The notes beneath the pieces were generated by a model that did no database searches, was not told where the DNA came from, and was given only the letters and a program-made list of their open reading frames with translations. This document shows positions 1 to 64,000 of a DNA stretch of 64,000 nt, piece by piece (positions within the stretch are counted from its first letter, which is position 1; each line of letters begins with the position of its first letter). Source of the DNA: Lytechinus pictus (Eukaryota). The stretch spans positions 19,284,001 through 19,348,000 of the forward strand of contig NC_087245.1 in assembly GCF_037042905.1 (NCBI RefSeq), given 5' to 3'. A program made the position numbers and the translations under genes.

Positions 1-149
1 GTCAGGACTTCAATCGTGTTTTATTTCATCACAATACATCCTTAACATAAAAGTCCGGAAAAAAATCTGTGTTGATAAAAGGCTATTAATTAGGTTCTTC
101 ATTTGGAGGCTTGTTACAAATCTAAATATGAGTGAAATATTTGTGAAAA

Positions 150-1658
150 AGTTTTCTCAAAATATGACTTTCAAAATGGCCGCCAAAGAATTAACTGTAT
201 TTGGTACATGAAAAGTGGGAAACTAATAGTGAGCACCATAAATGCATGTAAAATATTGTTATTTGAAAATCACAATGGCCGCTACAGGCCCTTACGATAT
301 TATGCAGAATGGGAACAAATCATTTTAACAGAATTTGGCTTTGCTTGGCCAAATGGTGATGTATGAATGAAATATTGTCTGAAAACATGAACAAAAGATA
401 TCATATCTTTTTAGGTGATAAATACTGCATTTCAAAATGGCTGCATCTCCACTCAAATTCTATATTATACAATAAGGGCCTATGGTGGTCATTTTCAATT
501 TTAAAATGCAGCATTTATCTCCTTAATTACACAACATTATGATATATCTAGTTAGAAACCATGGTTTTGTCAAGCAATGCCAAATTCTGTCAATTATATG
601 TCCCAGCATGTTACAATGTACACAATGACTTTTAGGACCTATGGCAGCTATTTTGGATTTCAAAGTATAGCAATTACCTCCACGACCAATATGTGATATT
701 ATGTTTAAGACAATATTTTCACATGTTACATTTTAGTTAGGGCTTGTAGAGGTTATTTTTTATGTCAAAATAAAGTATTTATCACCTATATGGCAGAAGA
801 AATGCTATAATTAAAAAAAAAAAATGTTTTCAAATAACATTTTACTCATACAACAGGATTATAATGGATGTCATAGTCAAGCAAATTCTTACAAAAATAT
901 GTCCCTTTTCACATTGTATATAATAACATGTGAATCAGACAATATTTTACTCGTAGATCACAATTACATGCATTTTTTGTTTCTTACTCGGGTGAAAATT
1001 AGTTTCTCCATTCGCATTGTACATGATAAATATAGGGTCTATGGTGGCCATTTTGAATTTCAAAATACAGTATTTATCACATAAATGGCACACTAAGAAT
1101 TATGTTTTAGTCAGTATTCCACTCGTTTATCTTAATAATATGCATTTTTGTTGGCCCCAGTCATTGCCATTGTTCATAATACTCTTTGGGCCAGTGGCGA
1201 CTATTTTAGATATCAAAATACAGCAATGTTCCTATATATGATATGATATATCTCGTTAGTAATTTGCAAATATTACTTTGTTCATACATCGCGATTTTTG
1301 CAGTTTAGTGCTCATTTTTTGTGGAAATTAGTTTTCCCTATTCATATTGTACAAAATAGAGTATGCAATGGCATATGGCGGCCATTTTTAATATCAGGAA
1401 AAAATATTTTGTCAAAAATTAATTTTTTCAGAAAGTATTTCACTCCTGCCACACAATTTTATGATTTTCATGGGTAATTTGCATATTTTGGCGGCCATAT
1501 TGGATTTTGCCAATTTGCGGAAAATGCTCAAGGTTACACGAGTGGCATCATCCAGATTCGTAATCAGCACCCTCGAATTGACAAGAAACCATCAAAAAAT
1601 ATTGTATATATAAAAAAACAAGGTTTGGTCAATTTTCTATGGGGCCTATCCTGGACTA
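150..1658. repeat. Repeat with many AAAATGGC(C/G)GCC / GGCGGCCATTTT motifs in both orientations; probably a degenerate DNA transposon
   Basis: Motif variants near 174, 272, 435, 484, 642, 1043, 1196, 1376 and 1490; orientation switches near 450-480; ends TCCTGGACTA. Confidence 0.5.
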
Positions 1659-4600
1659 TAAGGTAACTACCATGGTAATGCTGATCAATGGCCAATCAGA
1701 ATCCAGGATTGGATGGCAAAGTTACAATAAGCGTAACAAAATAGCCACAGTGTAAATGACATAATGTGGGGTTGACTATTTTCCTCTCTCCGCCCCCTGC
1801 ATGAGCATATTGCAAAACATGTCTTCAATTCCTGGGACAAAATATACAGTATCTTCAATTTCTGAGGCATAATTCAAGAGCTCATTTCTATAACACTATG
1901 CATTGTACTATACTGTATATATAGCCCCTATGGATAAATGACTTTTTTAAATTAATAAAATATATTTCGCAAAAATCCATAAAACATAAAGTAGAGGAAT
2001 AAGAGCAATAAAGCTATATGAAACTACTTGCTATGGTCCATACCCAAGAACCACAAGACGATAGAACAGGGTTTAAAAATTTGTAAATTTAGGTGAAATC
2101 ACCTTTTACCTCTACAAATACTGTTTTTTAAGTAAAACATATGAATAGACACCAAAACCAGAGAAAAAGGCCAAAACTGTGATTTGGGGGGTTTTGGTAT
2201 TTGGCCCGGCACTTTTTTCTCGGATCGGAGACAAAAAATATTGTCATTTCATGTTGAGATACATTACAAGCAATAAATAAAAAACTGTTACCATATTAAA
2301 ATGACAAAAAAAGTTTTTTTGACCCATGTATAGCCCACTCCTAATTTAATTCCACATGTTCAGATATTAATCGTTGTATCACTTATAATAATATACAATA
2401 AAAATAGTGAGTGAATGACGTCATAATCTCATTTGCATACCATCCAGGATGTGCATATAACTATTTTATGAAATTAAGCATAACTTTCCATCAGATTTTA
2501 ATTGGGTTTTTCTCTTATTCTAATCAGCTTTTCGTTGGGGTGGACTAGTACATTATATAGTACTAAAGTGTTCATGGAAATCTATTTCTACTCAACTGAT
2601 CTATTCAGTTCCTGCTATGTAAGGCATGCTTAAAATATGTAAATCCGAACTGTTCTATTAATATCAATACAAAAATAATTATTATGAAATAAAACTTCGC
2701 GCTCACACAACCATTCTAGGTATATTTGGTCCAGTTTTCACGTCAGAATATAAAAAATTGAGCTTGTATAAATTAAATATTTGAAAATACTATCCAAATC
2801 TCATTTTAAATCAGAAAAAAAAAAAATTATGCATTACGTTTGAATTAATAAAAATAACGTCTTCAACTGACAATCGGTAAATAAATGATCCAATAGCAAA
2901 ATCTACATGTGCGTGTTATAACAGACAGGCCTATATCTGCTACCAAAAATCTACTCTTATAATTTCAGAATCCTGATACGTCACAAAGACCCCAGGTTCA
3001 ACTATATAGCTAAAAATCTTTTGTTTCTGCCAAAAGTCCTTCACTCTGCAAACCACAACAACCGGCATCATTATGATCCTCATTATTCAGTCTGCAGGTC
3101 CTTCCTGATGTGAACAAGCAACAACTGACATGATAGATCCCTCATCCAGTAGGGTAACTCTTTCAGACATCGAACCGATGAGTTACCTGAAAAACAAAAC
3201 CATAACCATTGTGAAACCATCTGACTTAGACCTACCCCTATGCACTTTATCTAAATAGAGTAATATTCACTGAGCAAAGTGTTGGAAATTCATTAAATCT
3301 GATAAAAAAGATTAACAATATTTTGTGAAAACAGTGATATTCATGTCCCCACTTTTTCATAAGTTATTACACGTATATAAAATCTCCCTTATAATAGAAT
3401 AACTAGTTGCAGCAATAAAATTTAATGTAATAAAACACAAAATAACGGACATGATCAATTTACTATTTGAATATGCATAGAACACATTCACGGAAATAAT
3501 GCAAATCTATAAGATTTAATTGTTCTTTGGTATTTCTTGTCCAATTATTGATCACTTTTTCACTATTTTGTATGTCTGATTTTTCTTTATTTGTTCAAAT
3601 TATATTATTCTCAGCCTGAAATACCCCTTTAATAAAATTAGGTTGCAAATCAATCTTAATCTCTACTCCCTTTACCATACATAAGTATCAGGTACCATGT
3701 AAAGTTGGATAGAGTGATGCACAATAGTCAAATTTTTATTTAAAAAAAAGGGAAAAAATCCATTGTGACTCGCGTGATATTTACACATTTCAACTTTTTA
3801 AAAATGATTACGCAGAAGTTGTATATCCTTCTGTGCAAAGTCGATTAATTTTCCCCCTAAATAAGTATGATGATCTCCGCCACCTAAATATCAAGTATGA
3901 AACTGATGATAGGACCAGTGAAACGAAAGTTAGATCCTCTTCAATTTAATAAGTGTTACTATACTCATTATTCATTTTAAATTAGTAAATTGAAATAATA
4001 TCGCAGGTTTAACTTCAATTATTTTATTCCAATTGACATTTCAACAATTTTTATGTATAATATACACATCAATAATATCATTTATATAGTACAAAAATTG
4101 CACATGGAGGAAGGTTTAAAAATCCAGAAAGCGGGTGTCGGGATACCTGTAAAACTATGAGTAAACAACAATTAAAAAAAGAAAGGGCAATTAAAGAGAA
4201 GGGCATAGAGAGGCGAGCAAGCAGTAAGAATAAGATAGGGCATGAACATATGATCCAAATGACCTAGGTGTATATTTAACGCATATCTTAGTAAAGCAGT
4301 TTTTTATTTTCATTGATCTGCAAATTATTGAAGAGACATTTGCTCAAAATATTATCCTGACATATTAAAGCCTATTTTTACAGGAACCTGTTAAAAGTTA
4401 CCTTACCCCTTTTCAAACTTGTCATATATTTGGAAATATCATCTTTTGGCATCCTAATTGGAGCAAAATGGAATTTTCTGCTGTATCGCAAAACCACATT
4501 TGTATTTTCTCTTGGAAAAGATACGAAGAGACACTATTCTACACATTACATGTAGACAGTGGCTGGTACATCAAAGCCTAGCTCCAACTGGGAGCTCCCA

Positions 4601-4728
4601 TTGGGAAATAGAGGCATTTCTATCACGATTTCACATATCATAATGATTACCGTGTGAAGTACAGATCGGTAGGTGCTTATCCTACTCTTTCCTCTCCAGC
4701 TGGTTTCAAGAAAAGTGGCTTTACTATA

Positions 4729-7700
4729 CAGTGCGTCCCACAAAAAACGAAACCGAGATTTAGCTATGATTTATCATAACTTAATCATAAAGACAAATGA
4801 CCTATCAATGTAAAGCTTAGAATCTCCTCTTTCATCTGATATTACTTAGATTATTCCTCATTCACGCATGAGTGAGCAAAAACAATTTGAAGAAAGGATA
4901 CCAGAAAGTCATTTGGCGGGGGGTATCAGAAATTCACATGCCTATAAAGTTCAATATCTGCTCTTTTGATACCTTAATCACAAAAAATGGTCGAAAAGTA
5001 AAAAAGTTATGTTCCCTCGATCGAAACAATGCTTGTATTTCCATAATTTCATTAAATAAACGTGTTTTCACCGGTTTCCCAAAGAAGCTATCGCACAGTT
5101 AACAAAAGACTTAAAGTATACATCCGAAGAATCAAAAGTATTTTATAATGACTTTATGTGGTCATCATTGTAAAGGGGAAGTATTACTAATCAGATATAT
5201 AACTTCACTTTTCAAAATAGTGATCAGAGTTTGCAGAAATCAGCTCTCAAAAATGATTTATTTTCATGCCATATTTCTGCCTTCCACCGGTCCTCTTGCG
5301 AGCTCCAGCTGAGTGACGTCACACAATGAGCAGTGAGCAGCTGAGCTGACAGCAGCCCATTGGAGACGATCTTTCCAATCAGCGTTTTTTGCTCTTAGAA
5401 TTGTTTATTGCTCTTAATATTGGTCTTGTTATATAGATAAAAGTTTGAATTTACTGAACAGTGAAAAAAAGTGCACATTTAACGTATTTTGGTAACCGAT
5501 ATTTAGCTTAGAATTTTTTTTTTTTTACAAGAAATATATGTGAATAAACAAAGCATATTTTCACGTAGAAATCACACTTGCGTCACATTAATGTTATAGT
5601 CAATATAAAGCATAGACATTCTTCTTTATGACTGAACAAAAATTATGAAATTTCATTAAGTAGCAAAGTCAGGAACCACAAAAAAAACACGGCAATATCC
5701 ATCGCGAAATGACTGAAATTGCAGTTGAATTGCCGAAGCATTATTAGGCAACAGCGGCGAGCGGACTTTATTTCATATATTTAAAAAATGCCATTTAGGT
5801 AGGGCAATAGTCCGTGGCCAAATGCGTTGGCCATTGTTTTGTCATGTGCGAAGACCCTGGTTCGAAACTCGGGAATTTTTTTTTTCTGGGCATTTTTTTT
5901 TTATTCCTTCCCCGTCCCTACCCATCTTTTTTTCTCTTTTTATTTTCTTGTGAAATTCTATTCAGACCTGTATTTATCAAATCTTGCTTCTTAATTGCTG
6001 CTTTTGATTTTCAAGTTCTTGATTAGATTATTTCTACTCTTATTTGGGATGGGAGGGGTAGAGTTAAAAGTCAAGTCCACATCAACTAAAAATTATTTGA
6101 ATAGAGTAATTTCCCTTGTTGTTTTTACTCAAAACAGTCATGATATGCAAATTAGAGTTGTCACTCACATCACATTCGTTTCTATTTTTTGTGGCATTTT
6201 GTTTTTTATTCTTTGCAGATTTGACGATAGGAAACTCTTCATCTGATCACAATAGGTTATATTTACGGAACTGTTAAAATAGTAATTATATAAATTTGAA
6301 TCAAAGTTTTTATGAAATTTCCTGCAATATCTTGTTATTTTTCTTTAAATTCAAATGAATTTTTGATTGCGTGGACTTCTCCTTTACTCTTAATGTAGGG
6401 AATGCATAGCAAAATTTATCCAGAAACAAAATTGTCTTAGAATATGCAAATCAGTAATTGGACACATGTTCACTTTTCTTTCATCCAGGCCACTTCCTCA
6501 CATCCACCAGGCTTTCAGTCTTATAACAAAAATGATGAACCATCACACAACAGCACACAACATTCACAGTGCTTCACAATAAATATTTCACTTCTGTTCA
6601 TACATGCAATAAATATTGTGGAAAACAAATAAAAGGCGTACCAATATTCAAATACCGTTTAAAAGGACAAATATATTATACCTTTCGAGAAAAATCAGCA
6701 CGTTAAATATCTGATAACAAAACATAATTATGGGGCACTGCAAGATTGATAAAGAAATTTTTTCTTTTGTATCATTATCAGTCCACAACTTGCAAACCGT
6801 AGGTCCTGGAAAGAGTGAAGAAAAAAATGGCTATATCCAAATCATAGTAAAAGGACATGATGGAATCTCCCAGATTGAGGTAGCAAGCAGAGACCAGAAG
6901 TCACCAGAGTCAGCAAGTGTGTAGATCTGTGTGTAGAAGAGAGATAAAAAGAAATAGTTTAAATAATCAAATCAAAGTATGAATTTAATTATCGTGATGA
7001 TTGATGACGTGCGGTGGCATATAATTCCCGGTCAACAACAAATGATAGTAGGTTAAGACACCTGAAAAGTTCCACTCAGAACACTGGTGCTCTACCTCAA
7101 GTGATGTTTGTGTAGGCCCACTCCACTTCACTACCGCTACACTACAGTACATGTACGCCACACCTACCCAGGTAGGTGTGTAGCGTAGTGTAGGCTGTAG
7201 CAGTAGTGAAGTGGAGACTACACGAATATCACTTGAGGTACGGTGCTCTCTGAGTCTCTGTGTCATTACAAAGATTGTATTTATCTTCATTGTTGAAGGC
7301 ATTATGCATGCATATATGCAGCAACACTTTAATCAGAAAGAAACACCAGACTCTAATTTTGGCCCACCCAAGGGTTCATTACATGCCGCCGCGCACAGAA
7401 AATTCAAGAGTGATTTTGGCCAGGAATCAGGGTAATCACCACTCACACGTATTGCGAGGTTAGTATTAGTATACTGGGTAATCACTGCTGAAAATTTGTC
7501 TGGCTTCATGACATCGGCATCATGGTGATATAATTCTGTGTATAATAAAAACTTAAACATTTCTCTGAAACAGCAGATTTTCAGCCATGGTCCATACCAG
7601 TACACCTAAATAATTTGAATTAATTTAATCGCCTGCCTGAATCCTGACCAGTTTTAGAAATCTGAAGAAAAAATCTGCTGGAATTGTGCAAAAACATTAT

Positions 7701-8819
7701 TTCCAAAATAAAGACTTTTTAATTTTAATAGTATACGCCAAAATGCATGATTCTAAACTTATATCAGATCTGTATCTGTCATCTGACCTGAATGCATCGT
7801 CAGAACAAGTACAGTTTCCAAACATGCTTACCTTGACTTTTGACTGGATCAAACAGCGTAACCTGCAACATGCATCGGGAGCAAGTGAATGGGACCGTGC
7901 AGCTTGGAGTTTTTCAATAGTTAGTAGAGCAACACAACGAAGACTGTCGAGTGGACAAAATCGATCTTTCCAGTTCACAATTCAATAAAAACCGGGCAAA
8001 ATAACACAGTTCTGGTTCCCTTATAGTCTGAAGTTGTCGAAAACAGAATTCGGATATCACAATACATGAAGAAAACGGTAAATTCGAAGAAAAATAGAGA
8101 CCAGGAAGGTGAATCAGCTATCACTGTACTGTACTGCTGGCTTGCACAGCTACAGAGCTAGAGAGCGGCTTAAGACCTTAACAGTCGATCATCATGTGAC
8201 GTCATTATTCTCGACTGTATTTGATCGCGGTCTTGGGGCGGCTGGGGGGCTGAGAAGGGTCTCTAATAATTTCATTTCTTGCATTTCCACGACATCAATA
8301 AGACTTTTTAGTGACATATTTGTGTATAAAAAGACAAGACCTTTCCATTCATATATAATTTGTCTATAATCATCACTTTCGTGAATTTTCTTTGGATGTA
8401 TACTTTAATGCATGGCTGATCGTCAACAAAAGTGTCGAGTGAGTTTGAACACTAGCCTGTAAAACCTCTTCATTTTATGAAATTATTGAAATTCAAGCCT
8501 TATTTCAAATAACCAGAACTTTTTTATTTCTTGACCATTTTCTGTAATAGAGGTATCAAATTAAAGAGCAGATATTGAACTTTTTAAAAATGTTGTTTTC
8601 TTTTTGAAACCCAGATACAGCCCGCCAAATGACTTTTTGGTATCCCCTCTTCAAATTGTTTTTGCTCACTCATGCGTGAATGAGAAATAATCTAAGTAAT
8701 TCCAGATGAAAGAGGAGATTCTAAGCTTTACAATGGTAGGTCATTTGTCTATTGTATTTGTGGTTTAGTTATGATAAATCATTGATAAATCTCGGTTTAG
8801 TTTTTTGTGGGACGCACTG
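4729..8819. mobile_element. Tc1/mariner-type non-autonomous element (MITE), split by a nested insertion
   Basis: TIR CAGTGCGTCCCACAAAAAAC...GTTTTTTGTGGGACGCACTG, TA target duplication, long imperfect inverted arms. Confidence 0.85.
5115..8404. mobile_element. 3.3-kb DNA transposon with TTAA target duplication (Kolobok-like), no intact transposase
   Basis: TTAA-AGTATACATCC ... GGATGTATACT-TTAA; flanks are contiguous in the sister copy near 11005-11030. Confidence 0.75.
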
Positions 8820-8829
8820 TATATATAGC

Positions 8830-9950
8830 AAAAAGTGCCCTTTTTCCTCAATGGGGCTCCAAAAAATGGAAGATTTTCCCTTAAATAGGCAAAATAAGGA
8901 AAAGGGGTGGGTGATTTTCGCAGCCCCCTGAATGGGGTAGGCTTCAATGACCCAGCACTTCTTTATGTGTACCTGATAGAGAAAAGCCTAGTCTTTCGTT
9001 CCAAAACAGTTTGATGCAATAAAAGCGGCTTGCTTTACAGCTGAACTCCAAAATGGCAGATTTTCCCATAAATAGGCAATATATGGAAAAGGGGTGGGTG
9101 ACATTAGCAGCCCCCTGAATGGGATAGGCGTTGATGACCCAGCACTTCTTTATAATTAGCTGATATAGAAAAAAACTACTCTTTCGTCTCTAAGTAGTTT
9201 CAAGACGATTTAAGTGGCTTGCTTTGCAGCGGAAACAATATTTTGCCTCAACAGAGGCTCCAAAGTGGCAGATTTTCTCATTAATAGGCAAAATTCGGAA
9301 AAGGGATGGGTAACTTCGGCAGCCCCCTGAGATAGACTTCGATGTCCCAGCACTTCTCTATATGTAGCTGGGAGAGAAAAGACTACTCTCATCTTCAAGT
9401 AGATTTAAGGCGTTTTGAATAGTACGCTTTGCAGTGTTAACAGCTTTTTGCCTCAATGGGGCCTCCGAAATGGCAGATTTTCTCATAAATAGGCAAAATA
9501 CGAAAAAGGAGTGAGTAACTTCCACAGCCCCCCGATGGGGTAGGCTCCGATTTCCTAGCACTTCTTTTTATGTAGCTGATAGAGAATGAACTACTTTTTT
9601 TGTCTCCAAGTGATTTCATGACAATAAAAGTGGCTTTACTATATTGCAGAATTTGTTTTGCCTCAATGTGGCCTCAAAATTGCAGATTTTTCCATAAATA
9701 GACAAAATAGTGAAAATTGCTGGGTGACTTCGGCAGCCCCCCTGAGCGAGTAGGCTTTACTGTGCCAGCACCTCTTTGTAACATATATATAAAAGGTTAC
9801 TCTTTTGTCTCCAAGTGGTTTCAAAAGAATAAAAGTGGGTTTACTACTAGTAGACATGCTTTTTGCCTCAATAGGGGCTTCAGAATGGCAAATTTTTAAA
9901 GAAATATGTACAAAATTCGGAAAAAGAGTGGGGCGACTTGGGGCCATTTA
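8830..9950. repeat. Tandem array of about 5.5 diverged ~208-bp units
   Basis: Motif aaatggcagatttt...aaataggcaaaat...gggtgacttcggcagcccc recurs near 8866, 9051, 9262, 9468, 9677 and 9883. Confidence 0.85.
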
Positions 9951-10694
9951 ACCCTATAGAAAGAATTCACAATTTAAAAAAAATGACAAATTTGAGTTTG
10001 AAGAAAGAAAATGGAATGTGGTTGGGACAAGATTATATCGCCAGTAAACAAGAAATTCAAATTGATTCATGCAGCGTCGGATATCAAAATAACGGCAATA
10101 CAAGATTGTGAATAGTAGCCTAAATATGGCAGTTAAAACATCTGAAATGTTTTAAAATATCTGAAATGTTTAAAAATATTGCCAAAATCTTCATTTTGTT
10201 ATGAATAACCCATATTTAATCCCGCTGTAGTTTTATAGAGTGCCTCATGATTAACATCACAAAATCACTTTATCATGTCATTTTTTTCATATCTACTTGA
10301 GATTGAAGTGGATATTGGCCTTGAGTGTACTTCTATTTTGAACGTTTGATATCTGAATTTCACATTTAAATGTTGCTGTAACCTTAGGGCTATCACCCAG
10401 CAACATTTTGATACATCAACGGCGTATTTATGATATATACAAGCGGAGATATGACAACTTACATTTCACCTTACCCTTAAAGGTTATTGATATTTTCAAC
10501 TTCTTGCTATTTTACATCGTTCTTTAAATTCGACTCTAGAAAAAAGGTGATACCACAATTTGAGACTACTACCTAGAGGGTCTATACTCACTACTTATGG
10601 TTTCAAACGTTTTCTGTGGTGTGGGTTGTACGAACTCCTTAAATAGAGCCCCTATGAGATTTAGCTACCGGTCTACAACTTTGAGGCAAAAAAA

Positions 10695-11414
10695 ATAGAC
10701 AAATAACCTATCATTAAAGTTTAGAGTCCCTCTTTCAGCTGATATAAGAGAATTCTCACCCACGCATGAGTGAGTAAAACAATTTGTAGAAAGTATACCC
10801 AAAGGTCATTTGGCTGGGGGTATCTGATTTCTCAAAAGAAAAAATCACATGCCTAAAGGTTTTAATGTCTGCTATTTAATTTGATACCTCAATCATAGAA
10901 AATCGTTTATAAATAACAAAGTTGAGATCCTTCGAAACAATGCTTGTATTTCCATGATTTTATTAAACGTTTTCACCGGTTTCCCACTGAAACTACGGCA
11001 CGGTTAACAAAAGATTTTATGCATGGGTGATCGCCAACCAAACGGAGTGTCGAGTAAGTCTGAAAACTAACCTCGAGAGCTTCTCAATTTAATGAATATT
11101 TTGGAATTCAAGCTTTATTTCAAATAAACATAACCATTTTCTGTAAGTAAGGTATCAAGCTAAAGAGGAGATACGGAACTTTTTAAAATGTGATTTTCTT
11201 TTTGAAAGTCAGGTACTGCCCGCCAAGTGACTCTTTGGTATTTTCTTCATATTGTTTTGCTCACTCATGCGTGAATGAGGAACAATCTAAGTTATTTCAA
11301 GTGAAAGAGAAGACTCTAGGTGCGACAATGATAGGTCATTTGTCTATTGTATTTGTGATTAAGTTCTGATAAATCATCGAAAAATCTCGGTTTCGTGTTT
11401 TTGTGGACGCACTG
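10695..11414. mobile_element. Second, left-truncated and uninterrupted copy of the CAGTGCGTCC MITE
   Basis: Matches 4790-5110 plus 8405-8819; ends TTGTGGACGCACTG. Confidence 0.8.
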
Positions 11415-11844
11415 AATATATTTATTAACCAAATATAAGCATTGTTACCATTAATGACACCATTAGAACCATCTACATGAATTATTTTAAAAGGCAAAGT
11501 TATTCTTTAATACAATTAATCATTCTCTTTAATCAAAGACTTCTGTAAGTTCTGAAAACGTGACTCGCGTTACAACACGAAGAAATCTGAGTGTGACTAA
11601 ACGTGACATTTTTATTCTTGTGGGTTTTTTTTATAATGAAGGGGTTTACACATGTAAATATTTTTTGGCAGGAATTATTGAGAACCCTAAAATCCTCAGA
11701 AGTAACCAACTACAATCTACTAATTCATAAGCAATCTAAAATGGACCCTTTTTGTGACTCGAGAGACACATTTTGAGGGTGTTTTCATCTGAAATATTGT
11801 CTAGCTCGTCTCATATAAAATGTTAATACCAACTTGATATTATA

Positions 11845-13531
11845 CAGTGCGTATATAAAAAAATGAACAGATTTGAAAAGTCTATACAATTTTTGTTTCA
11901 AATCATGATGTCTATATTTTGGTGTTAATAGATGCTCTGAAGTCTTATCTTTCAAATGTCATTAAAAAAAATTAGTTTCTTTCATGCTTGAGCGAACACG
12001 GAATGTGTTTGTCTGGGGTTAAAAAGGAGGCTTGCGCCAAAATGGCATAAAATGATAAATATGATCGGACTTCTTGCTAATCATCAGACTTCCTCTTATA
12101 AGCTTTTCATTATCTTTGCCATAATTTTCGATTTATGCGGTCAAAATTCATTTTAAAATCTGTTTTTTGCTTGAATTGTTCTGTTGTTGTTTATTTTTAA
12201 TATATTCTATTTTAGCTTTGAATATTCCTTCTTTAAGCAAAAACATTTTTTTTCAACCGAAGTATGGGAGAGCGTGTATTAAAAAAAATCCATTCATTGT
12301 GTGCTACAAATGTTATGAACAGTGGCATACAGATGGGCTGGGGCTCGGGGAGCTCTCCCAATAAAAAAATTAAGAAAAAAGTGGAAAGGAAATAAAAGGA
12401 TAGAAAGTGAAGTATGATTTATTTTCGAAATATTATGTCAAAATCTATTACAAAGTTGGATATTTTAATAAAAAAGTGAAAAATTTTGATTGCTCGCTCA
12501 CAACTTTTTAATACATTTTATCCGATCTGCGATATCTAGCTCCTTCAAAATTGACTCAATAATAATAATAATAATGGTGGCTACTTATATAGCGCACAGG
12601 TCCACCTTTTGGTGCTCATGGCGCTTCAAGGAAAATAAACACAAAACACAACACCAATACCACTAAAAGACCACTTGTTCACTGCAACCACCCTGCCTGT
12701 GGGGAATCTACAGGTTGGACTATGGCATGCCAATGCTGTACAGAGCACACACTTTAAAAAATGATTAATATATCACTTTTGTGACCAAAATTACTAATTT
12801 CCATACAGTTGCAATTTATTTGTCATTGTGTGTGCTCTGTACAACATTGGCATACCATAGTCCTACCTGTAGATTCCCCACAGGCAGGATGGTTGCAGTG
12901 AACAAGTGGTTATATCATAACCTTGTTCATTGAATGAGTGCTAAAAGACATGAATCCTTTCCTGTTTGTCCTGTCAAGCACATAATTAAACTTGGTCAAG
13001 GAATCAATAACCCTTTGAAAATAGTATTCATGTTTTTTAAAGGTACCATAACATAATTTGTTTCACATAATAAAAGGATTTGAATAATTACAAGTTCTCC
13101 CAATTAATAATCAAAATCTTCTTGCTTGGGTTGACAAAGTCTTCTTTTCTTACTTATGAAGGAAAATTCAAAGGTAAAAGAAGTTTAAATGAGAAAAAAA
13201 TAATTCAAGTAAATAAATTTGTAAAAGAAATTTGACAGCATAATTCGAAAATCAAAGCAGCAAAGATAATGAAAAGGTTAAGAAGAAATATGCTGATTAG
13301 TAAGAAGTCTGATCATCAAATTTATCATTTATGCCATTTTGGCGCAAGCCTCTTTTCGAACCCCCGACAAAAGCGTCCCGTGTTCGCTCAAACATGAACA
13401 AAATTTATTTTTTAAATGGCATTTTAAAGATGAGATTTCAGAGCATCTATTAACATCAAAATATAGATATCATAATTTGAAACAATTTTTTATAGACTTT
13501 TCAAAACTGTCCCGTTTTTTGATACGCACTG
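11845..13531. mobile_element. Related Tc1/mariner-type non-autonomous element with ~250-bp TIRs and internal insertions
   Basis: TA-CAGTGCGTAT ... ATACGCACTG-TA; arms ~11845-12090 and ~13285-13531 are inverted. Confidence 0.8.
12670..12910. mobile_element. Fold-back MITE with ~80-bp inverted arms
   Basis: ACCACTTGTTCACTGCAACCA...GAGCACACA inverted against TGTGTGCTC...TGGTTGCAGTGAACAAGTGGT. Confidence 0.8.
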
Positions 13532-15445
13532 TAGAATGGATGTAAAATAAAGACCTAATTATAAAGAAGTATTAATATGAATTCAAAAAGTACAACCCCC
13601 CGCAATTTCAGTAGCAAATTTGATCTCTGTTCAGAGAGGTGGTGTAACTCGGGTTTTGGAAGGTGAAAGGCAGTGAAAAATCAGATTTAGACTTCTTGGA
13701 CATATAGCCTACCTTACCTAACATGAATCTTTTTATTTTAGTTGGTTCAACTTGACATTTTAAGCGCCTGGTGTCTCGTTACATGCATGGAATAGCTGAA
13801 AAGCATTAAAAAATACGTGGGTATCGTACTTACTCTTCTTCTTAGGTTGAGAATGCCGACGCCATATAGGGATTTGCCAGTCGGAGCGATTCATATATCC
13901 GTTGAAACTTGAAATCTCGTGAGTAAAATTATTAGTAATGAACATGGAAAGAAAATTTCCATGTTCTCCTACATTGCGAGGAACAACAGGAAAACGGAAC
14001 GTGGGTGTGTCACTCTCACTGCATGGAGTTCCTTCCCATGCAACAAGACATGATATGCACTCAGTACCATAGGGATTCACTCAAGCTTGATCCATTCAAT
14101 TAACACCCGCCAAAGACAAAACCAGCGACTGGATGTTCTGAATAACACCCAGCGAGACATCCTGGAATGCGCTGTTATTGTTCATTGGAATTCTGGCTTA
14201 CATCTGACAGCTAGACAAGTGAATAAAAAATAAATTCATGAAATATACCAAAAGGTCTCAAAAGAACAAAAAGATATAATGAATTTCAACGCACACCTGG
14301 GTGTTTTATGGTGATGAAAAGGGATATTCGTAAAAAAAAAAGGAAATTGGCAGTAATTACTGAACTATCCCCTTGCCATTTCAGCCAAAATGATAAAATT
14401 GTCCTGAAATAATATTATACCAAAAGTCCTCCAAGTGGACAATCATAATGCATGTTACCACGGTAAGAAACTTGTTTGATTTTTACCCAAATTCCCGATC
14501 TAACCCCCTTGCATCCCCTCCCCCAAAACATGAGTTTTTTATGATTTACTGGAACAGGCTATTGAGTTTTTCAATTGGACAAATTATGATCGTAGTGGGT
14601 ATCATCACAATCACACCGAGGGATGTTTATGGTGATAAGGTGCACATTTGTTTGTCTAATGGACTAATATTCAGCAAATGTCCCTTGCTATTTTTCACCA
14701 AAAAACGTGACATTTTTTTGTGACTTCCTAAAATATACCACAAATTCCTTCAATTGGAGAAATAATGATCAGATTCTCAACACACATAGATATGTTCATG
14801 ATGATTAAATAGGAAAACGATTGAATTAAACACGTTTTTCCTTTCAACATGGAATGACTTCTCCACTTACTTTTGTTTGAAAATTGAAAGATGCTTATCA
14901 ATTAATAAATCTGAATCAACATCTTACAATGACAATGACAATTTTTTGATGACATTTATTGTGACAAAAATACGAACTCAAAAGGAACGGGTGAGGAACA
15001 ATTGTTTCAAATTTGATATAATTGACAGCTGTCTTTCAATTTTTTTTTTGGGGGGGGGGGTGAGGGAACGTCTATTTATTAACGATAAGTAATCGTTTGA
15101 GTGTCACCCTCTTCTATATGTTTATATATTTGCTATAACTTCTCTCAGTTTTCAACTTGCCCTTTCCCCTGGCCATCTAGTCCTCCCCACATTCCATCCA
15201 AATATTTGGATATACAAAATAATGGAACAAGCCCAAGTAAGTTGTGTCCTCCCTCTCGGTCTCACATTCTTTGTACCACTAATGTATTTCATTCATTCTC
15301 TCCTTCCTTTTCTTACTTCTCTCTCTTTGCTCCCCCTCTTTCCTCTTCCTCTCTTTCCCTCCCCTTTTTACTTAATTCAATCTATCAAAAGAAAGCAACT
15401 GAAATATGAGACAATACCAACAAATTCTAGAGATACAATTGCACA

Positions 15446-15451
15446 TTTATT
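15446..15451 (-). terminator. Candidate polyadenylation signal, implying a 3'UTR of about 2.6 kb
   Basis: AATAAA on the minus strand followed about 20 nt later by GT-rich TTTGTTGGTATTGTCT; other AATAAA copies lie closer to the stop. Confidence 0.4.
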
Positions 15452-18083
15452 CAACGGTAATTAAGGATGCTAAATTTCTTCTTGAAAAAAAAAATGGGTA
15501 CACGCGAAGCGTTGAGCAGATAGATATCAAAACATTGACACATTTGCCCCCAAATTTTGCATAATTACATGAGTTGCGTTTTCTGATTTGTTTCGCATTG
15601 TGATAATATAACATTCTGCATAGAAAAGTGCAATATAATGCCTGAAATTAATATATTAGTTTTCTATTTTTAGACCTTATTGATAAATGCTTTTGGCACT
15701 TGATATACAATCAATACATACAATAAATAAATAACAAAAACCTTTTAATGGAGTAATTACAGAACGGAAAAAGAAATAGATTCTGAAGGATTCATCCCTT
15801 CTATAGTCTCTTTCTACATTGATATTACAAACTATACATACTGCATAGGAGAGATAAAGAGCAAAAACAATCTGTTTTAAATCCATTTCATATTTCTAGT
15901 CAACGCCACTGCACGAGTACTACAAGTTGGAGGTAAAGCAAAGCTAGAAATGCAGTTTTAGAATTTGCAAGAGGGAAAAATAGAAAAGTAAAAGTATTGA
16001 ATAACAAGTACAAGGGTTATACTTGACAAAACGCATCTACAAAAATGATTTTACAAGCAAAGACCTATGAATAAGACAAAACTACAAATTAAAAAAAAAC
16101 ACATAAAAGGCACGCTTGGCTGGCCAAACGTTTAGCGAAAAAAAATCTTAAGCAACTTAAAATTTCTACAAGAAGCACTACAAGCAGTTCCAATGGTTTC
16201 TTTTTTTCTTCTAAAAAATACTATTACATTCTTTAAACTTTTCATTCAATTTCTTTTTCGTTGTCATCAATCGTGTAAAATATCATGAGTGAAGGTTGAA
16301 TGTTCGGTTGATTAACCTGTTTTGTGAAAGAGAAATAAGCCAAACATTCAACTTTACATCAAAATATGTATTCCAAGTGAGTGCAAGGACATGTTTTGAT
16401 GTTTCTCTATCAAATAACCACCACAATTATTTGATTCTGAAAACAATATCAAGACAGATGCCCCAAATGTGTGTTATCAAAATCCAAATGAACAATTGAT
16501 GTATAATTTCCACCACATCGCAAACGGAATTCATGTGTCCACCACAGTCACATAATTCCAGTTTATTTTTTATCATAAATGTTCATTGGAATTTAGATAA
16601 CACATATGCAGATTATGCCTCTTGCAGTCACTTGGAAATTACTCATAAAAAGTAAACTCTTAGTCATCTCATACCAATGACAACTGGGTTAGGTCTCATA
16701 AAGCTGATCGTAAGTTATGCATGATTTTACGCTCAGCTGGAACATGTCTTTAAGAGCCTAGATAGCTACAAAGGAGTATATCATTAGCTCAAGAACATGT
16801 TACTAGTTGGGCGTAAAGTCATGAATAACTTATAAACAGCTTCATGAAACAGTCCCATGGATTTTACTTAGGTTCAACTTTTAAAAAGTTTGATTTCTTC
16901 TCTGAACTTGAAACCAAATCTGATTCCATACAAGACTTGACTATTCATTCAAAATAGTCACAACTCTGTCATTCACCAGCATAAAAAATTGCATATAGTC
17001 CTGGATTCGCGATAAAAAAGGTGGTATATTCGGAAAGAAAATTTCTTTCAATATATAGCACCAAAAAGGCACGTTTTCTTTGCATGATACTGCTTCTTAC
17101 AAAATGGAAGACTTATTTCACATATAGTCACATGACTTTAGTCACCCGACTTGAATTGTCATATAGCTCTCATATCATTTTTGTCATCAAGACATAAATA
17201 CAGACTTATGGTTTATAAAGGAACATTGATGATTGAATCATCAAGTATCTTTATACATCATATTGAGTATCAAGTACTTTCCATTTTTGTTCCTATCTGG
17301 GTCTTCCTCTTTATATCATATACAATTATCGACAGACTTTATTCCAGCTGAAAAAAAACATGAGCTTTACAAAAAACTCATCTAACACCGACCTTAGGAA
17401 GGAGAACAAAAATAAGCGGAATTATTTACATCCATGTCGGTTACAAATCATCATCACCCGCAGGTAAAGTGGCGTGATTCATGATAAATATGACATTACA
17501 TGACCATCTTGCTGACATTAATTAATGTGCAATTTGAGTTGCTTTGAAGTTTTTTACTTAGTTACGCTTGATTTATATAAAAGTTGTTACATTCTCCCAG
17601 TTTGAAAATGTTGGTCTTTGTTTTGCTTGATGATGTAGCAAAAGCAACTTAACATCATACGTACGCATTGTTCATAACAATGATAGGTAATCTTCTACAT
17701 GTAGCTTTGTACACTTAAGTTTCTATATTGACTTCTTAGAATACAAAGTCACCATGTAATATTTTATCAATGTATTACTAGATTTTCTTTGTCCGGCACC
17801 ATCATTTCCAACGTCAAGCAGGAGAATTCTCAGATTTATTTGTGAAGTAAAACATTCCAAAATAGAGATTTATTATGTACATATCAAAGAATCATACAGG
17901 TATGAAAGAAATCATAATTTATCTAAAATCATGCAGTGCTAGGAGAAAGAAATTGAGAATTATCTTACAAGTTTTTTTAAATATCATTTTTGGAAGGTTT
18001 TAGAATTTTTATTTTTGAATTTTCGGATGAATTTTTAGTAAAAGTGAAGTAGAAGGCTACACTAAATCTACAAGAATTATACT

Positions 18084-18271
18084 CTACTTTGAGAATTTGG
18101 CCATCCGGTCAGCCAATGAACTGCCTCCTTTTTTAGGGGGAGGGGCTACTGATGGTTTAGGAGCGGCTGATGGTTTAGGGGTGGGGCCTTTTCCTGCTTG
18201 ATCTTTGCTGGGCGCACTGTCCTTCACAACTGGCGGTTTGTCGGTGCTAGAGGACGGTTCTGGCGGGGACT
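18084..18271 (-). CDS. Terminal coding exon: Pro/Lys/Ser-rich tail
   Basis: SPPEPSSSTDKPPVVKDSAPSKDQAGKGPTPKPSAAPKPSVAPPPKKGGSSLADRMAKFSK*; TTTTTCTTCCAG acceptor in phase 1. Confidence 0.82.
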
Positions 18272-19140
18272 CTGGAAGAAAAATTAAATGAACGAGGTTG
18301 AAAAGACGGTTCCATCTACTCTAAGGACATATGCTTGTGAGTGACGCCCGCTGCCAATAGCCAATATTGGACAATCATTAGTGATTTTGGCACATTAAAA
18401 CCATCATGTTTTTCCATAAATGGGTGATTTCAAGTCCGTTGTTAGCGTTGGTGTTGGAATTTGGATTGCTTCCCCTAGCTACAAAACCTATTCTGAATTT
18501 GTAAAACTGATCTAGATCACACTATTGACACCTCAACAACTAGTGAGTGACTGTTCAAGACCATCTTCATTTTATGTTTGGTGGTATACTCGTGTAAAAA
18601 TTGACCTAACACCAACACCAAAAGGTCAACATTGAACTTGAAATCACCCAATGTTAAGGAACAGTTTGCCAAACAACATCTTCACCAAGCAACATAGGGA
18701 TGTTGCCAGAAACTGTTGCATAATTGATTGTAAAATTCAGTTACAAATTGAATTGAATTATATCAAGTGATTCATACCTAGTCAGATTGTATGACATTTG
18801 TTATTTCAAGTACTGCGATGGCACTCACTAAGCTCAACCACTTAACCCGTAATAAAATTGATAGATGATTGCCAATACATTTACTATGGATCCTATAGTC
18901 TATAAGATTGGCTTTACAATTATACAATTCTGGAAACTCCACACATTTCGAGCATAAAGCCTTACATATGGGGTACTAGGTTTTAATAGCAGTTTCACCT
19001 TCCTCAACGCTTTGGTGATATCTCTTTGATGATATTGGTTAGATATTTATATTATCTGCATAATATTACATAAAATGTATTCAAAATTGGCAGAGCGACA
19101 CAGGTAGCATTTAGCATGTACTTGCATTATAAATCACGAG

Positions 19141-19172
<32 letters not shown>

Positions 19173-19266
19173 AAAGAAATGGATGAAGAGAACAATGGTA
19201 GGCGTTCTCTTCATCCATTTCTTTACAATATTTAAATAAAAAGAGTTGCCAAAGCTGTTGTACATG

Positions 19267-19312
<46 letters not shown>

Positions 19313-22300
19313 TATATATATAGTGCATACAAAAAAGTCCAAATAAAAGTTATTCTTAACTACAAACATAATCTTTTGTTCATAAAGGGATTAAGGGACT
19401 ATTGGGAACTTGGTTGGGGTCTCCATACTAGTAAGAACACAATGTGAACGCATAGCGACTATGTGAAAATTTTCCAATTAATTGTAGTGGCTTAATTTCA
19501 ATGGAACATTCTTATGAAGCCATTATGTGTTCATAGTGTGTAACATCATGATTTTTTCTGTATACCTACTAGGGTACTGAATAAGCATTCTTTGGAATAC
19601 AAAAAAGAGGGAACAAATTTCTACACTCATCTTAAAAAGAATAATAGGGTAAAAATATCAACCAATATTTGCAAAGCAGGCTATTTTTTTCTCTTCTTCT
19701 TAAACTGTACCACACAGGAAATTTATCATAGTTAGGTACGGAATTGTCATTGAAAACTCAAATAATGAATATCAATAAAATAAACCTGTATGATGTAGTA
19801 AGGCTGGAAATGGAAGATGCAATATGACATAATGTGATAATAAAGCAATGCTGGGGAATAATAAAAAAATTAAAGTAAATAAATGTGCTCATGTGGTCAA
19901 AGTATTGGAGGTCATTTGCAAAGGTCATCATTTAGGGGAACCCCATCACAGACAGTGCAAAAGAACACTAGTAATTGGCTGCTTCTTAAGGGCCGTCTGC
20001 ACCATCCCGAGTTTTCAAATTAGCGCGCTATTTCTGATCCGGCAAATTATCCCGATCTGAAAAATCTCGAGATAGTTGGCGGTGCAGACGCAATTATCGC
20101 GCTAGTTCGTAGGATTAATCTCGAGATTGCAATCCCAAGTCAACTCGGGTTTATTTGCAAAATAGCGCGCTATTTTACGAATTATCCCGCTAATTCGTCG
20201 GTGCAGACGCACTCGAGATTGGACTCGGGGTAATTTATTCATGACGTCAGTCCATAATGCAATTCGCGTTCCACTTCCGCCTTGGTCAAAACATAAACAC
20301 GTGCGGAAGTCAACTTTATACATGCGAATAGCGTTCATAAGCAACGATGGTGTCCCACCAGTGAATGGATTTTGGGAGAGACCAGACCGAAGGGGGAGGC
20401 GCTCATCGACGATGGTCATATTCAATAACAACACTGACAGCAGTGTTGTCTTCCTTCGCAAAATGTGAGCAAATAGCATTTCTTTCCTCCTTTTCTCCCC
20501 CTCTCTCTCTCTGTCGTTGCCTCCTACTCCGCCATCATATTTAACGAAGAATACATCACTTCTTCACTCGCTGAGCTGAGAGGATTGTTGCATAACACCG
20601 GTTGAATTCGGCGAAAGTGCTAGTGAAAGGAGTACATTGCTTGCATATCGCGGGAAGTTATTCAAAAGCGCGGGCCGTTGAAACTCCAAGATCCGAAAGT
20701 GCGCATGCTCGTAATATCGGGCTTGTTGCCTCGCTCGAGCAGGAATCGCTCTTCGTGGGATGGTGCAGACGGGGTTTCTTGAATCTCGAGATTAATCGCG
20801 AAGAGGGCTGATCGGGCTAAAATCTCGAGATTGAGCAAACTCGGGATGGTGCAGCACCGCCTTTAGTGACTTTAATGTCTTAAAACATCTCCAACAAACT
20901 TTCTGGCCAATGGCATATTATCCGTAGTCAAAGATTCTGAACTCATTTCGTTGTACATGTATTCAAAAGGTTTATTAGATAATCAACTTATGAGCAATTC
21001 CACAAAGTTTGTACATCTGCCCTCTGTGTACAGGACCTTCGAATGAAAAAGTGTAATGCTCTTAAATTTTCATGGCTTGAGTGTTTTATGAAGCGAAGTG
21101 AAAATTGAGAAAAGTGGATGTCGGACGTACAAAGAAAGTTGATTATTCTATTGCCTTTACATAAGTATTAATGTGGAGCAATAGACTATAGCTATCAACT
21201 ACTTGAGGAGTATGTGCCGGTCATCCATTGAATACTAAAGAGATTCAAGATATCTTCCACAAATTCAATCAGTTATTAATTTGTTTCACAACTTGTCCTC
21301 TTGTGACACCTAACTCCTTTATGAATATATGTAAATAAAGAAAAAAAAATAAGGTGTTAATAGGAATTGCTACATGCAAAAACATAGTGCAGTGCAGTAT
21401 GAACAAATGTGAAAATAAGCAATGAAAATGTGGAATAAAATAAAAATACTTTTGCTGTCGTCACATCCGTGGAACTGACTCCAGAATGACAAAACATATC
21501 AGTTTGCTAACTATGACAGACCATTGGTCAGTTTTGAGTCAGTTTTCACTGATGTGACGGTAGCATTACGAAAAATGATGGGAATGGTGTTAAAGAATGG
21601 ACTAAATATGGGAGGTAGGTATGACGATTTAGCAATGAAAATGCAGGATTGGTAAATGTCTAGCTAAGCAAAGCGACCAACATACCTTGTATTAGGATTC
21701 TGTACAAAATTAATCTGTATCAAAATAATGCCACAAATATATACAAAAATGAAAATTGCAGGATGATTTTCTAATATATTCTCTCCTTTTTTTTGAAATC
21801 GGCTAATTTGATTTGAGTTACAGAAAAGTGGTTTGGCCGACAAATATTTTTAACGTGGTTGTTTTCAAATAAATGACTTAAATATCATGTAATGTTTAAA
21901 CAACAAATGGTTCCAAATATAGTCATTAATTTAAAGTAAATTTTAGGTAAATATCGGCAAAATGCCATGTGTTCCGAACTCCAATTAGTTTTGTTACATG
22001 CACCAAATTAAATAAGTGATAATCCAGAATTGCATATTTCGATAGAGAGATACACCTTATCAGTTTACCATTCTTAAAAGATGTTTTATAGATTAATATG
22101 TGCAACTTTCTATACATCTACGTATATAATAATTTGCATTGATGCAAAGCGTACTGGAAGACCAGACGATAGTTCCAGTTTATCTTCCATTTAATTCATG
22201 CTGCTTTTCTAAATCTATCAGTGCAAAGCGAGAGCAAGAAAAATGTCTAAGCTCTTTCATCTACCTGACTCTGTTATAACGGCGGGATCTGAGATTTGAG

Positions 22301-25300
22301 TTGGAGGGGACCAGCCGGCTTCGTTTTCAGCCGAGACACGGTAAACGTACTGAACGCCGGTTTTTACGCCCTTGACTTCAAAGGACGTTTTACCAACATT
22401 GCCGACTTCAGTCCAAGCTGTTTCGCCAGCTTTGCGGGCATCAACCTAGCAACAGAATGATGGGGAAGGAATGAAAGGAAGTGGGGGGTGATTATAGCAT
22501 GCTACGAGACAGGTTACATCACTGATGTTATCATTTCTGTAACGAACTTTAAAACCTAAACATTTATCCTTCTGTATAAAAATTATAACATAGGACAAAC
22601 AATTTGTTGATTATTAACAATATTGTTATTTACATCAAGGAAAAACGACATGTAAAAGACAAAATTCAAGAAGGACCCTTATGATTGTGAAGAAAGGGAA
22701 AAGCATCCATATCATATGTTCAAAACGATGACAAAGATGGTAGTTTTATATGACAGAATAGACAGACATGAAATTAAAATCCAAATTAATTTGACTGTTT
22801 TCTTTTTTAATATGAACATTACAGAATCAAATGGAAAATGATAGTGATTGGAGACACTGCATTATCCTGATTACTTGTCATACTTATGGTAAAAGAAAAT
22901 TAATTCAGTTAATTATATTTTTAATACCCACCTTGTAGTTATAAATGGGACTTCCCCCATCTTCTGCTGGTGTTTCCCACGTGATCTTGAAAGAGGACTT
23001 GGACGCTTGTTCCACTTTAGGTTTACCAGCAGGTGCCTTGGGAACGACCACTTTAGCTGTAAAGATATATAATTATGACAGTTTATGATGATCAATGTAC
23101 CACATGAAACATAGTTGTGTTTTAATGGGGGAATAAACCAGTGGTGTGTTGGCTCAGTTGGTAGAGCGTCTGTCTCACAACCAGGAGGTCGGGTGTTCAA
23201 ACCCCGGCCGGGTCAGACCAAAAGACGTTAGAAGATAAAAGTTGCTGCTACCTTGTTTGGCTTCAACAATTTAAGGGATTGAGCCTTGTCGATCTGGCAC
23301 TGCACAGCGGCTGCCGGGCCCAGCAAATTTTCAGAGTATTTTATTTTCATGTCTATTTCGAACAATAAAATATGGATTTTCTTTTCATTTTCATAATCTT
23401 GGTCTTGATTCATTGAGTTTTATAAATAGCATGGTTTAAGCTAAGGACTGCGATATAATTTGAAATTTTCAAATGCTACCAAATTCTTTTTAGATAGGAC
23501 CCTGGAGATAGAATCCATGACATTTGTTCATGCCAAATCTGCACTTGACGCCAAATATGAAACCTAATATCAAACCCTAACAATGCATATTCAGAGAAAT
23601 AAAAGCAAGAGCGATTGACACAGGAGCAAATTTCAGTCATCTAGTACTGACCTGCAACCATGAGTTCTCCTGATGTTGCAGCCGTTCCTGAAGAGTTGGT
23701 TGCCTCACAGCGGTAGATACCAGAGTCCTCGGGGAAAGCCTCAGAGATGGTGAGACAGCAGGTACCATTGTTGTCAGTTGTGATAACCACAAACTTGTCT
23801 GACTCAATTTCCTTGTTGTGGACGAACCACTTGACTGTTGGCAAGGGAACACCTTGGACATGGCATTCAAGGACGACTTTGTCCTCTTCCCAGGCGACCT
23901 GAAAGGTTTTTAAACAAGTTTGTGGAGGTCATTAGTATATTTGTTTATCAAGATAAAGTTTGACATTCACAGTAGCATCATTATGACCGACACCACTATG
24001 ATACAGCATTCATTGTTTGAATCCCCCCCAAAAAAAAAATAATTAAATCTTCTTTTAGTAGAATAAAAGCCTTTAGTTGGTTTATCCAGCAATTGTCAAT
24101 TTTAATACCATATGGTTATTTTGTAAACCCTGTTAACTGAACGTTGAACTTGATTTCTTTTATATTTCATGTCCACACAATTATTACATTTTGTTTTTAT
24201 TTTTTAGAAACACAATTGTGTTCCACTTTTCAATTTAATGAACAAATCAATTATTTAAACACTAAATTACAGACCTCTTCTTGAAGACCTCTGATGAACT
24301 TTGGTGGACTTCCTTCTTGTGAATCGGTGTCTGATCCAGAAACACCCGGAGTTGATTCACTGAAAATAAACATTAAAAAACAGAAAAATATGTGATTTCT
24401 TGAATGAAACAATGCTGAAAATAAGATACATCCTTGCAAATGATCTTTCCTCTTAAAGTATAGCTATTCACCCTAACGTATTATTGATCTTCTCATATCA
24501 AATCTTTCATTTCAGTCGTAATCCTTACAACTCTGGAGAATAGTTGGTGCTCTAAAGTACCAAAAAAATCATTGTTGAATCATGTGGTAAGGTGAAAGAC
24601 GATGACAACTTTAAAAAATAACAGTATTTAGCTGACGATTCTACATTTGTTTGAATTTTATACTTCATACCTAATTACATTTAATAAAAAGATATTTGTT
24701 CCTTTCATATGAAAATCAATGAAAACAAGTGAGAGTTGTGTTGCTTTGGTGAAATACAACTAAATGACTTATAGCACACCAAAATCTTGTGTTAACGGAT
24801 ATCTGTAAGCACTAAAACTAGTGCAGTTTGTATCTACACAAACAATTAATCTACTGAGATATGAGTGCTAACCCGTCTTTAGGTCCCTTGCCAGCAGAGC
24901 CTTGAGGTGCGGTTGAAGATGAAGGTTCACCAGAAGGTGCAGAAGCTGACTTAGTGGACTCAGCAGAATCTCGTGCTGCAGCACTACTGTGCGTTGTGCA
25001 AAGAGTGAAAGTGAGAAATACAAGCTAATAGCTTAAGATACTGAGCAGCAGGTGCGTGGCATTATAATCACATTAATATTGTACAGATGTAATTTATCGC
25101 TTTTAATAGGAATACATGTGTAAATTAGTAACTTTGTTTTCCCTGTATTAAGTATTCAAATAAAGAAGACATTACTAAAGGTAGACAGCAATAAAAATGT
25201 ATGTAGAATACAAAAGGAATTGCAGTGATACCAATTGCTAAAGAATTACAATAAAAGAATCCCACAAAAACAAAAGAAAGTCAGTGATTGCCTAGTGTTT

Positions 25301-28300
25301 GGTGACTACATTTGAAAAAGTATTTAAGTTATTGAAAACTGGAATGACTACCCTGTTAAAACAATGATACGCTATGCAAGAACACATTGAATATGATAAG
25401 TATAACATCCTAACAACTTAACACTAACATTCTACTCTGAACAAGATATAACTCATCCTTTTCCAAAGTAAAATAAGTTTTGGGAGAAAGAAACCTACCT
25501 GACATCAGAAGCAGTGATGCCCTTATCACCAGCACCAGTAGGTAGGATATCGAGTGTGAACTCACAAACCACCTCGCCTTCACTGTTCTTGGCTGTGCAG
25601 GTGTATGGGCCAGCATCGGTTGAGCGTGCATTCTGGATCTCAATGGTGTGTGTGAATTTGTCACTTCTGATCGAGAAGCGACCACCATCAGAGATCGGGC
25701 GACCATCCTTTGACCATGTCACTGCAGAGGAAAATGATAGGGATTAATCATAAGTAATGGAGTAATTATTCTGGGAACATTCTGTGGCCAATAAGGTGAT
25801 TCATTTTACTTGGATGATAGCTGCAGTATGAAGTATGAATTGTAATAGACATGGTGGAGGCAGTGGCATTGTCCTCGTTTGCATATTAGCAGCTTCGAAA
25901 TATGAGGTGTGTCCACTTAACTTAACTGGCAACATAAGAGAGTCGAAATATGAGGTGTGTCCATTTAACTTAACTGGCAATGTAAAAGAGTTGAAATATG
26001 AAGTGTAAATGGATGTAGATTGCAGAAGTAGGATATTTGATGAGAAGTTTACTTCACTTGGGCAGTGGAAGTTTCAAAAAGTTAGGCTTTGAAATGGTTG
26101 TTTGTTACATGGTGGCAGCGGTGGGATGTATGGTGTGAAAATTGTCTCTGATTTACACTATGTTACTAGCAAAGGGTCGAAACTTAACCAAGAACGTTAT
26201 ATATCTTACCTGAAGGAACTGGGTCACCGTCAACATCACATGTGAAGATTGCAGTTGTGCCTTCCTCAACCATCTGTGACTGGGGTTCTTCAAAGAACTC
26301 TGGTGGGATGTGATCCTCGTCAATGGTGGCTGTGCAGGGGATGTCTGTACTCAGACTTACATCCATGCTCTGTGAGATACTGATGCTCACACTTGGCTCC
26401 TCTGTAAAATAAAATTGAATTACTTTAACTCAGTTGATATTTTTTTATCTAAACGAGAAAGTTACTCAATGTAAATAACAAAATCATTACTAAATGGAAA
26501 TTATAAACCATGATTCGTTAAAAAAAACATTAAAAAATCAAAATAATTTGTGAATCAATTAAAACAAATGGAGGAATCTTATTAGAAGCAATAATAATTT
26601 TGTCATGCTCCTGCAGAAATGCAGGAACCCAAGCTCACCTGGAGGAGGTCAGAATACTTTTTTAAATGATCTTTCCTTTTGATTTTTTGTGGCCATACCG
26701 TACGAAAGAAAAAAAAATAGGATTCTAAGAAAAATAAAGTAAAAATAATTTCAATATGATAATTCTTTTGTAAGGTATCGCTCTCACCATTGACAGTAAG
26801 CATGGCACTGCATTCAGCTTCTCCGTGGTCATTCAGGGCTTCACATGTGTACTTTCCACCGTCTTCGGGGAAGATTTCTGCAATCTCTAGTTGGTAAATG
26901 TTGCCACGGCTCACATAACGGAACTCCTTGCAGTCCACAATGTCCTGTCCATTTCGGAGCCAGCCGACGTCCATTGGACGAGAGCCTATGAGGAACAAAA
27001 GAAAGAGTAGCTCTGATTATGAGACTGGATAGCATTACGAACTATTAGTTTTATCTGTTTCATTTAATAATGAATTTGAACGTCCTAAGAGAAATATATT
27101 ATGCATCTATGGTATAAATATCATGATTGTACCATACATCCATAGAAAGTTATCGTTCCTGCATCTTATTTTCAGATGGTTTATCAACCTTCTGGCCTTC
27201 GCAAAGCTCCAATAACTTTTTCCTAACTTGACCTGAACTCTTGATAGTTTAATAACTCTATTGCCTTTCTACCCAAAGCCACTGTATTTTCATACTGATT
27301 GTTGACGTTAAAAGAGTGCCAACATTAATGTCACCCTGTAATGAAAACGGGACAAAAACAAGAGCAGAGATCTGCTCCAATATTCATCAAAATGATCGTC
27401 TATAATTTGCTCTGAGCAGATCCGATTAGATTTTGATATCGCTCTTTGTAATAGAAAATGTATTCTCCTGAACGGGAGATTGCAATATCTTTTAAAGAAT
27501 AGATTTAATTTAAAAAGGAAACAAATAACTCTTTACTTTAAAGTCCTATAACATACCGGTAATCTCCGCCTCCAGGACAACCCGTTCTCCATCACGAATA
27601 GACATGTCTTGAAACTTCCTGACAAAGGTTGGTGGTCCGGCCTCCTCTGGTTCTTCTGGTGGAACAAATTCTGGTTCCTCCTCCTCATCGTCAGGTCTAA
27701 CACCCGGGGCGCTAGGTGCGTATGTACGTATTGCAAATTCATCATCGTCGACCTCGTAACCACCATACTCCCTGCTGTACCTCTCATCCATTTTATATGG
27801 ACTAGTTTCCAATCGTGCCGAGTAATAGTCTTCATCATCACGGTAGACACGACGCGGTATCCTCGTCGGACCCGTAACGGGTCGATCTCGCATCACAGGG
27901 CGGTAAGGCTCAGTGTATGGTGTGCGATCAATTGTTGTTGGCGTCGATGGTCGATCGCGGCTTGGTACACGCAAGCTATCTTGCCAAGCGGAGAAAGAGG
28001 TCAGCTTGGGAAGAGGTCTGCCACCCGATCGCGTGAAGGTTGCCGATGTGCGAGTAACATCCAAATAACCAGGACCAGCATCCCGCGTTGTTCTTCTTGT
28101 TTCCTGAATTTCTGAATATTTCAAGGGTCTGTCAGACCGAGCTTGATAGTATTCTACACCAGAGTCTTCTACTCCACGTCTGCTAGAAAGACGTTTTGAT
28201 GTTGCGTAGCTGTGGTATGGAGACGACGGTCTGTATGTTGGTGATTCAGGGCGGTAGGCTGGTGACGGTGAACGGTACGTCGGGGAGGATGGTCTGTAAG

Positions 28301-31300
28301 TTCCCATTGGTGACGACGGGCGGTAGGTCGATGTTGAATACGGGCGTGATGGCGAATAGCGCGACGACGGTGATAGCCCCGTTGGTGACGTGGGACTGTA
28401 AGAACGGCTGCGTGACGGCGCAAGAACGTCGGTTCTTGGTGTGTAATAATCCTTGCGTTGTGTGCGCTTTGATTCGTAGGAGTAAGTCGGTGAAAGGCTT
28501 GATGGGTCGCGTATGTGCTTTGAACGCTTTTGATGAGTGCGGCTACTCTCGGTTTGAACATCGAGGTAACTGCGAGGTGTCCGCGGCGCCTTTCGGGTCT
28601 TATGACGACCACGCCCAACATCTGCACCTCTATCTAGTAAGGCTTCCCCTGGTTTATAAATTATGAGAAAATTGACCAAAAAGGAGAATTTTGTTATTTG
28701 AAAGTCCGAAGTACGTTTATGCTTTTTAGGCTAATAAAAATTGTTTTCAGAGATATTCAAACTATGATGACTCTAAAAATAAATACATTCAAACAAATAT
28801 GAATTGGAAATGGGTACAATTACGCTCTTTCTTCATTCACATCTATTTTCATAACTGTATCAACAATTATGCCGTTTCTAAAAATCTATCTCCGTTCTAA
28901 TCAATCGAAATAAATGGATGGAACCATGCAGAATATTCTAAACAAGTATTACAGGCCTATGTAATGTTTACAATAGATTGTTTTGTAAATTGCCTATTAT
29001 TAAAAGGGAAATATAAATACATAAATACCGTAATGACATTATTTACCTGGAATCACGTCAACCTCGGCAGAGCAGGTGGCCTTGCCAGCTGGTGACGAAG
29101 CAATCGCTTGATAGCGGCCTGCGTCGGTTGGTACGACACGGTAGATGACCAAGGATTGTAATCCGTTAGGGGCCCTTTCGACGTACATGTGGTCAGATTG
29201 CACAATTTCAACGCTGTCCTTCATCCTGTAGCGTGAGAGTAAAATACAAAGATACTCAAATATAAATAACATGTATCTTCTAAAAGAGCTAGATCTATGT
29301 GGTAAGATTTTGCAGGAAAATAGTTGAACAATATGCATTTAAAAAAATCATATTTTTTAAAAAACAAATATGAAATCACGAATGACTAAATGAAATGGCT
29401 ACCTATTATTCTCACGTCAGAAGCGACTCTTTAGAAATAAAGTGTTTATATATGTCAGAAATCATATGAAAGTAGCCACTATTTCGAATTTGATATCTAT
29501 GAATATATGATTAAACTAACGTCATCACGCAAGAGTATAAATCAAATTTTACACAAAGACGTTTTAATACTTCGAGTTTATTTACCAATAATATTACTCA
29601 AGATATTTTTATGGAAAACAATGCGACAGTTAACCAAGAGAAACTATGGTTGAATCATTATTGAACCATAACTGCATCGGAAGCACTAGGGTTTGAATAA
29701 AAGCCATGATAATCATTTCTATATAAAAATAATCATCCGATCGAGGTAGTCTAACTCGACCATGATATAGTAAAAGGGTATCTAGCAGGGATATTAATTC
29801 GTTGGCAAGTATTTGAGCTCCAGATGGCGACCGACTGAGCTTAAAGTCAGGAGCATAAGGTCAATTACTCCCACAAGAATACTATAATAGAGTTGCTAGG
29901 AAAATATGTGTTGAATTAATAAACGTTTCCATCAGGGATTCCATAACCTACCAGGTGACCTTTGGTTCCGGCCATCCCATGACTTGGATCTCAAGTCGGA
30001 CCTTCCTGCCTTCTTTAGCACGGAATCTCCGCAGCGGCTTGGCGAATGATGGCCGGATGTAATCCTCCGTTTCGTTGTGAGGAAGTCCTACAAGAGAAAA
30101 ATTATACGAGTTTTAAGTGACTTTAAAATTGTATAATTGAATTATTTCATGATTAATACATGACGCATCGGGTAGTTGGAAAAACAAAGTGAATCTGGGA
30201 GAAGTGCAAATTGTTATTATTTATTTATAGGGGACATCCATAAAAACAAATTCATTCATTTATGATAATTGCACCTTAAAACAAGGAATTAAGACTTAGA
30301 GAATAATGTACTTTTTTCATTCGATTCTTATCTGCTCTTCCGACAATTCAGTACAAATATCAATAGCAAATGTAAAATTTCGAGAACCTGTTTACATTTC
30401 ATCGTCATAATACGTGTTAATTTGACGTCACACTTACTTTCTTCGACAACCAGCTCGCAAGCAGATGTCGCTTCACCTTCTGGGTTAGTTGCGGTGCACC
30501 TGAAAGTCCCGGTGTCGCTCCTGCTGGCGCTTCGGATCTCCACCATGGCCACGCCCCATCGATAGGTGATACTGTAGTATGCCCCATCGTAGATTGGTAT
30601 ACCGTTCTTGCTCCAAGCGATCTTCGGCTTTGGTGTCCCTTGCACATTGCAGCTGATGCGCGCCGGTTCGCCGTTGTATACGACCTTTCGGCGGAGCGGG
30701 AGACTGAAGAACGGTTGTTGTACGAGGCGACGACTGTGAACTGGTTCAATCTTAGCACGGGATACGACACGCTCGTCTTCACTAGACTCCCTGCAATAGA
30801 TAATAAAGCATAGCGGGAGTGGAATGATTTATGCTATCTGACGTAGATGGTAAAACAGTCATGTCAGATTCATAAGTATCGCCAGCAGAAATACGATCTT
30901 TATTTTTGTTAATTTTTAAAACAACAATAGGTTCTTAAGAAAAATATACGAATATATATTTTTCTTTAATATTTCAATTATTATATCAGAATAAAACTCG
31001 TTTGGATGATATTGATATGAACATTCTAAAGCTACAGAAACAATCTAGAACATGCATGGATTTCAAAGGGCGAAAAAACATCATGACATTTTAAAATAAA
31101 GTAAACCAGTAAATGAAGCATGCAGACTAAAAAAAGCATGCACAAAACCAATTCTTTAAACCATTACTTTCCTAAATATTCTATAGAATTCGATCTGGGC
31201 AAGATGAAAAGGTTTCATTCCATCATCTCCTTGATAAGTTCTAATATGGTTGTGTGATATGTAATGAATTTTCACTAATCTCGTTTTATAGTTTGCCTTC

Positions 31301-34300
31301 ATACTCGAGCCTGATTTAATGACCTTTGAAAGAGGTTTTAAACACACGTGGTTATGTCACTAACGTGGTATTACGACCATAAAAGTTCTCATTAAGATTG
31401 CCCTCCAAGCGGCGGGGTACATTTGACCTCCCTTAATTACAATCAAATTAGATTTGTTCAGACATCCCTCTCCGCCTAGCGGGGTCGATAGACACTCGTG
31501 TTCTCAAAGTTCTTTTGAAGTGGGGCCCGTTGCAGAAAGAGTTGCAATCAATCGAAACTCTAAAATTTATGCCCAACTTGATTTTCAACCAATCAACAGC
31601 GCGCAGTTGGGACTTGCGATTGATTATTGGCTTGCATTTAAACGCAACTCTTTTGGCAACGGGTCCCAGGTTTACGAGCTACATGTAAACCCGATAAAGA
31701 AAACACAGGACGTAATAAATACTCTTTGCGTTACATGCCTATACACATCACGTGTTAAACCAAAGCCAGATTTATAGCTATAGGCGAATTCTGACAAGTG
31801 CGTCAAGGGCAAAATATATGAATACAAGATATTTGAATACATCTCGTTTATTCATTATTTTTTTTTCATTCAATTCATTTTTGTCCGTCTTTCCATGTTT
31901 CTCATTTTATTTGTTTTTATCTTTTTTTCATTCGACCAATATGACAGCATTAGAGTATTATTGAAAATTATATGATGATTTTATGAATATTTTTTGGATT
32001 GTTATTTTTTCATTATGTAACTTTTTTTTTTTTGGGGGGGGTGATGAGACTAGAACCCCAAATATCCCTATAAAGTGAATCAGTGCAAGTAAATCTAGCC
32101 AACTGGATGAATTTATTCTGTGGTATATCTTAAAGGACAAGTCCACCCCAACAAAAAGTTGATTTGAATTAAAAGAGAAAAATCCAACAAACACAAAACA
32201 GAAAATTTCATCAAAATCGGATGTAAAATAAGAAAGTTATGACATTTTAAAGTTTCGCTTAATTTCACAAAATAGTTATATGCACATCCTGGTCAGTATG
32301 CAAATGAGGAGACTGATGACGTCACCCACTCACTATTTCTTTTGTATTTTATTATGAAATATAAAATATTGTAATTTTCCCCTCATTGTCAAGCTAAATA
32401 ACGATTAATTCCTCCCTCAAAATGTGGTATTAGCATTATTTAATAATATATGGTTCAGTCAAGTTGGTCCTTATTGTCAAATCTGTAAAAAATAAAATAT
32501 TGTATAATTCAAACAATAAAAAAGAAAAGAAATAGTGAGTGATGGACATCATCGACCGACTCATCTGCATGTCACTGAGTTGTGCATATCACTGTTTTGT
32601 GAAAAATAAGGGAAACTTTAAAATGCCATAACTTTCTTATTCTACATCCGATTTTGATGAAATTTTCAGCATTCTGCTAGTTTGATTTTTCTCTATTTAT
32701 TCAAATCAACAATTTTTTGGGGTGGACTTGACCTTTAACAAATAAAATACACCTTAATACACCAATAAGTGAAAAAATGTCATGGAAAACATCTTATTCT
32801 GTCCCTTAAATATAACCCTATAATACATTTCGTTTGAAATAGAATTAACTATTTTTAATCTTAACGATATTTCCAGTGATGTTAATCTTACAAATCTTAC
32901 ACTCTGCAAGTTCAATCATAATGAAACGATTTGCTCTGGTGTCTCCACCTAATGGAGTGAAAACCTGCACTGGTCTCTAGGTCTGTTCATCGGTTAGGAA
33001 TACTTTACATGCCAGCATCTAAAATTAGCCCGCCTGGTGAGGGCACTGGGACACGTACGATCTCTTTTCGTACGGGAGATTGGGGAAGGAGAGAAGCGCT
33101 TATTCTTTTGATTGATGCCCTATTGCGTTTCGACCAGCGATAACTGGTATTTCCGTCTAAATATTGATATATTTGCGCGAGACCGGAAAGGAAAGAAACA
33201 ATATTGGAAACTTGGAAATATCTATTAGAAAGCTGACGAAAGTATCGAAAGATGTAGTTTAAGAGGGATGTTTTAATTAATAATAAGTTTCTTTAGAAAA
33301 TGGTTGATGAGAATTTGTAAAATAGTTGGCCCATCCACCATCCTCGCATAGTCGGGCTCCCTACGGTGTTGCAAACCCTACCCCTTTCTAATATATGGAT
33401 CATACCTTAAATAACGAAGAAGGAATTTAAATCAAACTTCCTTCCAATCCATCAGAGATCTAAAGCAAGTTTTGATGCCGCAGATTTAGGGCGATTTCAC
33501 TTGGAATAACCCCTCGGGGTTTCCAGTAGACCTAGGAATCTTATACTGGCATTTTGTCGTGCATGCTCATCGACCGCCAAATCAAATATCTCGTATCATC
33601 TTGCGCATTCCTGGGCACATACAAAGTTGACGTATGGCTAACATATTACGAACGTCTTCTGGTTAAAAATAGGCACTTTGTAATGCACCATGCATTTCAA
33701 GTTTCCCCGGCAATGTTTTGGCTCTTGTCTTGTTGTTCTGGATCATAGCTGACACGTCTTGAATTGAAACTATGTTATTATAAACTTAAACAGATTTCGC
33801 TTCGGCCGTATCTGTGCGTTACACGGAGTAAGAATGCTTGATTTGAAAGACGTATAGTTGAATTATCAGGAATTTGACAGAATAAATACAAGGAAAAATG
33901 TTGATTCTCAAAATATCTAACTTTGGCTTTCACATTCTTATTGTGGAGACACAGTATGGTGAAAAAACATAATTATATAAAGTTTCAATTCGATTCGTGA
34001 AATTATATTGAATATCTAAAACTTATAGTCTTAAGAACATATAGACTCTTCCCTAAAAAGAATAATGTAACACAACCTAAAAACTAAACGTTTCTATCCT
34101 ATTTTCTTTGATGGAACGTAGCTGGGTATTATCTATATGCCTAGATCCTGCAGATGATAGACCAACAATGTAACCATGAAACACATGGCATACCATCTCC
34201 ATGATTCATCCTCGCTCCCAGGGGGTACAGCTGGGGAGGGGTCAGACGCGACAGACGGAGACAGATCGGGTTGTGTATGCATGGGGGTAGACAAGGATGC

Positions 34301-37300
34301 CCGTTGGTTGTAGTGACACATGCGCGGGGCAGGCTGATAATTATTGCTTGGAATCCAGGGGATGACAGGGTCGCATACCCAAGTTATGTTCGTATCTTCA
34401 GGGGGCTTGGGGCCCACGAATAGGAGAGGTTTAGTGGAGAATACAAGGGCGTGTGAATCAAAATCTACTTGAAATGTCCTCCCCTTGGTAATTAGTCATC
34501 TGAGCAATCATTGCGACCCAAAGGTATGTCTTTAAACGGTGTGTACAGTTTGGTTCTTATATCCTTCATCCTACACACATTTGTATTATATGTACAATGC
34601 AAATAATACTACTGATCTTCAATTATTTATCAATTAACTGTCAAAAACAGACCCCTTGAAACAGTTTACCACTCTTATTCAAGGTACTACGAGAGGAATG
34701 ACTTGAAATATAGATATAATCGTATAGGAACCGGTTGTATGACAAAAGGGCTTTCAATAATGAACATTAGAGACGTAAAATCAAGAGCGCACTAATGCAA
34801 TTAAGAAAAAAATATAATAAAATAGGAAGATAATCATGAGCGTATCTTTCGTGCTCGATAAAGCCATAGTAATAACTATTAAATGACCAACAGCAACCGA
34901 TAACGAAAGTACGGATTATCATTTATTCTAAATTTTCTATGCAATCAACAGCATCGTAAAGTCGGAAACGCAACCCTCTCATAAGAACAAGACATATAAT
35001 AACATAGAATCAAGTCTTTGATAAAAACTCGGAAGAAAATTTGACATAACTTTCTAAAAAAAAACCAAACACCAGATATACGTCCAAGTGATGCGAAAGA
35101 TCAAAACTGAATACTTCGAGTGTGATACACAACTATCCGATGCTGAGGAAACATCCGTATCTACGTGAAAATAATGCCAACAGGATTCAGAATAAAAGTA
35201 AAAATAAAGTACCTGTCATATAGTCTCCTAAGTCCATATCTACTGTAGATAAACATGGTTCCGACACGCCTTCAGCTCTTGTTTGTATAAGTGGAGTAGT
35301 GGTAGGTGAAATTCTGAATGTGACTTACCGGAGAAGACGCATTTCATTAATAGCTCCAGAGCATAGACTTGTTCATGAATCCACACCCTATCGATTTCAC
35401 ATTCTTTCAGCCCAACAGCCGCGTCAATTAAAGGCCAGGAGAAACAGATGTGAGTAAACTTTAAAATAGCAGGATTTAAAGTATATTTAACGCACCGTCT
35501 TTGCCTGAAAGGTGTTTTTTTCATAATCGCTATTTGCAAGATTCAAAATACGCTCTAAAATTTTTCTTTGAAATCGTGACCAACATATTTTTTTTCTTAC
35601 TTTTATTATGTATGTTTGAATCGAGGATTCGAGGGTATACGAGAAGACGTCTACCTCAAAGCATGAGCACAATGAGCGAAAAAAATTGAGGGGTAAATCA
35701 TTGCGAAATGTGCAGAAACCTATACAAAAGTAGCAATCGGTAGAAAATATGGAATTTAAAAAAATAAAATTGAATTTCGTGATAGAGTTTGAGATAATAA
35801 TTCTTAAAAAATAAAATGATTATTTGACCTCTTTCGTCTCCATTTCTTTCTCCCTTTCCCTTTTCTCTCCATACATACGGTAGTGTCTCAAATACGTTGG
35901 ACAAAAGGTTCTCAATAGAATAGCATTTGTATAAACATGAAAATAATCTTCTTCATTGAAATAAACCCATAAGACTAAATTACACCGTTAACATTTATGA
36001 ACGACACAATATATATTTGTAGTACTTTTTTTTAAACACCCAAACTCAGACTGAATAGAAATTATAATGTTATTATTTTACACTTCGAATTATCTCATTT
36101 TGTTAGTTCTAGATATATTTTTCTTTTTATTATTATATTGATTTTGTTATATCGAAATCAGAATTTTGGGAGGTACATTTGAGCTAATTTGCTAAGTGTG
36201 TGGTAAACATCCACATCACTTGTTGCAATCAAGAATCAAATTGGAAATCTTGGACAATTTAACGGTCTCTTTGAAATGGAATATCCATTATAACTCTTAG
36301 ATTATGTTTACTGTACATCAATTAATAGTTACGAGAATCGATTTGAAAATAATTAGAACGAAAAATACCAGTTTACAATATTTGAGATCGATGATATATA
36401 AATAATTGGATTATCATATAATAATGAATGATATATCATGAATCCAAAGCCCTTTTTAATCATGATTAAGGATTAATAAAATAGTCTACATTTGTTTCAT
36501 CACATGACATCGCACTAGTTACCTATCTCATGATATATTTTCTTCGAATCCATTGTAATTTTGAACTCCACACTAAGTGAACCAGATTCTATTTTGGCTC
36601 TAATATGTTTACTGCAACAGTAAATAAAGAGGCAGATTCGTTGATGCCAATGCATGGGGATATGGTGTATCACGCAGAATGGAAAGCATTTTGACGAGGA
36701 TGACACTGATTTACGTTTGTGCCACATGTTTTGATCGAATTCCACGAATTCGTTTGGGGTGATCAGTCGATGTATATCAACCTTGTCATTCGTGAAATAC
36801 CATAATTTGTGGATACTCATTACAAGCTTGCCCCATCTATTAAGGGAAGGATTGGCCTGATAAATTTGTCTTGTATAGTAAATCATATCGAAAGAAAAAC
36901 TAGTGAATTTCAAATATTTTGTCTCTGTCTAAACCTATTCTTCTCTCTTTCTGAAACTAAGTACATTAATATTTTGCATGCACTATCTCGTTACGAATAC
37001 AATATGTGTCTTATGGAATTTATCATAAGATGGCGAGTTGGATCCGATTGAATGATTGGTTGCGCGTACGCACGTGATCAGTCAAGTGTTCTGCTTAACG
37101 TAATTTCATTTATGCTCAATGATAAAGCGGTCACAAGTAAAGTCTCTAATCTAATGATAGTTTATCAAGCAACAAGCATCCTCACCACTATCTTGTAAAT
37201 CATAACGAACAACCTTTTGCTTGGGCATTTAGAATACTAACCTACACTCATTAAATGTGAAACAATCAAAACTGTTCAAAATGAGTTACCTCATATGTGT

Positions 37301-40300
37301 AACACTTACCACTGCCTCACATGTGTGTATTATTTGTACTATCATAGTGTTTCTAAGTATGTTTGTGGTTTATATAGGCGATTATGGCAGTGATTGGTTC
37401 ATATCAAGTGAACGATAAATCAAAATGAACTTCTAACATTAGTCACTGAATTATACTAAAAATAAATATTAGTGATAAGGTCTGAAAAGTAACATGATAA
37501 ATGAATATTGTTTTCTTTTAGGGAAAGTTAAAAAAATGAGAAAGTGGTGCATCTTATTCAGTTACATAATTACTATTACTATTATTATAATTTATTAACG
37601 TCTCACAATGTCTATTAATATATCAACAAACCATTCCTACACTTGCTATCTATTGGTCTAATAATGGCATTCGTTCAATTATCGTTATTCTTTTCAATAC
37701 TAAATTTTTTTACCACAATATCATTAACACTATGGTTATTACCAATGGCGTATTCTTATTGTTCTGTAGTCATCACTTTTGTCATGAGGAACCGAACTGC
37801 TAAAACGCAATCAATGTACCTGACGCTGAAAACTACCACAGTATGTGACGGCGATACATATATATATAGAACAAGGCATGTGTTGGCATTTGTGAGATAA
37901 CACATTCGCTTCGGATCACATTAAACTGTCTGGAGAGTGACATTGGTGAGGTGGCGTCATAGTAAGCTATCATTCCATCGATGAGTTAATGAATAACATA
38001 CGAAGATGGAAAGGGAATAGGGGGACAGAAAGCTGACGATGGACAGATGGAAGGATGTGTCAAGGAAGAAGCGGGAAATGATGGTAGTATTACATACTCT
38101 GTTGGTAAAAGGAATAACGTCCGCATGTTCCTTGGTTGAGAATACAGGCTAGGGATTGACTACACTCTAAAAAAAGGTTTACCCAATATTGGTAAAATGG
38201 GAACATGTATGTTGGTTGGGTAAAAAGATATTTAGTAAATTTACGCAATGGTGCGTTGAAATAGCCCAATATGGGGTAAAAAACCCCAACAAACATACAT
38301 GTTCCCTTTCTACCCAATATTGGGTAACATTGTAGACAGTGTTTTCAGAGTGTATGGTTTTTGATACACAACGGAGAATTCATGTAAATTTTAATGCAAA
38401 AATCGACACATAACTGATAGACGAAAACGGAATGCTGACAGAGACGGGAAGGGGATAGATATGGGATGAGGTGGGGGACAAGAAACGGCGGAGAAGAAGA
38501 ATGGACCACGAGAAAACATGCTAAACTTTATCACTTACAACAAAGAGGATAGATTGATAGCTATGGTGTAGATGTTCGGCTTCATAAAGGGAAGGGGGAG
38601 GCATGGAATGTTAAGTATTGCGCAGAAGGCATAATGATGCCCAAGAGAAAGGAGTAAGGTTTGACGGGTAACGAGAGTGCAAGTCATTATGATCGAGGAA
38701 ATATACTTTCTTACGTTATCATTGAAAGCAAGATAAAGAGGAAATGTACATAATTATTTTAGTGGAATAATTTTGCTAAGCTTAGGAAACCTACAGCGAG
38801 ACAAAAAAATAATTAGATGGGTGGAGGAGTAACTTTATGTACAGGAGATGGGTTCTAATCATAATCCGGGAGGTTGGTTTAGGGGTATACAAAAGAGGAA
38901 TGTATACAAGCCTAAATTCAAGAAGTCAATAATAATAATACAAATTCAACGGACACGGTGACTGTTGCTGTAGATGTTGGGCTCAATAAAGAGACGGACA
39001 TGGAATTTGAGGAGGATGTGACGGGTAAAATGATGAGAGGAGAAGGCATGGGGAAGTATGTTTGTAAGATTGGGGTAAGGGTACACACATGTTAATAACA
39101 AACAAACAAAACATCTTGGTTGATAGACGTAGGATGAGCAGACCGAGCAGACGTATAGTTTGAGAAATATAGGTAGGATGAAAGGAGATGGAGGAGGGGA
39201 TGTGGTGGAGTTGGATGAGGATGAAGATAAAGGAACGAACTTGCATGATGACCCTTGATCTGTTAGGTATGATAGGAATGCCGCGAGGGCTGAGACATAA
39301 ACACTACATAGCGAGGATCCATTACATAGACAATCCGCTCCCTTCTGCTGTACCATGGATTATATTGATGTATCACCGCCATTAAAGAGACACGTCACTT
39401 TATTTTCATTTCAGATCTCACCTTTTATCTATTTTATTACTTCCTCCTTTACTCATTATTTACTTACGCTTTTCATACCCAAATCCCCATACCTTTCGAG
39501 CTTTCTTCCTCTGAAATTACCTAGATCGTGCATTTGGTTAAGATAGAGCCATTGGTGGTATATAATTACGTAACATATTAAGTCTATGTTTACTTTCCCT
39601 ATGTATTGAAATATTTTAAAGCTACATTTCCACATACAAACTTACAAGCATGCAAACTTTCTGATGTTAGGCTATTGGGAGGAAATGTTGTGCCTACGTT
39701 GGATATATTTGTAAACATTTACTTCCATATGTACACTTACCTGTAATACTTTCTCTTATACAACTGCTTTGCATGCAAACTGGAACACACAAACACAACA
39801 ACTTTAACAATAACTGCTTGCCAATACATTGATAAAACTGATGGATATTTCAGGGTATTTTTAGGATAAGAGTAACGCATAGTTTTAATGAAGAAACACA
39901 GCAAACTTTGATTTTTAAATATTTTCTTAATTCATGTTATATATTTCCAGATGAATTATACAAATTGTTTAAATTCGTATTAATGTTTAAAACGTTTCTT
40001 TATACACACATTTCAAATAAGGACTTTCCAAAATGTCGAAACAGTGTTGATATGAATATCACGACCATAAGAATATTAATTGATAACAATATTAATGTAT
40101 TCTTTGTATACAGGATATATTAGAAATTGTCTTTTCATATAGGGAATTTTTCACTTTTTTGATGTCGTCACAACTGCCCAAAATATGGCCTATAAATTGG
40201 TAATTTTCGTTTTTATGTTGGTTGACAAAATTACACGCACAAAAAAAATGCACATGCAATACTTAGAAAATAACGTCACATCAAAAATGTAATCTGAAAA

Positions 40301-43300
40301 TTAAAGGGGGAAATAATATATACTACTTACATTGAGAGTGCGGATCCTCCCTCACTGTCCACCCCAAGGCCTGCATAGGAAGAAGAAGAATATGGCTCAT
40401 TACGTTGATAGTCAAGTTTGTGGGATTTACGATAGTTCTCTCGGATCTGACGTAGTCGTTCATCGATGGGGACTTCGTTCTTTCTCGAGGTCGCTGGTGA
40501 TCGTGGTGGTGTTGGCGTCGATGCGATTGTTGATGCGCCTGTTGTTGCACTAAATCTGGCCATGTGCCTCGCGTAAGGTCCTTTAACACGCTGACCCTCA
40601 CGGTGAGCTCGATAAGCCCGGTGAGGCGCCAGAGGAGAGAAATAAGGAACGTCGCTATCGCTTTCGCTCTCATCATCGTAGTCGTATGAATAGGTATCCG
40701 CATAGCTTGCGCGATACGAGGGCGTGATACGGGATACATCGCTACTGCTGTACGATCGGTATCCCAATCCGCTAGAATACGATGGTTTGGAGAGATACGA
40801 CGACGACAACACAGGTTCTTCGCTGCGAGAACGATATGCCCTCGATGGCGACAACGAATCAACGCTCCCATAGCGACCTAGAGATGAGTAACCGGACGAT
40901 GACGAACTTGTTGTACTCGAGGGAACATGGCGAGGTAGACTATCATATGATGAACTTAATTTCTTGTTGAGTGGTGCTAGGTATTTATTTGATATTTCTC
41001 GGGTGGTGGCATCTAAACTAGAACGGCGCTTACTTCTTTCCAAGATACTAGAGCTTGTCGTAGGAATACTTTTGGGTAAAGAACGTTCATAGGTTTCAGG
41101 CGGTGGCTCATACTCTGGGTTATACCGGCTAATAAGGGTATTTCTAGGCTCATCAAATGTACCTGTTGCCTTTCTCATATTACGATCCGATTTCCAGCGA
41201 ATTTGATCCTCGAGAGCAGTGAGAAGGTCTTTGACCCCTCTATCACTATCAGAAACCGGATCAGAGTCGAATTCATACTCCTCGCTGTCTGTATCCACCT
41301 CGATGTCGGGGACGTCGACAAGGAGATCATAGGGATCGGTTTCATGATCACGGTAAAGATATGAGTTAATCATGTCCTTGACCGTGGGACTGCTAGGCCG
41401 ATAAGAACTCCTTGATGCTGATGCTGCTGATCGCGTATCCATCGAGGTGTTCACCCTGGTGCCTGTAGTACCTCGGGATCGATGCTGCGGTCTCTGACTA
41501 TCCTCCTCTTCTTCTTCTTCGGGGGCGTCGCGCGGAACAGACTCAATCTCACTAGCAATGCTTGGAGGATCCTCCTCTGTGATTGGGTCTGTTGTTTCCA
41601 TGGTAATCTCGTCATCAATCGACATCTCGCGCTCAAGAGGGATGCTATCAGCTCTTGCCGCGGAAGACATCGTCGCTAACCCTTCACCCGAGGAGAAGCT
41701 ACCGACTGGGGTGAGGATATCGGAGTTACCCCTTCCACTTCGATTATCCGCCGGATAATCCCCCTCTTCTGTAATAACAAGTTCATCCTCATAGCCACAA
41801 CCAGATGTATTTAAGACATCTTCGTCTAGTTTTAGTTCCCCGATCTCCTCTTCTCCCAAGACTTCGCCGTTCACATGTCCGTCCTCCATATTTACCAAAT
41901 TTTGTTTACAAAATAATTCTTGAACGTAAATGCAGAAAGCATTGAAATTTGTATATTTCGATAAGAAAAGCACTGAAGAAATTCCTTGTACTATTCCAGA
42001 AATTGATCAAACAATCACGACAGAAAAATTCAGGAAAACACAAATGGGGTATCACGGCAATGTCTATCTATTCACCACTGCAAAATTACGCGAGTATCCT
42101 TGAAGAGTTCTAAAAATGACGTTAAAAACGTAAAATCTACGACGTTATTATTTCAATGAGCTTTAGAAATCAATTAGCTTGTTCTTCCGATGCAGGCCCG
42201 ATAGTTTCCCCCCACTCCGACCCGGCCGCTCTCACGCTACGGGTAGGTAGCACAGGCAAAACCACTACACAGTAGCGATTCTTTCCAAGCCAAGTATAGT
42301 CGTCACCTTACGATGAATGTAGTGGTGGATATTAGTATAGCGCGAGGCCGGGGGTCGGGTGGCTAAAGAAAGGAAAGAGAGTGAGAGACGCGAGTCCACT
42401 TGCTCACACCACACGTCATACTACAAGCGAGAAAACGATGTAAGCCGATCACATGAAATAGCAGTCATGCCAGTTGGATGGTGAAATCTGAAACCCAAGA
42501 GGGGCAGCGAAGACTGATGACACCCCCTTTGCCAGGCCAGCCATCCAGCGCAGCCTATACGAACAGCCGTTAGCTCACTTGAAAATGTCACCAGAGTCAG
42601 GATGCCTAAGCCTGGGGTGTCCTGTCGTGCCTACAGTGCAGGGTAAAAGCAGGGGCGAGGGTCGACACGGCGAGGCCAGCCCGAGCAAAACGCTGCCTTA
42701 TTTGGTTCGTCCAATTGGTGCCTGTTAAAGTCCGCAGATGGATCCACCGAAGCGGCAGTATACATCTACACTGAGCGCCGTATGATCTGGGGTTCATTAC
42801 CGGTTACAGGCCTCTACTCAAGAACCAAGCCACCAGCCTCGGCTTACATCACTTAAAACCGCGGGTCAGTCATTGGATTGTGCAAATTCGAACTTTGAAA
42901 CATTGCAACAATTCTGTTTGCTGTACTGTTATTGGAATGTAAAACGAATTATTTCATCCATTCGAATAAGATCCAGTCGTATAGTAATATCATCAAGGTG
43001 AAAACGTTTCATGAAAAATTATACTTGATTTTAATCAAGTAGTGGGACATACTACATTTACCAGCCGAGGTCACTGATGTATTTCAATCACTGCCAAAAA
43101 TCATTAAAACTCTCGTGGGCGCAATCCGTAACGACTGACGGAATAACCAATGACAAACACCTCACTCATCTCTTCATTCACACTCTCTTCCAATCACACA
43201 CTTAAACCCTGTTTGCATGGAGACACTTATCTTAAAATACAATAAGCGTGGGTTGTTTCTGTGTTTGATAGTCAACAATGTAAACGGGTACTCAGATAAA

Positions 43301-46300
43301 GTTGTCACAACAGTGATAAAACCTTATCATTAAGACGTCCAAGTAAACAATAACTAATCGGTTCACCCTAAAGGTTGGAACTCTCGCCTGTGTGAGTTTT
43401 ATGTAGGATGACACAGGCATTTGGGAGAGGTTTCTAACATTTAATGTTTTCTCCGATTTAGATTTAAGAAAAATAATTTATAAGTGCCTTAAATTTAAAG
43501 TACTACTAGAATGTGAATTAGATTTAAAGGGATGACGTTGTGACGAAATGAATAAAAGCAGTTCCTAATTGTTTCGTTAATGAAAAAGACCTTTTAAATA
43601 TCATGTAAATCTGAAACAATAAAATTCACTAAACTTTGACTATACAAAGTCTTGAAGAGAGTGAAAAAAAAACAAAGCAAGTACTTATAAAAAACAAATC
43701 GAAGTTTCTTGATTCACAGTGTTAGCAATGTCTAAGAGATAACCAGAGAGTGTCGAATAAAATCTTTCTTTGAATAAACTTAACATTAATCATTTGCAGT
43801 CAGTAATCATGTATGTTATCATAACAATTACAAAGCATAATTAGTTAATGAGTGTTTAATTCTAATCGCTTTCCCACTGTCTATTTGGAATGGACTGACG
43901 TGTCAACCTACTTGCTTTCAAGATCATGACACGCATGATGTGGTGACCAGACAATTTGATTTGGAAGCATGATAAATGAATTCTGGCAGATGCCCAGGAA
44001 CAGAATTTTAAAAATCAACCAATTAAAGGAGGCATAAACAATAGTATGATGTATAAACCACTCTCCCTTGTAATCATGTGGTTCTATACCAGCTTATATT
44101 TAACATCTCTTGCCTAATTTCAAAAGCAGTCCACAGCCACATAGCGATGGTGCTAATTACAGAGTGAAACGAACTCGGGGAGAGTCGCATACCTTTCTAG
44201 GGTGAATGAGAGTTGAGGAGTGCAAAGCTGTTAAAGGTTTACCCGGTTGCCTCATCAAGTGATTTATAATGGTGTATATTAAATTAATAGAACAAAGTTG
44301 CAGCTAAATCATCTCTTAAGTCGAAAACACTCTCCCTGTTTTTGTTTACCATATTTGAGGATTACCTTTTTTTTTTTTTTTTTATATATAACCTTCATTA
44401 ATCCGTAAACATCGTATATGGATAGCGAGTTGATACGTGGAGATCTCCAGGATTGCAGTAACTTTTTCTTGCCAAATCCTAGTTTGTGGCCAATATCAAT
44501 ATTCGATAATCCTTTGTCTTCTAAAATGCAAAGTAACTCAAAATAAGTGTCTTCAATTGATTTTCTACCAGAAAATTATGATTCTCATTTATTCTCTTAC
44601 TTATAAACCATCTTGTTCATAAACATAGCATCTTTAATCAAATCCTTGTCTTCAACGGCCTTATGGCTTAAGAAGGGTGATCAAATTTCTCAGTTACACC
44701 AAGCCCAAAGCAGACATACTGGACAATATCCAAACAATTCACAGGTATGATTCATTATCTCTGTAATAGCCTCTCGCAAAAATAAAGACGCAGAACGCAT
44801 CCACTCGAACTAGTTTGCTTACACAAATGCCAATAATTGGAACAAAATAAAAGTAGCTAATTCATATCGACATTTCCTAATTGATTTCAACAGGTATTTC
44901 GTATGGTATTCATTAAAAAAACATACATAAATGATTAAATAAATGGACGAAATATGTTTTCTCTTGTGAATTTATTAACAGGATTTTTTCCGAAGAGGGT
45001 CTGAAGAGTAATATTAATAATAATAATAATAATTATCAATTATAATAATAGGCATGTATACGGCGCCATATATCTAGAAATATTCTATCCTGAGGCGCAC
45101 AAGAAAAAGAAAGAATGAGAGAGTTTGGATGAGTGTCTTGGGAGTCTTTAGAAGATGCTGGGGCCTGTTGCATAAAACTTTTTACCTGAGAAAACTCTGG
45201 TAAAAACTGAAAACTAAGGTTAGTCTGATTTCTGCCATTGACTGTAACACAGGGTGAAAACTCCAGTTAAAACAACTTTTCTTAGGTAAAAAATTTTATG
45301 CAACGGGCCCCTGGTGTGATGATCTCAGGCTATTGGTACAGTTAAGAGTTAAAAAGATCCACTATATTCTTTAATAACAAAACCTATTACAACCAAGATG
45401 TATATATATAAATACGGTTATTCCTGGCAATGGACTGACGTTAAATGACGTGATAGGTTCATTCACTCATTCGTAACAGAACTAATGACTCTTGACGATT
45501 AACAGACGACCAACCTTTTCTCCGGGCATTACTTTACCATTGGATGAAATCAACGCAAGACAACTGACATTTCGCTGCCAAGGTACATTATATATCACGG
45601 CATACCTGCATGCGTCTTCGCCGGAGCATCGAAATTGGAGTAAGTAAAAAAAAGGCACCGAACAGTGTAGTGAAATGTTATGACAGATTGTTTCGTTTAC
45701 ATGTGACGAGTGTGTATACCTAGCATTATTAACAAACAGTTTTAGATACCTAGCTTGTGTTTATATAATGGATTATGACGATACAGCGAAAGAGCATACG
45801 TGTTGCCTATCGCATAAATACATTGAAAGACATACGTCAATCCCATACAATATTATACAGATGTTGCCTCCCTAGAGTTTGAATATAACATTTCCTCTTC
45901 CCGACGGAGTTATATTTTCCCCAATGGATTATATTTTGCCCGAAGCGCGCATACATAACCTATGTAATATAATATACTCTTATAAGTAGAAGCAATTATA
46001 TTTTCAAATGTCCATTATCTCCGGTCGATATTTGAAGGTTTAGATTTAACGAAAGTGTTATATATTTTATCACGGATTAAAGACTCTAAAGAATACTTTG
46101 GCTACCTTTGGAATAACCATAATATTAAAGTCATAGTCAATACGTTAATACCCTTACATCTACATCATATATATGTTCTTATACAAATAAAACGTATTTT
46201 CATTCATTTACATATATATAAGGTGACACATCGCCATTCATTTTTCGGTTAAATGAATTAAGTACTTTAAGTTACATCTTTGCTGAAATGTTTCGTTTTA

Positions 46301-48690
46301 AAATGTCATGAGACAAAAAGAAATAAAAATAAAGAACAGATATTTGCATATAAGTAAGGATTTTCCTAAGGTCCACCATTTGTAACTATTGTCATTTTAC
46401 CGACTTATCATATCTTATTTTTCTTGCTATTATGGACGAATTTTTGTATGTTATCAGATGAAGATATGAACATACTTTTTTGTATTTTCTCTAACACCCG
46501 TTTCGGCGATGCCAAGACTGAAATCGCAATTGCACATGGACCAAACAGGTAAAGTAACAAAGTCCCTGAACAAAATAATAAATAAAGAACCAGACATATT
46601 TTATGTAACTATCTTCAGTAGATGTAAACGCACTTTTGCAATAATATTTTGCTGTTATTAATCGCCACCCCAAATCAGTTAAATTTAATTCTTAGACCGC
46701 CATCGGCGTTTCGTTATATGTATATTTTACTTTTGTTGTTTGTAAATCACCTCTGGGTTGGAATGTTTCTTATAGGCACATCTTTTACTTTTTTCTTTTG
46801 ATTTCTTTTTAGAAACGAAAATATAAAGTGCATTTTAAAATTTATTTTTTCTTTTCAAGAATATGATTATCAATCATATGGTGTATATATCATTTCGTCT
46901 CACATCAACTAGATAATGGACTGAACAGACATTCAAGAACCGAAATTTAGGTAAATTTCTTGTGGCCTGACTCGTGCATATCACAAAATAAATATAATCA
47001 TAAATAGATTTTAAACCACTTTGGGTGTGCTAACGAACAGATGTGAAAGTGAGACAACTTATTTTGCCTTTAAGTCCAAGATACTACCACGAATGAAAAC
47101 AAAACCTTGTGTTGTATAACCTTGTTTGATACCAAATGTTTATGGCGGAGTTACAACTAATCTGTACATATGTCATCATGTTTAGTAATAAACCCAGACA
47201 TTGTATTGAAAGCATTGGCTAGACTTCAGAGCCAGATCCTCCCACTCCTATACGTAAATATCACCTTACCACATAATTAACAAGATAAATGGAAACATCT
47301 GTCGAAAGAGTCAACGCGTCAACAAAATCCTGTGGCGAAAACATCATTATAATCATATTGAAACGGTGTTTGATTTGTTTGTCGGTTGTTATTCTGTTTT
47401 TGTGTGTGTGCCTCATCTGGTATATGTTTGCCCCGCTGCAACATTTCATTCATCAATCCATCCGTCCATGCATTCATTCATTCATTCGTTTGCTTGATTC
47501 CCTCGCATACTCCTTCCTTCCTTCTTTCATTATTATTTTTTCAATCTTAGTAGTCGTTGATTAATAATTTGCTCTTTCATTGTTTCCACCACTTATTCAT
47601 TCATTCAGTCATTATTTACTAATAACATAATTCATCAATGCACATATTAATTAAAAATTCTCACCCATACATTCATTTAAAGAAATAATTTACTCAAACA
47701 AAGGTTCATTACTTACTCATCTTTCATTCGTGAATTCCCTATATCTATCTATCTATATATTCATTCATTCATATCACTATATCACTCCATTCTCTATTCA
47801 TTTATACATTAAAAATCTTTGATAGACATCACTTTTGCTGCTTCTCGTTATTTTTCTCAAATCCTCCTTGTAAACTGTGCCGTCTTACGTCTTGGAATAG
47901 AGTCAAATTCATCAAAACAATAGTTTCGTAATATTCTTCTGTAATCATCTCTGCCCTTGAATATTGCTATTATTAGGTGAATTTTCAAATCCTTTCTGAT
48001 AATGTGAAGATCCACCATTAGTGGTAATATTTGACGTGATAGCGTTCCAATATCACCAACAATCAATGTCCATCTCTCCATTGCATTTTAATTGTTTCTT
48101 TCATATACCAAGTGTTCTTCATTTATGGAATTTCAAGCTGGCTCACATCCAATAATGTTCTAATCTTCATCGTAACACTTTCGACATCCTTGTCTTCATG
48201 TAGTGCAATGTGATTTTTCCAATCAAGCATGTTCTTTAACATCACCAGGTTTGGAGTTTTGCTTCTTGAATGCTTCACAATTCGCTCATTAACGTGCAAT
48301 TTGGGTTGACATGTGTTTTAGAGCATGAGGAATTCTGTCCATCAGAGTTTCCTCACAAAGTATTTTGTCCATCCATTTTAGGTACACTTTAATTTTATTT
48401 TTCTCCAGGTTGGTCTGTATCGATCTTTATCGTCCAAATCTCTCAATTTCGCAACAAAACTCCTTACAAACATGAAAACATCAATATTGTTTCCACAATA
48501 AAGATTAACATTTCATCACATCAAAGAGAGAAGCAGAAATTGAATAATCATTTGAAAAATGTTAATAGAGAATGAAGACACGGTGACACGTTTATTTAGT
48601 TTAATATTTGTCACAAAGGATAAATAAGGCACATATGTAGATAATTTATACTATCATTTTCTAAAATATTTCATACATTATTATCACCTT

Positions 48691-48721
<31 letters not shown>

Positions 48722-51700
48722 CTCCAACCACCTCCATAAAAAAATATTTAAAATTCAAAGATAGAGTCGATACTGATTTTCTATCTTATACACAATTAAT
48801 ATTACAGGGCATTGGTGAGTAATTTTGTTCTCCAATATTGTAATGCTTCAAAATTTGTGAAGGTCAAGTCCAGGTTTGGAAATGAAATTAAGAATTAAAT
48901 GTATCTATAAATGAAATTAAAGCTGTAAATATTTAATTATTTCTTCAATATGAAATAAAATTTGAAAGCGTAAAATTAGATGAAATTAAATACTAAAAAG
49001 GTATCAGTGTCACTGTAACTGTCTGGTATCACTTAAAATCTCGGATAAACATTGCAATACTTCGATATATTGAAATCACAATAGGTTCACAATACATTTT
49101 TTATTCCGTTTTTTAATGATAATAACAAATGCACACATCGAATACAATAATGCAAGATCGACAGCTTTGTCAAAATGCCCATTATCATTGAATCATATAG
49201 AAAGACTAATAGAAGTGACATTGGTGACTTACGTTCAACCCTGACATAGGAGTCACATGAGATTCTTCCAAGGAGATTGGAGGCAAGACAGGTGTAGGTT
49301 CCAGCATCTTGAAGGAATGCCTCTTGGATGATGAGGCTACATGTTTCATCATCCTCACCAAACTCGATGGAGTAATGCTGGCCATCAAAGATCTCCTTGT
49401 GGTCCTTGAACCTGGGTATTGGAATAATAAATCAATATTAGTCATTGAAGAAATCCCTTTTTCCCGTTTTGATACTAATGCAATAGATTTTTCTGTTACT
49501 ATAGAACACTTTCAATTGTCATTTTTTATTACTATTGTTACTATACTTTTTCACAGAATATTACATATATACAACAAATTTGAATAGTAATACGACGCAC
49601 ATGATATGGTACGACAAATAGAAGTTCACAAATGTCACTGTCAGTAAGCATTTTAATTAAAAAAAGTTTTTCTGAAATTTTAGCCTAATTATTTTTTTGA
49701 AAAATGTCTCATGAAATACACATTGTGAAGTGAAGTGAGTAGTTTGGGTATTAATTCCACTTGGAAAGCGGCACTACATCTCTGTATCAATACATATATT
49801 TTTTATTGACCTTAAGCTAATTCTAAGAGATTAGATATATAATAGAACTTACCATCTGATGTTGGGTTCAGGTACCCCGGTCACCTTGCAGTCAAGTCTT
49901 GCAGCACTACCTTCAACAATGAAGATATCTCTTAGATGGAGGTTGAAATGAGGTCGGCGATAGTCCTTGAACTTTGTCAAGAATTGTTCTGCAGATGAAT
50001 AATTTCACAAAACAAATCATTCAATGTTTCATTTAAAATATATGGATATATTTTCAATTAAATCAATCAAATTAAAGTATGTAAAGCAGTTTCCTCGAAA
50101 ATGGCAATCAACTGATTGGCGCTGGAATAAACAGAACCTACATTCCCAATACCATTTTTTAAACTACACATTTTGTCAATCACATGGTAAGACCACAGAT
50201 ACAAAAAGAGAAAATGGTGGTCATCCAAGTCATATGAAATAAATATAATACATTGCTTTAGCCAGGAAAATAATTCATGGTTGAATAAGGAATCTTACCA
50301 TTCACGTCCAGTCTGCACTTGGTGGCGATACTTCCATACTGGTTGGTGATCTCTGCAGTGTACTGACCCTTATCTTTCTCAGTAGTTCCGTCAATCTCCA
50401 GTGTGTGGACTCCATCCTCCTCGTAAAAGTGGTAGTGTGGACCGGCCTTTAATGGCTTGTCATCGTGATACCACTTAACCTTGGGTTCAGGCACACCTGG
50501 GATTTCGGCGACTGTTAAAAGAAAGGTTTATTTTCAAAAGTTAAGTCTACTCTTATTTAGATGATAGATGATATTGTGATATGGAAAAAACAAAATCTGA
50601 AGGTTATTCTTTGAAATAATTCTTTGATAACTTGTTCATTACGATAAAAGCATTAGTTAAAAACATCTAATATCTGTTAGATTTCCCTTTCTGAACTGAG
50701 GCAAAAAGAACAAGTCTGTATTTAACAAAGATCAATCGAAGTCAGAAATTATAAATCATAAAGGAAATGAATTGTAAATAATGAAAATATCTCTCCACAA
50801 ACTAAATGAGTTGTTTTCATACTTTCCTTACGCTTGGCACAAGCCTTGTTAGAAAGTTTCATTGTTTGTGAAACAAAATAATAAACGCCAGGAAGATTCA
50901 GGTTTTTTCAGACTCTTCACATGATGGATATCAACTCACCTTGGAAAGACAGGGGCATGATGAAGTCAAAGCCACATTCTTGGTCTTCAAGAGGTCTGAT
51001 CAACTGTGGAGCCTTGTCACTTCCTGGTGCAGCAGCTTGGGCTGCTCTCAGCTTCTTGGCACGTTCACCAAGAGGTATCCTAATATGGCAGAATAAGAGA
51101 TTACCGTTAGTTATTGATATACGAAATTTCCTCCATGAAGTGTTAATTGGTTAACACGTGTGGCATTATCTACAACTATCTTGAAATTACCACAAGATAT
51201 TGAAACTCTGATTTAATTTGATATCATTTGTAACCATAAAGACAAGATTTTACCTCCTTTTTAAACACAAAAAACAATTAACCACAAATGTACAACCATT
51301 TTTTACGAGGTTAAAAATACACATTTCGTTTTGTACTTTTGTTATCAAGAGTAGATATGATAATAGTAGAAAATAGAAGATAAGTTATATAAATGAAAAT
51401 TACTTACTTCTTTCTCTTCATGTCGAGACCTCTACGTTCTCCTCTCTTGTCCAGCTCTTGTGCATCAAGCACTGTACAAAAAAATAACAGTAGGAAAATT
51501 AATATCTTTTCACATTAAGTTCATCAGGTACGACTCTATAGTAATCATTAAAAAGCAAATACAGAAGGAATTGCTCCCAACTGTATCTATACAAAATAAA
51601 TGCATATTTTTTCACATGCACAAGGAACCCTAAACAAGAACTCAACAATGACCATTTATTGATTTCACAATGGTACCGAAGGTTAAATAGAAGTATATTT

Positions 51701-54700
51701 CAAACATCAATAGCTCTGAAAGAGTTCATTCACTTACACTGCACATCAAGATCAGCTGATGAGCTGGCATGTCCGTAAGAGTTGACTGCTTTGCACGTGT
51801 ACTCCGCAATATCATCAAACTCGGAATCTTGAACAATGAGGGTGTACTTGCGGTCATCATAGAGCATCTTGTACTTGATACTGATAGTGATTTCCTTCTT
51901 GCCTTTGAACCAGGTGATGAGAGGTTCAGAGAGGGCAGAGACCTCACAGTCAAAGCGACCAGCATTACCTTCGATCGCCATGGTGTCTTCCAAGGGTTTG
52001 ATGAACTTTGGTGCCGCATCTCGGACATCTGTAAGTATATACAAACAATGCATATTCACCATGATTACGATATTCATACAATGATATTTATCTACAACTC
52101 ATTGCAGAAACAAGAAGCATTTACATGTACCACAATTCGTTTATTCAGTAAGACAATATAATAAAATAAGATGAGATGAAAACATAAGCTTTACTTTCAA
52201 TTTGCAATATAAATTTTAAATTATTAAATCTTTTGTTTTTACAACAACAACCCCCCCCAAAAAATTATATAAAAAGAAATCAAATTCTTATTAATGTTAA
52301 CCATATCGAATTAAAGAATACACTAGCCAGTGTAAAGCACATTTAAAAAAAAATATGAAGCACTGTCTTCCGTAAATGAAAATCTTCACATACCCATGTA
52401 GCATTCTCTTTCCATCAGAGGTTTCCCACGGTACATCTTGTGCATCTCACGAAGAGCGCCACCATGGGCAAGATGTCCAATGGCATTGATAGTTTTACCA
52501 GCACCCTGGTGAGAAGACATGGTGAAAAGAAGAAACATAATCATATTTGGTATTATTGATATCAAAGGGTACATCTCTGACAATGAAAGACGATTTCATA
52601 TAAAATATAGTAAAAAATAAACCTTGTAGACCATCATAAATCGAGAATGATTTTCCTTGAAATCTTAATGGCTCAAAGAATATGTAGAACTATAATAGCA
52701 TTCTTTAAAAAAGCTTTGATTTTTGACAGAATATAGCAAGAATAAATATGAAAAAAAAAGCAAAGATAAAGAAGGAAAACATACCTTTGGCTTATTTTTG
52801 TCATGGTACCTGCGGAGTCTGCTGTTGTCAAGACGACGAGCACGACGTCTAGCCATTTCATCTGTCTCCATCTAAAATTTTGAAAATAAAGAGGAAAATT
52901 TGTATATAAGATATATACCATGTAGGCAATATAATAGAAAAGTATTAATTCATAACAGAATAGTTGCAGTTAAAATAACAAATGGATTGTGTACACTGAG
53001 TTTCACTATGTTCATCTACCTGTTGTCAAATGCATCGTTTTCATTCTTACTGTCAAATCATGCCTTATTTATTTACATTATAAAGAAGATTGTGCAGACA
53101 TTTCCAAATTCCGGAATAAATCTAAAGCGTAAATGAGATGAATGGGGGAAACTCTCTTTAATTGGTGGCAACGGTGGGATAACTCTAGATAAATCTACCC
53201 AATACATACCTGGAGCCATGGATGGTCAAGAGCTTCTTGAATGGTCATTCTTCCTCTGCAAACATCAAAGCAAACAATATTTTAGAATTGTACATATATA
53301 AAGATGAAGAGTCTATTGTGATGTAAAGAGAAGATACGGACGTAAGCACCCCATTTCACCTTTTCCTTTCTCTCTTCTCTGTCACACACTGCTTCCTTCA
53401 ATTATTTCATTTTCATACCCCATTTTCTTTTTTCTTTCAATGTAGCTTACTCGACCTTCTTTACCTTTCCTGTCACTATCAAGAGATCGCTCTACAATAT
53501 TGACAACAATGAAAACAATATTTCCATTCTGTGATTTGTAGAGCAATATCATACAGAGACCAAAAGGTGCTACACAAATATTCGAGCATAACTCTAAGTC
53601 ACAGATAACTCTTTGTGACACACACACCCTCAGTTCTATTACCAACCGTGGGACAAATGTTCACACTATGTGCACGATCAATGAAACTGATATTCATGGC
53701 AAGCTGTTGGAGAATTGTTACTCGAGGTAAACAGTTGATTAAAATTCGCAGATTGGAATTTGGTATTATGACAACTTTCACTGAGAGACAGGTTTTTATT
53801 GAAAGCATTTACTGTGAATTGGCCAAGGAATATTTACAATAAGATATAGTATTCCTTTTAAAATTAGAACATTAACTGAAATGTTACTTGGTATTGAACC
53901 CTCAGAAGGATAAGAAATTGTTCAACATACTCTTTATCCTTGATGATGATCCTCTCGATCCAGTCTAGACCTTCATCTGTGATGTCAGCGAATGCTTCCT
54001 CGTCAAATTCCCATTCTCCTATGGCGACGTTCTTAAGGGTCTCACGATCTGTCTCTCCCTCAAACGGTGATATACCACTCAACCTGAAAAGATATTGAGA
54101 AATAGTTGTATACTGTTTACCCCTTTGGAGATAGTTAATCAGAAATGACAGAAATTTCAAATACTATTTATGCGTAATCATTACTTTCACCTTTCGCACC
54201 AAAATCTTTATCTGGACTTATGAAATGAAAGTGTTTTTCAAGAAATTTTTGCATACAGTTTATGTCGTTATGATGTTAACTGACTAGTTTACTACTCATT
54301 CGAAGGTGAGAATGGATAAGTGAATTCTAGGTAAATCAATGTAATTAGTTTCTACTCACATAAGGTATGCCATCACACCCAGCGCCCACATGTCTGTCGG
54401 GAGTCCAATGGGTTCATGGGTCACGACCTCAGGCGCGATAAAATCAGGGGTGCCGAACATGACCTTGACAGGTTTGTCTGGGTCAAGCTCCATGGTTAGG
54501 CCGAAATCAATGATCTTGATGTCGTCGCTATTCCGAGCGCACAACATGACGTTCTCAGGCTACAGGAATGGAAAATAATTTTACAGAATTTAAGGTATTA
54601 CGTGACTGGATAATTTTGTATTGAAAAAAAATATAATCTTACTTGCATGCAAATTAGATGAACATATGATAAATTTATTTCCCCTTATTCAACTTACATT

Positions 54701-57700
54701 CCCTGATAAAGCAGTATCTTGAACAGCACAAGGACATGTATAAGTATAACAAAATTCTTACTTGAAATCTAGATCTTCTGTTGCCAATTCTAGACCAGAA
54801 TATATGACTTATACTACTGATGAAGTAAAAATGTAAATATCTTTCTGAAACTATTCCCTTGTATTATTTTGCATCTGCTGAAATTTATCAAAATAGTACC
54901 ATTTGATTTTTTATAAAGATTTATTATATAAATGATGTTATTGAAACAAGTTATATAGCACAGGGAAACTGACCTTGAGATCTAGATGGACCATGTGCCT
55001 CTCATGCATGTGTTTCACACCCTCACAGATCTGTTTCATGTAGAAGACTACTTCAGGTTCTGTAAGAATGTGGTTCTCATCAACCAGACGGTCAAACAGT
55101 TCTCCTCCAGACAAACTGAAAACAAGTAACAATAAATAGAACTTTGCTGTATTAAAAGAATTGGTCATCATAGTTATGTTTTTAAAAATGGGTGAATATC
55201 CAAATGAAAGATTGATTAGTTTTCTTAGGGAAAAATATTTGCATCTAATGAATTTTCTGCCTGTAAAATTTATGTTTATAAAATATAATGATTGACAGAA
55301 AACTTTACCCTTGTGACAAAATGGTGGCTTACTGGAGTATGCTATGAGCATTTTACTAAATATGTATTTGGCAACATGAATTAGGAAAAAAAAAATTTTA
55401 AAACAAATTATAATGCTTACAATTCAAGGATCATGATGATCTCTTCGTTGGTCTCAAAGACCTCATGAAGGTTGAGAAGACGACGATGGTGGAGTTTCTT
55501 CATGACCTCAATCTCTCGCCTGACCAGATCACGCTCTTTGCCATAGCAACGCATGAATTTGGCTGCCCATGTCTTCTGGGTCTTTTTCTCAATGGCTCGG
55601 TAGACAATACCATATGATCCTCTGTAGAGAAATGGATAAAGGGCTTTTGTTTTAAGTGAAGAAAATATGCAACACTGTGTGCTTTAGATTAATGAATAAG
55701 ATCAACAGTGGGTAATAAAATGTGTCAACAATGACATACTTCAATCACTGATTAAAAGGGTTTGTATACATATGAACATATACTGTAGCTCATTTACTAC
55801 TAGTTTATTTTAGAAATACAACAAATATTATTTATCATCAAAGATTGTCAAATGAAATATCTGAAGTAAAAAATATTTCAAAATTGACATTTCCTATATT
55901 TCCTTATGACTCTTAATTAATGAGTATATCATTACTTCTTTAACAATTTTGATCATTAATTTCAATATAACACAAGAAATATCCAAATTGTTTCATACCT
56001 TCCAAGTTCTTCCAGAATCTGGTAGTAATCATAAATGGAACCTGTCCTGTTGACAAACGGATGAGGACCTCTGTCAAAGTCAACAAGTGAGTCATAGAAG
56101 CGACGCTTTCCTTCATAGTCCTCGAACTGCGGTCTTCCAGGCTTGGATGCTAATATGGTGGACATAAAAGGTTGAAATATATTTTTAAACTAATTATGCT
56201 ACTAGATGTGAATTAATACTTGTATTTAAATAAGACAAAATAACTGTATAAACATATTGCAGGAATGGTATTTTTGTATTGACTTTATTGGAAAGTAACT
56301 AATGAAAAAAATGGTGCAATTCTCTATAAATAACCTTCTAAAGGGGTCGCTTTTAAGGAATTCTATACCTAAGAGTTATACACATGAAACAAGTTACTGT
56401 TAAAGTATTTGATATCAAAAGCATACTAAACAGGACAAATTATTTGAATCGTAATTCAAAATAAACTTTGAAGTATGCCTTTTGATTTTTTGATGTTGAG
56501 GAAGCTTACTTACATTTTGTGCAGACTACAGCGGTAGCTTCACAAGGCTCGCTGGCTCCATACATGTTGAAGGCAGTAATCCTGAACTGATACTGTGTAT
56601 CTGGACGGAGGTTGATAACAGTGTGCTGGGTGTTCTTGGAGCTGATGACCCTGGCCCAGGTGAGGACACCGACCTCTCGTTTCTCCACCATGTACGTAGT
56701 GATGTTCGAACCTCCATCGTAGATGGGTGGGTTCCAGGACAGGCGGATGGCTTCTGAGGTGATCTCCAGGCACTCAAGGTTGCGAGGAGGATCAGGGTGT
56801 CCTAAAAGAGATAATTACAATCAAATTATTTACCAACTGAAAGATAACTAGAGAAAAGAAAATGTTCTTGCAAATGCAACTAATTACTAAGATAAGATAC
56901 ATTTCCTTGCTGAATAGATATTACTGGATTCTCAGCAACCTACGGCTTCTGTCAAACAAGTTTAAACGCATAGTTAGAATGACATACTAATTGCAATTAA
57001 TCTTCAATACTATAATCACGTAAAATCAGTAAGTGCCGTTTACTTACTTAGAATATTGACTTGAATGGAGCAGGTATCATGACCCAGTTCATTAGAAGCC
57101 ACCACGCTGTACTTTCCAGCATCTTCCTTGGTGATTCCACGTATGATGAGTGTGGTATCATGAGGTGTATTCTTGATCTCAAAGCGACCTCCGTCCACCA
57201 CATCCACACCATCTCTGTCCCACCTGAGGCTCGGTCTGGGCACGCCACTGAAGGGTACCTTGAGCATGATGTATTCGCCAAGGAGACAGTGGATCGGTGT
57301 GCGGAGTCTGGGTGGTAGGCTAAGCTTGGGCATGACTAATTACATTGAAAAAAGAGATACAGGGAATTAATTAGAGCTGAATTTATCCATCCACTGCTGA
57401 AAGTAGCTACTTTTAGATAATTTCTCTAGGAGCCAGTGCAGAAAAAGTTGCAATTAAATGCAACTCGACTTTCAAATAATTTATCAAATAATTTAAAGTA
57501 CCCATTTAGGACTATCATTTATATACAAAACTTTCTGCAATAGACCAATTGCCTTTCCTTCCTCAGCTAGTCTAGTCCAGGACACGGGTATCATGTATTT
57601 TCATTATATCATCATCATTTCATCTTCTTCTTAACTCTCTCTTCAAGGTTTAATCTAAATTAACATGAATTTAACTTAAAATTTTTTTCAACTGTTTTTA

Positions 57701-60700
57701 TGTTTTTTTCATTAAATTTATACTTTTAATTTGATATTTCATAATATGCTTGACTTCAAACATTCCTATAATTGTTTGTTGCTAATCCCTTAGTACTGTA
57801 AAACTACATTATTATTCATGTACATTAAGGATTGGGATTGTTGTGGGTAGGGATGTATAGGAATATCTGTGGGTAAGTGGATTTTCCTTTTTTACTTGAA
57901 ATCAGTTTCAAAAGTTTTATATTTCTGAAAGTAACATTATGTTTGAACTTACCAAGCACATTGAGTCCAAAGGCAGCAGTGATGGTTCCACCCTTGTTGG
58001 TAGCAGTGACTGAGATCTCTCCCACATCTTCTGAGAAGAGTTGGTTAGCAGTAAGGGTGTGGATGTTACCATCCCCACCAATCTGGAACTTGCGACCATG
58101 GACGATCTCACGACCCAGGCGGTACCATCTTACCTCTGGAGCTGGGTAACCACTGACTTGACATGTCACAGTCACGCTCTTGCCCTCGGCAATATGAGCA
58201 TTCTGAGGTTTGCTGACAAACTGTGGAGGTACTGTATCTGTAAAATGGAAAAATGGAAGAAAGATACGCTTGGGTTATCATTTGAATTTTGCATTCATAA
58301 TCCCCATAAACTTACCATTTGGTTACAAGGTTTCCCTAATGAATTTGATAAAATAATGCAAATGAGACAAAACTTGCAATAGACAGATGAGATTATCAAT
58401 GATGTAGCTTTTACCAACAATGCATCTAGCTAACACTATCTAACACTTTCAACGTGATCTTATTATATCATTGTAAATAATCTTAAACCTCATTCATTTT
58501 AACACTTTCTCTTAAAAATTTGGGAGCTGCATGATTTCCTAGTATTTGGGTAAATCTTCAGTTCTTTTTTGGAAACGTCCACTGCAGAACCACCAGAAAT
58601 AATTCTTAAAGCGTGGGAACAACAGCATAAAGGATGAGTTTTTCTTGAACTCTATTACTACTTTGGTCATCAATATGTGATACTTTTCAAATGATCTTGA
58701 TTAAATTGAGTTGAATGAAACAAACCTACCGATTGGATCTCTGACGATCACCCTCTGAGACACAGTTGAAGGCACACTAGCTCCCATGCTGTTCTCAGCC
58801 ATGACCCTGAACTCGTACTCTGTATCTTCCCTGAGGTTGATAAGAGTATGACTGGTGGTTGTGACAGGCTCGTGATTGGCCTGGATCCATCGCTGACTGG
58901 TGGTATCACGTCTCTCAATGATGTAGCTTGTGATTGGAGAACCTCCATCAGATGATGGAGCGGTCCAGGAGACATGGACAGAGTCACGTTGGATGTTGCT
59001 GATGGTTGGCCTGCCTGGAGCACTTGGTGGGTCTGCGATGATATTAAAAAAATTGATTTTCGATAACTAATACAATTTTGATTTAGGTTTATGATGATAT
59101 ATTTGACATAAATACATATAAAAATTTTACCCTATTTTCCGTTCTTAGAACATAAATGAAAAAATGCATTTTGCAAGTGATTATTCTACATGTTTAATCT
59201 TTTGGATTATACACAAAATGAATGTCGACTCTATTAAAATGAAGATACATGTACTATTTCTAGGAAATCCCCAGTGACTTGCAAGTTGTTGTTGAAGGAG
59301 TTGCTGTTTCAGTTTGGTGATATTGGAGTGATGTGCCCTACAAGAATATTCCTTATCGAAGGTATTGTTCTTGTACTGAAGATACCATTGAATAACAACC
59401 TATCCCAAGTTTTCTATATCATATTAATAAAACAACAAAGTCAAAGCAAAGTGATTTTTAAATGAAACTTAGAATCAAAATTTACCGAATGGACTCTTGA
59501 CAAGGATAGCTTCCCTGATCTCAAGAGGCATGCTAGTGCCATACTGGTTCTCAGCCGTCACTCTCAGTACGTAATGGGTATTGTCCTTCAGGCTCTTGGC
59601 TGTGAAGTTCGGCAGCAATGAAGTGCCGAGAGGCTGCCAGTGCGCACGATTTGACTCTCGGATGGAGACTTGGTAACGTTGGATGGGTGCACCACCATCG
59701 TCACGGGGCGGGGTCCAGGTGAAGGAGGCAGAGTTCTTGGTGATAGACTGGATCGAGATTGGTCCCTGTGGAGGTCCAGGTCGATCTATACATAGCCAAA
59801 GCAGGTAGAGTTTGCAACAACATTCATGCATCCATATAATGATTAATTTATAGCAAGAAATCCTAAAGATTTAACTAATTTATCTTTACAGTTAAAAAAA
59901 TGTTTTTTTCTTCACATTCGTCTTGTGAACCATCCAACTGCTTGACCTTTCCTTCTATATATTGCTTCTACTTCATTGTTGTAGCCTGTAAAGCAAGATC
60001 TTTGACACAATTCCAACTTAATTTTCTACTCTTAACTGAAACATGAACAATCAACAAATTACCGCCTCACATTTATTTGACCTTACCTAGTACATTGACC
60101 CTCGCTGTAATGGAGTGTCTTCCAAGGTCATTAATTGCTTCCAGTGTGTAAGTACCGGAGTCCTCTCTCTCTGCATCCTTGACATATAACTCAGCAATTC
60201 CTCCAACCACATTTACCCTGTAATAGAAAACATAGTTTAGTAAATCCATTACTAATATGTTTCTCTTTATATACATTATATCATATACCTATGTCGCTAA
60301 GAGGTAAGAAATACAATTCACTATTGACAACATACTTAGAAGGGGATAGGAAATGGCACTGAGAACTTTTAAGTAAATTTCTATATCTCATAATTGTTGC
60401 ATGGAAGCATTAATTTGCATAATGAAAATCTTCTGGAAGGATCTGCAAATGTGATAAGCAAGAATAATTATTCAATTTCAAGCAGTTCCAGAGATGATAC
60501 ATTTTCATTTTGTTCTCCCCGTATTCAGAAGCGAGCACTATTACCTTTCTATTAATGATAAAACATTACACTATTCAAAATACACTAACAAGCTACAACT
60601 ATATTTAAGAAAACCCAGATGATTATACATGTATTACTATTTATATCACACTATAAGCACATGCCATTTTTGTCCAGAATTTCTGCAGCTATTTTCTGGA

Positions 60701-63700
60701 CATTTAAGTCATACACAGTACTTTCCAGCTATGTATTTCCAAAAACAGCTTAACTCCTGAAAACAGCCCAGAAACCTTCGTTATGAGAAAATGCGTTTTT
60801 CATTCAACCTTTTTATTTTTTCATTCTAAAATAATGCTTGATCAATTTTCGAAGTAAAAAAGCGGGCTAATGACATCATGCCAGTAAGCTTCCATTTCAA
60901 GCTGTACTTAATGTGATATAACCTCAAATAAATTTGATATTCATATAAATGCTAATATTTGCTGAAATCTACTTTCTCATTCTCACTCATGCTTTTCATT
61001 TTGCTTTTTCGAAAGTCAAATCTTATTGTGTTTGTTTTTGGTGAATAATAAAAAAAAAGTTCTTTATATCTGTGAAGACTATATCAAATTTACAAAAATG
61101 TCATAACAATATATTTTCAAAGTTTATATTTATATTTCAAGATCTCATAGTTCAATTAAACATGAATGATATCTAAAGTTATCTTCCTACACCCCAAACA
61201 AAATGCAATACATTAAGAGGATTGCATGATTTAACATAGCATTTATATATTATATATATATCTATTATCACCTAAACTATACGAACATACACATGTGTAC
61301 TAAACTATATTCTATGATGGATTGACTTTGGAAATAAAGCATTCTAATACATATCTGTCAACAGAATATAAAAACTAGGTCTGCATAGAACTCAATGTAC
61401 TATTCATGCACCTATCATTTACAAGATGATAATGATTTCAATACTGGACATTTTATGTTGCCCACACATGAAAACGGTGCGTATAAATAAGTTCTGAAAC
61501 AAAGAGTTAGCAACATCATGAAAATGCTAAAGAAATTGAATCTATAGTCTTGATGATCAAACAGCTGGATAAATATATATGTATGGTATGAATGAATATA
61601 TGATAAAATCTGCATATTAAATACCAGCACAAAAACGTTTTGTTATGAAACATCATTTTTGCTTTAAAAACTGTTAAAGCCATATTGATTAGTATGTCAA
61701 TAGCCTGAATATTTGATACACAAATATAATTGATATGAAACTGTCAGTTTACAAACATATTTCTTTTCTATATATTTGTACGCTTATATTTGAAACTTGT
61801 TGAAAATCAACGACAAAATATCATTATCAATTCATATTTAATGTATGCCAAATACAAGTACAGGGCATAGAGAACAAATAAGTTGACACTATATTTGCTT
61901 AAATTAAAATGATTAAGTTTGCTTTTGATATCAAGCATCAAGAAAACAGAATACATTTGTAAACTTTTTTTTTCTACAAAACAAAATGAGAAACACATAG
62001 CGATAAATAAAGATGATCATTATTATTATTGCATTAGTGTAGCCCATGGGCTCCAGCATAAAATCCAGTTTGTTAAATGCCAACACTAATTCAGCCTGTA
62101 AAATGGAATAGATAGTGTTATTTAGTTAGCAACTGTATGATTATTTCAATTCACAGAAAACGAAAATCCATGAGGCAGATAATAGCTTGATATGAAGACA
62201 TATTGAATTGAACACTTGGAACTAATCTGTTAAGATATCATCTTTATTATTGGTAATGTCTAAATCATTATATTACAATTTGCATAATTTCTATGCATGT
62301 AATTTATATTGCATAAACCCTTTTATCACAGTTTATTTAAAAACAAGAAGAAATAGATTACTGAAATTGTACCGTCACGACTGGACAAATTAGATCATTC
62401 ACACACAAATAAAAATAAACAATACATGGCTAAAGCAATAAGGAAAAGTTGGAATCATACAACTAAGAAGCCAGGTGTTTTTTTCAAATTGTCTTCATAT
62501 CAATAAACATTAAACGAAGCTGAACGTTGGATAAATATGGTGAAGTATGCAGCGATAAGAACACAGAATAGAAAGAAATGTGTCTATGCCTCAGTTTCTT
62601 TGATGAGAGTAAGTTAGAGTTGGCCCAAACTGTCCCACATCCGGGCTCTCTTATCAGCTTCTCTGTCTTGAGCGTGTAGAATCCTGAGAGAGGATATTTA
62701 TCCTCTCCCAGATCTGGAAGCTCAAAGTCATGAACATGTCCTTTCTCTTTCGTGCTGTGAAAAGCGAATGTTTACATTATGGATGGATGAACTCTTTATA
62801 AGTGAATCAAATCAAAATTATTCTGAATGAAACACTTAGTCTTTATTCTTCTCTAATCTGTACAGCCCTCTATCATACTGCATACAAACTCATTTTAATG
62901 AAAAAAGTATCAAAAGAGTTGTTACAGTATGAAAAGACTTTATTTGACTATTGTTAATCACTCATTTAATCTATGGCAAGGTCTATAGAAATAAGAGATG
63001 ATAAGAATTTAATAGTCTTCATTTAATATACTCATGATATTTTTGTAAATATTTCCTGAAATGCTGTACAAATCACTGTACTATTTAGAATCAATATCTT
63101 CCTCTCATGGTTTGCAGGAGACGTTTTTTATCATAAACACTTTTATTCAATAAAAAAAAAAAAAATTCAATGATATGAACAAATATAAAGCTACCACAGA
63201 GAAATAAGTAATACAATATGTAATCATACTGAAGATCCTTCGGAGGGAAGACTTTTTCTATTACCTGTAGCGTCCACGTGTGTCAAGAACTTCGCCATCT
63301 TGTCTGCGCCATGTGAATGTTGGTTTGGGTGTTCCATAGGTCAGTGTGACCGGAATGTGGATTTCCTGTCCAGCTCTGACTGATAGATCTTGGAGATGAC
63401 GGTCAATGCTAAGTTGAGGTGGTCCTGATATGGAATAGAAAATATCGGATATGTTGAATACCACAATTTAAACTATTGAAATTGATATGAGAAATGTGAC
63501 CAACAAACCGCACATGACAAAATAAGGAGGAAGAGGTGGTAAATTCATAGAAAATTTAATAGTGTATAACTGATTTGAATGAACAATTTTAAATCAAATA
63601 TTCATTGGATTTACCATTACTCAACAACAGGTACTGATATATAATTACATAATTCAATTCTTTAATTATATGTGGGTTATGGAAGGTGATCATAATGTTC

Positions 63701-64000
63701 AAAACTGCTGAGCCAATGTGTACCACAGAGAGATGGGGACAGATTGGCATAAATTAGGCGCAGAGAGATAGTATGTGCGTGTGCGAACGAGGGTGGGCAT
63801 GATGGTGTGTGTGTGTGAGTGTATATGTGTGAGAGAGGAGAGATAGAGTATTTCATGTGAATTCTTACTCTGGATGAGCAACTCTGCAGATGATCTGACT
63901 GAGCCATGTTTGTTCTTGGCAATGATGGTGTACATGCCAGTTTCGTAGTCAGTGACAGAGGTGACAATTATCCTGTAGACATCATTCTCTTCAGTGATGT
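18084..64000 (-). CDS. Giant muscle kinase of the titin/twitchin/projectin family, 3' portion (5' end lies beyond the window); 36 traced coding exons
   Basis: GT-AG exon chain with consistent phases encoding I-set Ig and Fn3 repeats, a kinase (GRGSYG, AAK, HLDLKPEN, DFG, APE, DMWALG), post-kinase Ig domains and stop TAG at 18084-18086. Confidence 0.93.
18421..18650. mobile_element. MITE
   Basis: TIR TGGGTGATTTCAAGT ... ACTTGAAATCACCCA with internal inverted GTTGGTGTT/AACACCAAC. Confidence 0.65.
19140..19321. repeat. Two (TA)n microsatellites
   Basis: TA runs at about 19140-19168 and 19271-19321. Confidence 0.95.
19989..20862. mobile_element. Internally deleted PIF/Harbinger element
   Basis: TIRs around CTGCACCATCCCGAGTTT, TTA target duplication, minus-strand peptide remnant VWSLPKSIHWWDTIV...NAIRMYKVDF. 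Confidence 0.75.
22265..22445 (-). CDS. Exon: C-terminal Fn3, C-terminal half
   Basis: VDARKAGETAWTEVGNVGKTSFEVKGVKTGVQYVYRVSAENEAGWSPPTQISDPAVITES; phases 0-1. Confidence 0.88.
22932..23056 (-). CDS. Exon: C-terminal Fn3, N-terminal half
   Basis: KVVVPKAPAGKPKVEQASKSSFKITWETPAEDGGSPIYNYK; phases 1-0. Confidence 0.88.
23143..23393 (+). mobile_element. tRNA-derived SINE
   Basis: A-box TGGCTCAGTTGG and B-box-like GTTCAAACC head running into a non-tRNA body (GGTCAGACCAAAAGAC...) and a TTTTCA-type tail. Confidence 0.8.
23652..23898 (-). CDS. Exon: post-kinase Ig 8
   Basis: VAWEEDKVVLECHVQGVPLPTVKWFVHNKEI...FPEDSGIYRCEATNSSG; phases 0-1. Confidence 0.92.
24275..24359 (-). CDS. Exon: linker and start of post-kinase Ig 8
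   Basis: ESTPGVSGSDTDSQEGSPPKFIRGLQEE; phases 2-0. Confidence 0.87.
24873..24986 (-). CDS. Exon: Ser/Ala-rich linker, possibly a cassette exon (NAGNAG acceptor)
   Basis: SAAARDSAESTKSASAPSGEPSSSTAPQGSAGKGPKD; 114 nt, phases 2-2; acceptor CAGTAG. Confidence 0.75.
25499..25721 (-). CDS. Exon: post-kinase Ig 7, C-terminal half
   Basis: VTWSKDGRPISDGGRFSIRSDKFTHTIEIQNARSTDAGPYTCTAKNSEG; phases 1-2. Confidence 0.91.
25895..26005. repeat. 48-bp tandem duplication (about 2.3 copies)
   Basis: TCGAAATATGAGGTGTGTCCA(C/T)TTAACTTAACTGGCAA repeated. Confidence 0.85.
26210..26401 (-). CDS. Exon: linker and post-kinase Ig 7, N-terminal half
   Basis: EPSVSISISQ...IPPEFFEEPQSQMVEEGTTAIFTCDVDGDPVPS; 192 nt. 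Confidence 0.9.
26788..26985 (-). CDS. Exon: post-kinase Ig 6
   Basis: SRPMDVGWLRNGQDIVDCKEFRYVSRGNIYQLEIAEIFPEDGGKYTCEALNDHGE. Confidence 0.93.
27557..28648 (-). CDS. Exon: Ser/Pro/Arg/Tyr-rich insertion and start of post-kinase Ig 6
   Basis: 1092 nt, phases 1-1; YRPSSP repeats; ends GPPTFVRKFQDMSIRDGERVVLEAEIT; the acceptor could alternatively be 28633. Confidence 0.88.
29047..29225 (-). CDS. Exon: post-kinase Ig 5, C-terminal half
   Basis: MKDSVEIVQSDHMYVERAPNGLQSLVIYRVVPTDAGRYQAIASSPAG; 179 nt. Confidence 0.91.
29952..30087 (-). CDS. Exon: post-kinase Ig 5, N-terminal half
   Basis: LPHNETEDYIRPSFAKPLRRFRAKEGRKVRLEIQVMGWPEPKVTW; 136 nt. Confidence 0.91.
30438..30790 (-). CDS. Exon: post-kinase Ig 4
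   Basis: ESSEDERVV...QPFFSLPLRRKVVYNGEPARISCNVQGTPKPKIAWSKNG...DTGTFRCTATNPEG; phases 2-1. Confidence 0.92.
31522..31667. mobile_element. Small Harbinger-type MITE
   Basis: GGGGCCCGTTGCAGAAAGAGTTGC ... GCAACTCTTTTGGCAACGGGTCCC. Confidence 0.7.
32134..32734. mobile_element. 601-bp MITE with TTAA target duplication (Kolobok-like)
   Basis: TTAA-AGGACAAGTCCACCCCAA ... TTGGGGTGGACTTGACCT-TTAA with long inverted arms; fragments also near 2345-2550 and 6290-6385. Confidence 0.85.
38163..38352. mobile_element. MITE with CACT termini
   Basis: TA-CACTCTAAAAA ... TTTTCAGAGTG-TA; internal inverted ACCCAATATTGG and GGGAACATGTATGTT. Confidence 0.7.
39741..39779 (-). CDS. Candidate 39-nt cassette micro-exon (LHAKQLYKRKYY)
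   Basis: TGTGTTCCAG acceptor, CAG|GTAAGT donor, symmetric phase 2-2, open frame. Confidence 0.55.
40331..41972 (-). CDS. Large exon encoding an acidic then Ser/Tyr/Arg-rich disordered insertion; internal exon (acceptor 41972 or 41918) and/or alternative first exon (ATG at 41889)
   Basis: 548-codon ORF in AT-rich intron; phase-2 donor GTAAGT matches the phase-2 acceptor at 30790; phase-1 acceptors match the donor at 49233; 5' boundary uncertain. Confidence 0.8.
42150..42880 (-). promoter_or_regulatory. CpG-rich candidate internal promoter/enhancer with a CArG box
   Basis: Local GC/CpG enrichment; CCTTATTTGG (CC[AT]6GG) at 42696-42705 with adjacent CCAATTGG and GGGGCGAGG; lies upstream of the ATG at 41889. 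Confidence 0.5.
45161..45310. mobile_element. Small Harbinger-type MITE
   Basis: CTG-GGGCCTGTTGCATAAAA ... TTTTATGCAACGGGCCC-CTG. Confidence 0.75.
48691..48716. repeat. (CA)n microsatellite
   Basis: Direct reading. Confidence 0.9.
49233..49411 (-). CDS. Exon: post-kinase Ig 3, C-terminal half
   Basis: FKDHKEIFDGQHYSIEFGEDDETCSLIIQEAFLQDAGTYTCLASNLLGRISCDSYVRVE; 179 nt, phases 2-1. Confidence 0.92.
49853..49988 (-). CDS. Exon: post-kinase Ig 3, N-terminal half
   Basis: QFLTKFKDYRRPHFNLHLRDIFIVEGSAARLDCKVTGVPEPNIRW; 136 nt, phases 1-2. Confidence 0.92.
50299..50511 (-). CDS. Exon: post-kinase Ig 2
   Basis: VAEIPGVPEPKVKWYHDDK...DKGQYTAEITNQYG; 213 nt. Confidence 0.92.
50940..51079 (-). CDS. 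Exon: linker and start of post-kinase Ig 2
   Basis: IPLGERAKKLRAAQAAAPGSDKAPQLIRPLEDQECGFDFIMPLSFQ; phases 2-1. Confidence 0.87.
51408..51471 (-). CDS. Exon: linker
   Basis: LDAQELDKRGERRGLDMKRK; phases 1-2 bridge the neighbouring exons. Confidence 0.85.
51738..52028 (-). CDS. Exon: post-kinase Ig 1
   Basis: DVRDAAPKFIKPLEDTMAIEGNAGRFDCEV...DIAEYTCKAVNSYG; 291 nt. Confidence 0.93.
52394..52505 (-). CDS. Exon: regulatory tail, second part
   Basis: GAGKTINAIGHLAHGGALREMHKMYRGKPLMERECYM; phases 0-1. Confidence 0.85.
52785..52871 (-). CDS. Exon: C-terminal regulatory (autoinhibitory) tail, basic part
   Basis: METDEMARRRARRLDNSRLRRYHDKNKPK; 87 nt, phases 0-0. Confidence 0.85.
53210..53255 (-). 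CDS. Exon: end of the kinase domain
   Basis: GRMTIQEALDHPWLQ; 46 nt, phases 2-0. Confidence 0.92.
53931..54083 (-). CDS. Exon: kinase C-lobe
   Basis: LSGISPFEGETDRETLKNVAIGEWEFDEEAFADITDEGLDWIERIIIKDK. Confidence 0.94.
54360..54559 (-). CDS. Exon: kinase catalytic and activation segment
   Basis: PENVMLCARNSDDIKIIDFGLTMELDPDKPVKVMFGTPDFIAPEVVTHEPIGLPTDMWALGVMAYL. Confidence 0.95.
54974..55115 (-). CDS. Exon: kinase subdomains V-VIb
   Basis: LSGGELFDRLVDE...QICEGVKHMHERHMVHLDLK; phases 2-0. Confidence 0.94.
55421..55621 (-). CDS. Exon: kinase N-lobe
   Basis: GSYGIVYRAIEKKTQKTWAAKFMRCYGKERDLVRREIEVMKKLHHRRLLNLHEVFETNEEIIMILE; not in the ORF track. Confidence 0.94.
55999..56149 (-). CDS. Exon: N-terminal kinase linker and start of the kinase domain
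   Basis: SKPGRPQFEDYEGKRRFYDSLVDFDRGPHPFVNRTGSIYDYYQILEELGR; phases 1-2. Confidence 0.92.
56514..56801 (-). CDS. Exon: pre-kinase Fn3 domain
   Basis: HPDPPRNLECLEITSEAIRLSWNPPIYDGGSNITTYMVEKR...YQFRITAFNMYG; 288 nt. Confidence 0.93.
57048..57335 (-). CDS. Exon: Ig domain
   Basis: VMPKLSLPPRLR...LKVPFSGVPRPSLRWDRDG...DAGKYSVVASNELG; 288 nt. Confidence 0.92.
   Translation of the reverse strand, partial: SCPSLAYHPDSAHRSTVSLANTSCSRYPSVACPDRASGGTEMVWMWWTEVALRSRIHLMIPHSSYVESPRKMLESTAWWLLMNWVMIPAPFKSIF
57953..58237 (-). CDS. Exon: Ig domain
   Basis: DTVPPQFVSKPQNAHIAEGKSVTVTCQVSGYPAPEVRWY...; 285 nt, phases 1-1. Confidence 0.92.
58730..59032 (-). CDS. Exon: Fn3 domain
   Basis: DPPSAPGRPTISNIQRDSVHVSWTAPSSDGGSPITSYIIERR...YEFRVMAENSMG; 303 nt; this frame is not in the ORF track. 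Confidence 0.93.
59486..59785 (-). CDS. Exon: Fn3 domain
   Basis: DRPGPPQGPISIQSITKNSASFTWTPPRDDGGAPIQRYQV...LRVTAENQYG; 300 nt, phases 1-1. Confidence 0.93.
60087..60217 (-). CDS. Exon: C-terminal half of an Ig domain
   Basis: VNVVGGIAELYVKDAEREDSGTYTLEAINDLGRHSITARVNVL; phases 2-1. Confidence 0.9.
63265..63424 (-). CDS. Exon: N-terminal half of an Ig domain
   Basis: PPQLSIDRHLQDLSVRAGQEIHIPVTLTYGTPKPTFTWRRQDGEVLDTRGRY; phases 1-2. Confidence 0.88.
63869..64000 (-). CDS. Exon (5' truncated by window edge): C-terminal half of an Ig domain
   Basis: ITEENDVYRIIVTSVTDYETGMYTIIAKNKHGSVRSSAELLIQ; phase-1 donor GTAAG. Confidence 0.88.

What the first reader, a model, noticed from the sequence alone, without database searches (positions are those of the whole stretch)
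40331..42880. Possible telokin-like internal transcription unit inside a giant kinase gene
Seen: the 1.6-kb exon has an AT-rich, UTR-like first ~28 codons, an ATG (41889, AATATGG) where composition becomes coding-like, and an upstream CpG-rich region with a CArG box. It is also the only large exon bridging phase 1 (49233) to phase 2 (30790). Known: vertebrate MYLK makes telokin from an SRF/CArG-driven intronic promoter downstream of the kinase exons, and TTN has an internal Cronos promoter. Inference: a dual-use exon yields both the full-length protein and a kinase-less C-terminal scaffold (disordered head, five Ig, heptads, Fn3).
Basis: partly seen in the sequence, partly recalled or inferred. 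Interest (0 to 1): 0.72.

Follow-up and report, generated by a model that had tools for sequence, protein, structure and literature searches.

The report
Kinase-less twitchin from an internal start
In a twitchin-like giant muscle kinase gene, likely of a sea urchin, RNA shows a second transcript with a long unspliced leading exon inside the intron after the kinase that shares only its last 40 bases with the full-length mRNA, so it likely comes from its own promoter and would make a kinase-less protein of about 1,600 residues with a conserved, predicted-disordered 506-residue head.

Summary
Transcript contigs of two organisms run unspliced from the donor at 40331 through 41972 and 41918 to 42414-42848, and raw reads fade out by about 43130. 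The big exon is therefore a long first exon. The kinase-side mRNA does not enter at 41972 or 41918. It splices 49233 to 40370 and uses only a 40-nt micro-exon, which supplies the phase 1 to phase 2 bridge. The 506 codons from ATG 41889 are private to the short form. They are conserved (61-65%) from the same Met in Diadema RefSeq proteins and an unnamed ORF. The '28 codons' are UTR: transcripts carry an in-frame stop there. The host gene is twitchin-like, and the short form keeps the likely orthologues of twitchin's later tail Ig domains. The CArG box exists but is weak evidence; no start site was mapped and no protein was shown. Verdict: a new variant of a known theme (telokin, Cronos, myorod), not found in my literature searches.

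The parts
40331..42637 (-). Long first exon of the short transcript (at least 2.3 kb; organism B contig reaches 42848, raw reads about 43050-43130)
   Evidence: Ungapped contigs X15 rec 11 and X16 rec 2 (40341-42637), X1 rec 5 (to 42414), X3 recs 5 and 7; depth 0 in 43181-43280 and 43273-44606
41890..42637 (-). 5' leader (UTR), at least 748 nt, depleted of upstream ATGs, with no unusual fold
   Evidence: 5 ATG against 12.5 expected, P 0.0045; 0 of 3 control stretches depleted; folding z -0.08
41926..41928 (-).
   Evidence: Variant at 41926 in X15, X1 and X22; effect computed
41894..41901 (-). Site of an apparent insertion of at least 93 nt in organism B, just upstream of the ATG
   Evidence: Loose ends in X3, X22 and X23; four short pieces of them are absent from the window; no DNA run of B was laid
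41887..41889 (-). Likely start codon of the short form
   Evidence: Met 1 is invariant in 4 of 4 aligned proteins; Diadema RefSeq models start there
40371..41889 (-). Head-coding region private to the short form: 506 aa, acidic first half (net -41), Ser/Arg/Tyr-rich second half (+10), predicted mostly disordered with a few helices
   Evidence: AlphaFold mean pLDDT 46.9, 360 of 519 residues under 50; no Pfam family
41017..41028 (-). Conserved RRxS motif (Ser291), candidate protein kinase A site (consensus recalled)
   Evidence: R288, R289 and S291 invariant in 4 of 4 sequences; phosphorylation untested
40371..40390 (-). Polypyrimidine tract and AG acceptor of the full-length form, lying inside coding sequence of the short form
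   Evidence: 13.5 bits, best of 44; A506-G507 across the acceptor invariant in 4 of 4
40331..40370 (-). 40-nt micro-exon shared by both forms; phase 1 in, phase 2 out
   Evidence: Loose end behind 40370 in X3 and X16 equals window 49233-49262; loose end before 40330 matches the exon at 30790
42696..42705 (.). Perfect CArG box; 59-68 nt upstream of the organism A contig end, but inside the stretch covered by organism B reads
   Evidence: function and conservation not tested
49233..49411 (-). Last kinase-side exon (second half of the third post-kinase Ig); its phase 1 donor joins 40370
   Evidence: Contigs X1 rec 6, X15 rec 12, X16 rec 3, X3 rec 6
30438..30790 (-). First fully shared exon (Ig1 of the short form)
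   Evidence: I-set E 3e-20; joined to 40331 in X22 (7 reads), X23 (7 reads), X3 and X16
27557..28648 (-). Low-complexity exon with YxPSSPT-type heptad repeats between Ig2 and Ig3
   Evidence: 5 matches in this exon; similar repeats in Diadema
18084..30087 (-). Remaining predicted shared exons: Ig2-Ig5, Fn3, Pro/Lys-rich end, stop at 18086-18084; a 111-nt in-frame exon at 24983-24873 may be included
53210..56149 (-). Exons of the twitchin-like kinase, present only in the full-length form
   Evidence: Pkinase; PDB twitchin and titin top hits; tree

Best explanation
Transcript contigs run unspliced from at least 42637 down to the donor at 40331, while kinase-side contigs join that exon only at an internal acceptor at 40370, so this twitchin-like gene likely has a second promoter in the intron after its third post-kinase Ig domain that would yield a kinase-less protein with its own 506-residue head. 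How it works: (1) Shown: two routes merge on one 40-nt exon end and one donor. (2) Shown: the long route is 49233 to 40370-40331 to 30790 and keeps the frame. (3) Inferred: the short route starts near 42.64 kb in organism A and 42.85-43.1 kb in organism B, and carries a leader of 0.75-1.2 kb. (4) Inferred from conservation: translation starts at ATG 41889 and gives 1585 aa (176 kDa), or 1622 aa with the 111-nt exon: head, Ig1-Ig2, heptad-rich spacer, Ig3-Ig5, Fn3. (5) Hypothesis: the shared Ig tail anchors the short form at the filament sites used by the giant protein's C-terminus, and the disordered head, with its conserved RRxS site, replaces the kinase and long array as a phosphorylation-controlled binding arm, as myorod's head does on the myosin rod (about 30%). 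(6) Hypothesis: SRF acts through the CArG box at 42696-42705 (about 35%). The confidence given covers steps 1-4.
For: Unspliced passage across both proposed acceptors in 4 of 4 contig sets (X1, X15, X16, X3), with raw-read depth on both sides in X22 and X23. Joint 49233-40370 shown by letters in 2 of 2 contig sets and by a 29-letter overhang in 2 of 2. These upstream contigs run through 49233 without a break. X23's 7 reads across the 40331 donor have a median overhang of 41 nt on 150-nt reads, so some single reads likely reach head-specific sequence. Intron depth is 0 just upstream, which argues against intron retention. The first-exon route is 38-63% of the two merging contig depths (rough). 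The leader is ATG-depleted, carries an in-frame stop variant, and has an insertion in organism B. ORF differences in X3 (30 of 30 sites) give 15 synonymous and 11 non-synonymous codons, against 23% synonymous by chance, P 0.0002. Diadema RefSeq XP_071495768.1, XP_071495762.1, XP_071495776.1 and XP_072181067.1 begin at the matching Met and run to the shared tail; P0001 was compared in full. ENA ORF P0083 has the same start and ends at the same donor position. Scallop twitchin-like post-kinase Igs 2, 4 and 5 best match Ig1, Ig3 and Ig4 of the short form in order, and its Ig 1 matches the Ig upstream of the promoter.
Against: No capped start was mapped: table 6 lists no sharp start, libraries look unstranded, depth is about 5, and contigs cannot show a start. 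The 5' ends differ (42414, 42637, 42848, about 43130). Neither raw-read run lists the 49233-40370 joint (0 of 2; threshold 3 reads). X1 and X3 are only guessed to be RNA and X15 and X16 have no recorded kind, although all four hold spliced joints. The joints table was swamped by repeats (348 rows not shown) and 1 loose-end row was not shown, so a minor other junction is not excluded. Scallop Ig 3 matches Ig5 (158) slightly better than Ig1 (148), out of order, and Ig2 has no partner. The kinase tree support of 93/94 is below the starred level. No protein-level evidence. The CArG box lies inside the transcribed stretch in organism B.
Confidence: 0.86

Rival explanations
1. The short transcript is real, but its promoter lies further upstream in the 43.2-49.2 kb intron, with a small non-coding first exon spliced to an acceptor at 42.6-43.1 kb that low 5' coverage hides. 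The CArG region would then be leader, not promoter.
For: 5' ends are ragged and low in depth. Some low contig depth exists at 46.6-48.6 kb, probably repeats.
Against: The 4 first-exon contigs end fully aligned with no overhang. No spliced loose end is listed above 41946; the one at 43043 reads as a 2-nt insertion. Depth is 0 in 43273-44606.
Confidence: 0.07
2. Two separate genes lie in tandem: a stand-alone Ig/Fn3 gene starting at about 42.7 kb, as the Diadema RefSeq models suggest, and an upstream twitchin gene whose transcripts read through and splice into it.
For: All 4 members of the Diadema cluster are 1588-1691 aa 'uncharacterized' proteins starting at the head. No giant orthologue holding this tail was found, but only proteins up to 5000 aa were searched.
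Against: All 4 kinase-side contigs run from 49233 into 40370 with no other terminal exon, in two organisms, at depths close to the first-exon route. The tail Igs match the ancestral twitchin tail.
Confidence: 0.05
3. One reading: the full-length mRNA enters the 1.6-kb exon at 41972 or 41918, so the head is part of both proteins.
For: Both joins keep the frame open in the window's own sequence.
Against: Weak acceptors (1.2 and 0.2 bits). No loose end at either place. An in-frame stop variant lies downstream of 41972 in X1, X15 and X22, and an insertion lies downstream of both acceptors in organism B. The observed joint is to 40370. It could survive only as a rare 41918 form.
Confidence: 0.02

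Closest known systems
Telokin (KRP) from vertebrate MYLK
   Same: [quoted passage not shown]
   Different: Telokin is 17 kDa and identical to the MLCK C-terminus. Here the product would be about 176 kDa, a third of it private, and it lacks the first post-kinase Igs. The host is twitchin-like and lacks the MLCK-type calmodulin-binding motif seen in the MLCK-like rows.
Cronos titin (vertebrate TTN internal promoter)
   Same: Start site in the intron 5' of an internal exon, so that exon is 5'-extended, with an in-frame Met upstream of the acceptor (PMC4720518, passages read).
   Different: Cronos adds 7-12 residues and starts upstream of the A-band, so it keeps the kinase. Here the extension is at least 2.27 kb and 506 codons, the shared piece is 40 nt, and the kinase is lost.
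Myorod/catchin of bivalve catch muscle
   Same: A unique, phosphorylated N-terminal domain (156 aa) replaces the catalytic head on the C-terminal part of a contractile protein from the same gene (PMC12040844, passages read).
   Different: Myorod comes from the myosin heavy-chain gene and has a coiled-coil rod. No sequence relation was tested. Function here is untested.
Molluscan twitchin (Mizuhopecten twitchin-like P0060; Mytilus twitchin)
   Same: Colinear Fn-Fn-Ig-Ig-Fn-kinase-Ig block at 39% over 969 aa, kinase 53%, similar regulatory tail, matching post-kinase Igs.
   Different: The tail here has 8 Ig, a heptad-rich spacer and a final Fn3 instead of 5 Ig in P0060. I saw no RRxS in the linker after the first post-kinase Ig, where Mytilus has its D2 site (PMC12040844 section 9). 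My searches found no internal-promoter tail isoform of twitchin.
C. elegans UNC-89 C/D and vertebrate SPEG/APEG-1 short isoforms
   Same: Short isoforms of giant muscle kinase genes (UNC-89 C and D are named in PMC3395652 passages; their internal promoters and APEG-1 are recalled, from no call).
   Different: Obscurin/SPEG-type genes. UNC-89 C/D keep the kinases (recalled).

Membership tests
Twitchin/projectin (host gene) | Ig/Fn3 array ending Ig-Ig-Fn3-linker-kinase-regulatory tail-Ig | tested here: met
   Gene model; colinear with P0060
Twitchin/projectin (host gene) | Kinase closest to twitchin, with intact catalytic motifs | tested here: inconclusive
   Groups with scallop twitchin-like at 93/94 in an 11-row tree, not starred; HxD and DFG intact; PDB top hit is twitchin for one exon and titin for another
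Twitchin/projectin (host gene) | Post-kinase Ig tail matching that of twitchin | tested here: met
   4 of 5 scallop tail Igs have best matches in colinear order, 1 of 5 is out of order
Twitchin/projectin (host gene) | Molluscan D2 PKA site between post-kinase Ig 1 and Ig 2 | tested here: not met
   No RRxS seen by eye in that linker (translation, alignment); a feature of catch twitchins only
Twitchin/projectin (host gene) | Full N-terminal array and total size | not testable with these tools
   The gene runs off the window at 64000 and no genome is held
Telokin | Transcript starting in an intron downstream of the kinase exons | tested here: met
   Unspliced first exon with empty intron upstream; the start base itself is not mapped
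Telokin | Product identical to the C-terminus of the long form | tested here: not met
   506 private residues; the long form enters at 40370
Telokin | Host gene is a calmodulin-regulated MLCK | tested here: not met
   Regulatory tail resembles twitchin, not the MLCK-like rows
Telokin | SRF/CArG-dependent promoter | not testable with these tools
   Box present, chance 3-10%; conservation in organism B could not be read because 35 difference rows were not shown
Telokin | PKA/PKG phosphorylation of the product | not testable with these tools
   Conserved RRxS only
Cronos-type isoform | 5'-extended internal exon with in-frame Met | tested here: met
Cronos-type isoform | Retains A-band array and kinase; short unique N-terminus | tested here: not met
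   Starts downstream of the kinase; 506-aa head
Myorod/catchin-type head swap | Unique N-terminal domain joined to the C-terminal part of the parent protein | tested here: met
   At transcript level; protein not shown
Myorod/catchin-type head swap | Myosin rod; phosphorylation-dependent actin binding of the head | not testable with these tools
   The parent is not myosin, so this is an analogy only; binding untested

The most novel reading that the evidence does not exclude
Sea urchins make, at roughly the level of full-length twitchin mRNA, an unrecognised 176-180 kDa muscle protein built from twitchin's tail. Its conserved disordered head is switched by cAMP-dependent phosphorylation and tunes filament cross-linking or relaxation: an independent echinoderm invention of the telokin/myorod trick, in which the giant form's splice acceptor is held in place as coding sequence of the short form.
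Probability: 0.25. Interest if true: 0.72.

Novelty: new variant of a known kind. Interest (0 to 1): 0.52.

Why it matters
It adds a deuterostome invertebrate case to the pattern that giant muscle kinase genes release their C-termini from internal promoters, and it does so in a form my searches did not find described: a very long coding first exon whose last 40 nt double as a micro-exon of the giant form. It gives a likely identity to a set of 'uncharacterized' Diadema proteins and warns that annotation probably splits this gene. It also offers a directly testable candidate regulator of echinoderm muscle, with head-specific probes, a start codon and one candidate phospho-site. The general principle is known, so the surprise is moderate.

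Tried and rejected
No genome is held for this window, so paralogues and the 5' part of the gene were not examined. The run search listed no holder on record as RNA; I laid 7 of its 24 runs. X19 (raw RNA, organism A, 6% of the run read) gave essentially no depth on the exons, which is no evidence either way. The 20-kb lay was swamped by repeats, so its joints table was of no use. Pfam found nothing on the head or the heptad exon. The ESM Atlas gave only hits under 0.9 for the head. A metagenome scan found 0 relatives among 591 pattern matches, so CArG conservation could not be tested there. Rfam found 0 matches in 30000-50000. The sigma-70 promoter scan does not apply to a eukaryote and was at chance level. 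The leader has no special fold. A search of longer proteins (2959-5000 aa) found no orthologue of the tail, and a near-length search found only Diadema as a close relative, with no sea star or sea cucumber head. Asterias P0065 was considered as an orthologue and rejected: two MLCK-type kinases and no head match. P0084 looks like a frameshifted or partial copy of the head's end from a close relative and was not used further. A 'CpG island' reading was rejected. Earlier scan notes: 3 look-ups, nothing found. PMC3835035 and PMC12198301 (passages, abstract) say nothing on this isoform in what I read. No paper supplements were opened; those of PMC12198301 may list a sea urchin accession for this gene.

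Full report
Setting. The window holds the 3' part of one minus-strand, intron-rich gene. Exons assembled from the sequence give Ig(part)-Ig-Fn-Fn-Ig-Ig-Fn, a kinase with intact catalytic motifs, a regulatory tail, three Ig domains ending at the donor 49233, and then a further tail of five Ig and one Fn3 ending at the stop 18086-18084. The only named close relatives of the finding's ORF are Diadema proteins, so the organism is likely a sea urchin; this is an inference. The kinase block is colinear with a scallop twitchin-like protein (39% over 969 aa) and groups with it at 93/94 in a small tree of 11 rows.

Observation. The open frame, the ATG at 41889, the AT-rich stretch before it, the CArG box at 42696-42705 and the phase mismatch are all there. 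The upstream region is GC-rich but not CpG-enriched (0.73 against 0.71). The CArG box has a 3-10% chance in shuffles, depending on the stretch chosen, and there are 8 in the window.

What RNA shows. I laid 7 of the 24 listed runs. Kinase-side contigs ended 29 letters past 49232 and downstream contigs began 41 letters before 30789. With 31-letter words this predicts an acceptor at 40370. One search tested it on a repeat-free stretch: in X16 (organism A) and X3 (organism B, a close relative by its few differences) the letters hanging off 40370 equal window 49233-49262, and the letters hanging off 40330 match the exon at 30790, also in 7 reads each of X22 and X23. No loose end is listed at 41972 or 41918. 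Raw reads of B cover the head and leader at depth about 5, thin out above 42850 and are gone by 43181. Against this: neither raw run lists the 49233-40370 joint, no sharp start was called, X19 showed essentially no exon depth, and parts of both tables were not shown.

So two routes merge on one donor. The long route uses a 40-nt micro-exon, whose acceptor is the best of 44 in-frame candidates (13.5 bits). The short route is a first exon of at least 2.3 kb. Contig depths put it at 38, 42, 50 and 63% of the merging flow in the four contig sets; contig depth is a poor measure of expression, so this says only that neither route is marginal.

The leader is UTR. It holds 5 ATGs where 12.5 are expected (P 0.0045), while 0 of 3 control stretches are depleted. 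Organism B has an apparent insertion of at least 93 nt seven bases before the ATG. One of the upstream ATGs (41942) is lost in B by the difference listed at 41940.

The head is coding. All 30 ORF differences in X3 fall in 26 codons, 15 of them synonymous, against 23% expected by chance (P 0.0002), and the one deletion is 3 nt. Diadema RefSeq models of 1588-1691 aa and an unnamed ENA ORF start at the matching Met and are 61-65% identical over the head. The ENA ORF also ends at the same donor position, and the Ala-Gly across the hidden acceptor is invariant in 4 of 4 sequences, which suggests, but does not show, that the acceptor is conserved. AlphaFold, on a 4-row alignment, gives 360 of 519 residues under pLDDT 50, with confident helices near 214-242, 421-430 and 475-489; with so shallow an alignment low confidence is only consistent with disorder. 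One RRxS motif (Ser291) is invariant; that this is a PKA consensus is recalled.

One gene or two. All four kinase-side contigs run into 40370 with no other ending. Of the five post-kinase Igs of the scallop protein, the first matches the Ig upstream of the internal start, and the second, fourth and fifth best match Ig1, Ig3 and Ig4 of the short form; the third is out of order. The simplest reading is a promoter that arose inside an ancestral twitchin tail.

Mechanism. Shown: the two splice routes and the unspliced leader. Inferred: an internal promoter near 42.6-43.1 kb and translation from 41889 into 1585 aa (176 kDa, pI 5.2) or 1622 aa. Hypothesis: the Ig tail targets the short form to the same filament sites as the giant's C-terminus, and the head is a phosphorylation-controlled binding arm. 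SRF control is possible: the CArG box sits 59-68 nt above the end shared by the X15 and X16 contigs (one study), but it lies inside transcribed sequence in organism B, and its conservation could not be read.

Comparison. Telokin comes from an intronic CArG-containing promoter, is identical to the MLCK C-terminus and is a PKA/PKG substrate (PMC10533999, PMC9343278; passages). Cronos starts in an intron 110-257 bp before an exon and adds 7-12 residues (PMC4720518; passages). Myorod has a unique 156-aa head on the myosin rod, and Mytilus twitchin has PKA sites D1 and D2 (PMC12040844; passages and section 9). The unit works like these but is a member of none: it fails telokin's identity and host tests and lacks Cronos's kinase.

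Novelty. Ten full-text searches were run. Those on sea urchin or echinoderm twitchin, titin and connectin (20, 31, 43, 54) and on twitchin with internal or alternative promoters (48, 72) showed no description of this isoform in their listings; I read passages of only seven papers, and the library lacks most subscription journals and I opened no supplements. RefSeq already holds the Diadema proteins as 'uncharacterized', so the protein sequence is public while its link to twitchin appears unnoticed. Verdict: real, a new variant of a known kind, interest 0.52.

Noticed in passing
window 18361-18370 and 18414-18423: Two perfect CArG boxes 53 nt apart in the last intron, just upstream of the final coding exon: a possible muscle enhancer or further internal start, as good a candidate on sequence as the box at 42696.
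   Followed up: no
window 27557-28648: YxPSSPT-type heptads that recall the RNA polymerase II CTD repeat (recalled), also in Diadema, whose protein has further short tandem repeats in this spacer; a likely multi-site phosphorylation spacer.
   Followed up: partly
window 32124-32744: Inverted repeat with 142-nt arms (87%) and a nested 56-nt pair; very high read depth shows a high-copy MITE-like element. Further repeats near 31520-31660, 38170-38330 and 45000-45950.
   Followed up: partly
window 24873-24983: 111-nt in-frame exon with a tandem AG acceptor, matched in position by an Ala/Ser-rich linker in Diadema; inclusion not checked with RNA.
   Followed up: partly
   Followed up: partly
window 41894-41901: In X3 the contig below organism B's insertion has depth 18.3 and the one above 8.13: 5' decay, an allele bubble, or a second start inside the insertion.
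   Followed up: no
window 19900-20900: GC- and CpG-rich patch (46% GC, 36 CpG per 500 nt) in the last intron; two of its ORFs have no Pfam match.
   Followed up: partly
window 9046-9595 and 25895-26006: Tandem repeats of period 205 (2.6 copies) and 48 (2.3 copies).
   Followed up: no
P0004 (Diadema XP_071495776.1): An annotated isoform that ends inside the Fn3 domain with a different C-terminus, hinting at alternative 3' ends.
   Followed up: no
P0065 (Asterias amurensis, named 'Obscurin-like'): Has two MLCK-type kinases with calmodulin-binding-like tails, so its name may be off.
   Followed up: partly
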